Of a DNA stretch of 64,000 nucleotides, positions 1 through 64,000 are shown in pieces. Position 1 is the first letter of the stretch. Each line of letters opens with the position of its first letter. Both the position numbers and the translations under genes were made by a program. The notes under the pieces were generated by a model. That model had not been told where the DNA came from. It saw nothing but the letters and a program-made list of their open reading frames with translations, and ran no database searches. The stretch is from Macrostomum lignano (taxonomy: Eukaryota). The stretch lies in assembly GCA_002269645.1 (NCBI GenBank), contig NIVC01001021.1, positions 124,001 to 188,000 on the forward strand, in the 5' to 3' direction.

Positions 1-460
1 TTCGCGACCTCCCGCTGCGCCAATTATCCGCCCATCCCACCTCCGGATTGCGCAATTTTCCCATTTCTCATGTTGCTTTGCCGTTCTCATGCTTCTCATC
101 ATGACTCATTCTGACGTCATTCTGCCGGCAGCCAATCAGAGAGAGGGAGTCATGGAAACTACCTTGGAGCGGCGGCTGGGAAGGCTATTTAAGGAAGTGG
201 TTTTCGGCATGAGAACCCTCAGAAGGTTATGTCTTGCTTCAACTGAGTAGAGACCTGTTTGTCTCCTCGTCCTTCTTTGGACCTGCTGTCAGACGCTGAT
301 CTGACCCGTTCGTCAATAGGACGAACCTCTGCCGGCCAGCGGTCTGATACCGCCCAGCATCTTCAGCATCGCCTGAACTACATCCGCGCCTCGTCGCTTC
401 AGCGCATCGCCGCTTCCCAGTCTGCCTGTCTGCAGCCAGCAGCCGCCCACGGTCACTCCA

Positions 461-521
<61 letters not shown>

Positions 522-1407
522 AGCTGCCGGTAAGTTTCTGTTACTAATTTGTGCTCTAATTGCCTTGCTTATCCGGGGTTTGCCTATTTTCCATTGCTTG
601 ATTAGAGAGCTGAGCCAATTGTGATACCGTATTATTTGCTGTATTTATTCAATCGCGAAGCCGCCTAATTGCCTGATTATTTTGCCTAAGGGCCTAATTA
701 TTAACCATTACTAAACTCCTCATTATTCACACTTCACCATCATTTAATTCATGGCTTGCTAAGCCTGTTTGGGTAAGCTAATGGCCTCTCCCCGTGCAAA
801 GCCCGCCCGTGTGCGCGAGTGCTGCGGGTCTGAGTGTGCGTGCAGTAGAGGGAATTAGCGGGTCTTGGCACAGAATGGCAGTAGGAAGGTTGCAACCCCA
901 TGCTAACGCGTCCCTTCGCCCTGAGCAATCTAAACTATAGCTAGTACATGTTCGCCTCACACTACTCTTAGTAATTAAAGCCGCAAGTCAGCCTCGCTGA
1001 CAGCCACAAAGGATCCCCTGCTGAGAAATCCTCCAGATTGAGCCCAGAGTTCCCGATCATGCCCCAAGCAGAGTCCCTGTACTCGGCTGCATGTGTCTCC
1101 CCTGTTAGCCTAAATCGCCTGGTAACCTGGTAACCTGGTAGCCAGGTCACATAGAGTGGTGGCAGCCACTCGGTCATGCTGTGACCGAGTGACCAACTAT
1201 TGCACCTTGGCTACAGGTGGGGTCCATGTGGGTCCTTGGCCCTCTGGTCACGAAAGCGCTACCAAAGCTATCAATCATGTGGGCGGGACAGTCTGGTGCT
1301 GGAGGTCCGTCAGGTCATTGCCCGGTCATAGGTAGCCTACGGTCATTGCCCCCTCTGGTCATGCGTTCGTCTCTCAACGAAGCGGACGGGCGACAAGGGC
1401 GGTTACA
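1..1407 (+). other. GC-richer promoter/LTR-like block (possible LTR or solo LTR extending beyond the window start)
   Basis: TGACGTCA and CCAATCA near 112-137, TATTTAA at ~185, AG|GTAAGT-like donor at ~529. The block ends in ...GGTTACA at 1407, where composition turns abruptly AT-rich. No partner LTR is visible in the window. Confidence 0.3.
464..517. repeat. (CT)n microsatellite
   Basis: Perfect CT dinucleotide run. Confidence 0.95.
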
Positions 1408-1995
1408 TCATAATATTGAATAGATAATATAGGCCTTAATTATTTCATTAACTTGTTCGAATTCTCGCGGTTAATTCTTGATAACAAATGCGATCTGAGT
1501 TCGTATCTGTGACTCTCCCATTTGGTCCATTTTTGCAGAAACTTATGAACTCTTCATCACTCGTTCAGATGGTAAACTTCTCTTATCTTGCCTTAAATTT
1601 AAGGCTGTTTGAAGTCTAAAAATACGCGAGATTACTTGAGTATACGACCTACGACACTGTACTGTTCTGTGACACTGTTTAACTTTGTTTATCGAATTTA
1701 CAGAATACTGCAATCGGTAGCTGCTGTATCCGGATTCCAAAAAAGAGAACCTGGTCTGAACAGCTGATGACGCGTACGCGCTTTCAAATGATTCGAGCTA
1801 GATTCAGTTGTGCTCCCGTCCCACTGACAATAACGGACTTTTGGGATGGATATAAGCCGTATTATTAGTTATACACTCTTTTATCGATAGTACTTTCCAC
1901 ATATACTAAATACCTGTTGTAAATACCCTTAGTATTTGTGGTACCTTCTGTGACCTCGGTGATGTATTACCATTTAGTAACTAAGGTCGAGGTTC

Positions 1996-2560
1996 TCATC
2001 CATAATTGTATCTGTGCAGGTAATATATCGCGGAGGTCCCTGGTATCTTCTTGGCTGTCCCGTGCAGCCAATGTGCAAATTGAGCCTTGTTCCTGTTGCC
2101 AGTTCTTGTTTGACCTCTTGACTGCCTCGTGAGCTGTTGCAATTTTTTAAGCGAAAGGTTGGATAACTTTTGTGTAAGCATCATCTTCAGTGCCTCTTGG
2201 TTAGCAATTCCAAATATGAATTGGTCACGAAGTCGGCTTTCCAGTTTCGAAGGACCCGTCGGTTGCCATCTTGCTTCTGCGTTTCTGAACTGAAGTCGCA
2301 ATTCTCAGATGCCGCTCGAAGCTTCCACGCGCGTTTCGGAACATCGTCATCGGCTTGGCGCTGCAGTCGAGAGTTTCTTGGACTGAAACTGTCCCAGGAT
2401 GATCCCCTTCAGCTCGCTCAGCGACTTGTCAGCTGTGCTCCAGTGGAACTATTGTATCAGCTACCAATTCTGAACGCCTCCAAGCCCATCATTGCCAGCA
2501 GTGCACTTTTCAGTCTGCCGCCCTTCCCTGGAAATGCTGTTGATGTTTGAGCTTTTGTTC
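1996..2560 (-). pseudogene. Degenerate LTR-retrotransposon Gag fragment
   Basis: Minus-strand translation gives ...AASENCDF... and SRLRDQFIFGIANQEALKMMLTQK, resembling the RDQF(I/V)xG Gag motif. Interrupted by stops and frameshifts. Confidence 0.6.
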
Positions 2561-2599
2561 AGCTGCTAAAGCTCTTTGCTCTTTCTCTTATATTTGTTC

Positions 2600-3160
2600 T
2601 TATAAAGTAATTTGTTCGAGCCGTGGGACAAGGAAGCCTCTATGTTCGCTTCGCTCCTACCATCGGGTCTGCTCCCTGCACTTCCAGGACCAATCCTTCG
2701 TGACTTCGTCGCAAAATTTAAGTCCTCGATGCAAAAGGCCTGTTGCAGACGACCAGCAACACTTGAAAATCGGCGCCTGACAGCTGATGCTGTACTCTGC
2801 ATCTTTCCTAATGCTCCCTCCTATTTGAGCAGGAAAAAGCACACCGGAGCGCTCGACCAATCTGGCATCTTCAGAGAGTTGCAGAGAGAATGCCATGCAG
2901 CGATCCAAGGAAGTGGCAATGGAATTTCTACACAAAGATGGCAACACTGGTTTTCTGGCACTTGTGTCAGTCAATCTGCCCCACCATTTACAGTGCTTTC
3001 ACAAGCAGATTTCTGCTTTAGCTGTCACGTTCTTCATCACCAGATTCTCTCTGACGGAGAGGTTGAAGGTAGTGCGGTACTGACTGTAAGTGAGACTTTA
3101 TGTGCTCTGAAATCACTATCGATGGAAAGAGGCGCGCTTCCTTTGGTAAGGATCTGACCT
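2600..3160 (+). pseudogene. Frameshifted THAP-domain (P-element/THAP9-like) remnant
   Basis: Two + frames together give W...RVCSLHF...RLTADAVLCIFPNAPSYLS, matching the THAP C2CH 'CSxHF' and 'AVPTIF' motifs. Confidence 0.55.
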
Positions 3161-3749
3161 CCGATGGCAAGTAGCTACACGCTTTCTCGCACGTGAAGAA
3201 CTACGATCTAGATGAGGCTATAGAGCACGGGAAAATTTGCAAAACATTGCAATATAGACAAATACACTTCGTTTTCAAATATTTTTTCTGACAAATAGAA
3301 TTCCCATTGATTTTTAGACCAGAATTTCACACCGAAGCCAGCTGAGTCGCTTCCTGAGGAGTAAAGCGAACACAGAGGCAGGGTTCCTTGCTCAAAGCCT
3401 GCGTAGTTGTACTGTACTTGTACTGGAGGATGAACCATAAACAAATAGTCGTATTCAGCACTGATGCTAAGTGCATTTCAATAGACTAAAAAGCCATGAC
3501 AGTTGTGGCATTTGGAAATAAAAGAATTCCCATTTTCTTGAAGATTAATTTAATAACTGCGTCACAGAAACTACAGAGACGCTTAGATTAGCTACTGTCT
3601 TCGGCGTTGCTGGCACTTTGTCTCCCTTGTCCCATCATCGTACGTACTACTGAACCCAACAATAAGTACAATGAACTAGGCGTCCACAGTATCCAGACTT
3701 ACTCGTAGATACGTTTGTATTTGGACTATACTTTAGATTAAACTGCAGA

Positions 3750-3875
3750 TCAATTGGGGCTTACGTTGCATACTTTGTATCGAATATTTAAACCGACTGA
3801 TTTTGTACATTTTGGCAGTAACTTAATGCTCGTTCGTCACTCAGATATTAATGACCACCTGAAAAATATCCTAAG
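3750..3875 (+). CDS. Possible upstream exon of the membrane-protein gene at 4126-5661
   Basis: CTGCAG acceptor-like site at ~3749 and an open frame (LGLTLHTLYRIFKPTDF...). The donor is uncertain. Confidence 0.25.
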
Positions 3876-4125
3876 GTCTGATTTTGACGGTCGACTGGAA
3901 GACGCAGCTTTGGCGCAGGTTTTCTGTTGTTTTCTTCCTGTGTATTTGACTTTAAATAAAGTATTCGAGTCAAGTGGCAAGTTTTCCCTTAGCAGTGTAG
4001 GGCATGGTTGTTCAATAATCTTGCAAGCTAGAATTTGATCTCAGTACGTGCTCACAATCAGGATCATGGTTCAGATGTAAAAATTGGAACGTACTCAACG
4101 CATGAGCTTCGTATATGCATTCCAG

Positions 4126-5661
4126 AAATTTCGCAGCGAATCACTATTGCATACACGAGCATACGTTAAGTCTGCTAATTGATGAGTTCTACAACCGGGA
4201 CGAGCTGCTCATACCACGCGTTCTTGGCACGTCCCCTCAGGACCAGATCCAAATAAAATGCAGATGGGACATCAAACTGAAGATAGCGAAGCCCGGCACC
4301 CAGCTTCGGATCTCAGCATTGCCCAACAAGAAAGACGGACCGAAAACTGCCGATGGGGACGCCAAACTGTCGGTCGACTTCTTGAACAGCAATTCCGTCA
4401 GCGTTACGACCGGCATGTTTCAAGTTTTACCAGCGACAGAGCAGTGAGTACAGCTCAAGCTGATGCTGTTTGTCTCATTGAATCGTTGAATTCGATGAAT
4501 CAAGGAAACCTTGGGGACTTCATTTCAGTCGGCGCTTCACCGTCGAAGTCAACTGGGATCCAGGGATGCAGAAACCGAGCTCCGACTACCTGAGGATATT
4601 GCTGCCGATTCCGGGACAGTGCGGCCGAGACATGCTGTGGTTCAATGGCAGCTGCTATGCTGTCAGTGCAGTGCAGCAGAGTGTGGCTGACGCTACAGAT
4701 AGCGTTGGAGGCGATGCTCAGCTGGCCAGCTTCTCCAGCATGGCTGAGATCAGCGAGTTTGTTGTTGCCAGTGAGTCATTATGAGCTGTCTTCGTTGGAC
4801 TCGCTTTTAAGTACGTACGAGTTGTCTCAAGCACACAAATCCCATCTCATTGAACTGCAGACACGGCAAGGCAGAATAAGTTACCCTACCGACGGCCTCT
4901 GAGTCTGAAACAGCCGGTCCGTCTCGGCATGTTCCACAATGCATCAGCTGCTACCGTGTTGTCCGCGGTCAGGAGTGACAGCGGCTGCCTTCTGCAGCTT
5001 GTGTCGAATTCGTTTAACTCTTCGTAAGAATTTAAGTCAATTGGATTTTTGCTTGGCTGTGTTTTAAATTTCATTTCTGTCTGTCCCCATTTCGCGTGTA
5101 TGGCAATTTTTAGAACTAGTTTGAGGGTTTGTGGCCCTCTGATTGGCTAACCATTCTAGCTGTGGCCTTTGATAGTTTCTTGTCAATCTGCCCTGGGCCT
5201 TTTTGCTGAGCCATGCATTCACGTTGTTGGTGAGCTAATCTACAGAAATCCAAGTGCACAATTATAACGTTTTCAGACTGACTGGCCGAGGGAGAGGTCC
5301 ATGCTTGTCACTAAGGGTGACTGACACAGACTCACCGGTGGTCGAGTTCGTTAACTGCAGCAGCCCGATGCTGTCGCTGCTGAGCTTCCCGGAGACTGCG
5401 CGCTCCGTGCCGAGCTCAGCTCACTGCAGCGGCGGCGAGCTCATGAAGCTGGTTCAACGGAAGCTGAGCACAACTGCGGTTCATTCTCGGAGAGCTCAGA
5501 TAGCGATTTTCTCTTCCGTTGGTATCGTTGTCTTCTTGCTGATTTCCGTCTCAGTGGGCTTGGCGTACTACAAGCGAGTCAGGCAGCAGAACAATACAAG
5601 CAACAATTCAGTAAGACGACGTGACCTTGCAATGTCCGGCTTCGGCCCTTTAATATTTTAA
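4126..5661 (+). CDS. 3' part of a single-pass membrane protein with CUB-like and degenerate C-type lectin-like ectodomain; exons 4126-4443, 4529-4770, 4861-5023, 5277-5661
   Basis: All three GT-AG introns keep frame (phases 2, 1, 2). CRWDIKLKIAKPGTQLRI is CUB-like; CGRDMLWFNGSCYAVS...LASFSS is a CTLD N-terminus; the TM segment IAIFSSVGIVVFLLISVSVGLAYY is followed by KRVR. Confidence 0.75.
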
Positions 5662-5790
5662 GGGCCCGCCCGCCTTTCATTATGAAGTTTATGTCTTTTG
5701 AAGTTTAGGTTGGGGAGGCTAAAAAAAGACTAATAATTTTTTATGAATTAAGCTCCTGATATCTAAGCTTTGACACTTCATCAATCCCCC

Positions 5791-5925
5791 GTCAGCCTTG
5801 ACATCTCAGCGAATTCTCCGTCAGCCTTGACATCTCAGCGAATTCTCCGTCAGCCTTGACATCTCAGCGAATTCTCCGTCAGCCTTGAAATCTCAGCGAA
5901 TTCTCCGTCAGCCTTGACATCTCTG
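5791..5925. repeat. 29-bp tandem repeat (GTCAGCCTTGACATCTCAGCGAATTCTCC), ~4.5 copies
   Basis: Read directly from the sequence. Confidence 0.9.
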
Positions 5926-6769
5926 AATTTATTTTCGTAAGCCTTGATCTGAGAAATTTTCTATGAGCCTTGACATCTTAGCAATTTCCCAATGAATCTT
6001 TTATATTTGACATGACGCTACTTTTATGCTTGACATGATGCTTTTTTGTGTTTTTTTTTCCTTTCCATGAGTTTTCTTCACATTAAGAATCATTTAATAA
6101 TAAAATCGAACTCTCAAAATTCGAACCTGTCGCTGCATTAGCAGTTCAGTTCGTTCACGTCTAGGCTAGCTCTCATCCAACTGATGACATGAATTGTATC
6201 ACTTAGTATTCAACACTCACATTAAGTCGAGTCGGTTGGAGTAAAACTCAGAAAACAGTTATGACGTAACAGATTATTCAAAAAGTCTGATATTCTCCAT
6301 TAAAGTTAACAATATGGTTACGCAATCTAAATCACGTCTTGTACTTTGCTTCCACACTGTTTTAAACACTGTGACGCAATTCAAGTCAGTCACAATTACG
6401 CCAGTAAACTGACTAAAAAACCCCGTTGTGATGCAATCTTTCTCAGAATCGCAATAGTCAATCAGTTCTTTCTCTAGCATTCTTACAACGCGTTTCAAGT
6501 CGAAAAGTCTGCTTAGGCTTTTTAAAAAGCTGCTTATTGAATATCTCTTATTTAATCCCTTTAGCATCGAGCAATTTTTTAGCCCAAACTGATGTACCAT
6601 CATGGGAAAATTTCTGATCGAACGTGTAATTGACTTGCAATATTTTTATCGATTTTCTCGAACTGAGTGAGTGAGTTATATTATAATATCAATGTACATC
6701 TCAGCTCAAACCGCAGTCTTTCGACATTACAGTGGCCTCGCAAGCAAGCCCATTTTGGCTAGCCACTCG

Positions 6770-8330
6770 ATCATGGCTCAATTCATCTCACTGCCACCCC
6801 CTGAGCAATTCAGCACTAGTGAAGATCAACAGAATGCCGGTAAACGCTATAACAAATGGTCCGATCAAGCATCTTTATCGAAGCATCATGCATCAAAGAC
6901 GAAACTCAGAAGTGCACGCTTCTGGCCCACACGGCCGGCTGAGAAATCGCGCAAGGCATAAAGGACCTGCTAAATGACAAGAAAGGCAGCCTTGAAACTC
7001 TGCTTGCAGCAACTAAAGAGCACTTCAAGGAGCGCAACAGCATCGTATTTTCCCGCTATCAGTTTCGCCTATGTGTTCAGCAACATCGCCCATGTGTTCA
7101 GCAAACAGGAGAGCCCGTGGACTCCTGGTACTCCCGACTCAACTCATGAGAGGCATGAGAGTTCTTAGCACTCAAGAACTCCTTAATCAGAGATCAGTTA
7201 GTGGCGACATGCCGCTCCGATAAACTTTGACGAATATTGCTGCAGGAGTCCAACATTCAGGCTGCAGGAGTCCATGAGCGATGCGTTGAAAGCAGTTGAA
7301 GCAGTTCAGAGACAGCGAAACGCTCCTGAACAGTCAGCGGGTCCCCGGCGGCCCAGCAAACAGCGGCCCAACCAGCTGCTATCGATGCGGCAAGCGCGGA
7401 CACAGCTCATGCAACGCGGCAAAAGGCAACACCTGCCAGGCATGCGGCAAGCTAAACCAGCATGCAGACAACGCAGGCCTCAGACAAGCTCCAACATCAA
7501 CGCCGTAGCGGACAAAGAAGCTGAGGCGGTCTTCACCGATCACGATTGGCTTAAGGCCTTCACTATCCAGTCGCAAAAACCTGCGCCCACACACAACTCC
7601 GCCAACACTCGTCTGAAGATCGAGGGCAAGGACTTCATTGTACTCGGGGATAGTGGAGCCAGCTGCAGCGCCGTGAGCACCGCAGCTAGCAGACATCTAT
7701 TTTCATTTCCCATCACTAAAGGCTGTGGAACGATACGAGACACCGCTTTCAACATGGGAATTCTACACATTCAACATCCAACGGCTAAAGTCGACTCTGT
7801 GCGGCCCACGGAAAATCCAGCTGCATCAAGTATTCAAGCACTGTTCACCAAGTACAGAGGTGTTGACCAAGAACTTCCAACCGAACTCCGCATCAGCAGC
7901 ATCCTTGGTGAGTTCCAGTCCATCTTCGAAGGTCTTGGCTGCGTGAAGGGCGTCGAGGTTGATGTTCGTCTTTGACCAGAAGCTGTCTCGGTCTGCCACA
8001 CACCCTCCAGAGTTCCCGTCCACCAGCGGTCGCGGAACTACAGGCCCTCCTCGACCAAGGCATCATCAACGGCCTGTCACCGTGGGTCTCTCGCATGGTT
8101 GTCGTCCCGAAAGTAAGCAGTGGCGTCCGCATCTGCCAGGACCTGCGTGACGTCAACTCATTAGCCGTGCCAGAAAAGTAGCCCATCCGAACCTTTGAGG
8201 AGATCGCGGACGAGATGGCGGGTTCCACGGTGTTCAGCGAGCTCGACATCGTGAAGGCTTTCCATCAGATTTTTTGTCAAACCGGAACATCTTGGGTCGT
8301 ATGCGACTGAACAGACAGCATGGGATTCAC
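6770..8330 (+). pseudogene. Degenerate gag-pol of the old LTR element (zinc knuckle, protease, partial RT)
   Basis: CYRCGKRGHSSC...CQACGK knuckle, IVLGDSGASCS protease, and SPWVSRMVVVPK...RICQDLRDVN...FSELDIVKAFHQI RT motifs lie across several frames with stops. RT C-half, RNase H and integrase are deleted. Confidence 0.85.
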
Positions 8331-8707
8331 CAGCGCATCCGAGATACGCATCTAGATGCCTTTCGAGGTTGAACCCTGGACTTTCATCGACAAGCGAGGC
8401 AATTCCTACCTCCCGCGGCAAGGCGACCGGACATGCACTCGCCACTAGCTGACGCACATCCGGACTCTGACAGCGGCTGAGGACCCACCACCAGAAGCGG
8501 ACGCGCGGCCAAGGACAAGCCTATCAGCTACAGAGTTTGACGCCTAGTTTGTGCTAAGAACTGAGCCAATGTGCATTTTTACCCTTCATCTTTTATTCCT
8601 TATTCCTTATCATTTTATTTCGCGTTTCTGAGCAGTTTAGCTTTTCGGGAGAAATGTATTGCCTTGCAATATTGTTATCAATTTTCCCCAACTGAGTGAG
8701 TGAGTTA

Positions 8708-9416
8708 TGTAGTAGGGGGTTTAGTTTCAAGCAGTTTTGCTAAGGCGTTTGCCATTCGTCGAGTCAATTATTTTAGTAGCATGAATTCTAGAATAAGCAG
8801 TTTTGCTTTTACGCTACTATTAGTAGTTCACCTTCGGGAAAATATCTGAAGTTATGGGAATTCGAGTCTTAGCGGGTTTCTCTATTAGTAAAAGGCTGTT
8901 TGGCCTCGGGAAAAGCATCCTGTTCAGGACCGTCCATTGGACAACATTTGTAAGAGATCTAAGTCTCAAATAAGCCAGACTAAGGGAGTCTCCCCTTTAT
9001 AAAATAAAAGAATATATATAAGAAAGTATAAAAGGTAAGATCGGGGTAAAATAGGGAGGCTAAGAGGAGTCTACCGCTTAGTCAAAACGGAGTCTACCGA
9101 GAATAGGAATTAGTACAGTCAGTTAGATAGAAGTACGGGAAAGGAACCAGGAGTCTACCGGTTCTAATAACGTAGTAATAATAGTGCTTAAATCTTTGCA
9201 TATTTGGTTCAATAATATCATTTTCTTTTGTTTGTTTATTCCAATAATCTTCCATGAAGTCGACTCTTGTCTCACTTATTTTAATCTAAAACTATTATTA
9301 TAAGGGACATTAGTCTGGTGGCAGCAACCTACCAAATTAGAGTACATAATAACAGAAGTAATAATAGAAAACCAGAATAAACCAGTAGCCTAAACCGCAG
9401 GTACCACGCGTGTCCA
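8708..9416 (+). repeat. 5' LTR (709 bp)
   Basis: TGTAGTAG...GTGTCCA. By eye it differs from the 3' LTR at 3 positions, all within the first ~145 bp. Confidence 0.95.
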
Positions 9417-9418
9417 AT

Positions 9419-9428
9419 TGGTGGCAGC
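9419..9428 (+). promoter_or_regulatory. Primer-binding site TGGTGGCAGC (complementary to a tRNA-Leu-type 3' end)
   Basis: Lies 2 nt after the 5' LTR and begins with TGG. The tRNA assignment comes from recall of the Leu 3' end ...GCUGCCACCA. Confidence 0.7.
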
Positions 9429-9836
9429 TTAGGGGATTAGTAAACCCGAGAAACGCAAAAAGTTAAAGACTGGTGCAAAACTAGCAAAATCAGTAATATA
9501 TATAACCTGCAAAATAAAAACGTTTCGGAAAGTCAGAATCAGGAGAGAAGGTAATCTAAATACTGAAACTAATGCGATAATCCTAAATCCTAGGATTAAC
9601 AAATTAAAGAACGAATTAACGCTTCTATTGAACTAGCAGTTTCGAAATTTGATAGCAAGGTCATAATTGACCCAGTTAAAAGTGAAGAGATCACGCAGTC
9701 TAGCAGTTCTGTTCACAAATTAGAAATAACCAATTAAAAACTAGTTAAATAGATCAGTGACTCAGGAGTCTCCCAGTCTCACTGAATTCAATTAATAGTA
9801 AGTATCAGAAGCGATAATTCGTAATTCGAAAAACTA

Positions 9837-10847
9837 ATGGACGCCAACGAAGTAGTAGAAGCTCTGGCTGAAGGAATTAGAGACAGACTAGACATTAGAA
9901 AGCACATTAGGATCCAAAAGTACACGCCTAATCAAGATATAGACGTATGGATTCAGGCTTTTGAGCAAAGGTGTATCGCAGATGAGATACCTGCAGCCGA
10001 TTGGAAAAATGAACTACTATCTAATCTAGATGTCCAATCAGCGTTTGCTATTGTGACAAGGCTGAATTTAGACCCTAATCTACCGTATGCTGAATTCAAG
10101 GATAGGCTCATCGAACGATTCACGCATGCGGGTAGTGCCCAAGAAGCTAGGGAAGAATTCCGCAGCAGATATCAATCTAAGACAGAGAGCTCTGACGACT
10201 ATGCGGAGAAGCTGACAGAGTTAGCCTATATGGCATTTCCCCACCTAACTAATGACCAAAGACAGGAAGAAGTGGTGGAACAATTTATTAGAGGTGTTAG
10301 GATAACCCCAGAGGCTAGGGAGAAGCTACTGCTAGCACAGGCGAACACACTCCAAGAGACACGTCGAGTTTTGCGACGTATCGAAATGGCGTATACCATG
10401 TCTCGCCGAGGTAGAGATCCAGCTCAGTGCAAGGCAACTGGAGGAGATGAGGCGGAAAGTAGCTTGAGGGAGTTAGTCCGCAAGCAAGGTGAGACACTAG
10501 AAAGCCAGCAGAGGGTACTCCAGGAGTTGCTTCGACACCAGCAGAGTGCTGAGCAGAAGGCTAGACAGAAGCCGTACCAAGGCCAGCAACAGGGCCAAGG
10601 TCAGAAGCAGCCAGTAAAGTGCTTCAAGTGTGGGAAAAGCGGTCACATAGCTAAGCATTGCCAGCAGCAGCAGAATCAGCCGCAGTTTCCGCAGCAGCAG
10701 TTTCCACAACCACCACAGTTTATTCCGTACCAGCCGCAGTACCCGCCGCCGCAGTTCCCGCAGCAGCAGTTCCCGCAGCAGTACCAGAATAAGAATCAGG
10801 GAAACGGAGTAGCCGGAAGCGTAGGAGGCAACGCTTTCCAGAAGTAG
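9837..10847 (+). CDS. gag: Gag (336 aa) with CCHC zinc knuckle and Gln/Pro-rich tail
   Basis: Intact ATG ORF; CFKCGKSGHIAKHC. Confidence 0.95.
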   Translation: MDANEVVEALAEGIRDRLDIRKHIRIQKYTPNQDIDVWIQAFEQRCIADEIPAADWKNELLSNLDVQSAFAIVTRLNLDPNLPYAEFKDRLIERFTHAGSAQEAREEFRSRYQSKTESSDDYAEKLTELAYMAFPHLTNDQRQEEVVEQFIRGVRITPEAREKLLLAQANTLQETRRVLRRIEMAYTMSRRGRDPAQCKATGGDEAESSLRELVRKQGETLESQQRVLQELLRHQQSAEQKARQKPYQGQQQGQGQKQPVKCFKCGKSGHIAKHCQQQQNQPQFPQQQFPQPPQFIPYQPQYPPPQFPQQQFPQQYQNKNQGNGVAGSVGGNAFQK

Positions 10848-13800
10848 ACAGCCAGCAGTCTGTAGCCTCGCAACCTGTAAATAGCAGCGATAGTTTTTCT
10901 GTAAATAGTGAATTGAATTCTTTGTATAACAGTAGACATGCGCAACCATTTAATCAATCATTTAATCAACCAAATATTTATTCTCAGCACTTTTCACACG
11001 CACCACAGCAACAACCTTGTTCTAGTAAGCAGCAAATTAAACCACAAAATTTAAGCGAACCAACTAAGAAGCAAAATTACGATCCGTATATTACTGGCAG
11101 CATTCTAAATAAGGAGGTAGTTTATCTATTAGACACTGGCAGCAATAGGAACATTCTAGGACGTGAAACCTGGAAACACTTGTTCACTGGCAAGAATAGT
11201 CACTTAATTAAACAATGGAACAATAGAATCGTATCGTTCACGGAAGAGCCGATTCCAATTAAAGGTTCCGTAGTTATTAAGGCGACATTCGGTGATTTCG
11301 AAGAAGAAATAGAGTTTCTCTTATGTGACGCAGAAGTAGACAATGTAATAGGCGTGACGTTTGTCCAACAATATTGTAATGCTATCGACTTTGAGACAGG
11401 AATGCTAACTATGAAGCAGGGAACCAGAATTCCACTTCGTTCTACCAGAGCTAAGCCTCAGGTTAAGAGAATCTATGTTGCAGAAAAGACGACAGTTCCA
11501 GCTAATAGTTCAGGATTAGTCAAGGTTAGATTAGCCACAGGTAGTGAATCCAATTTCGGAGTGCCGTCAGTTGTTGAGCCACTCAGATCAGGATTGAAGA
11601 CTAGAGCAGAGAAGGTAACTGTAGTACCAAGCTTAGTAACTCTAAGGCAAGGAGAAGCGTATCTAGAAGTGATTAACACCAGCTCACAGGAAGCTAGAGT
11701 GCCAGCAGCAGCACTAGTAGGAATGGCTAAGCCACTTTTAGCTAGTGAATTAAACTATCTTAAAGATCAACCAGAGAAAGAGCAGTTATGCCAGAATAAG
11801 AACACGCAGTTTTGCGAAAACATCAGACAGGTTCAAGACAAGTCAGAAGACTGGATTAGTGAGATTAACATAGGAACTGAACTGACTCAGGAGCAGAGAC
11901 AGAAGGTGATCGAAGTCGTCAAGGAGCATTCAGCAGCTTTCTCGCAGCACGAGTTAGACTTAGGCAGAACGCATTTAGTCACACATGAGATTATCTTGAA
12001 GGACAACAACCCAGTTCAGATACCAGCTAGAAAGATTCCACCTCATTGGATCAAGGAGGTAGATGAGCAGTTAGATCTCATGTTGGCTAGAGGCATCATT
12101 AGGCCTAGTTACTCGCAGTACTCGACTCCATTAGTCATAGTACCTAAGAAAGATGGTTCGCTGAGATTAGTTAACGACTATCGAGCACTAAACAACAAAT
12201 CGGAGTACTTTCCGTATCCAATAACTAATATTAATGAAACATTCTCGTGTCTCCATGGAGCCAGTCAATTTTCTACGTTAGATCTATTCTCAGGATATTA
12301 TCAGATAGCTCTTAGGGAAGAAGATAAATGCAAAACTAGTTTTCCAACTTTACATCGAGGCTCGTTTGAGTACGAAGTTTTGCCAATGGGATTGCAAGGA
12401 GCTCCAGGAACTTTCCAAAGGTGCATGAACTTAGTTCTTAAGGACATTGCACAGAAGTTCGCCATAGCTTACTTAGACGATGTAATAGTTTATAGTACAG
12501 ACTTTGAATCTCACTTAGAACACCTGAAAGAAGTGCTCAAAAGACTAATCCAAGCTAATATGAAACTAAAAGCGAAGAAATGTCACCTTTTCAAATCAGA
12601 ACTGCAATATCTAGGACACATCATAGGCAAATCAGGAATTAAAAGGGATGCGTCAAAGTTAGAAACGATTAGGAACTGGCCAAAACCTAAATCTGTGACA
12701 GAGCTTCGAAGTTTTCTCGGACTCTGTAACTATTATCGAAAGTTTGTTAGAGATTTCGCCGAGGTAGCAGCACCACTCTGTGAGCTAACGAAGAAGAACA
12801 TCAAGTGTATCCAGGACAATTGGACCAGGATTCATGATGAATGCTTCGAGCTGTTGAAGGAACGGATGTGTTCCGAAGAAGTGCTTGCTTACCCAGAGTT
12901 TAATACGGACCCCCAAGTTTATTTTGTGTTAGACACTGATGCATCAGATGTCAGAATTGGGGCGGTCTTAAATCAAGTGCAGAGCGACGGAGTTGAGAGA
13001 CCGATCGCGTATTATAGTCGAAAAATGAGGCAGTCAGAAAGTAGATACCCGATTACGAGGAAGGAGCTTCTAGCGATTGTTGACTCGCTGAAGTACTTCA
13101 GGTTTTACCTCGTAGGGAAACGTTTTAAGGTGCGCACTGATCACAATGCCCTAACCTGGTTGCTTCGCCAGACCGAACAGACAGGCATTTTAGGTCGTTG
13201 GATCGAGAGACTTAGTGAATTTGATTTTGAGATTGAGCATAGAAGTGGCCCTAAGCATGTGAATGCTGATGCTCTATCCAGGATCCCGGATCCTCAACAG
13301 GATGAGTCATCCCCATATGCCAGGTCGCTTAGCTGTAGGGCAACTGTGAACACAGACCCAGCATCAGCTGTTACTGTGAGCTCAGGCAATTCCGCGCAAG
13401 CCGAAACCTGTAGTCTACACAGTGGAGTTACGTCATGCTGTTCGCCGCAGAATATGGCGCCGAACCGACACAATACTCCGAGTTTTAGTAGCAGGTTGCT
13501 AAGCAAAAGGCAAGAACAGGAGCCTAAGGAAAGGTACCCGCTTGTTTGCAATGCACTGCTGAGTGATTATCTTCGTAGCCCTGTGCGTCGCGAAAATTCG
13601 GTCGCAGCTCAGCTAGCCGACCCCGCACTAAGCTATGTCAGGAATCTGATTGAGTCTGACTTGCCGAAACCGAACTTTCAAGAAAGACTAGAATTGTCTC
13701 ACGAGATTAGAAATCTGCTAGGTTATTATGAACTCTTCAGGATAGAAGACGGTGTTCTCCGAATAGACTTAAATTCAGGGCGGACCGAATCTAAAGTGGT

Positions 13801-14620
13801 GTTGCCCAAGTCTTTGGATGGTGAAGTTTTTCACGAATTCCACGATTCACCGTTAGCAGGTCATCTAGGAAGAGATAAAACTTATCAGCGAGTTAAGGAA
13901 AGATTTTGGAGAGTAGGATTAGCTACAGCAGTCGAAAAGTACGTCGCCAAGTGCAAATCTTGTTTAGAAAGTAAATCAAGAAAGCGATGCAAGGCACCAG
14001 TGCAGAATTTTCCTATTGTCGAGCCATTCTCACGCCTTCACATTGATTTGATAGGTCCGATCAGTCAGACTAGCAAATCTGGTAACAAATATGTCTTGTC
14101 AGTTATTGACAGCACTAGCAAATTTCCGTTTGCGTTTGCAATTAAAAATCAGAAGGCTAAGACAGTAATCAAAATTCTGCAGGAGCGAGTTTTCGCCGAC
14201 TTTGGAATACCTCAGTGGATTCACACGGATCAGGGAACACAATTTACAGGGAGAGCATTTAGGAAATTTCTAGACCTCTATGGGATTAGGCACACTAGGA
14301 CAACAAGCTATCATCCACAAAGCAATGGGCTAGTAGAGAATTTAAACAAACAAATTAAGTCAATTCTTACCTGTTTGCTCGAGAAAGAACATGCGAACTG
14401 GGATGTTCTATTGCCCGGTTGTGTAACCGCATTGCGCACCAGTACGCATACAGCCACAGGTTTCAGCCCGCATTATCTTGTGTTTGGAAGAGAGGCCCGG
14501 ATGCCGAGTGACAATGTGTTCCAGCAGCCAAAGGCGTTCGCCGATCTGCCTGCTTACGTTCAAGAGCACTTAACTCACCTGCAAGAGGGGCAAGAACTCG
14601 CCAACAGCGGCTCAAATTAA
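10793..14620 (+). CDS. pol: Pol (protease-RT-RNase H-integrase), -1 frame relative to gag
   Basis: LLDTGS protease, YLDD RT, DTDAS RNase H, H-H-C-C and D,D,E integrase motifs. The frame opens after TAA at 10790-10792 and overlaps the end of gag. Confidence 0.95.
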   Translation, partial: ESGKRSSRKRRRQRFPEVDSQQSVASQPVNSSDSFSVNSELNSLYNSRHAQPFNQSFNQPNIYSQHFSHAPQQQPCSSKQQIKPQNLSEPTKKQNYDPYITGSILNKEVVYLLDTGSNRNILGRETWKHLFTGKNSHLIKQWNNRIVSFTEEPIPIKGSVVIKATFGDFEEEIEFLLCDAEVDNVIGVTFVQQYCNAIDFETGMLTMKQGTRIPLRSTRAKPQVKRIYVAEKTTVPANSSGLVKVRLATGSESNFGVPSVVEPLRSGLKTRAEKVTVVPSLVTLRQGEAYLEVINTSSQEARVPAAALVGMAKPLLASELNYLKDQPEKEQLCQNKNTQFCENIRQVQDKSEDWISEINIGTELTQEQRQKVIEVVKEHSAAFSQHELDLGRTHLVTHEIILKDNNPVQIPARKIPPHWIKEVDEQLDLMLARGIIRPSYSQYSTPLVIVPKKDGSLRLVNDYRALNNKSEYFPYPITNINETFSCLHGASQFSTLDLFSGYYQIALREEDKCKTSFPTLHRGSFEYEVLPMGLQGAPGTFQRCMNLVLKDIAQKFAIAYLDDVIVYSTDFESHLEHLKEVLKRLIQANMKLKAKKCHLFKSELQYLGHIIGKSGIKRDASKLETIRNWPKPKSVTELRSFLGLCNYYRKFVRDFAEVAAPLCELTKKNIKCIQDNWTRIHDECFELLKERMCSEEVLAYPEFNTDPQVYFVLDTDASDVRIGAVLNQVQSDGVERPIAYYSRKMRQSESRYPITRKELLAIVDSLKYFRFYLVGKRFKVRTDHNALTWLLRQTEQTGILGRWIERLSEFDFEIEHRSGPKHVNADALSRIPDPQQDESSPYARSLSCRATVNTDPASAVTVSSGNSAQAETCSLHSGVTSCCSPQNMAPNRHNTPSFSSRLLSKRQEQEPKERYPLVCNALLSDYLRSPVRRENSVAAQLADPALSYVRNLIESDLPKPNFQERLELSHEIRNLLGYYELFRIEDGVLRIDLNSGRTESKVVLPKSLDGEVFHEFHDSPLAGHLGRDKTYQRVKERFWRVGLATAVEKYVAKCKSCLESKSRKRCKAPVQNFPIVEPFSRLHIDLIGPISQTSKSGNKYVLSVIDSTSKFPFAFAIKNQKAKTVIKILQERVFADFGIPQWIHTDQGTQFTGRAFRKFLDLYGIRHTRTTSYHPQSNGLVENLNKQIKSILTCLLEKEHANWDVLLPGCVTALRTSTHTATGFSPHYLVFGREARMPSDNVFQQPKAFADLPAYVQEHLTHLQEGQELANSGSN

Positions 14621-15242
14621 TACAACGTAAGCGTGAGCAGCACTATTCTAACAAACCTAAACAACCAGACTTACCTATAGGGAGCTTAGTTTTCATTAAC
14701 AACCCAGTCATCACACAGACAGAAGCCAACAAGTTCCACAGGAAGAGAAGAGCAGTCTACGAGGTCATAGAACAGTTATCAGAAGTAGTTTACAGGATTA
14801 GATTATTAAACAAAAGTACTAAGGCTAGAAAAGAGGAATTAGTCATGCATAGGGATAATTTACTACCCGTACCAACAGCCGATTACGTTAGTGAGGAAGA
14901 AAAGCCAGAAAGCAGTTGTGCCAGGCGACCGAAACTTCGAGAAATGTACCGCTTAATCCGATGTACGAAGCAGCCGACAGTGAGAGTGAACATGAAGATG
15001 AAGTGCAGTTTGTGCCAGTGCAAATTCAAAATAATGTTCCAGTGCCAGTGCAGGTTATGCCAGTGCAGGATATACCAGTGCAAGATATGCCAGTACAAAA
15101 TAACGAACAGCCAGTAGTCGAAAATAGACCAGTTAGAAATAGACGGGAGCCGAGTAGATTAGCGATAGACCCAGGCCAGAAGAGCTACGTACAGAGAGTA
15201 AAGGAGTTGTTTAACCCCTATCTACTCTTCCAGCTCGAATAG
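14605..15242 (+). pseudogene. Integrase C-terminal (GPY/F-like) domain and Pol tail displaced by two frameshifts (~14605, ~14915)
   Basis: The shifted frame reads RLKLIQRK...KFHRKRRAVYEVIEQLSEVVYRIRL...VMHRDNLLP. A further frame ends ...RPVRNRREPSRL, a typical Gypsy Pol tail. Confidence 0.8.
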
Positions 15243-15246
15243 CATT

Positions 15247-16074
15247 ATGGCTGATGCCCCGGAGCGCATTTATCCTATTAAAAAGATTTATTCCGGAAAA
15301 AGGAGACATGATTCAGACGAAAATGAACCCCCGAGAGTGCGCTCAGTAAGGGTGATAGAAACGGCTGACGAGCCCGAGAAACCCCATCCACGGGAAGAAC
15401 CGATTACGAAGGAAGAAGAAGGCGAAGGTAGATTAATAATAGATCTGGGAGGCGCAGATCTGGAAGCCGAGACAAGGAAGCAGGAAGAAGAGAGAAGAGA
15501 AGAGCACGATGAGTTTTTACGAATGTTGCTAGACGTTAGTCTGCCCGATATTGAAGAGGCCTTGAGCCCTGCCAATGAGGCACCAGTGGCAGAGGAACCA
15601 CCAAGCAATGATGTCCAAGAGCATAAGCCGGCTCCGGTGGCGGATGAGCCTCCCTTGGATGTCGCCGGACTATTTCGAGACGACGTACCACCGCCGAGCA
15701 ACCAAGACGCAGCGACCGAACCTTCCGGCGCCAGTCCAAGGAAGTTCCGGAAGTGCACCAAGGCCCTGAAAAGGTGGTTGCTGCAAACCGGCAACACGGG
15801 CTGGTACGATCCGACAGTGCCAGCGGCCTGCACACGATTTCTCGCTAAGGCTACGGCGGCGCAGCGCATCCAGAGCTTAGAGGTGGCCTGCACCTATGCG
15901 TTGCAGCATGCAGAGGAACGGGCGAAAGGACCAATATCACCGTACCAGGTGAGTGAACATCTACGCGACCTGGCAGAATTATTTGACCCGGAAGGCAAGA
16001 AAACGCCAGCAACCGGCCTGCTTTACCAGTGTGCACAGAGGGCGCCAACCTGCCGACCCCTAGGGAATCTTTGA
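15247..16074 (+). CDS. Third ORF of the Gypsy element (275 aa), function unknown, no signal peptide or TM segment
   Basis: ATG in good context (A at -3, G at +4), 13 nt after a branchpoint/polypyrimidine/CAG acceptor at 15211-15233. Acidic/Pro-rich N-half and helical C-half. Confidence 0.75.
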   Translation: MADAPERIYPIKKIYSGKRRHDSDENEPPRVRSVRVIETADEPEKPHPREEPITKEEEGEGRLIIDLGGADLEAETRKQEEERREEHDEFLRMLLDVSLPDIEEALSPANEAPVAEEPPSNDVQEHKPAPVADEPPLDVAGLFRDDVPPPSNQDAATEPSGASPRKFRKCTKALKRWLLQTGNTGWYDPTVPAACTRFLAKATAAQRIQSLEVACTYALQHAEERAKGPISPYQVSEHLRDLAELFDPEGKKTPATGLLYQCAQRAPTCRPLGNL

Positions 16075-16652
16075 GTTGAAAATTTAATAACCCAGGGATT
16101 AACTCTTCCATTGCTGCTAATTTCCTTACTACACAACCACACAGCTTTAATTTTTTTTCGATGTTGTATGCATTTTTACACAGTGCCATAGTGCCATTTA
16201 TTTTCTTTTTTTTCTCAAATTATTGCACCGCTTCTTTGCCTTATATATCTTTACATATCGATAATATTCAGGAAAGAAACCTATATGGTCATTGCCTATT
16301 TCATTAATCCCATTATGCTCAATTATTACTGTTCAATGCTCACATACTATTGCTCAACTAATATTGTATGGCTTAATTATCGTCGTTTACTTTCATTAAT
16401 CATGTACTCGTACTGTTTATTACTTTTGCTGATAGTATGCTATTATTATTACCTATACTGTATATTACTAATTAATCATACTATGTTCCATACTATGCTA
16501 TGCTACCACTACTCAGTTATTATTATTGCTTAATCATGCTCATTATATTGCTTATATTTAGTCCATGCATGCCACTATTAATACTGTCTGAATTACTTGA
16601 AATAAACCCGACAATAACTAAATATGCAAAGGGGTTTGCACATTTTTTTTTA

Positions 16653-16664
16653 GTGGGGGGTAAG
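16653..16664 (+). promoter_or_regulatory. Polypurine tract
   Basis: GTGGGGGGTAAG immediately before the 3' LTR. Confidence 0.8.
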
Positions 16665-17373
16665 TGTAGTAGGGGGTTTAGTTTCAAGCAGTTTTGCTAA
16701 GGCGTTTGCCTTTCGTCGAGTCAATTATTTTAGTAGCATGAATTCTAGAATAAGCAGTTTTGCTTTTACGCTACTATTAGTAGTTCACCTTTGGGAAAAT
16801 ATCTGAAGTTACGGGAATTCGAGTCTTAGCGGGTTTCTCTATTAGTAAAAGGCTGTTTGGCCTCGGGAAAAGCATCCTGTTCAGGACCGTCCATTGGACA
16901 ACATTTGTAAGAGATCTAAGTCTCAAATAAGCCAGACTAAGGGAGTCTCCCCTTTATAAAATAAAAGAATATATATAAGAAAGTATAAAAGGTAAGATCG
17001 GGGTAAAATAGGGAGGCTAAGAGGAGTCTACCGCTTAGTCAAAACGGAGTCTACCGAGAATAGGAATTAGTACAGTCAGTTAGATAGAAGTACGGGAAAG
17101 GAACCAGGAGTCTACCGGTTCTAATAACGTAGTAATAATAGTGCTTAAATCTTTGCATATTTGGTTCAATAATATCATTTTCTTTTGTTTGTTTATTCCA
17201 ATAATCTTCCATGAAGTCGACTCTTGTCTCACTTATTTTAATCTAAAACTATTATTATAAGGGACATTAGTCTGGTGGCAGCAACCTACCAAATTAGAGT
17301 ACATAATAACAGAAGTAATAATAGAAAACCAGAATAAACCAGTAGCCTAAACCGCAGGTACCACGCGTGTCCA
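16665..17373 (+). repeat. 3' LTR (709 bp)
   Basis: Near-identical to 8708-9416. Confidence 0.95.
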
Positions 17374-17587
17374 GTTATAATATAATATCAATGTAGTTCG
17401 TACATCTTGGGCTGCACGCGGTCAATGATTCATGTACGTCGTATTGTTCACATTTAGAAACTCAAAAAATATACGAGTATAAATCGCTAACTTGCAGGCG
17501 TGGAGGCCAGTTTGGGCCTCTGTTTTCTCGCTCAGCTTAAACCGCAGTCTTCAGACTTTACATAACAGGGCAAGTTTCATAAAATCA

Positions 17588-18215
17588 GCTGAGCCGTTTT
17601 TTTCGGAAACAAATCACTGAGCCGTTTTTTTCGGAAACAAATCACTGAGCCGTTTTTTCGGAAACAAATCACTGAGCCGTTTTTTCGGAAACAAATCACT
17701 GAGCCGTTTTTTTCGGAAACAAATCACTGAGCCGTTTTTTCGGAAACAAATCACTGAGCCGTTTTTTTGGAAACAAATCACTGAGCCGTTTTTTCGGAAA
17801 CAAATCACTGAGCCGTTTTTTCGGAAACAAATCACTGAGCCGTTTTTTCGGAAACAAATCACTGAGCCGTTTTTTCGGAAACAAATCACTGAGCCGTTTT
17901 TTTCGGAAACGAATCACTGAGCCGTTTTTTCGGAAACAAATCATTGAGCCGTTTTTTCGGAAACAAATCATTGAGCCGTTTTTTTCGGAAACAAATCACT
18001 GAGCCGTTTTTTTCGGAAACGAATCACTGAGCCGTTTTTTCGGAAACAAATCACTGAGCCGTTTTTTCGGAAACAAATCACTGAGCCGTTTTTTCGGAAA
18101 CAAATCACTGAGCCGTTTTTTCGGAAACAAATCATTGAGCCGTTTTTTCGGAAACAAATCACTGAGCCGTTTTTTTCGGAAACGAATCACTGAGCCGTTT
18201 TTTCGGAAACAAATC
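17588..18215. repeat. 27-28-bp minisatellite (GAGCCGTTTTTTCGGAAACAAATCACT)
   Basis: About 22 copies with variable T-run length. Confidence 0.95.
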
Positions 18216-18459
18216 ACGCACCTAGATAAAGATAAACCATTTTTAGTATACTGCATGGATGGGTAAATTGATAATAGTGGATAATATTGATCTATACGTT
18301 TGCAAAAAATTGAATTGGAACGAAGCTAAACTGTAAAGTACAGAATTTTTAGATTATTTCAGATTTAGCAAAACAAGGCTTCAGCCTTTTAGTACTAATC
18401 TCAGACTGAAGTATTGAATTCTTACAGCAAGTATTATAATGTTATACAATTTGAATCAG

Positions 18460-18552
18460 GCTGAACCATCCGAAGCTGCTGCTCCGCTGAACGTTCCACA
18501 ACCTCACAACGTACCAGGTCCCAGCTCGATGCCGACAACTAGTGAAGTCAAA
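18460..18552 (+). CDS. Candidate host exon (AEPSEAAAPLNVPQPHNVPGPSSMPTTSEVK)
   Basis: TCAG| acceptor, 93 nt with an open frame, |GTGAGT donor; phase 0-0. Confidence 0.4.
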
Positions 18553-18624
18553 GTGAGTAGACTTTTTTAATTGGCCTTGTGAACAGTTTGGAATTCAAGT
18601 TTTAGGAGGGTTAGTCGAGTAGTC

Positions 18625-19040
18625 GACTCGAGTTTGAGTAGGGTGGGATTCGAGTTTGAGTTTGGAATTCGAGTCTCAGTAGGGGGGGATTCGAGTTTGA
18701 GTAGGGGGGTTCGAGTTTTAGTAGGGTGGGATTCGAGTTTGACTAGTTTGGAATTCGGGTCTCAGTAGGTTGGGATTCGAGTTTGAATAGGGGGGATTCG
18801 AGTTTGAATAGGGGGATTCGAGTTTGAGTAGGGGGGATTCGAGTTTGAGTAGGGGGGATTCGAGTTTGAGTAGGGGGGGATTCGAGTTTGAGTAGGGGGG
18901 ATTCGAGTTTGAGTAGGGGGGATTCGAGTTTGATTAGTTTGGAATTCGAGTCTCAGTAGGTTGGGATTCGAGTTTGAGTAGGGGGTTCGAGTTTGAGTAG
19001 GGGGGATTCGAGTTTGAGTAGGTTGGAATTCGAGTCATAG
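18625..19040. repeat. ~20-bp G-rich minisatellite (GGGGATTCGAGTTTGAGTAG)
   Basis: Read directly from the sequence. Confidence 0.9.
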
Positions 19041-19700
19041 CAGGTTGCACCTTTCTCCAGCCGCGTGCTAGCATGAAGAGTCTGCAAAGTCTGCACAGAT
19101 CTGCAGAAAGGAAATTTCTATGCTTATTACCCAGGCGCCACGTAGCTCAATCTGCACCTGGCTTCAAAGTGCTTGTCTTTCGCAGCAGATGGGACCATTC
19201 TTTTGCGCCCAGCATCAGACGTTTGTAACATTTTTCCCTCAGCAATTTTCAGTCGCCTACCCTGGATAAATCAGCTTTGACCGCACGTTTGTTTATAATT
19301 CCTGCTGAGAAAAGACAGCTGCTTGCAGAACCTTACCTATGCGTTCCACGCCTGATTAATAACCCTTAGTGGTACCTTTGAATTCGTTGTAGGTAAGGTA
19401 TAGTTTAGTAATCCATTATATTCCCTGTATCTATACAGCTGACTAGATTCATAACTTGTTTAAATTTTTTTTATTATTAAATTTGTTTAATTATTCATAA
19501 TTAAGATCCATAATTATATTCCTTCATCGATGACGTTGACTAGATTAGCAATCCAATTACATTCTCTGTATCAATACTCTTGGCTAGATTAGCAATCCAT
19601 TACTCTATTCATTTTCGATTCATTCAGTATTCAATTTCGCAACAACAGCAGTGGCAGCAGCAACAGCAGCAACAGCAGCAACAGCAGCAACAGCAGCAAC

Positions 19701-19769
19701 GGTGGGCAATGGGACCGCTTTCTCGTAGCGCCCCCGAGCACATGGATCCCCCATGTGGCGAAGTGTCCC
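19701..19769 (+). ncRNA. HDV-like self-cleaving ribozyme motif at the element 5' end
   Basis: P1 GGUGGGC/GCCC-CC, P2 GGGAC-C/GUGUCCC, P3 GCU/AGC, L3 UUCUCGU, P1.1 UC/GA, P4 CACAUGG/CCAUGUG, J4/2 GCGAA. P1 and P2 each lack one A. Confidence 0.8.
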
Positions 19770-19789
19770 TCCTTCCCCGGACAGCACGT

Positions 19790-22700
19790 ACGAAGAGCAA
19801 CGATTACGACAACGGCCCACCCGATCAGCGGGAAAGCGGGAACCTCGACCACGTCCTCCGCCTACGGGGCGGCAGCGACCCCCCGTCTAAAGGAAGCAGA
19901 CACGGCAACCGTCGCAACAGGCGCCATGCTAAAGCACTGGAAGAGCTCCTTATCCTACAGTTCAACTGTAACGGCATTAGAGCCAGGACTCCGGAACTAA
20001 CCAGGTGGCTGGATACGCATCGCCCTGCGGCAGTCCTTCTGCAAGAGACAAAACTAACGCCGGACACGAGCTACACCGCCCCGAGCGGCTATAGTGTAGC
20101 AGCCCGTGCCGACGGCAGCAACAAAATTGACATTTTCCCAGGCTCAGACGCCACCGAGAGCGCAACAGAAACTGCCACCGCCACCCGGCCATTCCAGCCC
20201 GGCGCCACGTGCACCGCCCGCACCTTCCCGCGAAGGCCACGGTGCCGTCTTCGCTGGCCTGATGACAGAACTGACTGGTGTAAAGGCTGCAGATCATCCC
20301 GATCGGCTTGCACCCGGCGCAATGAGCCATGGCCAGACGCGAAGGCCCAAATCGGCGCGGACAACCACAATAAAACCCAAAAAAATAACAACGCGCAATC
20401 CGGACCTGACCGCCACACGGCCACGACGCAACCAAACGATACAACCGGAGCGACGTCGGGACCCCTCGGCAAAAACACCACTGAAAAGCGGAAAAACAAA
20501 AACTTGCAACCCGGTCTCGACACCGCCTCCACATGGCTGTGCGCAGCCTGCAACAATATCATTACCAAACGCCAGACTAGCCTCCGCTGCAACCAGTGCT
20601 GGAACTGGCTACACCTGAAATGTAGCGGCCTCAAGCGCAGTAAAGACTGGAACGACGAATACATCGGAAGCTGCTGCTCGACACCACAAGATGCGAGCCG
20701 ATCCAGCACACCGTCAACATTGCCCAAGTCTACACCTAAAGATCCAGTAACGGTCAGACCAGCCAACCCGTCGACCCCACCGCAACGCCGCTCCAAGAGA
20801 GCCGGTCGGGAGGCGCCCTCATCATGGTCAGAAACGATATCAACTTCACCACCCTGCCCGACCAATCCAAAGCCGCACTTGATATTGCTGCGTGCACTCT
20901 CCACCTCAAAGGTCAAGGCGACCTCAACATCGCCAGTGTGTACGCTGCCCCTCACAGTGACCAACGCCAACATGAAGCCTGGACTCCGGATCTCTCTTGT
21001 ATACCGATAACGGGCAACACCGTCATAGGCGGAGATTTCAATTGTCACGGTTACTGGGACCCTTTCCAGCCCGGAGATACCAGGGGCGCCGAACTGGAAA
21101 CCTGGGCGAGTAATAACAACCTCAACATCGGCAACACCAGGAACTCTGCGACAAGACTCAACCCAGCGACGGGAGGCAAATCGGCACCGGACTGCACCTT
21201 GGCCCGAGGCCGTCCGAGCGCAGTTGTTTGCAGAACCTGGTCCACCGCTAAAGATCTTGGCTCCGATCATCTGCCTATCACCTTCTGCGTGCAAGCGCGT
21301 CGCCCTCATCGACAACAACGACAAGCGCAGTGGTCGTACAAGAAGGCGAATTGGCAGATATTTAAAGAGACCCTTCAAAATCATGTCCAGGACGCGGCGG
21401 AATCCCCCGAAGCAGAACACAAACGTATCTGCAAAGCCATACTGCAAGCCGCCGCAGCAGCTATCCCGAAGGGAGCCCGGAACGGCGCGCAGAACATTTC
21501 GAGACCTTTCTGGAATGACGAATGCGATACAGCGCTACACAGAAATCAGAAAGCCCGCAAAAATGTCGAAACAGATGCATTCGACACAAACATGCAGGAA
21601 CTCACACAAGCGCGCACGTGCCTTCGCAATACCATTCACAACGCCAAAAAAGAATTCTGGTCGGAAACGTGTAAAGAAATGAAGATAGACACCAATCTCT
21701 ACAGGACCCTCCGCAACATGAGAGGCGAAGCCAAACCACAAGCAACCAGCTCCACCATTAGCTATACCAACCCAACTTCTGGTAGGACTAAAGTGGCTAT
21801 CACTAAAAAGAATAAGGCCGACCTCTTCATGCAAATCTACGCTAAAGAATCCCGGCTAGATAAGGGAGACAACGACGAGGCTATAGTGAAAGAGGCTAAC
21901 CGCATCCTCCGCAACTGCAGAGCTACCGCCACCAACCACGGCCCGGAATCAGACTTTACTATCGGCGAATTCCGTCACATTATCCGCAGACTAAAATCCG
22001 GTAAATGCCCTGGCCCTGACCAGGTCAGCAATGAGATGTTGAAACAGCTCCCCCTGGCCATGGAGCTTCAGATCCTCAACCTTCTGAACAGAGTCTGGAA
22101 GGGTGACCAAGTCCCCACCGAATGGCGAAGAGCCACTATCATACCGATTCTTAAGAAGGACAAATCGCCAAGCTCACCGTCCTCGTACCGACCTATTGCC
22201 CTTACGAGCTCCATCTGCAAGGTCGGAGAGAAACTCGTACAGCAAAGACTTAACGCTTACCTCGAACGTGAACACAAACTGGCCCCAGAGCAGGCGGGCT
22301 TTCGCCAGGGCAGGAGCACCGAAGAGGTCCTCGCCCACACCTGCCAATCGATTTTTATGGTTTTGAGGAACAACCAGCGAAACGCTCTGCCATATGCCTA
22401 CTCGACTTCAGCAAGGCCTATGACAGAGTATGGCGCGCTGCTCTGACTGTTAAGCTATACGAGCTCACGGTACCTGCTAGATTCATCCTCTGGGTGCACA
22501 AATTCCTCAGAGACCGCCGCGCCAGGGTGAAATGGCAACAAACTATCAGCAGGGAAAGAGTCCTCGAAGAGGGCCTTCCACAAGGAAGCGTCATCGCCCC
22601 CACCCTGTGGACTACGTACGTCAACGACCTGCCGACGACCATAAAAAGGGCTAGCCCTGATTGTAAAATTAACCTATACGCCGACGACAGCTCACTGTTA

Positions 22701-24411
22701 GCCACCAGCAGGAAGCTAACGGACTGCGCCGACATCCTGCAACCAGCCATTGATGCGGCCGCCGAATGGTGTAAGCGGTGGAAGGTCACCCTCAGCACCG
22801 AGAAATGCATCTACTCGACCTTCACTCTCTCGCCACAAGAGAACAACGGCAAAGTCCGACTCAACCTGCACATTAACGGAGCCGAACTTAAATACGATCC
22901 GCACCCCGACTCCTAGGCCTGACCCTTGACGATCAGCTAACCTTCAACAAGCATGGAGCCGAGGTAAAGGCCCGCATGGCCCGGCGCAGAGGCGCACTCA
23001 CGGCCATTGCCCACCGCAACAGTGGAGCGGACCAAAACATCCTCCGCTCGGCCTATATCACCACTATCAGAGCGTGTGCAGACTACGGAAGCGGTATATG
23101 GCTAACCGGAGCAGCGCCTAGCACGCGACGCATGATCGAACAACAGCAGTCGATATGCGCGCGGATGATCACAGGCTGCTGCAGTACTACCCGCAACGAG
23201 ACCACGCTCAACATCGCCAGGCTCCCCCGATCGGCTCGATCGCCATAGAACGCGCGGCCATGCTTCGCGAGCGCATTCTTCGTCTCCCGCCGGACTGCCC
23301 GGCAGTGGATACCGCCGCCCGCTCGACGAGACCCCGCCTAAAAAACCGAAGCTATGACCCGCAAGACGAACCGGGAAGCGGAATAGGAGCCCGAGACCGA
23401 GAACGGCCACACCGCGGATGCTGGAGGAGGGCCGCACGAGAACTCCCTGTTGTAGCGACGCTCGATGAAATGGCGCGCGAGCAGATCATCATCGCCGCCC
23501 CCTGGGAAAGCGACACCAGCGCGGAAGTTATCTTCGACACAACGGCGAGTATGGTCAACCGCAAAGCCCCGGCAGAAGAACGCGCCAGAGCGGCCGACGC
23601 GGTCCTCAGAGCGGCCCAAGAGCTCGAGATCACGGCCTGGACGGACGGCTCCGCCAACGAAGGCTGCACCCACGGAGGGGGAGCGGCCGTGATCCACTAC
23701 AATGGTACCACTACTGAGCACCTAGCACCGGCCGGGACATACTGCAGCAGCTACCAAGCAGAAATGACTGCTATCGCAACCGCCCTTCGTGCCTCGTTGG
23801 AGCTACACGCCGCCGCCAACAGTATAGCCATCCTCACAGACAGCCTCAGCGCCCTGTCGGCACTGGCCCGCGGCCCGGCCGGCCAGCGTAATGCTGCCGG
23901 GCATGCCTGCAGGGACACCATCGCGAGAGCCACCTACTCCAAGGTCTACTTCGGATGGGTACCTGGCCACTGCCAGATTGCCGGCAACGAAGCGGCCGAC
24001 AGAGCGGCGGCTATGGCAGCTACCCTTCCGCAGAGCGAAGCTGCCATCACGTTAGACTCCGCGAGGGCTGCTATCCGCCGCGATCGCCGACGCCGCGACG
24101 CAGAGCCTACCAACCAGCCGTCACCCACCGACACCACCCGCAATCGACGCGAGCAGGTGTTGGTTAATCAACTCAGAGCGGGCGTCTCCACCATCTGCGC
24201 CGCCACCCGCCAACGTCTTGGTCTCCAAGAGGACGACAAGTGTAGTGACTGCGGCGCGGTGGACACGGCCGACCACCTCCTCCGCCGCTGCCCAAGAGGT
24301 GACGCCGCCAGAGCCCGCTACTTCGGCGTCGAGGACCCCCTATCGGCGCCGACAGGCCGGATCATCGCGTTCGTACGTGCTGTGGGGCGCCTGAGCCCCC
24401 GCCAATATTGA
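19790..24411 (+). pseudogene. Retrotransposon polyprotein (~1540 aa when reconstructed), broken by 4 apparent single-base deletions (~20806, ~22356, ~22908, ~23226)
   Basis: ORF track pieces 19580-21010, 20824-22446, 22494-22916, 22976-23248 and 23155-24411 join into one colinear protein if one base is added at each junction. Confidence 0.85.
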
Positions 24412-24484
24412 CGCCGAAGCGTCAACGGCGTGCCGGGAAACAGAAGAAGAAGAAGAAGAACAGCAGCAACAGCAGCAACAGCAG

Positions 24485-25200
24485 CCTCACATCCAGCAGG
24501 CCTCCGAGCAGCTCCAGACACTGGCTAGACCCCATCGGGGCTGGCCGCCAGTGCTGGACTGTCAGGCGTGGGGTGGAAGGTCCGTTGGCCACGGACACGA
24601 AAGCTGGAATTCCGGCCCCTCTGCTGGGGTTGACCCTGGTGGACCTGGTGGCAGGCTCACCGACATGCCCTCTGCACACTCACGCGGCGACGCGGTGGTG
24701 CAAGGCCCCTGTCCTATGGTGAGCGGGGCATTGACGGCTGGCTGTGCCATGTTGCAGTCAGACCGTTCCCGTAGGCCCATTGACCAGGTGACCCAGCGGG
24801 GCCGGCATCAACAACAACAGCAGCAACAGCAGCAACAGCCTCACATCCAGCAGGCCTCCGAGCAGCTCCAGACACTGGCTAGACCCCATCGGGGCTGGCC
24901 GCCAGTGCTGGACTGTCAGGCGTGGGGTGGAAGGTCCGTTGGCCACGGACACGAAAGCTGGAATTCCGGCCCCTCTGCTGGGGTTGACCCTGGTGGACCT
25001 GGTGGCAGGCTCACCGACATGCCCTCTGCACACTCACGCGGCGACGCGGTGGTGCAAGGCCCCTGTCCTATGGTGAGCGGGGCATTGACGGCTGGCTGTG
25101 CCATGTTGCAGTCAGACCGTTCCCGTAGGCCCATTGACCAGGTGACCCAGCGGGGCCGGCATCAACAACAACAACAACAGCAGCAACAGCAGCAACAGCA
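24485..25200 (+). mobile_element. Two identical tandem 354-bp-period units (unique parts 24485-24808 and 24839-25162), each ending in a (CAA)n tail
   Basis: Direct duplicate. Each ends ...GGGGCCGGCAT-CAACAACAAC and is bounded by CAG/CAA tracts. Probably the 3' end or a non-autonomous derivative of a second non-LTR family. Confidence 0.7.
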
Positions 25201-26304
25201 GGAGCTGCCTGAAGCTGGCAATACCTTAAAAATGAGGCAAATTTTCGAGGGGTCAAGTAATCAAGGGAATCCTTCTTCGTAGCCAAGGAATGGGATCTAA
25301 GGTCTTCTATAGACCTTCGATATTATCTGGACTGTGATTATTGTCTATGAACTTGTTCTAATTTGTTTTAAGTGTGATATAGGGCCAAAACTCTCAAAAG
25401 ATGGTGTCTGGAATGAAATTATTTTCAAAGCAATGCCAAAGACTTTTAGCAATAAAATCTGAAGGGAAGTCAAAGACTTCTAAAGGTAAAATCTGGACTA
25501 AATAGACTATGGTCTATATGTAAAAAATGGCCAAAGACTTATAGGGGTCAGTCTCTGTACTGGAATTATCTTTAGGCTGTGCCAAAGACTTCTAGAGGTA
25601 ACATCTGGACGAGAGTTATTTAAGTCAATGCCAAAAAGTTCTAGAAGACAATATCTGACATTAAAATATTTTTTAGGATTGATAGAGCTGCGGAATGACT
25701 ACTTTATAGCTTTTTACGGTGTTCTCTTGCATCATTGTAAAATGTCATTACACAATAGCTATCAATTTTGTAAGTTACTCTCGTATTACATGTAAATCTC
25801 ATAATTATTTTTTTCGTGTCTTTTTTCTATACTATGAGTAGCACGTCGCAGAAACACTTTTTTACCAATAAATACAACAGAAAATCAAGCTTTTTGCGCC
25901 ATTGAAATTTTTAACAGCTTTGAATTGAACTGCTGATATATTGCTTTGGAATATTCTTTTACACGAAAGGAACACTGCCTGCTCATTGCCAATTTCTATC
26001 TATGCTTTCAACTGTGTTTAATTTGAATCTGGAGCTCGAATCCTTTCGCTTGTTTTATTTTTTATGTTTTATGCTTCATGTTTTACAATGGCGGTGCCTT
26101 GAAGATGTTAGTGTTATCATACCTTATTTTATTTTTGTTATCATTATTGCCTAAATACGTATTTAGTATATTTAGTTAATTGGGACTGTCGGTCGTCTTT
26201 TCAGTAGTATTTTATCATTTCAGTTTATGCTTCAAATTAACCCTTAGTATTATGTTGGTACAATAAACGGATGATTTCGGCACTGTTGTACTGCCCTGTA
26301 TGTT

Positions 26305-28155
26305 ACATATGGTACAGATTGTGTTGGTAAGTGTCTATGGTACAGATTGTGTTGGTAAGTGTCTATGGTACAGATTGTGTTGGTAAGTGTCTATGGTACA
26401 GATTGTGTTTGCAAGTGTCTATGGTACAGATTGTGTTTGCAAGTGTCTATGGTACAGATTGTGTTTGCAAGTGTCTATGGTACAGATTGTGTTGGTAAGT
26501 GTCTATGGTACAGATTGTGTTTGCAAGTGTCTATGGTACAGATTGTGTTTGCAAGTGTCTATGGTACAGATTGTGTTTGCAAGTGTCTATGGTACAGATT
26601 GTGTTTGCAAGTGTTAATGGTACAGATGTGTTTGCAAGTGTCTATGGTACAGATTGTGTTTGCAAGTGTCTATGGTACAGATTGTGTTTGCAAGTGTCTA
26701 TGGTACAGATTGTGTTTGCAAGTGTCTATGGTACAGATTGTGTTTGCAAGTGTCTATGGTACAGATTGTGTTGGTAAGTGTCTATGGTACAGATTGTGTT
26801 TGCAAGTGTCTATGGTACAGATTGTGTTTGCAAGTGTCTATGGTACAGATTGTGTTTGCAAGTGTCTATGGTACAGATTGTGTTTGCAAGTGTTAATGGT
26901 ACAGATGTGTTTGCAAGTGTCTATGGTACAGATTGTGTTTGCAAGTGTCTATGGTACAGATTGTGTTTGCAAGTGTCTATGGTACAGATTGTGTTTGCAA
27001 GTGTCTATGGTACAGATTGTGTTTGCAAGTGTTAATGGTACAGATGTGTTTGCAAGTGTCTATGGTACAGATTGTGTTTGCAAGTGTCTATGGTACAGAT
27101 TGTGTTTGCAAGTGTTAATGGTACAGATGTGTTTGCAAGTGTCTATGGTACAGATGTGTTTGCAAGTGTCTATGGTACAGATGTGTTTGCAAGTGTCTAT
27201 GATACAGATTGTGTTTGCAAGTGTCTATGGTACAGATTGTGTTTGCAAGTGTCTATGGTACAGATTGTGTTTGCAAGTGTCTATGGTACAGATTGTGTTT
27301 GCAAGTGTCTATGGTACAGATGTGTTTGCAAGTGTCTTATGGTACAGATTGTGTTTGCAAGTGTCTATGGTACAGATTGTGTTTGCAATTGTCTATGGTA
27401 CAGATTGTGTTTGCAAGTGTCTATGGTACAGATTGTGTTTGCAAGTGTCTATGGTACAGATTGTGTTTGCAAGTGTCTATGGTACAGATTGTGTTTGCAA
27501 GTGTCTATGGTACAGATGTGTTTGCAAGTGTCTTATGGTACAGGTCGTGTTCGCAAGTGTCTATGGTACAGATTGTGTTGGCAAGTGCCTATGGTACAGA
27601 TGTGTTTGCAAGTATCTATGGTACAGATGTGTTTGCAAGTGTCTATGATACAGATTGTGTTTGTAAGTGTCTATGGTATAGATTGTGTTGGCAAGTGTCT
27701 ATGGTACAGATTGTGTTTGCAAGTGCCTATAGTACAGATGTGTTTGCAAGTGTCTATGATACAGATGTGTTTGCAAGTGTCTATGGTACAGATTGTGTTG
27801 GCAAGTGCCTATGGTACAGATGTGTTTGCAAGTGCCTATGGTACAGATTGTGTTTGCAAGTGTCTATGGTACAGATTGTGTTTGCAAGTGTCTATGGTAC
27901 AGATTGTGTTTGCAAGTGTCTATGGTACAGATTGTGTTTGCAAGTGTCTATGGTACAGATTGTGTTTGCAAGTGTCTATGGTACAGATTGTGTTGGTAAG
28001 TGTCTATGGTACAGATTGTGTTTGCAAGTGTCTATGGTACAGATTGTGTTGGCAAGAGTCTATGGTACAGATTGTGTTTGAAAGTGTCTATGGTACAGAT
28101 TGTGTTCGCAAGTGTCTATGGTACAGATTGTGTTCGCAAGTGTCTATGGTACAAA
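26305..28155. repeat. 28-bp minisatellite (GTGTCTATGGTACAGATTGTGTTTGCAA), ~66 copies
   Basis: Read directly from the sequence. Explains ORFs 26359-28184. Confidence 0.97.
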
Positions 28156-28624
28156 TCATGAGTCTACTCAAATATTGGCGTTAGGTCGTTTTCATGCATG
28201 CATGTATAGCGAACACTACTCGTATGTGGGCTACAGAATTGAGAAAGCAGCAAAGCTTCTACAAGCGTAGAGGCCACCATGGTCCTCCATAATTAGGGCA
28301 GGTTGTCCGTCCAAAAGAGAAGATAACAAAAAATCAGGTGTCGGATAATAATTGTTACATGTAGAACAGAATTTCAAAAAAATTATCAAAGCGAAGAAAA
28401 TTGTCTCTTGCAAGGCCTAGATGAAAGCTGCGTCTATCGAGCACAATACATCTGTTTTCGAGAATACTTTTCTATGCGTTGCGTTTTCATTTAATGTGCC
28501 TCACTGACACCTGGTGCCGGCTTCTAACGTTGGACCTCGTAGCTTTTTAGACAGCTGTTCGTAGCCAGGTGCGTTCGTAGCCAGACGTTTGGGAGGAAGC
28601 AGCGACCTCCCAGGATATCGGCTT

Positions 28625-28905
28625 ACAGCTCTACAGTACAGCTCTGGCGCTTCCTTACAGTATGGCTCTGGCGCTTCCTTACAGTATGGCTCTGGCGCTT
28701 TCTTTACAGTACGGCTCTGGCGCTTCCTTACAGTATGGCTCTGTCGCTTCCTTACAGTACAGCTTTGGCGCTTCCTTACAGTACAGCTCTGACGCCTCCT
28801 TACAGTATGGCTTTGGCGCTTCCTTACAGTATAGCTCTGGCGCCTCCTTACAGTATGGCTCTGGCGCTTCCTTACAGTTCAGCTCTGGCGCTTCCTTACG
28901 CCTGG
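28625..28905. repeat. 21-bp minisatellite (CTCTGGCGCTTCCTTACAGTA)
   Basis: About 13 copies. Confidence 0.9.
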
Positions 28906-29204
28906 CGCTGCTGCACCTAATACATGTGATATCATTATTGGGGGTTGCCTAGGGATCAAATTGATCTGGGCGGGTTTATAAGTCGTAGAAATAATTTATA
29001 CACGTATTGTCACTGAACTTACTTCATTATACGATTTGATTATACTTCACGATTCGATAGGCCAGATATGATTCGATAGAAACTATCGAATCGAACCCAG
29101 GATTGACGTGAGAGTTAATTGCGTCAGTGCTGGGCACCTCAGCCCCATCCGACCTCTGTCCTTATTGGTCCATTTCGAACTTCGATTTCAAAGCAATCCA
29201 CGGG

Positions 29205-29210
29205 TATAAA
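29205..29210 (+). promoter_or_regulatory. TATA box of the neuropeptide gene
   Basis: TATAAA ~100 nt upstream of the ATG at 29312, with a reverse CCAAT (ATTGG, 29164) and TGACGTG (~29104) further upstream. Confidence 0.5.
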
Positions 29211-29311
29211 TACAGTTTGGAGAGTCAAGAATTTCATGCTTCGCTTCACAGTAGTTTGACCCTTGAGATACATGTAACTGAGAAAGCTTATACAGTTGAG
29301 CAGCTTTAAGC

Positions 29312-29554
29312 ATGAGTCGCTACGGTTTTGTACTTGTTCTGCTGCTGCATGTAGTAGGCGTGCTTGCGCCTGTGCAGGCCGCTCCTTGGAACAGCCGAAT
29401 GCTTTGGTACTCGACGCAGCTGTCCTACCAGCCTCTGCTACAGAGTCGGCACTCAAACCAGCCGGCCAGTTCCGGAGACAACAGCTGGCGTTTCTGGCGG
29501 AATGGACCGAATGGATATCGCTGGGGCAGCAGAATGCGCTTTGGAAAGCGCTAG
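29312..29554 (+). CDS. RFamide-type neuropeptide precursor (80 aa)
   Basis: N-terminal signal peptide MSRYGFVLVLLLHVVGVLAPVQA and C-terminal ...WGSRMRF-G-KR-stop (amide-donor Gly plus dibasic site). GC-rich ORF in an AT-rich context. Confidence 0.8.
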   Translation: MSRYGFVLVLLLHVVGVLAPVQAAPWNSRMLWYSTQLSYQPLLQSRHSNQPASSGDNSWRFWRNGPNGYRWGSRMRFGKR

Positions 29555-32143
29555 CTAGCTGGCGGATGCTCATTTTGAGCTGCTGAGAGCTCGGTCTCTC
29601 GGAGACAGTGTCTGTTTTCTGTTTGTATAACATCGCGCTTTAATTTTTTAAGAACAAATACGTGCATGTACCACTTGTTGTTTCGTTTCAAGCACTTCGA
29701 AAATTTGACATCAAAAGTTTTTGTGGTGACCACAGTAACAAATAAGTCAGAAAAAACCTACCTAATTTGTGCTTTTGCAATTCGAAGTTTAAACTTTTTT
29801 CGATTTCTCAATGTAATTTTTTCCGGTAAACTTTAATGTTAGCTCGTCCTTCCTGCACTTACTTAAACACCCACTTTAAAAAACTATATGCTGTGTCAAA
29901 ACATTGTAACATATCAAAAATACATCAATTTTTCTCTGAATCTAAAATTACTTCAATAATTCGCTTTTAGTGCGTAAAAGTGATTTGTGAAAAAAAAGAT
30001 TTTGTTTTATTTGTTTACTTTTTTAAAATCGAGAAAGGTTAAGCTAAATAAATTTCTGTTGAAATAAAGTATAATTTATCGATTGTCTTTAAACTTTCAC
30101 AAATATATGTACAGGTATTATACGAGTAGAAGGATGCATAAAAGAAAATGATTAAGCTGTCCATTTTGACGCACTACGCAGTAATCTGTTTGCGTTGTAT
30201 AAAGCCTTTTCTACTGAAGCAAAGACGCCGTAATAAACATAAGTAGTCATATTGAGTAGTATACACGGCAAAACGCACTATGCGCGTATAAAATATCAAT
30301 TCACCGAGAGAACCACTGAATATGAATAAGCGATTAATATGCAAAAGAACCGACTTGACTGGGGTGATAATGTAAATTTGATGGAGAAAAACATACGAGT
30401 AAAACAAAAAGGAAAAAAACTCAGAATTGAACTCCTTGAACTTTTATAAAAAAGAAAGAAATCAAAATTGGAAAAACTACGATCGTATTTAAACTTCTCC
30501 TGTGAGCAGATAACCATTTAATTCATTTAGGAAACAATATTCGATTAAAAACACAATAAAACATGCAAGAGAGAATATTAACAAAATGTTTTATAGAAAC
30601 AAAACAAAAAAATTACAACACAAAAGATATTGAAATGGTGTTTTAAAAGCGATTTAAAAAAACTGCATGTTCATCAAGCGCACGAGCCATATTTCTTGGA
30701 TAAGATTTACAGCAATTTGCAAAACTGCATGTGTCTTGAATAGAATATTCGGTAGTGCTTCGTGAGCCCGTTTTCCAGCGGAGTATAAGAATTCAAGTGA
30801 GTACAAAATGACGGGTAAATGCTCACAATGATCGAATGCTATATGGATGAAAAGTAAAAACTAATGCAACGCGGAAACGTGGAGCCAATTATAGAGAAAT
30901 GGAAAGACAGTGTGATTAGACAAACGTAATGAATGTAATATGAATATCAATGTCCATTTACAAGCACTCGTATTGTGCTGATTTATTTACATTATGCAGT
31001 AGTAACTTTTGTACACTTCTTATGCCAGAATAATGGTCGATTACTTTGGTCACGAAAACTTTCATTCGCTTTTAACTTTTTTTGCACTTGAATTTAAGTT
31101 TCTAAACATTGATCCTCGACGTATCGATAAAATTACTGTAACTCAGACGACTATCCACTTGCCCGCGAGCTGGTTGTAGTTTCTTAGAAAATTTTAGTTA
31201 CTGCACGAAGCATGTAGCTTTGCGCAAAAATACACTGCGGAGAGAGGAAGTTTTCATTTATCTATTCTGCAGAAAAATAGCGATATAGTTTTTAAGATAG
31301 ACAGAACAGATTTAGTATATTGTGATTATAACTTGGAGAATGCCCAGGTTTCAGTGTAGCCGCTTGTGGCTTTTGGTTGATGGAAATTGAGAAAAAATTA
31401 TTAAATAAAGTAAAAGTCTACATTTAAAAATATAAAATATGCGATAAAAGTATATATGAAAAATTCAAATAAACTTTTTACTAAAAATCCATCGTATGTG
31501 AAATTATTACACGTGTCTTTGCAGTGAATTTTTCGAGTGAAACCAGCCCGGAAATGTTTTCTAAGAAACGAAGTTTTTATCCCAAGTCGTCTTTGGCGTG
31601 CAAAGTTCTGAAAACTAAACGAATCGCCAGCAATTTTCCATTTTTACGGTGGCAAAAAGAATTTAAAAATAATTTTAGATAAAACGCCTGGCCTTGCTTA
31701 TTTTTAAAGTTTTGTTCCTTTCAGAAGATGACTTTTACGTTTCTCTAAAGCAAAGAAGGCTTTTTCTCCGGACATTTTCATACAGTACCGGAAATTATTC
31801 TCTTTGAATGCTTTCAAGACTGGAAACTGGCTAAATCTCGCTACCACACAAGCATTGATTGAAGGTAAAATTTGAATCTCAATGGGCTATAAACGATCAA
31901 AGGTTTTTAATTACATGTAGTTTTGATTTTTCCTGTTTTCAACTGTATAACTACTTACAGTAATCTAGCTATAGCGTAACGCTCGTATATTACTACAGTC
32001 TGCAGAAATATTCAATCCACAGCACTAAAATGCTACCAAAATTCAAAAAATTTCTGCGGGTAAGCATTGTTGCCTCTTTGCCTATAATCACTGTCAAAGA
32101 TATTTTCGATACATATCGGCTCAAATTCTACTTTACCTCGAGC

Positions 32144-34385
32144 TTAGCACAGCGGAGTGTCAAACAGCAGGTAGTTCTTGAGCACAGTCGGCAGCGGCAG
32201 CTCGCCCACCGACTTGGGCAGTGGAGCTGGAAGCCGGTCGCGAATCAGCACCCGGCACAGGCGCATCAGGGACGTACTGGTCAGGCTGAACACCAGGGCC
32301 TTTTGCTCCGGCCCGATCCGGGACATTTTAGCGATGGCAGCTCGGTCAACCTTGACTGCGGCGGATAATAGCAGCTCGGCCAGTTGAGCATTCTCCGGAT
32401 TGTTCAACACGCGGGACAGGTGGCCTTGAACACCGTATCTGAGAGGGGGGCATTTAATTCGTAAATGTACATGTGCTTATTGAAAGAAAATGCAAAGAGA
32501 AGTTGTAATTTTGCACCTTTATTCCCCTGGCACTTCTACCTGTACATCCTCATGATGTATTATAAACTGATGTATTGTAAATGTACAGAGACCATCATAG
32601 ACTCACGTACATCCTCATTCAGACCACCATAGACTCACCTGCATCCTCATTCAGACCATAGACTCACCTGCATCCTCATTCAGACCACCATAGACTCACC
32701 TGCATCCTCATTCAGACCACCATAGACTCACCTGCATCCTCATTCAGACCATAGACTCACCTGCATCCTCATTCAGACCATAGACTCGCCTGCATCCTCA
32801 TTCAGACCACCATAGACTCACCTGCATCCTCATTCAGACCACCATAGACTCACCTGCATCCTCATTCAGACCATAGACTCGCCTGCATCCTCATTCAGAC
32901 CATACATTCACCTGCATCCTCATTCAGACCATACATTCACCTGCATCCTCATTCAGACCATCATAGACTCGCCTGCATCCTCATTCAGACCATACATTCA
33001 CCTGCATCCTCATTCAGACAACCATGTACTCACCTGCATCCTCATACCGACCATAGACTCACCTGCATCCTCATTCAGACCATACACTCACCTGCATCCT
33101 TATTAAGACCATAGACTCATGCTCATCCTCATGCATCCTCATGCTGCAGGCCCTGTATCCACGCCCTTCATTACCTAAGAGCATGAACTGAAGTCAATCC
33201 CCAAGGTATATTAAAAAGTGAGCAACTGACATTCTCTCACCTGTCCAACAGAGTGTACCCGCAAGCTCCCTGACAAAGATTGATTTTGGCTCCAAACTGT
33301 ACCAGCAGGTACACAGTAAAGGCGTCGAGCTCCTCGTTGCAGCCGAGGTATTCAACTAGCGGCGGCAGGCAGGGTGCATCCAGGCAGATCTTGTCCTTGA
33401 CGTTGCTATGCTGATTCGGCCGCGCCCCGGCGTCTAATAGCAGTTTGAGCAGCACGTTGCGACTCTCGAGTCGAACTACGGAGCACAGAAACTGCAGCGG
33501 GTAGATTTCGTATCTGCCCGACTGGTTTGGCCGATTCGGGTCGGCTCGATTGCGCAACAGGCAGCACAGCATAGGCGGACTGTTTAGCTTGATGGCCAGC
33601 TCCAGCGCTGTCGTGTCGTTCTGCACAAACTGGTCGGGATCGGCGCCGCTGTTCAGCAGCAGCTGCATAAGGTCGGTACGCCGGTTCTTCATCGCGTAGA
33701 ACATGGCCGACTTGCCGCCGAAAGCGAATGACGAACGTAGGTCGACGTTGGCCTTGTGGCACAGCAGCACCATGGCGGCTTCCAGCCGGCTCTCCTTACA
33801 GGCGCGCATCAGCGGGCTGAGGCCCCAACGGTTGAACGTGTCCGGATTGGCTCCGGCTCTGAGCAGCAGCTCGAGGCAGAGCAGATTCTCCAGGCTCATC
33901 ACCGAGACCAGGTCGCCCATGAAGTAGCGACAGTTCGGATTGGCGCCAAGCCGCAGCAGGGCCTCCACGCACAGCAGGTGGCCGTTCTCCACAGCGTAGG
34001 ACAGCGGGTCCTCGACCGTGTCCTCGGCCGGGATGTCGGCGAAGTCCGCGTCGCGACGATCGTAGCAGTTCGGGCGCTGCCAGTGCAGGCGAGCGCCGGC
34101 CTCGGCCAGTGCCACCAGGGCGCCCGTGCTGCCCCGGCGAGCGGCGATGTGAATCGGCGACAGTCCCTCCTCGTCGGCGCAGTTCAGATTGCAGCCGTGC
34201 TTAATCAGCAGCTGCAGCAGCTGCAGCTTGTTGTAGTGAGCCGCGTAGTGCACCAGCGACATGCCTTTGACGCGGATCTGGCTCAGGCAGACGCGGCCGC
34301 TAGCCAGGAGCAGCTGAAGGTCAGCCGCTGGTTTGTCGCTGCGCACCGCGTAGGCAAACAGCTTTGTGAAGTCGGCCGTTTCCAT
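32144..34385 (-). CDS. Ankyrin repeat and SOCS box protein (ASB-like), 479 aa; exons 34385-33241 and 32438-32144
   Basis: Multiple ankyrin repeats (GLSPIHIAA, PLSYAVENG, GLSPLMRAC, TALELAI). The phase-2 GT-AG intron joins in frame. SOCS box SLMRLCRVLIR...LPLPTVLKNYL. Confidence 0.92.
32590..33125. repeat. 29/32-bp intronic minisatellite (ACCATAGACTCACCTGCATCCTCATTCAG)
   Basis: Lies inside ASB intron 32439-33240. Confidence 0.92.
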
Positions 34386-35237
34386 CTTCTTCTACTCGTA
34401 GCGAGCTGGCTAATATTTTTTCTCCCGGTGCAACGAAATTCTGTCGCGGTCCTGGCCAGCCTTGGTGCCGTCGGTTTCGGGATATTTCTACTTGATTTCT
34501 CCTCCACTCTCCCCCCCCCTCAGTTCTTGCCCGTCGAGTGTTCGCGCGGGTCACGCGGGAAGAAGCGAACTACAGTTGGAAAACCGGGGAAGGGTAAGAA
34601 GGGAAGGGAGGTGGGTTGGCCAGCATCAGCTGACACAACGAACTGGATCAGCTGACTTCCATCCGGTTGCGTCTCCTAGCGCACTTTCGCCGTCCTGCTA
34701 AGCCTAACTGCAAAGAACGCTGCATGGTTGCCATGCAATGTCTGCGTCGATGTAGTTCGATAGCTACCGATATTCTGTTCTCTAAAAATTAGTCTATTAT
34801 TTATTCATAGGCTTGAATGGTATTTTAAGATTCTTCTACTATAGCTGCCATTCCTAGCGGTTGTTACAACGACAACACCAACAAGTGACTCGGTTCCAGT
34901 TGTTGGTCGGGAGCTTTAATATCTGTTTGTCTTGAAGGCAAGTTTTGAGACATTGGCTCAAACAGATTAGCTGAGCTGTTGTCTTATAATAGCTGTTCCT
35001 GGCCCCCTCAGGTGCCAGAAGCCGTTGCATTTACCAGTCAGCTATATCATGTGATAACTGTTCCATCCAGCACAAAACAAGCGAAGCATCACGTGCACCC
35101 GATGGTAAAACTTTTCGCATTCCAAATCTTTCTTTCCCGCTTTGGTCGTATCCTGGGTCTATATGTACTTTTATTTGCATCCCTGACCCAGCAAAGTCAG
35201 TATAGAAACTATTTATAGTGAACCGCTATTTTTTAGC

Positions 35238-36245
35238 GCTACAGACAATGATTTTGTGTCGCTACTGACAATGATTTTGTGTCGCTACTGACAATGATTT
35301 TGTGTTTGTGTCGCTACTGACAATGATTTTGTGTCGCTACTGACAATGATTTTGTGTCGCTACTGACAATGATTTTGTATCGCTACTGACAATGATTTTG
35401 TGTTTGTGTCGCTACTGACAATGATTTTGTGTCGCTACTGACAATGATTTTGTGTCGCTACTGACAATGATTTTGTGTCGCTACTGACAATGATTTTCTG
35501 TCGCTACTGACAATGATTTTGTGTTTGTGTCGCTACTGACAATGATTTTGTGTCGCTACTGACAATGGTTTTGTGTCGCTACTGACAATGATTTTGTGTC
35601 GCTACTGACAATGATTTTCTGTCGCTACTGACAATGATTTTGTGTCGCTACTGACAATGATTTTCTGTCGCTACTGACAATGATTTTGTGTTTGTGTCGC
35701 TACTGACAATGATTTTGTGTCGCTACTGACAATGGTTTTGTGTCGCTACTGACAATGATTTTGTGTCGCTACTGACAATGATTTTCTGTCGCTACTGACA
35801 ATGGTTTTGTGTCGCTACTGACAATGATTTTGTGTCGCTACTGACAATGATTTTCTGTCGCTACTGACAATGATTTTGTGTTTGTGTCGCTACTGACAAT
35901 GATTTTGTGTCGCTACTGACAATGATTTTGTATCGCTACTGACAATGATTTTGTATCGCTACTGACAATGATTTTGTATCGCTACTGACAATGATTTTGT
36001 ATCGCTACTGACAATGATTTTGTGTTTGTGTCGCTACTGACAATGATTTTGTGTCGCTACTGACAATGATTTTGTATCGCTACTGACAATGATTTTGTTT
36101 CGCTACTGACAATGATTTTGTATCGCTACTGACAATGATTTTGTATCGCTACTGACAATGATTTTGTATCGCTACTGACAATGATTTTGTGTTTGTGTCG
36201 CTACTGACAATGGTTTTGTGTCGCTACTGACAATGGTTTTGTGTC
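35238..36245. repeat. 23-bp minisatellite (CTACTGACAATGATTTTGTGTCG) with recurring 29-bp variant
   Basis: Read directly from the sequence. Confidence 0.95.
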
Positions 36246-36987
36246 GCGCTGATTTTTTGTATTAAACTTTCCTAGCTACGTAGGTTGTTTTAGGATATTT
36301 TCTTTTTCCTTTAAAACGGATATAAATATGATACCGTTCCACGCTACTGTGCGATAGTAGGCAGTGTAAAACTTGATATAGAATATTTAAACCGAAAAAA
36401 TATTGTAAAACCGAAAGCCCACCTAGAAATCCAGGCACTAAAATAAGGCTAATCAAAATGTGTTTATATTTTGTTATTCTACGAGATCGCCTGATTTTCG
36501 GCTTTAAAGGGTCGCTTAACTTCACAGGTGTGAAGGCCTTGGTGTAAACTAATTAAATGAGCCACCTAATGATAATTACCTGTCAAAAACTACATCCAAG
36601 CTTTAGTCAATAAAACAATTGTTAATTTTATTATGGCTAACAAGTGACAATATCGTTTCCGCTATCTGCCAGTGGGTAGCCAGCGATTTGAATTCCAACT
36701 ATTCAGGTTAGGTTTAGGGGTTTAGATGAGAGCTTAGATTAGAGTTAGTCAGTTTTCATCCGTAATATTCTCCTTGCTGGGCCTAAAAGCATAATAGCCT
36801 AATAGCCTAATTAACTAATCGCGCTCCTAATAGTCTTGCTTTGTACTGATTCCGCATATTTTAGTCAGTTCAATATAATCCTATTTAAGAATATTAAAAA
36901 TACATTTATATATAATTATCTGATGTTGCCACTGTATCTGCGGTCCTTGACTGCATCAAGGATGTAAATTTTAGTTGCAAGATAAAC

Positions 36988-36991
<4 letters not shown>

Positions 36992-37020
<29 letters not shown>

Positions 37021-37030
37021 CGAGAGACGA
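36992..37030. repeat. (GA)n microsatellite
   Basis: Read directly from the sequence. Confidence 0.9.
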
Positions 37031-37299
37031 GAACAAAGACCTCCAACGTATAGCAGTCTAGTTTGTTGAACAAAGAGTTCCGATGATAAAGTTAAATTTG
37101 TTTATACTAGTTCCTATTTTGTAATGTGTGGTGTGCCTACCGTTACTGCAGACAATTAGTAACTGTGCCACCTGGTAAATTTCGCCACTTTTGCTTTTTC
37201 CTGTCCAGTAGTTTGCAGCAGCTGTTGTAGATCCAATTAAACTACACTTGACGCTACAGAATAATCGCTTACATTGGTTTACCTCTGTAATGACTCACC

Positions 37300-40200
37300 G
37301 TCTACCCTCTGTCTACCTCTCAGTCTATACTTTTGTCTACTTTCTGTCTACCTCTCAGTCTACACTTTTGTGTCTACTTTCTGTCTACCTCTCAGTCTAC
37401 ACTTTTATCTACTTTCTGTGTACCTCTCAGTCTACACTTTTGTCTATTTTCTGTCTACCTCTCAGTCTACACTTTTGTCTATTTTCTGTCTACCTCTCAG
37501 TCTACACTTTTATCTACTTTCTGTGTACCACTCAGTCTACACTTTTGTCTATTTTCTGTCTACCTCTCAGTCTACACCTACTTTCTGTCTACCTCTCAGT
37601 CTACACTTTTGTGTCTACTTTCTGTGTACCTCTCAGTCTACACTTTTGTCTATTTTCTGTCTACCTCACAGTCTACACTTTTGTCTACTTTCTGTCTACC
37701 TCTCAGTCTATACTTTTGTGTCTACTTTCTGTCTACCTCTCAGTCTATACTTTTGTGCCTACTTTCTGTCTACCTCTCAGTCTACACTTTTGTGTCTACT
37801 TTCTGTCTACCTCTCAGTCTACACTTTTATCTATTTTCTGTCTACCTCTCAGTCTACACTTTTATCTACTTTCTGTGTACCACTCAGTCTACACTTTTGT
37901 CTACTTTCTGTCTACCTCTCAGTCTACACTTTTGTGTCTACTTTCTGTCTACCTCTCAGTCTATACTTTTGTGTCTACTTTCTGTCTACCTCTCAGTCTA
38001 CACTTTTGTGTCTACTTTCTGTCTACCTCTCAGTCTATACTTTTGTGTCTACTTTCTGTCTACCTCTCAGTCTACACTTTTATCTACTTTCTGTGTACCT
38101 CTCAGTCTACACTTTTATCTACTTTCTGTGTACCTCTCAGTCTACACTTTTGTCTATTTTCTGTCTACCTCTCAGTCTACACTTTTGACTATTTTCTGTC
38201 TACCTCTCAGTCTACACTTTTATCTATTTTCTGTGTACCTCTCAGTCTACACTTTTGTCTACTTTCTGTGTACCTCTCAGTCTACACTTTTATCTACTTT
38301 CTGTGTACCTCTCAGTCTACACTTTTGTCTATTTTCTGTCTACCTCTCAGTCTACACTTTTATCTACTTTCTGTGTACCTCTCAGTCTACACTTTTGTCT
38401 ATTTTCTGTCTACCTCTCAGTCTACACTTTTATCTACTTTCTGTGTACCACTCAGTCTACACTTTTGTCTATTTTCTGTCTACCTCTCAGTCTACACCTA
38501 CTTTCTGTCTACCTCTCAGTCTACACTTTTATCTACTTTCTGTGTACCTCTCAGTCTACACTTTTATCTACTTTCTGTGTACCACTCAGTCTACACTTTT
38601 GTCTATTTTCTGTTTACCTCTCAGTCTACACCTACTTTCTGTCTACCTCTCAGTCTACACTTTTGTCTACTTTCTGTCTACCTCTCAGTCTACACCTTCT
38701 TTCTGTCTACCTCTCAGTCTACACTTTTATCTACTTTCTGTCTACCTCTCAGTCTACACTTTTATCTACTTTCTGTGTACCTCTCAGTCTACACTTTTGT
38801 CTACTTTCTGTCTACCTCTCAGTCTACACTTTTGTCTACTTTCTGTCTACCTCTCAGTCTACACTTTTATCTACTTTCTGTCTACCTCTCAGTCTACACT
38901 TTTATCTACTTTCTGTGTACCTCTCAGTCTACACTTTTATCTACTTTCTGTGTACCACTCAGTCTACACTTTTGTCTACTTTCTGTCTACCTCTCAGTCT
39001 ACACTTTTGTCTACTTTCTGTCTACCTCTCAGTCTACACTTTTATCTACTTTCTGTCTACCTCTCAGTCTACACTTTTGTCTACTTTCTGTGTACCTCTC
39101 AGTCTACACTTTTATCTACTTTCTGTGTACCTCTCAGTCTACACTTTTGTCTATTTTCTGTCTACCTCTCAGTCTACACTTTTGTCTACTTTCTGTCTAC
39201 CTCTCAGTCTACACTTTTGTGTCTACTTTCTGTCTACCTCTCAGTCTATACTTTTGTGTCTACTTTCTGTCTACCTCTCAGTCTACACTTTTGTGTCTAC
39301 TTTCTGTCTACCTCTCAGTCTATACTTTTGTGTCTACTTTCTGTCTACCTCTCAGTCTACACTTTTATCTATTTTCTGTGTACCTCTCAGTCTACACTTT
39401 TGTCTACTTTCTGTGTACCTCTCAGTCTACACTTTTATCTACTTTCTGTGTACCTCTCAGTCTACACTTTTGTCTATTTTCTGTCTACCTCTCAGTCTAC
39501 ACTTTTATCTACTTTCTGTGTACCTCTCAGTCTACACTTTTGTCTATTTTCTGTCTACCTCTCAGTCTACACTTTTATCTACTTTCTGTGTACCTCTCAG
39601 TCTACACTTTTGTCTATTTTCTGTCTACCTCTCAGTCTACACTTTTATCTACTTTCTGTGTACCACTCAGTCTACACTTTTGTCTATTTTCTGTTTACCT
39701 CTCAGTCTACACTTTTGTCTACTTTCTGTCTACCTCTCAGTCTACACTTTTATCTACTTTCTGTCTACCTCTCAGTCTACACCTTCTTTCTGTCTACCTC
39801 TCAGTCTACACTTTTATCTACTTTCTGTGTACCTCTCAGTCTACACTTTTATCTACTTTCTGTGTACCACTCAGTCTACACTTTTGTCTATTTTCTGTCT
39901 ACCTCTCAGTCTACACTTTTATCTACTTTCTGTCTACCTCTCAGTCTACACTTTTATCTACTTTCTGTGTACCTCTCAGTCTACACTTTTGTCTACTTTC
40001 TGTCTACCTCTCAGTCTACACTTTTGTCTACTTTCTGTCTACCTCTCAGTCTACACTTTTATCTACTTTCTGTCTACCTCTCAGTCTACACTTTTATCTA
40101 CTTTCTGTGTACTTCTCAGTCTACACTTTTATCTACTTTCTGTGTACCACTCAGTCTACACTTTTGTCTACTTTCTGTCTACCTCTCAGTCTACACTTTT

Positions 40201-42380
40201 GTCTACTTTCTGTCTACCTCTCAGTCTACACTTTTATCTACTTTCTGTGTACCTCTCAGTCTACACTTTTATCTACTTTCTGTGTACCTCTCAGTCTACA
40301 CTTTTATCTACTTTCTGTGTACCACTCAGTCTACACTTTTGTCTATTTTCTGTCTACCTCTCAGTCTACACTTTTGTCTACTTTCTGTCTACCTCTTAGT
40401 CTACACTTTTGTGTCTACTTTCTGTCTACCTCTCAGTCTATACTTTTGTGTCTACTTTCTGTCTACCTCTCAGTCTACACTTTTGTGTCTACTTTCTGTC
40501 TACCTCTCAGTCTATACTTTTGTGTCTACTTTCTGTCTACCTCTCAGTCTACACTTTTATCTACTTTCTGTGTACTTCTCAGTCTACACTTTTATCTACT
40601 TTCTGTGTACCACTCAGTCTACACTTTTGTCTACTTTCTGTCTACCTCTCAGTCTACACTTTTGTCTACTTTCTGTCTACCTCTCAGTCTACACTTTTAT
40701 CTACTTTCTGTGTACCTCTCAGTCTACACTTTTATCTACTTTCTGTGTACCTCTCAGTCTACACTTTTATCTACTTTCTGTGTACCACTCAGTCTACACT
40801 TTTGTCTATTTTCTGTCTACCTCTCAGTCTACACTTTTGTCTACTTTCTGTCTACCTCTTAGTCTACACTTTTGTGTCTACTTTCTGTCTACCTCTCAGT
40901 CTATACTTTTGTGTCTACTTTCTGTCTACCTCTCAGTCTACACTTTTGTGTCTACTTTCTGTCTACCTCTCAGTCTATACTTTTGTGTCTACTTTCTGTC
41001 TACCTCTCAGTCTACACTTTTATCTACTTTCTGTGTACCTCTCAGTCTACACTTTTATCTACTTTCTGTGTACCTCTCAGTCTACACTTTTGTCTATTTT
41101 CTGTCTACCTCTCAGTCTACACTTTTGTCTACTTTCTGTCTACCTCTCAGTCTACACTTTTATCTACTTTCTGTCTACCTCTCAGTCTACACTTTTATCT
41201 ATTTTCTGTCTACCTCTCAGTCTACACTTTTGTCTACTTTCTGTGTACCTCTCAGTCTATACTTTTATCTACTTTCTGTGTACCTCTCAGTCTACACTTT
41301 TATCTATTTTCTGTCTACCTCTCAGTCTACACTTTTGTCTATTTTCTGTCTACCTCTCAGTCTACACTTTTATCTACTTTCTGTGTACCTCTCAGTCTAC
41401 ACTTTTGTCTATTTTCTGTCTACCTCTCAGTCTACACTTTTATCTACTTTCTGTGTACCACTCAGTCTACACTTTTGTCTATTTTCTGTCTACCTCTCAG
41501 TCTACACTTTTATCTACTTTCTGTGTACCACTCAGTCTACACTTTTGTCTACTTTCTGTCTACCTCTCAGTCTACACTTTTGTCTACTTTCTGTCTACCT
41601 CTCAGTCTACACTTTTATCTATTTTCTGTGTACCTCTCAGTCTACACTTTTATCTACTTTCTGTCTACCTCTCAGTCTACACTTTTGTCTACTTTCTGTC
41701 TACCTCTCAGTCTACACTTTTGTCTATTTTCTGTGTACCACTCAGTCTACACTTTTGTCTATTTTCTGTCTACCTCTCAGTCTACACCTATTTTCTGTCT
41801 ACCTCTCAGTCTACACTTTTATCTACTTTCTGTGTACCTCTCAGTCTACACTTTTGTCTACTTTCTGTCTACCTCTCAGTCTACACTTTTATCTACTTTC
41901 TGTCTACCTCCCAGTCTATACTTTTGTGTCTACTTTCTGTCTACCTCTCAGTCTACACTTTTGTGTCTACTTTCTGTCTACCTCTCAGTCTATACTTTTG
42001 TGTCTACCTTCTGTCTACCTCTCAGTCTACACTTTTATCTACTTTCTGTGTACCTCTCAGTCTACACTTTTGTCTATTTTCTGTCTACCTCACAGTCTAC
42101 ACTTTTGTCTACTTTCTGTCTACCTCTCAGTCTACACTTTTGTGTCTACTTTCTGTCTACCTCTCAGTCTATACTTTTGTGTCTACTTTCTGTCTACCTC
42201 TCAGTCTACACTTTTGTGTCTACTTTCTGTCTACCTCTCAGTCTACACTTTTATCTATTTTCTGTCTACCTCTCAGTCTACACTTTTATCTACTTTCTGT
42301 CTACCTCTCAGTCTACACTTTTATCTACTTTCTCTCTACCTCTCAGTCTACACTTTTGTCCTACTTTCTGTCTACCCCTG
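37300..42380. repeat. ~5-kb array of a 35-bp unit (CTTTCTGTCTACCTCTCAGTCTACACTTTTGTCTA) with 30- and 37-bp variants
   Basis: Read directly from the sequence. The unit has no stop codon on the + strand, giving the 500-1700 aa ORFs. Confidence 0.97.
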
Positions 42381-42919
42381 TTTACCCCTTAGTCTATTAG
42401 AAAGTCTATCATTTCTAATTGTCTTCCCCACTCTCGTCTCACCTCCAGTCATTCACCACGTCCCCCCTGTTCAAAGCGCATGATCGCTGCTGCAATATGG
42501 GCTGGAGTGCCTGCTGATGAGCAGTTTATAACCCCTTAGAAGGTCCGAAACCGAATGTTATGCTTGCACTTCTTGGCTTGGAATGCATTCCAGTCTAGCC
42601 AAAGGGGAAAAATGAAATTGACAGTCAGAAAAACATGTTTTCACGAAATCCATTTGCAGCAGCTCTTCAGAAACCGATTGCAAAGCGTAAAAAAGTTTCG
42701 ATGCGTCTCCTAAGGTTAGCAGAGTGATATTCTGAGCTGGAGACGCCTTTCTGACATTGCTCGCAATTCTCGCCCCGAGCCATATTTTATAAGGGCTATT
42801 TTATCGATTTATCACAAATATTTCAGCAACTGCAGCAAAAATCCTATGAAAACTGTGAGTCTGTCCTGTGTCTACCTGTCTACCCTTCTGTCTGCCTAAA
42901 CCTTTGGGCTGGTTACTAG

Positions 42920-43232
<313 letters not shown>

Positions 43233-43794
43233 GGACATGACAGTATGTCTCCATGTAACACGATGACCAATCGTTACTTTATCCTTCGAATCAAACTTTA
43301 CAGTGCACTTTTGTGCCAGACAATCTTTTTCTTATTGCCAGACCAAATCAACTCAACCTAATCTGCTCAAGGAAGTGAGGAATTTCCCTGGTCTAAAGGG
43401 ATTTGGTCTGTTGATCTCGTGCGATCGGCCTTTGAATGTGTAGTAGTTGTCAGTCCCACTTCTCCACCCATTCAAGCACATTGGGAACCGTCTATTTCTA
43501 TACTGAAAGTTATTCTCTACTCTCCTCTCCTTCCTAAAGTGAGCTCAGACAGATCAAGCAGTTTCGGAGTGGAACTTTGGCCTGAATAAACAGTTCTAGA
43601 TGGCTCAAATCTTTTATAATAGAGATTAGAAAGTTTAACGGAAAAATCTCCAGATACCTGTTCCACTTATCGTTCTCTCACGCTCTCACACTCATGACTT
43701 TTATTTTGTTTGGTTCTTTACCGCTCTTGCTATGTACCTCCCCCGTTTGTCTCTCTTTCTCTCTTTTCTTCTTAGTTCTTCCCTTACTACCAGT

Positions 43795-44620
43795 TTCCGC
43801 TCTCTATCTCACCCCCCTCTCCTTCCCACTCTCTATCTCACCCTATCCCTCTCCTTCCCACTCTCTATCTCACCCTATCCCTCTCCTTCCCACTCTCTAT
43901 CTCACCCTCCCTCTCCTTCCCACTCTCTATCTCACCCTCCCTCTCTTTCTCCACTCTCTATCTCACCCTCCCTCACCTTCCCACTCTCTATCTCACTCTT
44001 CCTCACCTTCCCACTCTCTATCTCACCCTATCCCTCTCCTTCCCACTCTCTATCTCATCCTCCCTCTCCTTCCCACTCTCTATCTCACCCTATCCCTCTC
44101 CTTCCCACTCTCTATCTCACCCTATCCCTCTCCTTCCCACTCTCTATCTCACCCTCCCTCTCCTTCCCACTCTCTATCTCATCCTCCCTCTCCTTCCCAC
44201 TCTCTATCTCACCCTATCCCTCTCCTTCCCACTCTCTATCTCATCCTCCCTCTCCTTCCCACTCTCTATCTCATCCTCCCTCTCCTTCCCACTCTCTATC
44301 TCACCCTCCCTCTCCTTCCCACTCTCTATCTCACCCTATCCCTCTCCTTCCCACTCTCTATCTCATCCTACCTCTCCTTCCCACTCTCTATCTCACCCTA
44401 TCCCTCTCCTTCCCACTCTCTATCTCACCCTCCCTCTCCTTCCCACTCTCTATCTCACCCTATCCCTCTCCTTCCCACTCTCTATCTCACCCTCCCTCTC
44501 CTTCTCCACTCTCTATCCCACCCTCCCTCTCTTTCTCTATTCTCTATCTCACCCTCCCTCTCCTTCCCACTCTCTATCTCACCCTCCCTCTCATTCGCCA
44601 CACTATCTCACCCTCCCCTT
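43795..44620. repeat. 28/32-bp pyrimidine-rich minisatellite (CCCACTCTCTATCTCACCC[TATC]CCTCTCCTT)
   Basis: Read directly from the sequence. Confidence 0.92.
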
Positions 44621-45189
44621 TCTATCTAAACCCAAGCCCCTCACTTTTCTCTCATGCTCTACGTATGCAGTACTAAAATAAGTTGTCATCAGCTACACGC
44701 AGATTAGCAGAGCTGAGACCAGCTAGCCAGACCTAAAGTGACGCTACACACAGTGTCTTCAGTCAGGTCGCGTCCCCACCAGCTGTGAAGCAAAGAATAT
44801 TGTATTCCGGAGGGAAATCTGGATCAATACTGGCACAGCATTCGTATTCCTTATTCAAATAATTCACCGCAGTCTTCTTTCTTCTCTTGCAGCAAGTGCA
44901 TTCTTCTTCTAGAAGTGACTGCAATAATTCACAGAGCTACTCAGGACATAGGAGGCGCATTCAATTAAGCTTTTAAGCTCATGCGCTCTGCAGTTTATTG
45001 AAAATATATTTCATGCAAAGTCACACAATGCGGCAACTGAGTCCTTTACGAGCGTATTGAATTTTTTCCTGACTGAACTTTAGCCGCTGTTAGCGAAATT
45101 AATCTGTTCATTTATCTCTGATCGTTCGATTAGGTATTTTCCTTCCCGTGTGTCTGTATCTACTCTCATCTCAATTCCGTAATTCCGTA

Positions 45190-45665
45190 AGTCTTAGTCA
45201 TGCTAATCTAATCTCAACTGATCTTAGTTATCTCAGTCTAATCTCAGCTGATCTTAGTTATCTCAGTCTAATCTCATCTGATCGTAGTCATGCTAATCTA
45301 GTCTCATCTGATCTTAGTCATGCTAATCTAGTCTCATCTGATCTTAGTCATGCTAATCTAATCTCATCTGATCTTAGTCATGCTAATCTAGTCTCATCTG
45401 ATCTTAGTCATGCTAATCTAATCTCATCTGATCTTAGTCATGCTAATCTAGTCTCATCTGATCTTAGTCATGCTAATCTAGTCTCATCTGATCTTAGTCA
45501 TGCTAATCTAGTCTCATCTGATCGTAGTCATGCTAATCTAGTCTCATCTGATCTTAGTCATGCTAATCTAATCTCATCTGATCTTAGTCATGCTAATCTA
45601 GTCTCATGTGATCTTAGTCATGCTAATCTAATCTCATCTGATCTTAGTCATGCTAATCTAATCTT
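45190..45665. repeat. 30-bp minisatellite (TCTGATCTTAGTCATGCTAATCTAGTCTCA)
   Basis: Read directly from the sequence; internal 5-nt TCTnA periodicity. Confidence 0.92.
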
Positions 45666-45744
45666 AATTCAGCTCAGTCTCTTATCTAATCTTACTTCAG
45701 TTATCCCTATCTACTTCCTTGCTTATCTAATCTATAATCTCTAT

Positions 45745-45990
45745 AGGAGGTTTTAGCCTAGTGGTCAGAGTGTCGGACGCACGACTGAAAGGTCGAAAGT
45801 TCGATTCTCGACCTACTCGGAACAAGTTGTGCCCTTGAGCAAGACACTTAACTCTGCATTGCTTCAGTTCATGGGTGCCAGCATTAGCTGGGGTAATTGA
45901 GGGTGTGTGTGGCGACCCCCAGTCCTTGGACTGAACAGCCGTACGCAGCCTTCAGATGCGCCGCGCAATAGCTGCGGCTGAGCTGTCGGT
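45745..45990 (+). mobile_element. tRNA-headed CORE-type SINE
   Basis: A-box TAGCCTAGTGG, B-box AGTTCGATTCT, then TGTGCCCTTGAGCAAGACACTTAACTCTGCATTGCTTCAGTT, resembling the MIR/CORE domain. A second copy lies at 63095-63365 (-). Confidence 0.8.
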
Positions 45991-46268
45991 TGCACATCTC
46001 GGTTGCACATTTTTATTGAAAGGACAGAGATTCGTTTCACAAACAGATTGCATTGAACACTGCTGGCTGCAGAAGACTAAATCATCTGATGCAGAATGGC
46101 AACATATTTGCTTGGATTCCAATTAAAGGGGGAGTGGGAGAGGGGGATAAGCGAATGGATAGAGATTGGGAAGAAAGGTTATTAAGGATGAAGGCAAAGA
46201 TAGATGGATGGAAAGACTATAAGGGTTAGAAATGCTGAACTTTGCTCGAAGTTTCGGTCGAAGTGCCG

Positions 46269-46456
46269 CTATTCGCAAAGTTTGCCCTTTAGTTGGCACA
46301 TTAGTTACTGGGGAAATATTTGAGGGATTAAACAAGAGCCACCCCACCAGTCTGTAAAAAAACTATTCGCAAAGTTTGCCCTTTAGTTGGCACATTAGTT
46401 ACTGGGGAAATATTTGAGGGATTAAACAAGAGCCACCCACCAGTCTGTAAAAAAAC
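46269..46456. repeat. 94-bp direct tandem duplication
   Basis: CTATTCGCAAAGTTTGCCC...CAGTCTGTAAAAAAA occurs at 46269 and 46363. Confidence 0.9.
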
Positions 46457-46744
46457 CGTGCAAGCCTTAGGAAATGATCCGCAATGTTTATGGCTTAACT
46501 AAAATTGTGCGTTGCATGGCAAATGCGGGTCCTTGTATATTATTGTTAGTATGAAGTTTTCTTGCTCTCTTCTACTGCTCTTGTTGCATCGTACTTCCGC
46601 AAAGGATTAATTTCTTTTTTTTGTTTGTTCGGTATTTTAAGACGCAAGTTATTTTGGCTTAGTAAATCAACCAATTTTCACCTTTCTTCAACATTCTTTC
46701 AGAGAGTGTCCATGTAGCAATAAGATAAGGCCAGATACAGTGCA

Positions 46745-47070
46745 CAAAAACAGCACCAAAAACAGCATCAAAGAACCGCACAAAAAACAGCATCGAAAAC
46801 AGCATCAAAAACAGCATCAAAAAAGCATCAAAAACAGCACCAAAACAGCATCAAAAACAGTACCAAAAACAGCACCAAAGCAGCATGAAAAACAGTACCA
46901 AAAATAGCACCAAACAGCACCAAAACAGCACCAAAACAGCATCATCAACAGCAATAAAAACAGCGTCAGAACAGCACCAAAAACAGCACCAAAACAGTAC
47001 CAGAACAGCACCAAAAACGTCAATAGAGCACCAGAAACAGCTTCAAAAACAGGGTCGAAAAAGCAGCTAA
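46745..47070. repeat. Degenerate ~12-bp repeat (AAAACAGCACCA/AAAACAGCATCA)
   Basis: Read directly from the sequence. Confidence 0.85.
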
Positions 47071-47594
47071 AATAGTCTTGTTTACGTGGGTCAGGTCAAA
47101 TATTAAAGAGCTAAAATTTTTAGCAAAAGTTCAGCTCTATAGCTCGTAATTACGTAATTACCCCTTGTAATTACCCCTCGAATTTCGACAATCGTAGCCC
47201 TGACAAACTTTAGCAGAATTTAGCCATATAACAGCTGATCAATAAAATTGTCTCGATTAATCGATTTAAACAAATGAGGCTCGGATGGCCTTGAAGTCAC
47301 TTCCGGGCGGAAGTGGCAAGCTGGAACTGACCCATTGAGTCCTGTCCACTTCTGTTATTCATTTTAAACTTCGGGAACAACAGCATCAGTTGGGGAAAGT
47401 TGGGTGAATAACAAAATTTTACATTCTTTCCGATCTGTAATTTGTTGCACTGGCTTAGCCACTTACTCTCGTATTCATCAGCATTTGCAGTCAGGGATTG
47501 CAGGGGGGATAAGCTCTTGCATATAAGTCTACTGAACTGCTTAAATTGAAGTAGGTTGTGTTCTTCATCTGCCACTTGAGATTCTCCTGTTCAT

Positions 47595-48485
47595 AACTCT
47601 CTCTCTCTCTCTCCCCTCTCCTCCCCCCCTCTCTCCTCTCGCCTCTCTCCTCTCCCCTCTCTCCTCTCCCCTCTCTCCTCTCCCCTCTCTCCTCTCCCCC
47701 TCTCTCCTCTCCCCTCTCTCCTCTCCCCCTCTCTCCCTCCCCCTCTCTCCTCTCCCCTTCTCTGTTAGGATGAATAAATCCCTCCTCCTCTCCCTATGAA
47801 TGAATCTCTCCTCTCCCCTTCTCTCCTCTCCCCTTCTCTCCTCTCCCCTTCTCTCCTCTCCCCTTCTCTCCTCTCCCCTTCTCTCCTCTCCCCTTCTCTC
47901 CTCTCCCCTTCTCTCCTCTCCCCTTCTCTCCTCTCCCCTTCTCTCCTCTCCCCTTCTCTCCTCTCCCCTTCTCTCCTCTCCCCTTCTCTCCTCTCCCCTT
48001 CTCTCCTCTCCCCTTCTCTCCTCTCCCCTTCTCTCCTCTCCCCTTCTCTCCTCTCCCCTTCTCTCCTCTCCCCTTCTCTCCTCTCCCCTTCTCTCCTCTC
48101 CCCTTCTCTCCTCTCCCCTTCTCTCCTCTCCCCTTCTCTCCTCTCCCCTTCTCTCCTCTCCCCTTCTCTCCCCTTCTCTGTTAGTATGAATAAATCCCTC
48201 CTCCTCTCCCTATGAATGAATCTCTCCTCTCCCCATCGCTCCTCTCCCCTTCTCTCCTCTCCCCCTCTCTCCTCTCCCCTTCTCTCCTCTCTCCCTCTCT
48301 CTCCTCTCCCCCTCTCTCCTCTCCCCTTCTCTCCTCTCTCCCTCTCTCTCCTCTCCCCTTCTCTCCTCTCCCCTTCTCTCCTCTCCCCCTCTCTCCTCTC
48401 CCCTTCTCTCCTCCCCCCCTCTCTCCTCTCCCCCTCTCTCCTCCCCCCCTCTCCTCTCGCCCTCTGTCCTCTCGCCCTTCTCCCC
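47595..48485. repeat. CT-rich 15-bp repeat (CTCTCCTCTCCCCTT) with a duplicated unique spacer
   Basis: The spacer CTGTTAG.ATGAATAAATCCCTCCTCCTCTCCCTATGAATGAAT occurs at ~47762 and ~48178. Confidence 0.92.
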
Positions 48486-49094
48486 CAAAGTCCCTCCATC
48501 TCATTATCGAATAAAGAGTGAAAAAATAAAATATCAAAATTATTAGATTCAAGTGGGAAAGCAACAGGCATTTATTGGGTTCTTGGAAAGAAACTGTCAG
48601 TCTACGTCACTGATTATTTTACAAATATCGAGCCATATTTATTTATTTATAGACCCGTTATTCATAAACACAAAGAGTCATTTCAACTGACTGAAGCATT
48701 CAAACTGGCGTGCTTTTATGCGAAAAATGAAGACAGAAAGTTTTTTAAAGAACAAGCGACAGATTTCTTTTGATAGAAAATTGTTTATAATACTCTAAAA
48801 AAATTTCGAAATTATCAGGGTCAAGTTTGTAAACAAAACTGAATACAAGCGTAATGTCAGTATTTATTTTCAATGTCAGATTCACATAGAATTAATGGGA
48901 ACACATCAAAATGCGTGGCTAGATTCGTTTGGGGATTGCGTACTCACAGGGAGCAGAGAGTGCACATGCCTACGGAGCAGAGAGAAAGTCAAGTGAGCGC
49001 GTGCTCAGGGGTCTACGAAATTGGAATAAATGCACGAGCCCATGCGACTCTTCAATGCTGATAATGAGGTTGAAGAGGTCGCATAGCCAGACTC

Positions 49095-49962
49095 CCTGGT
49101 GCTGGTGCTCCTGGTGCTGGCGCCCCTGGTGCTGGCGCCCCTGGTGCTGGCGCCCCTGGTGCTGGCGCCCCTGGTGCTGGCGCCCCTGGTGCTGGCGCCC
49201 CTGGTGCTGGCGCCCCTGGTGCTGGCGCCCCTGGTGCTGGCGCCCCTGGTGCTGGCGCCCCTGGTGCTGGCGCCCCTGGTGCTGGCGCCCCTGGTGCTGG
49301 CGCCCTGGTGCTGGCGCCCCTGGTGCTGGCGCCCCTGGTGCTGGCGCCCCTGGTGCTGGCGCCCCTGGTGCTGGCGCCCCTGGTGCTGGCGCCCCTGGTG
49401 CTGGCGCCCCTGGTGCTGGCGCCCCTGGTGCTGGCGCCCCTGGTGCTGGCGCCCCTGGTGCTGGCGCCCCTGGTGCTGGCGCCCCTGGTGCTAAAGCCCC
49501 TGGTGCTGGCGCCCCTGGTGCTAAAGCCCATGGTGCTAAAGCCCCTGGTGCTAAAGCCCCTGGTGCTAAAGCCCCTGGTGCTGGCGCCCCTGGTGCTAAA
49601 GCCCCTGGTGCTAAAGCCCCTGGTGCTAAAGCCCCTGGTGCTAAAGCCCCTGGTGCTAAAGCCCCTGGTGCTAAAGCCCCTGGTGCTAAAGCCCCTGGTG
49701 CTAAAGCCCCTGGTGCTAAAGCCCCTGGTGCTGGCTCCATTGGTGCTAAAGCCCCTGGTGCTGGCGCCCCTGGTGCTAAAGCCCCTGGGTGCTAAAGCCC
49801 CTGGTGCTAAAGCCCCTGGGTGCTAAAGCCCCTGGTGCTAAAGCCCCTGGTGCTAAAGCCCCTGGTGCTGGCTCCATTGGTGCTAAAGCCCCTGGTGCTA
49901 AAGCCCTTGGTGCTAAAGCCCCTGGTGCTGGCTCCATTGGTGCTAAAGCCCCTGGTGCTAAA
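49095..49962. repeat. 15-bp GC-rich minisatellite (GCCCCTGGTGCTGGC grading into GCCCCTGGTGCTAAA)
   Basis: Read directly from the sequence; lies just 3' of the ENaC stop. Confidence 0.95.
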
Positions 49963-50079
49963 GCAAAACAAATTCCCGAAAAGCACACTGGACGACAAAA
50001 GCATTGTATTTTATTAATAAAGAATCACAGTACAGTGCATAACAAGCAGACTCGCCATCACGCTGCATGTCAGCTGTCA

Positions 50080-53000
50080 TCAGTCGGCCCCCTGCTTCCT
50101 GAAGGCCACCATTGAGTCACCATTCTCTCCATCAGCGTCTCTGTCGTCTTGCCGTCTTCCGCCAGACGGTGCGCGCCTTCGCTGCCACCTGCTCCGAAGG
50201 TAATCTAGCAGGTTGAAGACCAGCTCGACCAGTTCGGCCACGCAGATCAACGTGATGCCGCAGAACAGGGCCAGAGCTCCACCAATCTGACCAATCAGAG
50301 ACGAGCTCTCCATCACCCAGTGCTCCTTCTGCTTCACGGCGTGATGCTTGGAGAAGCTGAGCACCAGAGTTAGAAAATTCTTCTCCAAATAGTCTGTGGA
50401 GTTGAGCCAGGCCTCGGCTTCGGCCATTCGATTCAGCTTCTTCATCTTCATCGCGTTAGCGTACGCTTCGAACGGCGCCGGGTCGCGTCTGTACAGCTCC
50501 GAGTTGAAGATGTACTCGCTGAATATCTCCAGCGCCGAGGACTTGGTGACACCGATCGAGGAGCTGTGAGCGACGGTGTGACGCACAAAAGTGCAGCTGC
50601 CTCGACATTCGTAGTTCTCGTTGAGTTTCGCCCGTTCCAGCAGGAACTGCTTCACTTTCGGGTTCACGTGACGCCCGTCGTCGCCTTTGCTGTCCACATC
50701 AAGGATGCAGTGCAGTTGCTTGTAGTCCAACTGCGATGCGTTCAAATCCTGACGCAGGCAGAGCGGGTAGCGGGACAGATCCTCTCCCCGCGGCACCCGC
50801 TGCGGCATGGTCTGGGTGCTGCAGCCGCACAGCTGTCTGTACAGATCCGTGATCTGGGTGAACTTGCACAGGTCCGGGTAGTACTTGCTCCGGTGGTACT
50901 GGCCGGCCAAGTAAAAATCCACGAATTCTTCAGCTGGCTTCGGCTCGCAGTCTTTGACGTGCAGCACCTGTTTCTGTTTCACGTGAATTATGTTCTGCGT
51001 GCCGGGCAGCACGAACAGGCCGTCCTCGATTTCAACCTGCAGGGTGGGAAGGAGAGTTAGCTAGCTACGAGTTAAAAGTTAGTTAAAGCTAGTTATGCCC
51101 TGTGAATGGATTACGCGCGCAGAATGTATTTTCTCGTAGTACGCGACGATGCTAAATAGCGTTTGATATAGATTCCATGCGGATGTAGCGAAGAGGTGAT
51201 AATGGTGTAAGGCGAATGGGATGAGGATTAGTTTCTTAGTTAGAGGCCGGGAGCTGAGCAGGCACACAAGCGCGCGGATACCTATGCAGTCATACGCACA
51301 GGCACACTCACACAGGAGTGTACAGCGGCCCTAACTTTATCGATCTTTAGACATATACACTTCACTGTGCCTTAAGCTGGGCGTTAATTGCACGAGCAGA
51401 GCCAAGCCGAGATTCCAATTTAGCCCCAAATCAATGTGACAGCACTTGGAATCGAGCCTGGGCCGCTGGCACATCAGAGCGCCGCGCTAGAGCACTGGGC
51501 TACGGCACCCGGATATGGGATGAGGATGGGACAGAGTAGCTTAAGCGGCCTCGCTAACCTTGGTTTGACTCTGTGCGTTGCCACATTAATTTGGGGCTTG
51601 TGGGTCGTCGTGACATTCACACCCACATGATTGCCAACCCCCAAGGCACAGAGACTGTACATGCCAGACGATTTGTAAGCCAGAGGCTGCTGTACACCCT
51701 GTGTGAGTGTGTGCCTGTGCGTGTGACTGCGTGCAGCATTGGCGCTCTTGCATGTGCTCAGGATTGCATGTGCTCGCAGCCAAAAAAATACGCGTATTTG
51801 AGATGATGGATGCCAGAAGAATCCGATGAGGATATTTGTAGTAGAAATCATAGGCGCCACATCAAGTTCTCTGATCAAAAAAACGTCAGATTTCAAGTAC
51901 CGGATAGTCGTGATCGTGGTGCAGGTACAGTATGATGCCCTTGCGGAGCGTGGCCGGGTTCTCCAGCATGCAGTACCAGCAGTTGACATTGTCAGCCGGC
52001 GATCTCAGCAGCACGTGCAGCACCACCTTTTTTACCTGGCTGCCTTGCTTGAGTCGGACAGTTTGGCAGTGCGAGTAGCCGGGAATGTAGCGGAATTCCA
52101 CCGAGGCAAAGTTCGGATCGTCAGAGCAGCGCTTCACCTGGTTGATGCTGTTGTTAACGTAGTGCACGTGACAGCTCTCCCGCATAATGAGGCTGTCGGC
52201 TTCCGTTAATTTGAGAACTTCGCTCATGTTTAAGTGATCGTGATAGACTTGGGGCTCGAGCAGTTTGAAGAGAATATTTAATCTGTCTTCCTCGTCCAGC
52301 GAAGAGTTCTGAACTAGGTTGATTATTTTGTGCCTGAAAAGGGTAGGAAGGATTTTCTATTTTATAACTCGTCTACAAGAAATTTTTGGCTTCTTGAAAA
52401 AAATTAATTTCAATTGAAAATTAACCACATTGACTTGCGATAGAACACCTTGGAGAACTAACGATGACAGATCCGGTAGAGACATTACAGGAGAATCAGG
52501 ACCCGTCAAGTGTTCCCACTAATTAGAAACAACTGATGGAGGGACAACCGGTGAAGGAAGAACCGGCAGAGGAAGAACCGGTAGAGGAAGAACCGGTATA
52601 GGAAGAACCGGTAGAAGAAGATACGGTAGAGGAAGAACCGGTAGAGGAAGAACCGGTAGAGGAAGAACCGGTAGAAGAAGATCCGGTAGAGGAAGATCCG
52701 GTAGAGGAAGAACCGGTAGAGGAAGAACCTGATAGAGGAAGTTGCTAAGGTGAGAAACTGCCGAGCTCAACACGCTCACCTGTACGCATCTGGTGTGAGG
52801 TTGGTGTAATGCAGCATGACAGCGGAGATCGGCTTGAAATTGCAAATAGTGAAGGACGGAAACGGCGGCAGTGGCTCCCACTTCATGTTGGAGAACATGG
52901 TGTCGCCGCGCATGTAGATGCTGACCGTCCCTGTGAGGTTCCACAGGAACAGGACGAACAGGACCAACACTGAGGCAGTCCACAGGGCTTTGAGCAGTGG

Positions 53001-53123
53001 GCTGCGGCTTGAGAAGATTCTCGGAATTCCCCTGACCGTGGATCGGCGCAGACAGTCGGAGAAAATTGCGGCCAACGAGACGTCAGAGCCGCCGTCTTCA
53101 GAGGGCGGCTGCGCTGTGGCCAT
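50080..53123 (-). CDS. DEG/ENaC (amiloride-sensitive sodium channel family) subunit, ~577 aa; exons 53123-52780, 52333-51901, 51036-50080
   Basis: Pre-TM1 STVRGIPRIF, TM1, FPSFTICNFKP, Cys-rich ectodomain, TM2 LIGQIGGALALFCGITLICVAELVELV. Both GT-AG introns (phase 2, phase 0) join in frame. Confidence 0.93.
51300..51510 (-). mobile_element. tRNA-headed SINE-like element in the ENaC intron
   Basis: Minus strand reads GGTGCCGTAGCCCAGTG...GGCTCGATTCC (A/B-box-like). A related, more decayed head faces outward at ~51530-51610 (+), sharing CACATT.ATTTGGGGCT. Confidence 0.5.
52545..52742. repeat. 15-bp repeat (GAGGAAGAACCGGTA) in ENaC intron 1
   Basis: Same unit as 58850-59075. Confidence 0.9.
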
Positions 53124-53747
53124 GGCGGTAAAATTATGGGATCATTCCCACTGCAAAGAAATTGGAGAGGGATTTAAATCCCCAAGCAAACGCGTCTCCC
53201 CTTTCTCGATCCCCAGTTCAGACGGCAGCGCATTGGCTGTGAGCGGGGGGGGGGGTACTTTTGTCGTGTAATTTTTTAATGGCAGAGGCGCCGATACTGG
53301 CACTTAGCCGTCCATGGACTTCTACACTACGTACCTGGATGGGGAAAATATAATTGGGCGAAAAACAAAAACACGTCTACGCTCGTAGCAAGAGGAGTCC
53401 ATGGTTCTCGTTAAACTATTTTTACGATTTACGAGCGTAATGTCAGTCTCTTACTCCGCACGTCGTCGTTACTGATTGCAAAATCGGGCTGGTATCCCTT
53501 ACTTAACTGATAGCAGCTGAGCTGGGGAGTAGCAGAGAAGCAGACAGGGTGTGAGTGCACATTCATCCCTGCATAACTGTCGCTGCATTGCAATGCGGAA
53601 TTCCATCCCAGTCATCGTTATGGGGGCGCTCGGGGGTTTTTGCTAAAAAGTCAAAATGCACTTTTTTGGCGGTAAAATTCTAAGAGTCTGTCTGTCTGAG
53701 TCTGAGCATACAAATTCGGCAGTAATTGACGACTTAAATTGTTATTT

Positions 53748-53908
53748 GGAGGGGAATTCTCTCGAGGGGAATTCTCTTGTCACTCTAGAACACGCGAGGG
53801 GAATTCTCTTGTAACTCTAGCACACATGAGGGGAATTTCTCTATTCACTCTAGCACACATGAGGGGAATTTCTCTAGTCACTCTAGCACACATGAGGGGA
53901 ATTTCTGA
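53748..53908. repeat. Short ~34-bp tandem repeat (GAGGGGAATTTCTCT..TCACTCTAGCACACAT)
   Basis: About 4-5 copies. Confidence 0.8.
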
Positions 53909-54364
53909 AAACGATGTTTTAATTAGCTAAATGAATTATTGCACTGAAAAAAGATTTATCAGCTTGAAACAGCTTTAATTATAACAACTGCTATCAGACA
54001 GCAAGCTTTTAAATTGTATTCAATCAATTTATTTTATTTTGATTTTATATTTGTCCCTAGCAAACCTATTTTATTAATGAAGAGGGTATAACAATAGCAT
54101 GATCAATAAGTAGGTACAATAGACAGAAAATATGAAATACAATGTGAAGGGCATTAAAATAAGATTAATATTGTCATAATTCAGTTTTCCAACAAGCTGA
54201 AACTCAAAGGCAGCAGATTTTTTATTACAAGATTATGTTGCGCATACGCACTGTCAACTACAATTGCTGCAGTAGAAATTTTTCAAACTTGCGGGCCAGA
54301 CACCTATAAAGCGTTTCTATTTCGTTTATTTCCTAGGTCCCCTTTCTGAAACCCACCACGATTT

Positions 54365-55690
54365 TCACCCCGATCCCGATCCTGATCTCATTTTGAATTA
54401 CCCCTGATCCCAATCTTGATCCGCATCCAGATCCCATCCTGATCCCTATCCTGATCCCCATCCTGATCCCTATCCTGATCCCTATCCTGATCCCCATCCT
54501 GATCCCTATCCTGATCCCCATCCTGATCCCTATCCTGATCCCCATCCTGATCCCCATCATGCTCTCCATCCTGATCACCATCCTGATTCCATCCTGATCC
54601 CCATTCTGATCCCCCTCCTGATCACCATCCTGATCCCATCCTGATCCCCATCCTGATCCCTATCCTGATCCCTATCCTGATCCCCATCCTGATCCCTATC
54701 CTGATCCCCATCCTGATCCCCATCATGCTCTCCATCCTGATCCCCATCCTAATCCCCATCCTGATCACCATCCTGATTCCATCCTGATCCCCATTCTGAT
54801 CCCCATCCTGATCACCATCCTGATCCCATCCTGATTCCATCCTGATCCCCATCCTAATCCCCATTTTTATCCCCATCCTGATCCCCACCCTGATCCCCAT
54901 CATGCTCTCCATCCTGATCCCCATCCTGATCCCCATCCTGATCCCCATCCTAATCCTTATTCTGATCCCCATCCTGATCACCATCCTAATTCCCATCCTG
55001 ATCTCCATCCTGATCCCCACCCTGATCTCTATCTTAGTCCTTATCCTGATCCCCACCCTGATCTCTATCTTAGTCCTTATCCTGATCCCCACCCTGATCC
55101 CTATCTTAGTCCTTATCCTGATCCCCATCCTGATCCCCATCCTGATCCCCATCCTGATCCCCATCCTGATCCCCATCCTGATTCCCATCCTGATCCCCAT
55201 CCTGATCCCCATCATGTTCCCCATCCTGATCCCCATCCTGATTCCCATCCTGATCCCCATCCTGATCCCCATCATGTTCCCCATCCTGATCCCCATCCTG
55301 ATTCCCATCCTGATCCCCATCCTGATCCCCATCATGTTCCCCATCCTGATCCCCATCCTGATTCCCACCCTGATCCCTATCTTAGTCCTTATCCTGATCC
55401 TCATCCTGATTCCTATCCTGATCCTCATCCTGATTCCTATCCTGATCCCCATTTTGATCTCCATCCTGCTCCCATCCTAATTCCTAATCTGATTCCAATC
55501 TTGATCCTCATCCTGATACCCATCCTGATCCCCATCCTGATCCCCATCCTGATCCCCATTTTGATCCCCATCCTGATACTCATCCTGATCCCCATCCTGA
55601 TCCCCATTTCGATCCCCATCCTGATCTTCATCTTGATCCCCACCATGATCCCCACCATGATCCCCACCATGATCCCCACCATGATCCCCC
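54365..55690. repeat. 12-bp minisatellite (ATCCTGATCCCC)
   Basis: Read directly from the sequence. Confidence 0.95.
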
Positions 55691-55766
55691 ACTGTTCTAC
55701 AGCAGAATCAGTCTAACTCAAACGCTCTTCATATCTTCATCGAAAAAAGTCCACGCCATCCCAGTA

Positions 55767-57932
55767 TCACCGGCCGCTGCAGACGTCTAGCTGGGGCATG
55801 TACAACCGCGGCATCTCCGGCGCCTGTTGCTGCAGCTGGTGATGAAACTGGTAGTGCTGGTGCTGCTGCAGCTGCTGCAGCTGCTGATGATGATGCTGCA
55901 GGTTGGAGTAGGGCGGATAAGCCGGAATTCGCTCCAGAATCCGAGTCAGCTGACCAGGCAGGTGCGGCTCGCGCCAAGCGCACAGCGTAGCCTCCTCGGT
56001 GCGCTTCATCAGCGCGGCTTTGGGGGTCTCACCCCGACGATTCAGGGCGTACATTCCGTCTGCTCCGCTCGGGTAGGTGCGAAACACTTCGTCTAAGGTG
56101 CTGTCTATGGTTTTGGGACTGGCCTTGGACATGGCGAAGTGCAAGTGGTTGCACCTGTCTGCCAAACTGCCGCACAGGTGGTGCAGCTGGGCTCCGTAAG
56201 AGATTAGCACGGATATAAGGTTAGAGTACTGCTCGGTGAGTAGGCAGATGGAGAGCGGAGTCTGGGGGTTTGGGACGAGAGATATTTCGTTGCTTTATCA
56301 TTCGTCTTAATGTCACTCCGTCTCAATGTCACTCCATCTCAATGTCACTCTCAATGTCACTCCGTCTCAATGTCACTCCGTCTCAATGTCACTCCGTCTC
56401 AATGTCACTCCGTCTCAATGTCACTCCGTCTCAATGTCACTCCGTCTCAATGTCACTCCGTCTCAATGTCACTCCGTCTCAATGTCACTCCGTCTCAATG
56501 TCACTCCGTCTCAATGTCACTCCGTCTCAATGTCACTCCGTCTCAATGTCACTCCGTCTCAATGTCACTCCGTCTCAATGTCACTCCGTCTCAATGTCAC
56601 TCCGTCTCAATGTCACTCCGTCTCAATGTCACTCCGTCTCAATGTCACTCCGTCTCAATGTCACTCCGTCTCAATGTCACTCCGTCTCAATGTCACTCCG
56701 TCTCAATGTCACTCCGTCTCAATGTCACTCCGTCTCAATGTCACTCCGTCTCAATGTCACTCCGTCTCAATGTCACTCCGTCTCAATGTCACTCCGTCTC
56801 AATGTCACTCCGTCTCAATGTCACTCCGTCTCAATGTCACTCCGTCTCAATGTCACTCCGTCTCAATGTCACTCCGTCTCAATGTCACTCCGTCTCAATG
56901 TCACTCCGTCTCAATGTCACTCCGTCTCAATGTCACTCCGTCTCAATGTCACTCCGTCTCAATGTCACTCCATCTCAGTGCCAGTCTCATTCTGACATAC
57001 TGACATAAATTCACAATGTCACTCCATCACAGCGTCAGTACGATGCCATGTCACTCACGCAGCCGCAGCGGTTGGCCAGATTGATGTAGCTGCCCAAGTA
57101 ACCAACCGAGGCCAGGTCAGACAGAAGTCGGCACAGAGCGTCAGCCGTCAGCGCAGGCTTAGATCGACTTTCGGGCGACTCTAACAGCCGATGAATTGGC
57201 CTGGTTGTTGATAAATTTATTGAAGCATGAAATTTTCACTCTACAGTTGCCAATTCTTTGGCATTTTAATCATCGGTAATGTCACTTCATCTAGATGTCA
57301 CTCTATCCAGATGTCACTTCATTAAGATATCACTCCATCCAGATGTCACTTTATACAGATGTCACTCTTTAAGATGTCACTCTCCATCCAGATATCACTC
57401 TATCCAGATGTCACTCTATACAGACGTCACTCTATCTAGATGTCACTCTATCCAGATGTCACTCTATCCAGATGTCACTCTATCAAGATGTCACTCTATC
57501 CAGATGTCACTCTATCAAGATGTCACTCTATCCAGATGTCACTCTATCCAGATGTCACTCTATCAAGATGTCACTCTATCCAGATGTCACTCCATCCAGA
57601 TGTCACTCTATCCAGATGTCACCTGATGGTGTTCTATCAGTATGTCACTCAGATGTCACTGTTTAGACTTGTAAGCTTCAATTCAGTGCCAAGCTATGCT
57701 CACTCTGACCCAACACTCACGTGTTCAGCGTGTCCTGATCGATGGCAAACTCTGCAGGCCTTCGCATCTGCAGGTGCAGCCGCAGCCGCTCCCGCGTCAA
57801 CTCCTGGCACGAGCCGGAGACCCTCTGCTGCTGGTGCCCCGGCTCACTGCAGTCGCCGTTCGTCCCCAGCTGCTTGAAATTCAAGGCGCTGCACCGCTGT
57901 GAACCTCTTGTAGAAGCTGACGCTGCTGACAT
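55767..57932 (-). CDS. Small ankyrin-repeat protein (~282 aa) with Gln/His-rich tail; exons 57932-57721, 57200-57059, 56261-55767
   Basis: Joined in frame via GTGAGT donors and CAG acceptors: ...LNTPIHRLL...YINLANRCGCTPLSICLL...LISYGA...LNRRGETP. The ATG at 57932 is preceded by an in-frame stop. Confidence 0.75.
56308..56975. repeat. 16-bp intronic minisatellite (AATGTCACTCCGTCTC)
   Basis: About 41 nearly perfect copies. Confidence 0.97.
57278..57662. repeat. 16-bp intronic minisatellite (GATGTCACTCTATCCA)
   Basis: Read directly from the sequence; related to the previous array. Confidence 0.9.
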
Positions 57933-58529
57933 GATTCAATAGTAGATTTTGGAATCTTTCCTGCTGCATTCGAAGCGATCCCGGCTGCTTTGATCCGCTA
58001 CATAACACAGAGTCGGAGCGGTATCACGTGACTAAGATTGCCCCAGCCAATGAGAGTCTGGCCCTCATCCTCCAGCATCCTTATTATTATTAGTAATGTG
58101 CGCAGAAAGTGTTTACAAACTAAACTCCACTGCCATTCGCAAATTTAGTCTAAGCAGGAAAAGTTAGAAGCTTCCGATTCCATGCGCCAGACAGATTCAG
58201 GAAATTGAAAAGCTGATTGATAAAAATAGTAGCAAAAATTGTTTCTGGACAAGAATTGTTTACAGGGACTGAACAATTATGACTGAGTTTGGTAGCTGAG
58301 TTTACATTGTCAGTCGTTCATCGCTTGCCGCTCCAACTGACACAAACAGCATTGGTAGGCAGAGCTGCATTCTGCCATGTCCTTAAGTAGCATTTCAGGT
58401 AGAAATTTCTAAATAAGGAAATAAAATGGAGCGAAATATGGAATATAAGCTTGCCCGATCGATACAGAACTGGTGTACATGTGCATATAGAAAGAAGCAA
58501 TGCAGGAAGAGCTGCTGCAGGAATTACCG

Positions 58530-59075
58530 GTAGTGGAAGAACCGGTGATAGAGGAGCCGGTGATATAGGAATCGGTGATAGAGGAACCGGTGATAGAGGA
58601 GCCGGTGATAGAGGAGCCGGTGATAGAGGAGCCGGTGATAGAGGAGCCGGTGATAGAGGAGCCGGTGATAGAGGAGCCGGTGATAGAGGAGCCGGTGATG
58701 GAGGAGCCGGTGATAGAGGAGCCGGTGATAGAGGAGCCGGTGATAGAGGAGCCGGTGATAGAGGAGCCGGTGATAGAAGAACCAGTAATAGAGGAACCGG
58801 TGGTTGGACAGGTGATAGAATTGGTGATAATGATGGTAGCAAGAACCTGTAAAGGAAGAACCGGTAGAGGAAGAAACGGGTAGAAGAAGGACCGGTAGAG
58901 GAAGAACCGGTAGAGGAAGAACTGGTAGAGGAAGAACCGGGGAAGGAAGAACCGGTAGAGGAAGAACCGGTAGAGGAAGAACCGGTAGAGGAAGAACCGG
59001 TAGAGGAAGAACCAGTGAAGGAAGTACCGGGGAAGGAAGAACCGGTAGAGGAAGAACTGGGGAAGGAAGAACCGG
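58530..59075. repeat. 15-bp repeats (GAGGAGCCGGTGATA, then GAGGAAGAACCGGTA)
   Basis: Read directly from the sequence. Confidence 0.92.
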
Positions 59076-60059
59076 TGCGATGTGACAATATTGCATTTGG
59101 GACGCTCCGTTTAACAACCGATTTGTAAATAAAGAAATTTGAAAGTGCACCCTACTATCAGTAGAGCAAGGTGTGTATGAATTCAAAATGGACAGATTCT
59201 GAAAAACATCTCTGGCATACCTCTAGCTGCAAGATGCGCGAGAGAACTATTTTTCAGTAGCAAAAAAACTGTTGCTAATTTTTGAGAAGCATCTGCTACC
59301 CATTCGGGGAGTAGTGGAGTTGCAGAGGATCCGCGGGAACTCTTCAGAAAGATGCGCTTTGCTTGCTGACGACAGGAAGCGAAAGAGAAGAGCTCCGGGC
59401 CGAGTCGGAGTAGCCAGGTGAAGGCAGTGGATTAGGCGAATCGAGTGGCTGGAGTGATTGATGCTGGCTGCAGGTGTATCAAATTCCTTTCTTTTTGCCC
59501 CCTGAAGAGTGTCGAAGCAATTTTCTCTCAGCATCCCAGCATCTAATCTGCATCTGTTCCTGGGCGGAAACTTTGAGAGCTCAAACTGAATAAGGGATTG
59601 GGGATGTTTTCCGCCACACCTGCTCTAGCAGAGTAGCTGACAGGCGCCTTGCAGCAAATCCCTGTTCCTTTGCCTGTGCTGCGATCTCTCTGATCTCTCT
59701 CTGATCTATCCGTCTCAAGGAGAAGCTGTTTTCTCTTTCACAGCCGTCACTAAAGCAATCTGCAGTGACTGAGCTGGGGCGTGATTTTTTGCTCTAAGGT
59801 GACGCGGCAGCTGCGTTGATTAGGAGAATCCCCTCACCCACGGTTGACTAGGAAGCTGCATCCTACATTAGTAGATCCCCACGGCGGTTTCCAAGAAAGC
59901 CAGGACTCTAAGAGACTATAGCTCCCAGAAAGCATTCTACAGTATTGACAGAAAAAGAACTTTTTTGTCGTAGAGATCTGGAAAAGCTGTACTATGCCGA
60001 AAATATGGAATGATTGATCTCCTTGGATAGATAGAATAAAGCTAAGACGGACAAAATAT

Positions 60060-60512
60060 AGATAGAGTGGGAGAGAGATACAACGGGAGAGAAAAATAAC
60101 AAGAGGGAGATAAAACGGGATAGAGATAGAACAGATCGGGAGGGAGATGGAACGGGAGGGAGATAGAACGGGAGGGAGATAGAACGGGAGAGAGATAGAA
60201 CGGGAGGGAGATAGAACGGGAGGGAGATAGAACGGGAAAGAGATAGAACGGGAGGGAGATGGAACGGGAGGGAGATAGAACGGGAGGGAGATAGAACGGG
60301 AGGGAGATAGAACGGGAGGGAGATAGAACGGGAGATAGATAGAACGGGAGGTAGATGGAACGGGAGGGAGATAGAACGGAGGGAGATAGAACGGAGGGAG
60401 ATAGAACGGAAGGAGATAGAACGGAGGGAGATAGAACGGGAGGGAGATAGAACGGAGGGAGATAAAACGGGAGGGAGATAGAACGGGAGGGAGATAGAAC
60501 GGCAGGGAGATA
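60060..60512. repeat. 16-17-bp purine-rich repeat (GATAGAACGGGAGGGA)
   Basis: Read directly from the sequence. Confidence 0.9.
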
Positions 60513-61153
60513 AGACTAGTGAGAGATATAACGAGAGGACAGAGACTAATTGTGGGAGATTTTCAAAACGGGAGAGTGGAAATCAGACAAAAGACAGAAA
60601 CACAGAAATAGAACACTGAGGATGATGGACAGAAGAGACGACAGGGAAATTTATGGAAGAAAGTTATACAGAAATAGGAGGAGTTTGAAACAGAGCAAAG
60701 ATTGACAGGTTTAGAGAATGAACAGAAAAATCGCTGAAAAAAGCAAGGCAAAAATAGCAATCTGCTCGTACAAAAAGTAGTCAAAAAGAGCAGCCTGGGA
60801 CCACTATCGAATTTCTAAAGCACAACCGCTGGCTTCAAAAATATGCAGCAATGGAGACTGAACTGCATTTGGAGTGGCGCTGTCGTCAACAGCAGATATT
60901 TATGAGCATAGCCCATACAAGCTCAAGTCCATAGCCTCAATCAGAGTCAGTAATCGCACTCGATCCCTGGCTGCTAGGGGGATGCTAGGGTGGAGCAATC
61001 TGTCACGCAAAGACCATCTGTCCCTGCGCTGTTCTGTCTCTGCCCGCCAGGGAGTATCACAGATAGTTATCTGGAGTGACAATATAACATTACTATAGAA
61101 TTATCATTACAGAAATGAAGGCCAACACCAACATATAAGTAAATTATTATTAT

Positions 61154-61192
61154 AGCCAACGCGTTTCGACACAAGCGGTCATCTTCAGGGCT
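61154..61192 (-). ncRNA. Minimal type I hammerhead ribozyme motif (Penelope-like-element type)
   Basis: Minus strand: AGCC-CUGAAGA-U-GAC-cgcuugu-GUC-GAAA-CGC-GUU-GGCU. Full catalytic core, stem I AGCC/GGCU, stem II GAC/GUC, palindromic CGCG stem III. Confidence 0.75.
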
Positions 61193-61600
61193 TGCACTCA
61201 TGATTCACAATTCTTTATCGTTCAAGCTTGTCTCGGTTCATCGAGTGCATCCTCTTGTACTCCGTCCAAAAGTATTGGAGCAAGACTTGCTGATTCATAA
61301 TTAGCCATCTCAACTTTTCTGTTGATACGAAAAGATGGAGACCCTCTAGTCAGGCAGATTTCTCTGGATTCAACATTCTCTGGACGTAGAAAGCAGACCA
61401 GAATGGTAAAAAAGTCTGCATCGTCCCTATCCAGATTAAAATGAACTTTAGTCTATGGCTTCACTCTCTATCCATCAGCGAATCAAAAACAGGCTTGACC
61501 ATAGACAATCTCTACTCAACTGCGACACCCAGCCTATCGCAAATAAACCAATTGCATTGTCACATTGTCACATAGAGTCACAGGTTAATTTGGGTCGCAG
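61193..61600 (-). mobile_element. Probable decayed Penelope-like element 3' end
   Basis: Lies directly upstream of the hammerhead. Weak GIY-YIG C-terminal-like translation (LEGLHL...LIMNQQ) with stops. Confidence 0.35.
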
Positions 61601-61816
61601 AATTAGAAACTAAAGGTGCTAAACGATTTGTTGGACTGGATATTCGTGCTCACTGGCCTGGTGGACTTTAGTTTTCTGTGCTTGACATGAACCAACGCTC
61701 TACCATACCAGTTTTCAGCCTTTTGATAGTGAATGTCTAAGGCCAAAATACTCTCGATTCAGCCAGAGCCATACTGCCGAGACTGTCTATGGCAAATTCT
61801 TTGCTTGGCTTAAGTA

Positions 61817-63092
61817 TTAGGGTGAGCCAAAAGTTTCCGGAATTTTTTAGAATCGAACTTTTAGTTAATTTTTGTCTATGAAGAAGCTTAAAAGCAGCAA
61901 CCATCTACTATGCTGTTGGCCAGCCTTATCATCACTCTTTAGCTTTACATCGCTCAGTTCCCCAGACCCTGCCTACTTAAGCCAGCAAACGCATCCAATG
62001 GAACTGCCAAGAACTGAATGGCGAGCAATTCTGCTCAACCACTTTCATGCGGGACGCAACGCAGCAGAGGCACATCGCGAGTTGTTGCAGCTGATGGGCT
62101 CACATGAACCCTCCAAGTCGTCGGTGTACGACTGGTTCTCTCGCTTTGCTGAGGAGAACTATGAGCTGAAGGACAAGCCGAGGTCAGGCCGACCCCCTGC
62201 TGTTGATGGCGATGCCGTTCTCCAAGCCCTTGAGGACAATCCGGACTACAGCCTGCGCAAGCTGTCAGCCGCTACTGGGGTGTCCTATGGCACGGTCCGG
62301 CGGAGCCTGCATACTGTGGACAAGGTGCCAAAGAAGCCAACTCTGGTGCCCCATAAGCTGACACCTCAGCAGCTGAGAGCCAGGGTGGATGTGACAACTT
62401 CGAATCTTCGCCAGGCCGGTTCGCCAAACTTTCTCAAGTCGATAATCGCTCAAGACGAGAAGTGGGTCTGCTATGAGAACCCAAGCACATCAGCTGTCTG
62501 GGTCGATGCTTCTGAAGAACCACCCAGCTGCCCAATGCGGAACCCCCACTGCGGCAAGGAGCTGCTCTCTTTCTGGTTCTGCTCGTCTGGCCCTGTTTTC
62601 TGGGAGGTCATCCCGCATGGCATGGCTGTGAACGGGGAGGTGATCTGCAGCGAATTGGAGCAGGTCGCCCGTGTGCTGCGATCCGTGTGCCCGGGGCACC
62701 GCGACAAGGTGCTCCTCTTCGACAATGCGCGGCCTCACAAAGCAAGACTCACCCAGGCCAAGCTGGCAAGCCTGGGCTTCAGTGTTTTGCCCCACCCAAC
62801 ATACTCGCCAGACCTCTCGCCATGCGACTACCATGTGTTCAGGTCTCTCCAGAGCTTTTGTGATGGACAGCGGTTTGCCAACAAGCAACATGTGGAGCAG
62901 GCAGTGCAGAAATGGATAGATTCAAGGCCTGCGAGCTTCTGGAGGGAGGGGATTGAGGCATTGCCAGGTAGATGGGAGAGGGTCAGGGCCTTGAATGGCA
63001 ACAACATCACATCGCTGTAAACTGTTTGTTCTTGACACTATTTGTTATAGTTTTAAATTGTTCAAATTCCGGAAACTTTTGGCTCACCCGAA
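61817..63092 (+). mobile_element. Full-length mariner DNA transposon (1276 bp), 29-bp TIRs, TA TSD
   Basis: TIRs at 61817-61845 and 63064-63092 (1 mismatch); TA at 61815-61816 and 63093-63094. Confidence 0.97.
61998..63020 (+). CDS. Mariner transposase, 340 aa, DD34D
   Basis: WFSRF and PRSGRP HTH region, VPHKL, QDEKW, FDNARPH, YSPDLSPCDY. 34 residues separate the 2nd and 3rd Asp. Confidence 0.95.
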   Translation: MELPRTEWRAILLNHFHAGRNAAEAHRELLQLMGSHEPSKSSVYDWFSRFAEENYELKDKPRSGRPPAVDGDAVLQALEDNPDYSLRKLSAATGVSYGTVRRSLHTVDKVPKKPTLVPHKLTPQQLRARVDVTTSNLRQAGSPNFLKSIIAQDEKWVCYENPSTSAVWVDASEEPPSCPMRNPHCGKELLSFWFCSSGPVFWEVIPHGMAVNGEVICSELEQVARVLRSVCPGHRDKVLLFDNARPHKARLTQAKLASLGFSVLPHPTYSPDLSPCDYHVFRSLQSFCDGQRFANKQHVEQAVQKWIDSRPASFWREGIEALPGRWERVRALNGNNITSL

Positions 63093-63094
63093 TA

Positions 63095-63365
63095 ATAATA
63101 ATTATCTTAACTAATTACACCTGCCTTAATGGCCAGATATGCAACCGACAGCTCAGCCGCAGCTATTGCGCGGCGCATCTGAAGGCTGCGTACGGCTGTT
63201 CAGTCCAAACTGGGGGGTCGCCACACACACCCTCAATTACCCCAGCTAATGCTGGCACCCATTTTACAGCTGGGTGAACTGAAGCAATGCAGAGTTAAGT
63301 GTCTTGCTCAAGGACACAAATTGTTACGAGTGGGATAGAGAATCGAACTTCCGACCTTTTAAGGA
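63095..63365 (-). mobile_element. Second copy of the CORE-type SINE with (ATT)n tail
   Basis: Reverse complement of 45770-45985, retaining CCCAGCTGTAAAATGGG, which is deleted in the first copy. Confidence 0.85.
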
Positions 63366-64000
63366 CTGGCTTGGAACACGATCGGTACAGCATGTATCAG
63401 ATTTACAGCGTATTTTAAATCAGCTCTCCTGGGTGCAGGTGCAAAAGCCAGTCCTTGAAAATAAGCAGAAGTTGTTAGAAACAAGAGATAGCACCTGTTC
63501 CTGACTGTACGAGCCGATAATCCGATGCTACAGATGCTGTCTCTGACCATTTTCAGTCAGTTGTGCAAAGCTTACTTCTTCTTAATTTCAAGGGCTATAG
63601 ATTCTGTAGCCAGTGGTTGAATCAAATGTAGTTTTGAACTGATAAAATTTCACAGATTTTTTAGTATGCAACGCACCTCGAGCTCAGAGCATACTTGTAC
63701 CGAACAGGAACTAATTAAAATAGTTAAAAAGACTTTAATGTCAAACAATTTTTTTTACCTTTTTCCCTTTTCACACTTTTCAAACTGTCATAAGCGCACT
63801 AAAATGAAATTTTGATATCGTGAATTCGTCAACCTTGCTAATGGAGCCGCCAAACCAGATCTTTACATAGGCGTCCCTGTTCGTGCTTTCCTTTATTCGA
63901 TCTCGTCCCCTTCTTATTTGATAAAATTCTGCAACAAATCTGCTTCAGGACCCTGGGATTGTTGTGCGTATTTTTCATTCCCGTCAGTCCTTTGCAAAGT

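Follow-up and report, generated by a model that had tools for sequence, protein, structure and literature searches.

CERV, a protein of the Caenorhabditis elegans element Cer1, handles the export of intron-containing RNA, and this function has been demonstrated (PMC10309623). Bdelloid rotifer elements carry third open reading frames in the env slot that are described as family-specific, diverse and typically expressed from spliced messages (PMC5408684). In insect endogenous retroviruses that slot holds a spliced env, and the position of its upstream exon is reported to vary by subclade (PMC12992720). Third genes other than env have been reported before, so the slot is of a known kind; the ORF3 family of Macrostomum lignano described here is an accessory protein that is apparently undescribed. 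No description of it was found in a literature search with subscription journals and bioRxiv supplements outside its coverage. A classification of Macrostomum LTR elements (PMC12801592) does not mention extra ORFs, the strings 'ORF', 'splic' and 'envelope' being absent from its main text and 'ORF3' from its supplements.

The DNA analysed, hereafter the window, is a stretch of 64,000 nt from contig NIVC01001021.1 (positions 124 001–188 000, forward strand). ORF3 belongs to a young Gypsy LTR retrotransposon at 8708–17373, all features of which lie on the plus strand. The 5′ LTR (8708–9416, TG...CA) differs from the 3′ LTR (16665–17373) at 3 of 709 nt, and a 4-bp target duplication (8704–8707 and 17374–17377) flanks the element. 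A primer-binding-site-like sequence (9419–9436) follows immediately 3′ of the first LTR, and a polypurine-tract-like sequence (16652–16664) precedes the second. These are features of Ty3/Gypsy elements, as is the gene order, gag followed by protease, reverse transcriptase, RNase H and integrase, the protease match being weak (E 0.09). The gag gene (9837–10847) encodes 336 aa with a CCHC zinc knuckle. The pol gene (10793–15242), which ends in a C-terminal tail and a final stop at 15240–15242, lies in the −1 frame and would be reached by frameshifting at a slippery-like site, G GGA AAC (10799–10805). In the window copy the pol frame is broken twice, near 14600 and 14940, in the C-terminal part of integrase.

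Several other sequences in the window were recognized. Fragments at 4115–8249, upstream of the element, resemble a second, decayed Gypsy element. By eye, frameshifted ORFs at 19709–24411 resemble a non-LTR retrotransposon (endonuclease, PHD-like finger, reverse transcriptase and RNase H), 33237–34385 is an ankyrin-repeat ORF, 61878–63020 a mariner-like transposase ORF, and 50080–53123 (minus strand) a multi-exon gene resembling a DEG/ENaC channel. In the last, a branch-pyrimidine-CAG site that may be a trans-splice acceptor lies 27 nt upstream of the ATG.

An earlier note, made from the letters of the window alone, had reported a 275-aa ORF in the env position with a strong start context. ORF3 was indeed found at 15247–16074, with A at −3 and G at +4 of its ATG. 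The note had proposed conservation and dN/dS across family copies as checks, and both favour a functional gene. ORF3 is conserved, its C-terminal domain giving 78 matches in the genome at 33–100% identity. Whole-ORF dN/dS was finite in 5 of 16 pairs and ranged there from 0.05 to 0.31, which indicates purifying rather than neutral evolution; in the other 11 pairs synonymous sites were saturated, with dN of 0.24–0.74. Forty-three of the 45 closest integrase matches sit on contigs with an ORF3 match (checked by eye), while one of the remaining two lies on a contig that ends too early and the other is a copy without visible ORF3. As judged from sequence comparison, ORF3 is a real gene under strong purifying selection.

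Full ORF3 proteins fall into three types, A, B and C, which are 58–77%, about 40% and 34% identical to the window protein, respectively. Divergence is much faster in ORF3 than in pol. In one copy, identity to the window element is 97–100% across most of the LTR, gag and pol, but 57–75% across ORF3 and the AT-rich 3′ UTR (16075–16664), and these last two have been exchanged between backbones that are 99% identical. Since the backbone is near-identical while both diverge, ORF3 and the 3′ UTR travel together as a cassette. Comparison with loci L042 and L044 showed types A and B to be 92–97% identical in the reverse transcriptase region (11900–13300) but 70–85% identical in gag and integrase; this suggests that the two types have recombined with each other. 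The 3′ UTR of L042 also carries a GC-rich insertion of ∼560 nt. Within the LTR, a further primer-site-like sequence (9317–9328) is kept in types A and B, and repeated GGAGTCT motifs differ by type. Loci L040 and L041 contain open-frame ORF3 pieces on the strand opposite to a nearby integrase. They were considered as non-autonomous ORF3-only copies and rejected because they look rearranged; apparently they represent one duplicated rearranged copy.

The ORF3 protein begins with a basic N-terminus (aa 1–32), followed by LIIDL (aa 63–67), which resembles a SUMO-interacting motif (SIM), a charged helix (aa 69–96), an acidic and proline-rich linker and a helical domain. AlphaFold gave low confidence to the N-terminal half, with one long helix at 69–96, and predicted five helices at aa 164–265 (15736–16041; pLDDT 67 with the domain folded alone), in agreement with the compact helical C-terminal half noticed earlier. 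The best 19-residue hydropathy window was at most 0.65 in all 12 family proteins, which bears out the observation that ORF3 lacks a signal peptide and transmembrane segment and indicates that it is neither an Env nor a membrane fusogen. A role in transmission, with ORF3 as a substitute for Env, would account for its place in the env slot and its env-like splice signals. It is, however, very improbable, as none of the 12 proteins has a hydrophobic segment and ORF3 carries basic motifs of nuclear type.

No well-described domain was matched by ORF3, as the earlier note had anticipated. Pfam searches with the full protein and with domain sequences (14/14 and 31/31) returned no DEDDy, GDSL, J-domain, chromodomain or TatD match, and there was no credible match for the protein or its domain in Pfam, PDB sequences or Atlas. 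A word-indexed search with the full protein and with the domain alignment of the ORF3 family found no homologue outside the M. lignano genome. When 1.84 billion representatives were searched with a profile, six hits came up, which were rejected: each consisted of several weak stretches, and the two that were inspected are repeat proteins. The queries in these searches for outside homologues were drawn from the ORF3 family alignment, without the sister lineages S1–S4 described below. Scans of metagenome and viral contigs revealed no relative. Foldseek found no match to the domain at E 0.001 in PDB or a viral library. The best VIA score, Z 7.5 on the pLDDT-67 model, is in the usual range for helical bundles and does not imply a novel fold. 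Comparison with Cullin repeats (CUL3, Z 7.2, rmsd 3.1, 97 aligned) was tied with unrelated chains.

The five-helix orphan domain is probably common to sister Gypsy lineages. We examined 18 of 105 integrase matches at 63–68% identity, and 11 of these had a third ORF that starts with a basic or acidic stretch, continues as a long linker of low complexity and closes with a domain of ∼100 aa. Lineages S1–S3 have domains of clear mutual homology (hhalign 70–92%). The link between the ORF3 family domain and the sister domain is weaker: hhalign gave a probability of 1–5% and E 0.0075–0.05, with an alignment to S1–S3 that is colinear across about 75 columns. A profile of S1–S3 placed 13 family ORFs in the top 30 of 2183 ORFs, as compared with 0.84 expected, the copies not being independent. 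Four of 14 domain sequences beat 200/200 shuffles, while for five over 10 of the 200 shuffles did as well, plus one borderline at 11. The profile, alignment and shuffle results, together with the shared slot, make it likely that the ORF3 family domain is homologous to that of S1–S3. Five pairs of sister ORF3s had dN/dS of 0.00–0.12 in the domain and 0.15–0.35 in the linker, again consistent with purifying selection. In S4 (L135, L143) a third ORF of 323–409 aa with a similar layout lies beyond an AT-rich spacer, and its helical end domain is possibly related to the others. The third ORF of S1 (L134, L146–L175) begins with a KEN-box-like motif.

An integrase tree placed the Macrostomum elements in one group, apart from nine outside proteins. 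ORF3 is separate from Pol in S1, S4 and the ORF3 family. In S2 and S3 it is in frame with Pol, and there the Pol frame continues into ORF3 without a stop in 22 distinct fused contexts. This arrangement would fit a partner or targeting module of integrase, comparable to a chromodomain, that is fused to Pol in some lineages and separate in others, and the basic clusters of such a module could help nuclear entry. The tree, however, has separate ORF3 in three earlier branches and confines the fusion to a single later one, with support of 91/88 that is not starred. Moreover, the fused lineages keep the splice acceptor described below, with an ATG 7 nt behind it, which argues for separate expression there too. 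We consider the integrase-partner reading unlikely. In the S2 and S3 loci (L128–L145, L176–L235), one protein may be produced both fused and alone.

The sequence elements from which the earlier note had derived a 3′ splice acceptor (15211–15233, overlapping the pol tail) were all present: a branch-like TTAAC (15211–15215), a pyrimidine tract and CAG (15231–15233). This is the sole site in the 8.7-kb element that combines a branch motif, a pyrimidine tract and YTNCAG, as compared with 0.36 such sites per shuffled element. Of 28 distinct upstream contexts, 27 have YTNCAG 12–19 nt ahead of the ORF3 ATG. The site resembles the acceptors of a host gene in the same window and fits the published motifs of the host, in which 30% of genes are reported to be trans-spliced and [T/C]TNCAG is the top acceptor motif (PMC8629364). 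In the window element the acceptor is 45 nt downstream of a KSY motif in the integrase tail; in the sister lineages this distance is 47 or 59 nt, and the codon phase is different. Constraint on the protein cannot explain a motif that is kept in two codon phases, which points to a constraint at the level of RNA. The acceptor thus looks real, and spliced expression of ORF3 through 15233 is probable.

The donor proposed in the earlier note, AG/GTAATC at 9550/9551 (9548–9556), is present in the sequence and ranks 6th of 365 GT sites by a simple donor score, but its role is doubtful. It is found in type A only, GT being absent from 7/7 aligned type B copies, and it does not conform to the host donor consensus GT[AG]AG (PMC8629364). 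A better candidate is AAG/GTAAGA in the LTR, at 9034/9035 (9032–9040), which all three types have kept at the equivalent position. A mid-LTR G/GTAAG was present in 18 of 19 loci in which the LTR start was found, with one more identified by eye, against an expectation of 0.17–0.27 per shuffled LTR. In S1–S3 a GT[AG]AG site occurs at 239–310 in 8/8 complete or near-complete LTRs, two further LTRs having been recovered in part only; S4 has no such site. We put the chance that ORF3 RNA is spliced from 9034 at about even, and this donor may sit upstream of the transcription start.

A candidate internal poly(A) site lies ahead of the polypurine tract (16601–16651) and comprises AATAAA (16601–16606), a G-loop hairpin (core 16625–16640) and a T-run. 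In 28 of 33 distinct segments AATAAA or ATTAAA was found 59–66 nt upstream of the 3′ LTR. The hairpin shows one compensatory change in type C. Most sister lineages likewise have an AATAAA-type signal upstream of the 3′ LTR.

Assembled contigs from seven probable RNA runs in four studies contained, among the matches listed, neither a junction nor a loose end at 15233/15234, and in five of the seven runs contigs crossed the acceptor unspliced. Contigs drop rare forms and may contain DNA, so that they show presence, not absence. In a search of runs for ORF3 none of the holders listed was recorded as RNA, the seven runs being probable RNA. Inspection of 29 ORF3 starts in 30 loci gave no retro-copied spliced RNA. 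ORF3 might be expressed by a route other than cis-splicing from the LTR: by spliced-leader trans-splicing, by stop-restart on the full-length transcript or through an internal promoter. The frequency of trans-splicing in this host and its preferred acceptor motif favour the first of these, and contigs could lose a short leader; a pol stop 1–4 nt upstream of the ORF3 ATG in all three types favours the second. On the other hand, the LTRs retain a donor of host type, the matches listed include no leader-like loose end at 15234, and stop-restart is inapplicable to the fused lineages, which retain the acceptor. We regard these alternative routes, whose merits are a separate question from the function of ORF3, as a serious possibility that falls short of even odds. 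What stands of the earlier reading is the splice acceptor and a conserved accessory gene that does not encode Env and lacks a recognized domain; what does not is the donor at 9550.

Short linear motifs in the linkers were counted against shuffled linkers, with patterns in some cases set after the sequences had been viewed. A basic cluster was present in 12/12 family proteins (6.1 expected). A SIM-like hydrophobic-acidic motif was found in 11/12 (0.3 expected), although the loose SIM and EN..P patterns were defined after the alignment had been seen and related copies are not independent. Ten of 12 S2 proteins have an IDLT-type SIM motif (0.0 expected) resembling the PIAS2 peptide VDVIDLTIESS (PMC9071424). 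TQT-like anchors for the hub protein LC8 occur in 12/12 S2 proteins (1.25 expected) and in 3/12 of the ORF3 family; many TQT peptides are reported not to bind LC8 (PMC6607443). A leucine-rich export-signal pattern, in 5/12 family proteins as compared with 2.5 expected, was not clearly enriched. A UHM-ligand motif (ULM) was found in 3/3 S1 proteins (0.01 expected). The peptide concerned, RRRSRWDERP, is a near-copy of ULM5 of SF3b155 (SF3B1), KRKSRWDETP (PMC2791216), and RRRSRWD was found in 17 of 30 S1 loci. ULMs are described as acting at the 3′ splice site (PMC9364107), and it is possible, from this resemblance, that the S1 third ORF is a splicing-factor mimic. The motif was absent from S2, S3 and S4 and occurred in 0/12 family proteins, the window protein included. 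Taken together, the linker motifs all point to a putative nuclear scaffold.

The SIM-like and TQT-like motifs also bear on anti-silencing, in which a nuclear ORF3 would bind SUMO, and in sister lineages also the LC8 hub, and so blunt piRNA-guided chromatin silencing. In Drosophila, piRNA silencing includes a SUMO ligase and LC8, which counts in favour of this reading, and the old divergent ORF3 alleles on near-identical backbones fit a conflict with the host. However, the domain searches found no DNA-binding or enzyme domain in ORF3, the TQT-like anchor is rare in the ORF3 family, and alleles that are 59% identical share near-identical LTRs, so that no co-variation of protein and target is seen. 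We consider anti-silencing possible, though unlikely.

Our tentative preference is for ORF3 as an accessory non-envelope gene, likely expressed from a spliced subgenomic RNA and likely nuclear, that favours its own element's full-length RNA in unspliced form. A role like that of Rev or CERV was ranked first because a strong donor and acceptor flank gag-pol and some RNA must nevertheless stay unspliced and be exported. In this scheme a transcript from the 5′ LTR would be spliced from 9034 to 15233, losing the primer site, gag and pol, and might terminate at the AATAAA ahead of the polypurine tract. The protein would be imported into the nucleus through its basic N-terminus, its linker motifs would dock on host factors, and the helical domain would form the conserved core. 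Enough element RNA would then retain the 6.2-kb intron and be exported, in the manner of HIV Rev or C. elegans CERV. Against this role, the ULM, its strongest hint, is missing from the window protein, and env-bearing elements retain unspliced RNA without a Rev-like protein. Of the three functions suggested in the earlier note, nuclear targeting, anti-silencing and transmission, nuclear regulation fits best, and transmission, in the absence of a membrane segment, is the least likely.

A broader and rather doubtful extension is that ORF3 is a clade-wide Rev-like regulator, in which an orphan five-helix domain is joined to a swappable, host-mimicking linker and expressed from a spliced, internally polyadenylated RNA, and which blocks splicing of its own genome. 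The mimicry would lie, equally doubtfully, in SUMO-binding and LC8-binding motifs and an SF3B1-like splicing-factor ligand. If true, this would be a circuit of the complex-retrovirus type outside Retroviridae, made of new parts. It would address how LTR elements retain and export RNA that still contains introns, and by what means they withstand silencing by piRNAs, questions to which few element-encoded solutions are known. The exchange of cassettes and the lineage-specific motifs, the SF3B1-like peptide foremost, point to specific host partners. The ORF3 family has been kept by selection in at least four lineages, and transgenesis and RNA interference are available in the host animal.

Comparison with the Arabidopsis Ty1/Copia short GAG RNA concerns the message rather than the protein. 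There, splicing coupled to an internal 3′ end is reported to yield a subgenomic RNA that encodes Gag (PMC5580714), whereas the M. lignano RNA, ending at the candidate poly(A) site, would encode a downstream accessory gene. The insect spliced env shares the env slot with ORF3, but insect Env is described as having a signal peptide, furin site, fusion peptide and membrane anchor (PMC12992720), and ORF3 has no hydrophobic segment. The bdelloid third ORFs are captured DEDDy, GDSL, membrane or coiled-coil proteins, as far as described (PMC5408684), whereas Pfam, PDB and the database searched gave no match for M. lignano ORF3. CERV is the nearest likeness: it too is a nuclear, non-Env product of a Gypsy-type LTR element, made from spliced RNA, that carries a basic signal and whose domains have no known relatives (PMC10309623). 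It differs in its 517 aa, five exons, overlap with gag, Cys loop and G-protein-like domain (PMC10309623). ORF3 lies downstream of pol as a single exon, its helical domain is small and its function putative, and the two are compared by description only. That ORF3 acts like CERV is thus a tentative analogy, and one that does not imply relatedness.

What the first reader, a model, noticed from the sequence alone, without database searches (positions are those of the whole stretch)
19701..19769. HDV-like ribozyme starting exactly at the first base of the retrotransposon
Every element of the nested double pseudoknot is present in order: P1 19701-19707/19730-19735, P2 19711-19716/19763-19769, P3 GCU/AGC, L3 UUCUCGU, P1.1 with a U-A/C-G variant of the HDV C-G/C-G pairs, a perfect 7-bp P4, and J4/2 GCGAA with the catalytic C at 19759. 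The predicted cut is 5' of G19701, exactly at the microsatellite junction. P1 and P2 become perfect 7-bp helices if one A is restored in each (GCCC[A]CC, GGGAC[A]C). Known: HDV-like ribozymes process the 5' ends of R2, RTE and Ingi/L1Tc elements. Inference: it releases the element from host read-through transcripts. This instance and family may be undescribed.
Basis: partly seen in the sequence, partly recalled or inferred. Interest (0 to 1): 0.85.

Follow-up and report, generated by a model that had tools for sequence, protein, structure and literature searches.

The report
HDV-like ribozyme heading a dead LINE
The first ~70 bases of a decayed LINE-type retrotransposon encode a hepatitis-delta-virus-like self-cleaving RNA fold, conserved with compensating base changes in eight distant relatives. 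It is a real but ordinary new example of a known way these elements trim their own 5' end.

Summary
Window 19701-19770 (+) contains every element of the HDV-like nested double pseudoknot at the stated coordinates.

A covariance model built only from eight relatives, with the window left out, finds this site as the only significant match in 64 kb (39.7 bits, E~8e-7; next best 11.3 bits).

Across nine sequences, 90.8% of pair cells are standard pairs. Nineteen of 25 pairs change on both sides, against ~50% pairing in slid controls. P1 was not part of the model, and it also covaries.

The ribozyme heads an endonuclease (APE) + reverse transcriptase (RT) + RNase H LINE with at least 4 frameshifts, so this copy is dead. 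(CAACAGCAG)n flanks it on both sides.

The unpaired U19764 in P2 and the 6-nt 3' strand of P1 are family features, not deletions; antigenomic HDV has a comparable extruded base at the bottom of P2. The predicted cut is 5' of G19701 or G19702.

Relatives carry a 2A peptide just downstream, giving the same layout as trypanosome L1Tc. Cleavage itself is untested.

Verdict: a new member of a known kind, of moderate interest.

The parts
19639..19700 (+). 5' flanking microsatellite (CAACAGCAG)n, ending ...CAAC
   Evidence: TRF, period 9, 6.9 copies. The same repeat follows the element at 24450-24485.
19701..19701 (+). G that is either the -1 base (family register) or the +1 base (reader, Rfam and MFE register) of the ribozyme
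   Evidence: Alignment column 1 varies (G/C/U) and is unpaired in 7 of 9 sequences; column 2 is G in 9 of 9. The Rfam alignment and the MFE fold pair it with C19735 and bulge U19703.
19702..19707 (+). P1 5' strand (GUGGGC). It pairs with 19730-19735, with a U19703 x C19734 mismatch in the family register.
   Evidence: P1 was not in the covariance model. Across 9 sequences 94% of its cells are paired and 4 of 6 pairs change on both sides. Per-sequence table.
19708..19710 (+). J1/2 (AAU). With G19711 it contains an AUG (19709-19711) in frame with the endonuclease ORF.
   Evidence: J1/2 is 2-3 nt in all nine sequences.
19711..19716 (+). P2 5' strand (GGGACC)
   Evidence: Pairs with G19763 and 19765-19769. 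P2 is 95% paired and 6 of 7 pairs change on both sides.
19717..19719 (+). P3 5' strand (GCU)
   Evidence: 100% paired; 2 of 3 pairs change on both sides.
19720..19726 (+). L3 (UUCUCGU), with U19720 and G19725 equivalent to HDV/CPEB3 U20 and G25. U19721 and C19722 form P1.1.
   Evidence: The L3 consensus is UUCNCGY. U, C and G at L3 positions 1, 3 and 6 are invariant in all 9 sequences. Three relatives have UUCACGU; I recall this as the CPEB3 L3, and PMC4836649 names U20, C22, A23 and G25, which agrees with it.
19727..19729 (+). P3 3' strand (AGC)
19730..19735 (+). P1 3' strand (GCCCCC)
19736..19737 (+). P1.1 3' bases (GA): G19736-C19722 and A19737-U19721
   Evidence: The G-C pair is present in all 9 sequences once L005/L007 are read in their own register. 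The second pair is A-U in the window, C-G in L009, G.U in L002 and U x U in the rest, as in CPEB3 (PMC4836649).
19738..19758 (+). P4 hairpin: a G19738/G19758 homopurine position, a 7-bp stem 19739-19745 with 19751-19757, and loop AUCCC
   Evidence: Every relative has its own 5-8 bp P4 of different sequence. The homopurine pair before the catalytic C is described in PMC2175327.
19759..19762 (+). J4/2 (CGAA). C19759 is the predicted catalytic cytosine (HDV C75/C76, CPEB3 C57).
   Evidence: The C is invariant in 9 of 9. The sequence is C(G/A)AA in 8 of 9 and CCAC in L011.
19763..19769 (+). P2 3' strand G[U]GUCCC, with U19764 unpaired
   Evidence: The unpaired U is at this position in 9 of 9 sequences. 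The analogous base G81 is extruded in antigenomic HDV (PMC2175327).
19844..19885 (+). Degenerate remnant of a 2A (StopGo) peptide, LDHVLRLRGGSDPP, in the ORF frame
   Evidence: It aligns with ..HLALVRLRAGDIExNPGP of the relatives. The NPGP motif is absent from the window copy.
19943..20107 (+). Endonuclease (APE) domain, N-terminal part
   Evidence: Pfam Exo_endo_phos; tblastn with relatives.
20108..20808 (+). Cys-rich insert that splits the endonuclease domain. It has an RWPDDRTDWCKGCR motif and a PHD/C1-like finger, and contains at least one frameshift.
   Evidence: The same kind of insert is present in relatives P0020, P0065 and P0066.
20809..23191 (+). Endonuclease C-terminal part, linker and reverse transcriptase, spread over three reading frames (shifts near 22355 and 22907)
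   Evidence: Pfam Exo_endo_phos_2 and RVT_1; tblastn frame map.
23359..24411 (+). RNase H domain (about 23629-24021) and the C-terminal region; stop codon TGA at 24409-24411
   Evidence: Pfam RNase_H, E 3e-12; tblastn.
24410..24485 (+). 3' end: a hairpin GACGC-CGAA-GCGUC over the stop codon (24410-24423), then (AAG)5, then (CAGCAGCAA)3
   Evidence: L002, L004 and L005 also have a stop-codon hairpin, a very short 3' UTR and a simple-repeat tail.

Best explanation
Window 19701/2-19769 is the 5'-terminal HDV-like self-cleaving ribozyme of a non-LTR retrotransposon. The element runs from 19701/2 to about 24485 and encodes an endonuclease (APE) split by a Cys-rich insert, a reverse transcriptase and an RNase H.

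SHOWN: the sequence has the full nested double-pseudoknot architecture and the conserved core bases.
- Core bases: the catalytic C in J4/2, CGAA, the L3 U...G, the C of P1.1, and G at +1.
- The same architecture sits at the 5' end of eight distantly related elements, whose proteins are about 30-45% identical to the window's.
- All helices in those relatives carry compensatory changes.
- In two relatives, sequence repeated on both sides of the element (putative target-site duplications) places the element's 5' end within a few bases of the first base of P1.

INFERRED from R2, L1Tc and RTE/Baggins:
- The element is transcribed as part of a longer transcript.
- The first ~70 nt fold as they are made.
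- C19759, with Mg2+, catalyses attack of the 2'-OH of the upstream base on the phosphate 5' of G19702 (or G19701).
- The upstream RNA, here the CAG/CAA repeat, is released with a 2',3'-cyclic phosphate. The element RNA starts with a 5'-OH exactly at its own first base.
- Because the cut lies upstream of the catalytic domain, the ribozyme travels with every new copy.

The reading frame is open through the ribozyme. In relatives a 2A peptide follows 60-85 codons downstream, the same order as in trypanosome L1Tc. The folded ribozyme may therefore also help cap-independent translation, with 2A discarding the ribozyme-encoded leader.

This particular copy is a fossil. It has at least 4 frameshifts, a degenerate 2A and one mismatch in P1, so it may or may not still cleave.
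For: - **Architecture and core bases** at the stated coordinates.
- **Independent model.** R2, built without the window, scores the site at 39.7 bits, E~8e-7, the only significant match in 64 kb.
- **Pair counts on nine sequences.** 90.8% of cells are standard pairs; 19 of 25 pairs change on both sides; 0 of 500 shuffles reach this; slid controls give 47-57%.
- **P1 and P1.1** were not in the model and so were not fitted. P1 is still 94% paired, with 4 of 6 pairs covarying.
- **Rfam** HDV_ribozyme aligns over its full length, 24 bits, E 0.04, in the 81-nt search.
- **Position in relatives.** The ribozymes lie directly upstream of the 2A + endonuclease ORF in L002, L004-L007 and L009-L011.
- **5' boundary.** L005 and L007 share sequence only from GGACGUC onward. 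Flank sequence is repeated at both ends of L005 (GGCGAAAAAA) and L002 (ATCGGGGGTG).
[quoted passage not shown] CPEB3 has a G-C plus U-U P1.1 (PMC4836649). Antigenomic HDV has an extruded base at the bottom of P2 and a homopurine pair before the catalytic C (PMC2175327). L1Tc is ordered ribozyme, 2A, AP endonuclease, RT, RNase H (PMC5814959). Dong, a (TAA)n-specific element, has an active 5' HDV-like ribozyme (PMC3774820).
Against: - No cleavage has been measured for this sequence or for any relative.
- The Rfam score is below the gathering threshold (24 against 50 bits). No Rfam HDV-type family matched the three relatives tested, L004, L009 and L010.
- Nested MFE folding is no better than shuffles (z = -0.5). 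That method cannot represent the pseudoknots.
- The window copy has a mismatch or bulge in P1 and a U x U at the outer end of P2, and the element is dead.
- There are only nine sequences from about six lineages.
- P2, P3 and P4 were aligned by a model that contains them, which biases those counts. P1 is unaffected.
- L011 has a variant J4/2 (CCAC) and a variant L3.
- The relatives come from unidentified organisms in metagenome assemblies.
Confidence: 0.85

Rival explanations
1. The conserved 5' fold is real, but its job is not self-cleavage. It could be an internal promoter or downstream promoter element, a binding site for the element's own protein, or an IRES-like start signal that only resembles HDV.
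For: - L1Tc's first 77 nt act as both promoter and ribozyme, and the R2 ribozyme region also binds R2 protein and is proposed to act as an IRES (PMC5814959, PMC6765202).
- Three relatives have CACGUG in L3/P3', reminiscent of the CGTG promoter core at +25 to +28 of L1Tc (PMC5814959).
- The ORF is open through the structure.
Against: - The bases that are invariant are the ones needed for catalysis rather than for a generic fold. These are the J4/2 C followed by (G/A)AA, the L3 U and G, the P1.1 G-C, and G at the start of P1.
- The CGTG motif is absent from the window.
- These roles are additions to cleavage in the known cases, not alternatives to it.
Confidence: 0.08
2. The family ribozyme is genuine, but this window copy no longer cleaves. 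On this view it is a molecular fossil with no present activity.
For: - The element has at least 4 frameshifts and a degenerate 2A.
- P1 has U19703 opposite C19734, where relatives have a pair.
- U19710 x U19770 lose the seventh P2 pair.
- No second copy lies in the window.
Against: - All core bases are intact.
- An alternative P1 register with U19703 bulged gives six G-C pairs and is the MFE choice.
- Relatives L009 and L010 also carry one P1 mismatch.
- Natural HDV-like ribozymes tolerate such defects to varying degrees (PMC4035085).
Confidence: 0.4
3. The conservation reflects protein coding (a leader peptide) or chance, not RNA structure.
For: - The region is translated-through in all copies, and an AUG lies in J1/2 in seven of nine.
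- A loose structural descriptor finds chance matches elsewhere in the window.
Against: - Changes are concentrated as paired double substitutions in helices (19 of 25 pairs).
- The reading frame relative to the ribozyme differs between copies: the AUG frame is not the 2A frame in L002, L004 and L006, and L005/L007 have no AUG.
- The encoded peptides are unrelated: MGPLSRSAPEH in the window against MEAPFTWGRR in relatives.
- The family model gives E~8e-7.
Confidence: 0.02

Closest known systems
L1Tc/ingi Pr77 ribozyme (L1TcRz) of trypanosomatid LINEs
   Same: - An HDV-like ribozyme occupies the first ~70-77 nt of an AP-endonuclease + RT + RNase H LINE.
- The cut is at the element's +1 base.
- In the relatives found here, a 2A peptide follows at the start of the ORF (PMC5814959, PMC4035085).
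   Different: - L1TcRz starts with C1 and differs in P1 and P1.1 composition (PMC4035085).
- L1Tc has a poly(A) tail and no reported Cys-rich insert in the endonuclease.
- The host here is probably an animal.
- Sequence homology to Pr77 and placement of the RT in a clade were not tested.
- The window copy has lost the NPGP motif.
CPEB3 ribozyme (mammalian HDV-like)
   Same: - A compact ~68-70 nt fold.
- A 7-nt L3, UUCACGU (my recollection of the CPEB3 sequence), which is identical in L002, L004 and L006.
- A P1.1 of one G-C plus a U-U in six relatives.
- J4/2 CGAA (PMC4836649).
   Different: - CPEB3 is intronic and not part of a retrotransposon.
- The window has L3 UUCUCGU and a two-pair P1.1 (G-C, A-U).
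- Most of this family has a 6-bp P1, and all nine sequences have the unpaired U in P2.
Antigenomic HDV ribozyme
   Same: - Nested double pseudoknot.
- A homopurine G/G position before the catalytic C.
- A four-base J4/2.
- The bottom P2 pair is followed by an extruded base: G81 there, U19764 here (PMC2175327).
   Different: - It is viral and acts in rolling-circle RNA replication.
- It has an 8-nt L3 and a 7-bp P1.
- The Rfam HDV model scores the window only 24 bits against a threshold of 50.
R2 / R4 / Dong 5' ribozymes
   Same: - The 5'-terminal HDV-like ribozyme cuts at or near the junction with the target.
- Dong sits in (TAA)n, and its ribozyme releases the upstream microsatellite RNA (PMC3774820).
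   Different: - Those elements use a restriction-like endonuclease and lack RNase H.
- Their ribozymes are often much larger, with long J1/2.
- Site specificity of the present element is not established, because only one copy was seen.

Membership tests
HDV-like self-cleaving ribozymes (structural family) | Nested double pseudoknot: P1, P2, P3, P1.1 and P4 in the canonical order, with P1/P1.1/P4 and P2/P3 forming two stacks | tested here: met
   All helices are present in the window and in 8 relatives. 90.8% of cells are paired and 19 of 25 pairs change on both sides. The definition is taken from PMC4908430.
HDV-like self-cleaving ribozymes (structural family) | Catalytic cytosine in J4/2, followed by purine-rich bases that dock on P3 | tested here: met
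   C19759 followed by GAA. The C is invariant in 9 of 9, and the sequence is C(G/A)AA in 8 of 9.
HDV-like self-cleaving ribozymes (structural family) | L3 with the U20...G25 pair partners and the C that forms P1.1 (1-2 bp) | tested here: met
   L3 is UUCNCGY. U, C and G at positions 1, 3 and 6 are invariant. The P1.1 G-C is present in 9 of 9, and the second pair covaries: A-U, C-G, G.U (PMC4836649).
HDV-like self-cleaving ribozymes (structural family) | Self-scission 5' of the first base of P1, Mg2+-dependent, giving a 5'-OH and a 2',3'-cyclic phosphate | not testable with these tools
   This needs in vitro transcription and cleavage assays plus end mapping. The predicted site is 19700/19701 or 19701/19702.
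Rfam RF00094 HDV_ribozyme (HDV proper) | Score at or above the curated gathering threshold (50 bits) | tested here: not met
   24.0 bits, E 0.04, in the 81-nt search. There was no match in the gathering or 301-nt scans. The sequence is therefore HDV-like, not a member of the viral family model.
Retrotransposon 5'-end processing ribozymes (R2, L1Tc, RTE/Baggins type) | The ribozyme begins at the first base of a non-LTR element, upstream of its ORF | tested here: met
   - The microsatellite ends at 19700.
- The ORF runs from the ribozyme into the endonuclease.
- L005 and L007 share sequence only from P1 onward.
- Flank repeats bracket L002 and L005.
L1Tc/ingi clade | RT phylogeny within the ingi clade, and sequence homology to the Pr77 hallmark | not tested
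   No reference sequences were on hand. Only the domain order (ribozyme, 2A, endonuclease, RT, RNase H) matches (PMC5814959).
Microsatellite-specific non-LTR elements (Dong, Waldo, etc.) | Many independent copies inserted in the same microsatellite | tested here: inconclusive
   Only one copy lies in the window, flanked on both sides by (CAACAGCAG)n. Relatives sit in unrelated sites.

The most novel reading that the evidence does not exclude
The window element and its metagenomic relatives may form an undescribed, widely distributed lineage of endonuclease + RT + RNase H LINEs. They were found in a probable animal genome and in marine and sand metagenomes.

Their endonuclease is split by a Cys-rich or PHD-like insert. 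They share with trypanosome L1Tc a 5' module of HDV-like ribozyme, translated-through leader and 2A peptide.

That would make the ribozyme + 2A pairing an ancient, general answer to expressing a promoter-less, uncapped LINE RNA, rather than a trypanosome peculiarity. This copy would additionally target a (CAACAGCAG)n microsatellite.
Probability: 0.35. Interest if true: 0.55.

Novelty: new member of a known kind. Interest (0 to 1): 0.4.

Why it matters

Its value is a clean, comparatively supported new ribozyme family of nine sequences with rich covariation. The family has a conserved unpaired base in P2 and mostly a 6-bp P1.

It also shows that the ribozyme-then-2A arrangement known from L1Tc recurs far outside trypanosomes.

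The models built here (R1, R2) could be used to annotate these elements and their exact 5' ends in invertebrate and protist genomes.

Tried and rejected
- **Rfam scans.** At gathering thresholds over the whole window, and at E<=10 over 301 nt, Rfam gave no HDV-type match. Only an 81-nt search surfaced RF00094, below threshold. The three relatives tested, L004, L009 and L010, gave none.
- **My own descriptor.** A permissive HDV descriptor found the site but also about 4 chance sites in the window. The strict version found nothing, because of the P1/P2 irregularities. I abandoned it as a test.
- **Nested MFE fold.** z = -0.5, which is uninformative for a pseudoknot.
- **Sibling copies in the window.** None was found by blastn or tblastn.
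- **The window protein** is not on record in the assembly index.
- **Metagenome-contig scan.** It gave one weak locus (L008) with no ribozyme.
- **L012.** It looked like the closest relative at the endonuclease N-terminus. Its contig starts only 97 nt upstream of the gene, so the 5' end is missing.
- **Ubiquitin tail idea.** I considered that VLRLRGG (19853-19873) is a ubiquitin C-terminal tail. I rejected this because it aligns with the LRLRAGD part of the relatives' 2A peptides.
- **Alternative P1.1 register.** I considered pairing columns 38/39 with L3 positions 4/3, together with a seventh P1 pair at columns 1-37. It fits the window, L004 and L006, but fails in L002, L005, L007, L009, L010 and L011 (and my reading).
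- **Papers not held.** Ruminski et al. 2011 and Webb et al. 2009 are not in the library. Their descriptor and list of element families could not be checked.
- **RT clade** could not be assigned, for lack of named reference sequences.

Full report
**1. The observation**

- P3 is GCU/AGC around a 7-nt L3.
- P4 is a perfect 7 bp.
- J4/2 is CGAA, with C19759.
- P1.1 is C19722-G19736 and U19721-A19737.
- P2 is GGGACC with G-GUCCC, and U19764 is unpaired.
- P1 is GCCCCC against GGUGGGC with one irregularity.

The (CAACAGCAG)n microsatellite ends at 19700.

**2. Is it more than chance?**

Structure-only tests were weak.
- A permissive descriptor of my own found the site but also about four other places in the window.
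- Nested MFE folding gave z = -0.5.
- Rfam found nothing at gathering thresholds or in a 301-nt scan.
- Searching only 81 nt, Rfam's HDV_ribozyme aligned over its full length at 24 bits, E 0.04. Its threshold is 50 bits.

The decisive evidence came from relatives.

**3. The element**

Downstream lies one decayed non-LTR retrotransposon. Its parts, in order:
- endonuclease (APE) N-terminus, 19943-20107;
- a ~700-bp Cys-rich insert with a PHD/C1-like finger;
- endonuclease C-terminus, then reverse transcriptase;
- RNase H, about 23629-24021;
- stop codon at 24409-24411.

The coding sequence is spread over at least four frame changes, so the copy is dead. No second copy is in the window.

Other content of the window points to an animal host:
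- a Ty3/gypsy element;
- a mariner transposase;
- an ankyrin gene;
- a DEG/ENaC channel exon.

**4. Relatives**

The best protein relatives are only about 34% identical and come from ENA and JGI metagenome assemblies. One of them, P0020, has the same split endonuclease.

Fetching its contig, and those of further relatives, gave eight more sequences with the same RNA architecture. Each lies directly upstream of the ORF:
- L002 1739-1822
- L004 5636-5698
- L006 4374-4436
- L005 5566-5639
- L007 4683-4756
- L009 1800-1866 (a TARA metagenome scaffold)
- L010 37-105
- L011 3195-3273

A table of all nine sequences, helix by helix, is.

**5. Tests**

I built a covariance model from the eight relatives only. 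It contains P2, P3 and P4, because P1 is pseudoknotted and cannot be included. With filters off, it finds 19701-19770 at 39.7 bits, E~8e-7. The next best match in 64 kb is 11.3 bits.

I then counted pairs on the nine-sequence alignment with the full pseudoknotted structure.
- 90.8% of cells are standard pairs.
- 19 of 25 pairs change on both sides.
- 0 of 500 shuffles reach this.
- Partner-slid controls give 47-57%.

P2, P3 and P4 were aligned by a model that contains them, so those counts lean towards the structure. P1 was not modelled, yet it is 94% paired, with 4 of 6 pairs changing on both sides. Examples are GUGGGC/GCCCCC, GCCUUC/GAAGGC, GCCAUC/GAUGGC and GGACGUC/GACGUCC.

The invariant bases are the catalytic ones:
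- the J4/2 C followed by (G/A)AA;
- the U, C and G of L3 (UUCNCGY);
- the G-C of P1.1;
- G at the start of P1.

**6.

*(a) The 'missing A' in P2.* All nine sequences have G[U]G.. at the start of the P2 3' strand. The inner C-G pair becomes A-U in L005/L007, so it is a real pair that covaries, and the unpaired U beside it is conserved in all nine. In antigenomic HDV the base after the bottom P2 pair (G81) is likewise extruded (PMC2175327).

*(b) The 'missing A' in P1.* Seven of the nine have a 6-nt P1 3' strand, and L005/L007 have a clean 7-bp P1. In the family register the window has G19702-C19735, U19703 x C19734, then four pairs. The alternative register is G19701-C19735 and G19702-C19734 with U19703 bulged. 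That is what MFE folding and the Rfam alignment choose.

Column 2 is G in all nine sequences, and it forms G.U in L009 and L010. From memory, this matches the G1.U37 pair of HDV. Column 1 varies. Cleavage maps to the first base of P1 (PMC4908430). The cut is therefore predicted 5' of G19702 or of G19701.

*(c) G19738 and G19758.* They occupy the position of the homopurine pair before the catalytic C (PMC2175327).

*(d) P1.1.* It is G-C plus A-U in the window, C-G in L009, G.U in L002 and U x U in six relatives. The last form is the CPEB3 arrangement (PMC4836649). Three relatives have L3 UUCACGU, which I recall as the CPEB3 L3.

**7. Is it really the element's first base?**

- L005 and L007 share sequence only from GGACGUC onward.
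- L005 is bracketed by GGCGAAAAAA and L002 by ATCGGGGGTG, at the ribozyme start and again after the tail. I read these by eye as target-site duplications. In L002 the microhomology leaves the start ambiguous by up to three bases.
- In the window the same microsatellite lies on both sides of the element (19639-19700 and 24450-24485).
- By analogy with L002, whose tail is (AAG)5 followed by the repeated flank, the window element's own tail may be (AAG)5. The CAG/CAA repeat would then be the split target.

**8. Wider anatomy**

In all eight relatives the reading frame is open through the ribozyme. The 2A motif (D[V/I]ExNPGP) is seen in the translations of L002 and L004-L007 and in the products P0069, P0071 and P0076 of L009-L011. 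In L002 and L004-L007 it lies 60-85 codons downstream of the ribozyme start.

The window has only a degenerate remnant, LDHVLRLRGGSDPP, which aligns with ..LALVRLRAGDIExNPGP.

The order ribozyme, 2A, AP endonuclease, RT, RNase H is the order described for trypanosome L1Tc (PMC5814959).

At the 3' end, the window, L002, L004 and L005 all have a hairpin over the stop codon, a very short 3' UTR and a simple-repeat tail.

**9. Mechanism**

The architecture, its conservation and its position are shown. The following steps are inferred from R2, L1Tc, RTE/Baggins and Dong (PMC6765202, PMC3774820, PMC5814959):
- co-transcriptional folding;
- C19759- and Mg2+-dependent cleavage, releasing the upstream repeat RNA;
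- an element RNA with a precise 5'-OH end;
- possible help with cap-independent translation, with 2A removing the leader.

**10. Verdict**

This is a genuine HDV-like ribozyme of a previously unannotated LINE family, in a dead copy. It is a new member of a known kind. I put confidence at 0.85 that it is what it looks like, and at roughly even odds that this particular copy still cleaves.

Noticed in passing
window 24486-25201: Two tandem 354-bp GC-rich units, 97% identical, follow the LINE directly. Each ends in the same (CAA)n(CAGCAGCAA)n repeat. They show no similarity to the LINE body, and neither family model nor my descriptor found a ribozyme in them. They could be SINE-like passengers inserted into the same microsatellite, or a host minisatellite.
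   Followed up: partly
window 20108-20808; relatives P0020, P0065, P0066, P0075, P0079: The AP-endonuclease domain is split by a 200-290 aa insert rich in P, T and A. The insert carries one or more Cys motifs (R..DDR..WC.GCR...C). In the window it also carries a PHD/C1-like finger (CAACNNIITKRQTSLRCNQCWNWLHLKCSG). In P0076 a PHD finger sits between the 2A peptide and the endonuclease instead. I do not know of this architecture in a described LINE clade.
   Followed up: partly
L002 ~1915-1965, L004, L005, L006, L007 (60-85 codons after the ribozyme start); window 19844-19885: Relatives have a canonical 2A/StopGo motif (..LLxxAGD[V/I]ExNPGP) between the ribozyme and the endonuclease. The window has a degenerate version lacking NPGP. 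Its VLRLRGG looks like the ubiquitin C-terminus, but it aligns with the 2A upstream consensus.
   Followed up: yes
window 19709-19711; J1/2 of L002, L004, L006, L009, L010, L011: An AUG lies in J1/2 (..C AUG G..) in seven of nine ribozymes. In the window it is in frame with the endonuclease. In L002, L004 and L006 it is out of frame with the 2A/endonuclease frame, which is open from the first base but has no AUG. L005 and L007 have no AUG in J1/2. How translation starts is unexplained.
   Followed up: partly
L004 5636-5642 vs L006 4374-4380: These two close relatives look about 95% identical by eye in the ~100 nt downstream of the ribozyme. They differ at 4 of the 7 bases of the P1 5' strand (CGUCGAC vs GGCUGGC) but at only 3 of the remaining 56 ribozyme bases. 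All in-helix changes are transitions that keep pairing through G.U. The reason for the faster change at the extreme 5' end is unexplained.
   Followed up: no
window 24410-24423; L002 ~6913-6935; L004 ~12177-12192; L005 ~10692-10710: A short GC-rich hairpin spans the stop codon in each element: GACGC-CGAA-GCGUC in the window. A very short 3' UTR and a simple-repeat tail follow: (AAG)5, (AAC)n or (AG)n. The hairpin is possibly the 3' recognition signal for the reverse transcriptase.
   Followed up: partly
L002, L004, L006 ribozymes, L3/P3' (UUCACGUGGG): These contain CACGUG, with CGUG at about +24 to +27. This is close to the position (+25 to +28) of the CGTG downstream-promoter core reported inside L1Tc Pr77 (PMC5814959). 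The window has CGUA here.
   Followed up: no
window 9837-14620 (+), 61872-63020 (+), 33237-34385 (-), 50080-51012 (-): - A Ty3/gypsy-type element (gag, zinc knuckle, RT, RNase H, integrase), on the same strand and about 5 kb upstream of the LINE.
- A mariner/Mos1-type transposase.
- An ankyrin-repeat ORF.
- A DEG/ENaC (amiloride-sensitive channel) exon.

Together these suggest an animal, probably an invertebrate, genome rich in repeats.
   Followed up: partly
window 26359-28184 and 37248-42483: These are long stretches of strongly strand-skewed composition (GC skew +0.4 and -0.55). The first shows a repeating translation (SMVQIVFASVYGTDCVCKCLWYRLCLQV) and is clearly a tandem array. The very long multi-frame ORFs listed in both are most likely artefacts of repeats, not genes. 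TRF was not run on either.
   Followed up: no

What the first reader, a model, noticed from the sequence alone, without database searches (positions are those of the whole stretch)
29060..29554. Compact RFamide neuropeptide gene, probably unannotated
An 80-aa ORF has a clean signal peptide and a single C-terminal ...NGPNGYRWGSRMRF-GKR, predicting an amidated RMRFamide peptide whose N-terminus depends on monobasic Arg cleavage. A TATA box, CCAAT and CRE-like site lie upstream, with a perfect 10-bp inverted repeat GATTCGATAG-aaa-CTATCGAATC near 29070. I cannot assign the Trp-rich sequence to a named family.
Basis: partly seen in the sequence, partly recalled or inferred. Interest (0 to 1): 0.7.

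Follow-up and report, generated by a model that had tools for sequence, protein, structure and literature searches.

The report
Unannotated flatworm RFamide peptide gene candidate
A small single-exon gene in the flatworm Macrostomum lignano probably makes a secreted Trp/Arg-rich peptide ending in amidated -RMRF; it is missing from the public annotation and kept in a second genome copy, but nothing yet shows it is expressed or neuronal.

Summary
Window 29312-29554 (+) is an 80-codon ORF with a typical signal peptide (cleavage predicted VQA|AP) that ends ...YRWGSRMRF-GKR-stop. The 10-bp inverted repeat, a TATA box, an inverted CCAAT and a TGACG half-site all lie upstream.

The window is Macrostomum lignano, a free-living flatworm. 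Two further genomic versions of the locus were recovered from assembly GCA_002269645.1, and neither has a gene called there.
- Promoter plus ORF form a local conservation peak (ORF 95-98% identical; 54-69% just past the stop).
- The ORF is a GC island at exon level.
- 6 of 10 substitutions are at third codon positions, and dN/dS is about 0.2-0.4 on few events.
- Four control ORFs in an equally conserved non-coding block nearby are all broken in the other copies.
- One copy keeps ...GSKMRFGKR-stop. The other carries a 1-nt insertion that destroys the RF-GKR end.

No relative was found in 5.8 billion or 1.84 billion proteins, in Pfam or in metagenomes. The closest described motif is nematode flp-27 (G[G/S]RMRFamide).

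Verdict: probably a real, unannotated, lineage-restricted RFamide-type prepropeptide gene. The default product is a 54-residue amide. Transcription, neuronal expression and family assignment remain unshown. A host-defence or gland peptide, or a non-coding chance ORF, remain live rivals.

The parts
29050..29093 (.). Three copies of the motif (C)GATTCGATAG: direct at 29050-29060 and 29070-29079, inverted at 29083-29093. The last two form the perfect 10-bp inverted repeat with a 3-nt spacer (29070-29092). Possible upstream transcription-factor site; function unknown.
   Evidence: 0 expected in shuffles. Intact in L001. In L002 the right arm is removed by a 9-nt deletion and the middle copy is mutated, so it is not essential to the conserved unit, or L002 is decaying.
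29104..29126 (.). Pair of bZIP-type half-sites in inverted orientation: TGACG (29104) and CGTCA (29122).
   Evidence: TGACG is kept in all three copies. CGTCA is kept in L001 and replaced by TGAGTCA (an AP-1-type heptamer) in L002. Function is inferred from consensus only.
29164..29168 (-). Inverted CCAAT box (ATTGG on the + strand).
   Evidence: Present at the same aligned position in all three copies.
29205..29212 (+). TATA box TATAAATA, 100 nt upstream of the ATG. The predicted transcription start is about 29235-29245 (inferred).
   Evidence: The surrounding 29137-29233 block is 89-96% identical among copies.
29312..29380 (+). Signal peptide, codons 1-23 (MSRYGFVLVLLLHVVGVLAPVQA); predicted cleavage VQA|AP.
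   Evidence: heuristic n/h/c rule. Paralogues differ only by V7L and an in-frame loss of one Val in the h-region.
29381..29542 (+). Propeptide and default mature peptide, codons 24-77: APWNS...YRWGSRMRF. It has 54 residues, 5 Trp, 7 Arg, net charge +6 and no Cys.
   Evidence: The last 14 residues are identical in L001 except R74K.
29543..29554 (+). Amidation/trimming signal Gly78-Lys79-Arg80, followed directly by the TAG stop.
   Evidence: Identical nucleotides in L001. In L002 the same 19 nt are present but shifted out of frame by a 1-nt insertion at codon 75.
29741..29746 (+). AATAAG, a candidate variant poly(A) signal about 187 nt after the stop. No canonical AATAAA lies between it and the stop.
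   Evidence: Retained at the aligned position in all three copies, within otherwise poorly conserved sequence. Function is inferred.

Best explanation
This is a compact, single-exon, TATA-driven gene of Macrostomum lignano that encodes an 80-residue prepropeptide.

Shown:
- The ORF, its signal-peptide-like start and its RF-Gly-Lys-Arg-stop end.
- Preservation of the ORF and promoter motifs in a second genomic copy.
- Absence of the gene from the public annotation.

Inferred mechanism:
- Transcription starts about 30 nt after the TATA box and gives an unspliced mRNA of roughly 0.5 kb.
- The product enters the secretory pathway and the signal peptide is removed after Ala23.
- Because the stop follows GKR directly, no endoproteolytic cut is needed at the C-terminus. 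A carboxypeptidase E-type enzyme trims Arg80 and Lys79, and peptidylglycine alpha-amidating monooxygenase converts Gly78 into the amide of Phe77.
- The default product is a 54-residue, Trp/Arg-rich, strongly basic peptide ending in -RMRF-NH2 (-KMRF-NH2 in the paralogue).
- Shorter forms (NGPNGYRWGSRMRFamide, WGSRMRFamide) are possible but not favoured.
- It would be released as a neuropeptide or hormone and act through its RxRFamide end on an RFamide-type G-protein-coupled receptor.

It is a lineage-restricted orphan by sequence.
For: - ORF anatomy.
- Organism: a neighbouring ORF is 100% identical to M. lignano BOX15_Mlig009209g2.
- Three syntenic versions of the locus exist.
- ORF identity is 95.1/94.7/98.3%, against 69/61/54% in the 146 nt after the stop and 79-86% in the putative 5'UTR. 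There is a sharp drop at the stop codon in the sliding profile.
- The only length difference between the window and L001 inside the ORF is an in-frame 3-nt indel.
- 6 of 10 substituted sites are third codon positions.
- NG86 dN/dS is 0.37 and 0.23.
- The ORF is a GC island (57%, against 41% upstream and 35% downstream) at the level of host exons (57-62%), and frame +0 has the best codon score of the six frames.
- Negative control: in an equally conserved non-coding block (30161-31246), all four window ORFs are broken in the other copies.
- TATAAA, ATTGG, TGACG and AATAAG are retained in all three copies.
- M. lignano has a nervous-system-expressed prohormone convertase 2 homologue (PMC4490696) and uses MRFamide-type peptides (YMRFamide propeptide Mlig001796.g3; PMC9234716).
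- G[G/S]RMRFamide is a described FLP ending in nematodes (flp-27; PMC4058706).
Against: - No transcript, peptide or expression evidence could be obtained.
- No homologue was found outside the three copies of one species, so cross-species conservation is untested.
- The dN/dS signal rests on about 11 events. The permutation p is 0.09.
- High identity is not unique to the ORF in this locus (block 30161-31246). L001 and L002 are far more alike in the ORF than in the flanks, which gene conversion could also explain.
- The L002 copy is frameshifted before RF-GKR.
- The Trp/Arg-rich cationic composition fits a host-defence peptide as well as a neuropeptide.
Confidence: 0.5

Rival explanations
1. It is a real secreted, amidated peptide but not a neuropeptide. 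It would be a cationic Trp/Arg-rich host-defence (antimicrobial-type) peptide, or a gland or seminal-fluid peptide, made by epidermal, gut or reproductive gland cells. The RF-amide end would be incidental to an R/W/F-rich composition.
For: - The mature region has net charge +6, 5 Trp in 54 residues (6 in the paralogue), no Cys and an amidated C-terminus.
- The variable positions R63W and R74K/I lie in the cationic/aromatic C-terminal half.
- It is an orphan with no relatives, as is common for fast-evolving defence and reproductive peptides.
- From general knowledge: Trp/Arg-rich amidated linear peptides such as indolicidin-type peptides are a recognised antimicrobial class, and GKR-type amidation signals occur in their precursors.
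Against: - The N-terminal 35 residues of the mature region are polar and uncharged, and the peptide is not amphipathic-helical in composition (Gly/Pro/Asn-rich; GRAVY -1.2).
- The last four residues form the RxRFamide pattern typical of receptor ligands and match a described FLP ending.
- dN/dS is below 1 rather than above 1.
Confidence: 0.17
2. It is not a protein-coding gene. A chance ORF lies inside a conserved non-coding element (an enhancer/promoter of a neighbour, or a non-coding RNA), and the signal-peptide-like start and RFGKR end are coincidental.
For: - The locus contains another block (30161-31246) with the same 91-99% identity and no coding potential.
- The dN/dS test is not significant on its own (p = 0.09).
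- One of the three copies is frameshifted.
- No annotation pipeline called a gene here.
- My rough estimate of chance occurrences of such an ORF genome-wide is of order 0.1-1.
Against: - The conservation boundary coincides with the stop codon.
- The GC island matches exon composition.
- Substitutions are biased to third positions, and the one indel between the window and L001 is in-frame.
- 4 of 4 control ORFs in the conserved non-coding block are broken in the paralogues, whereas this one is intact in L001.
- A TATA box is conserved at the right distance.
- Rfam finds no RNA family.
Confidence: 0.25
3. The real gene is the 164-codon antisense ORF (29139-29633, minus strand), and the plus-strand ORF is its shadow.
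For: It is the longest ORF over the region and is also open in L001.
Against: - 6 of 10 substitutions fall on its second codon position, so nearly all would change the protein.
- In L002 it has no start codon and is frameshifted.
- It runs through the TATA/CCAAT block.
- It has no Pfam match, and its frame scores worse in codon usage.
Confidence: 0.03

Closest known systems
Nematode flp-27 (FMRFamide-like peptide 27; C. elegans GLGGRMRFamide; family consensus [G/T/S/A][K/L/M]G[G/S]RMRFamide)
   Same: The last six residues of the candidate, G-S-R-M-R-F-amide, fall inside the published consensus (PMC4058706). Both precursors are small and carry a single RFamide peptide followed by Gly plus a dibasic pair.
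   Different: - The match is six residues only. Whole-precursor searches find no similarity.
- flp-27 is described only in nematodes, and its precursor carries a further non-FLP peptide after the cleavage site. Here the stop follows GKR.
- The candidate's peptide is Trp-rich and probably much longer.
- Homology versus convergence cannot be decided.
NPF / NPY and short NPF (RxRF/Y-amide peptides; flatworm NPF ends GRPRFamide; arthropod sNPF ends RLRFamide)
   Same: The C-terminal R-x-R-F-amide pattern; one amidated peptide per precursor; the peptide begins right after the signal peptide, as in NPF/NPY (family features from general knowledge).
   Different: - 54 residues rather than about 36-40.
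- No Tyr at -10/-17 (Tyr is at -9).
- Gly/Pro/Asn-rich where NPF has its amphipathic helix.
- No C-terminal flanking peptide.
- No Pfam hormone-family hit.
Spiralian FMRFamide-type precursor (in M. lignano: YMRFamide propeptide Mlig001796.g3)
   Same: The -MRF-Gly-Lys-Arg processing unit, and the same species uses MRFamide peptides (PMC9234716).
   Different: Classical FMRFamide genes encode many tandem tetrapeptide copies with an aromatic residue at -4. Here there is one copy, Arg/Lys at -4, and a long N-terminal extension.
Trp/Arg-rich linear amidated host-defence peptides (indolicidin/tritrpticin class)
   Same: Cationic (+6), Trp-rich, Cys-free, with an amidated C-terminus made from a Gly plus basic signal.
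   Different: Much longer, with a polar uncharged N-terminal half. There is no sequence relation and no activity data.

Membership tests
Amidated secretory-peptide precursor (generic prepropeptide) | N-terminal signal peptide | tested here: met
   n/h/c regions and V-x-A at -3/-1 by a simple rule. Only 3 of 153 window ORFs pass it. SignalP itself was not available.
Amidated secretory-peptide precursor (generic prepropeptide) | Peptide followed by Gly plus basic residue(s) as the amidation/trimming signal | tested here: met
   ...RMRF-G-K-R-stop; the only such ORF in the window.
Amidated secretory-peptide precursor (generic prepropeptide) | Reading frame and processing signal conserved in relatives | tested here: inconclusive
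   Kept in L001 (...GSKMRFGKR-stop). Lost in L002 through a +1 insertion at codon 75, which may be a pseudogene or an assembly indel. No other species was available.
Neuropeptide (functional class) | Transcribed in neurons; peptide detectable; acts on a receptor | not testable with these tools
   No transcriptome, expression or peptidome data can be reached. The exact product is not on record in the assembly collection.
Nematode flp-27 | C-terminal G[G/S]RMRFamide, one FLP per precursor | tested here: met
   GSRMRF-GKR, single copy (compared with the consensus in PMC4058706). The paralogue has GSKMRF, which is outside the consensus.
Nematode flp-27 | Detectable precursor homology / orthology | tested here: not met
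   0 hits at E<=1e-3 in 1.84 billion representatives and none in the word-index search. Short precursors may simply be beyond detection.
NPF/NPY family | About 36-40-residue peptide with a PP-fold helix, Tyr at -10 and -17, RxRF/Y-amide, and a C-terminal flanking peptide | tested here: not met
   Only the RxRF-amide end and the position after the signal peptide fit. Length is 54, Tyr is at -9, an NGPNG segment is present, the stop follows GKR, and there is no Pfam hit.
FMRFamide-type multi-copy precursor | Multiple tandem [FY][ML]RF-Gly-dibasic units | tested here: not met
   A single RFG[KR][KR] unit, with Arg/Lys at -4.
Luqin / RYamide family | Amidated peptide directly after the signal peptide, plus a C-terminal precursor domain with two conserved Cys | tested here: not met
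   There is no Cys anywhere in the 80 residues, and the amidated end is at the very C-terminus. The family features are from general knowledge.
Trp/Arg-rich antimicrobial peptides | Cationic, Trp-rich, membrane-active, antimicrobial in assay | tested here: inconclusive
   Composition fits (+6, 5 Trp). Activity and the expression site are not testable here.

The most novel reading that the evidence does not exclude
A Macrostomum-lineage-specific (possibly recently born) long, Trp-rich RxRFamide hormone with no detectable relatives. It would define a new flatworm neuropeptide family. Its GSRMRFamide end would make it either a deep orthologue of nematode FLP-27 signalling or the missing ligand for one of the orphan RFamide receptors or FaNaC-related DEG/ENaC channels of M. 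lignano, which did not respond to FMRFamide or YMRFamide (PMC9234716).
Probability: 0.12. Interest if true: 0.6.

Novelty: new member of a known kind. Interest (0 to 1): 0.38.

Why it matters
Macrostomum lignano is a transgenic, regenerating flatworm model from an early-branching flatworm lineage, and its neuropeptide complement is only partly catalogued.

Small single-exon prepropeptide genes are routinely missed by annotation pipelines. This one is absent from the public gene set.

If it is expressed in neurons, it would add an orphan RFamide ligand with an unusual long Trp-rich body. That ligand could be used for receptor deorphanisation, for RNAi and transgenic study of peptidergic control in flatworms, and for asking whether the nematode FLP-27-type ending is ancient or convergent.

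If it is not neuronal, it would be a candidate host-defence or gland peptide.

Either way this is an incremental addition, not a new principle.

Tried and rejected
- Word-index protein search with the 80-aa product: 1 candidate, nothing at E<=10.
- Pfam: no family.
- Exact-sequence look-up in public assemblies: not on record.
- Exhaustive HMMER against 1.84 billion representatives: 0 hits.
- Metagenome scan: 308 pattern matches, none confirmed.
- Rfam on the whole window: nothing.
- Literature strings:
  - RMRFamide appears only as a synthetic analogue inactive on locust muscle.
  - RMRFG, MRFGKR, KMRF and similar strings gave nothing for flatworms.
  - RMRFa led only to nematode flp-27.
- McVeigh et al. 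2009 (PMC2749192), the flatworm neuropeptide survey that included M. lignano ESTs, is not held. Koziol et al. 2016 is not in the library either. I therefore cannot exclude that the peptide is listed there.
- The supplements of PMC9234716 do not hold the Mlig propeptide sequences.
- Antisense 164-aa ORF: rejected.
- The +2-frame 96-aa TTG ORF: no Pfam hit and a worse codon score.
- NPF, luqin and multi-copy FMRFamide membership: rejected on defining features.
- A kisspeptin-like resemblance (Y-x-W-x-S...RF-amide, 54 residues) was considered. I dropped it as a recollection-level motif similarity that needs a gap.
- Identification of the nearby DEG/ENaC exon: no protein at E<=1e-20. My threshold was too strict to list distant relatives, so the subfamily remains unknown.
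- Structure prediction was not attempted, because a short, Gly/Pro-rich, alignment-less peptide would give no usable model.

Full report
**What is there**

- The N-terminus has a basic n-region, a 15-residue hydrophobic core and V-Q-A at -3 to -1.
- The product has no Cys.
- Its only dibasic site is the terminal Lys-Arg, preceded by Gly and followed directly by TAG.

The inverted repeat GATTCGATAG-aaa-CTATCGAATC is real (29070-29092; none expected in shuffles), and a third, direct copy of the arm lies at 29050-29060.

Upstream motifs:
- TATAAA at 29205.
- An inverted CCAAT (ATTGG) at 29164.
- TGACG at 29104, with an inverted CGTCA at 29122.

Of 153 ATG-ORFs of at least 50 aa in the window, only this one combines a signal-peptide-like start with a G[KR][KR] site, and it is the only one containing RFG[KR][KR].

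**Whose genome**

The window is animal DNA, dense in minisatellites and transposons. The ORF at 33237-34385 (-) is 100% identical to Macrostomum lignano BOX15_Mlig009209g2, an ankyrin-repeat/SOCS-box protein. The candidate therefore lies about 2.6 kb beyond the 3' end of that gene, in convergent orientation.

**Related copies**

Looking up that protein returned two loci of assembly GCA_002269645.1: L001 (NIVC01002254.1) and L002 (NIVC01000415.1). In each, the ankyrin gene is the only gene called within 10 kb. The window is a third version of the locus, 90% and 83% identical to them around the candidate. Each version holds exactly one copy of the ORF.

**Conservation test**

| Segment | win-L001 | win-L002 | L001-L002 | Source |
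|---|---|---|---|---|
| ORF 29312-29554 | 95.1% | 94.7% | 98.3% | |
| Proximal promoter 29101-29240 | 96.5% | 91.4% | 88.1% | |
| Putative 5'UTR 29241-29311 | 78.9% | 85.9% | 86.2% | |
| 146 nt after the stop (29555-29700) | 69.2% | 60.7% | 53.6% | |

- The sliding profile shows the drop exactly at the stop codon.
- Inside the ORF, the only length difference between the window and L001 is an in-frame loss of one Val codon in the signal peptide.
- 6 of 10 substituted sites are third codon positions, 3 are first and 1 is second.
- NG86 dN/dS is 0.37 (window-L001) and 0.23 (window-L002).
- There are only about 11 events, and a permutation test gives p = 0.09. Taken alone this is suggestive, not proof.
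- The ORF is a GC island (57%, against 41% upstream and 35% downstream) matching the host exons in the window (57-62%). Frame +0 has the best codon-usage score of the six frames.

**A caveat and a control**

High identity is not unique to the ORF. An AT-rich block at 30161-31246 is 91-99% identical among the copies and has no coding potential. I used it as a control. All four window ORFs of at least 50 aa in that block are broken by frameshifts or stops in L001 and L002, whereas the RFamide ORF is intact in L001 and intact up to codon 74 in L002.

**The RF-GKR end in relatives**

- L001 encodes ...NGPNGYRWGSKMRFGKR-stop, so the end is kept with a conservative R74K change.
- L002 has a single extra C at codon 75. 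The frame then reads ...WGSIIALWKAL... and the RF-GKR end is lost, although the following 19 nt are identical to the other copies.
- L002 also lacks the right arm of the inverted repeat and has TGAGTCA in place of CGTCA.
- Two explanations remain: L002 is a very recently disabled copy, or the insertion is an assembly error. Read data would decide.

**Rival frames**

The 164-codon antisense ORF (29139-29633) fails:
- The same substitutions fall mostly on its second codon position.
- It lacks a start codon and is frameshifted in L002.
- It runs across the TATA block.
- It has no Pfam match.

**Processing**

Because the stop follows GKR, carboxypeptidase trimming and amidation suffice to produce an -RMRF-NH2 end. 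This step is inferred from the established prohormone pathway. A pc2 homologue expressed in the M. lignano nervous system is documented (PMC4490696).

I checked every internal Arg against the classical monobasic-site rules, recalled from Devi 1991: a basic residue at P4, P6 or P8, no aromatic residue at P2, and no aliphatic residue at P1'. None passes all three.
- R63 sits in an R-F-W-R (RxxR) context, but it is Trp in both paralogues.
- R70, whose cleavage would give WGSRMRFamide, has Tyr at P2.

The default product is therefore the 54-residue amide A24-F77, with net charge +6 and 5 Trp.

**Comparison with known families**

No sequence relative exists in the 5.8-billion-protein word-index search, in an exhaustive HMMER scan of 1.84 billion representatives, in Pfam or in JGI metagenomes. 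The exact product is not on record.

In the held literature:
- RMRFamide occurs as a synthetic analogue.
- It also occurs as the ending of nematode flp-27, consensus [G/T/S/A][K/L/M]G[G/S]RMRFamide, one FLP per precursor. The candidate's GSRMRF-amide fits the last six positions. Six residues cannot establish homology.

The RxRFamide end also recalls NPF and sNPF. NPF membership fails on length, Tyr spacing, helix-incompatible composition and the missing C-terminal flanking peptide. Multi-copy FMRFamide-type and luqin-type architectures are also not met.

M. lignano does have annotated YMRFamide and RWamide/PWamide propeptides, so amidated RF-type signalling exists in this animal.

**Verdict**

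The most likely reading (about 0.5) is a genuine, unannotated, lineage-restricted gene for a secreted, amidated RFamide-type peptide acting as a neuropeptide or hormone.

Live rivals:
- The same gene product serving as a Trp/Arg-rich host-defence or gland peptide (about 0.17).
- A chance ORF in a conserved non-coding element (about 0.25).
- The antisense ORF (about 0.03).

Expression, the mature form, the receptor and cross-species conservation are all untested. Two key flatworm neuropeptide surveys could not be read, so prior description cannot be fully excluded.

I rate it as a new member of a known kind, of moderate interest.

Noticed in passing
window 30161-31246: An AT-rich (about 33% GC) block between the RFamide ORF and the ankyrin/SOCS gene is 91-99% identical among the three locus versions, as conserved as the ORF. 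It has no preserved ORF and no Rfam match. It could be a long 3'UTR, an enhancer, a non-coding RNA or a gene-conversion tract.
   Followed up: partly
L002 14466-14699 (minus strand of the locus; NIVC01000415.1): This copy of the RFamide ORF carries a 1-nt insertion at codon 75 that removes the RF-GKR end. It also has a 9-nt deletion of the right arm of the upstream inverted repeat. It is either a recent pseudogene or an assembly indel.
   Followed up: partly
window 50080-51012 (-): A large exon of a DEG/ENaC (amiloride-sensitive sodium channel, PF00858) gene lies about 20 kb from the RFamide ORF. No protein in the collection matches it at E<=1e-20, so it also seems absent from the public M. 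lignano protein set. Some DEG/ENaC channels are RFamide-gated, but the proximity is probably coincidental.
   Followed up: partly
window 32144-34385 (-): Ankyrin-repeat plus SOCS-box gene. Its large exon (33237-34385) is 100% identical to the first 382 residues of M. lignano BOX15_Mlig009209g2. The same 479-aa protein is on record at both other loci, although the DNA is only about 94-95% identical.
   Followed up: yes
window ~7270-16080 (+): LTR-retrotransposon-type element. It has a gag-like ORF with a zinc knuckle (9837-10847) and a 1235-aa pol with protease region, RT, RNase H and integrase (10913-14620).
   Followed up: no
window ~19580-24411 (+), with a 354-bp unit repeated 2.1 times at 24459-25190: Non-LTR retrotransposon remnants: an endonuclease/exonuclease/phosphatase domain, RT and RNase H split over several ORFs, with Gln-codon repeats at both ends.
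   Followed up: no
window 61872-63020 (+): Mariner/Mos1-type transposase ORF (HTH_48 plus a partial DDE domain).
   Followed up: no
window 26308-28153, 28632-28899, 35237-36247, 37300-42376, 43800-44617, 47600-48482, 49094-49959, 54403-55689, 56303-56977 and others: An exceptional load of minisatellites with 12-35-bp units, including one array of about 145 copies of a 35-bp unit spanning 5 kb. They generate many long spurious ORFs. The 24-bp array at 28632-28899 ends 150 nt before the candidate's conserved upstream block.
   Followed up: no
window 29053, 29072, 29085 (inverted), 29181: The hexamer TTCGAT recurs four times in the 260 nt upstream of the TATA box. Three of the four are kept in all three copies; the inverted one is lost in L002.
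   Followed up: partly
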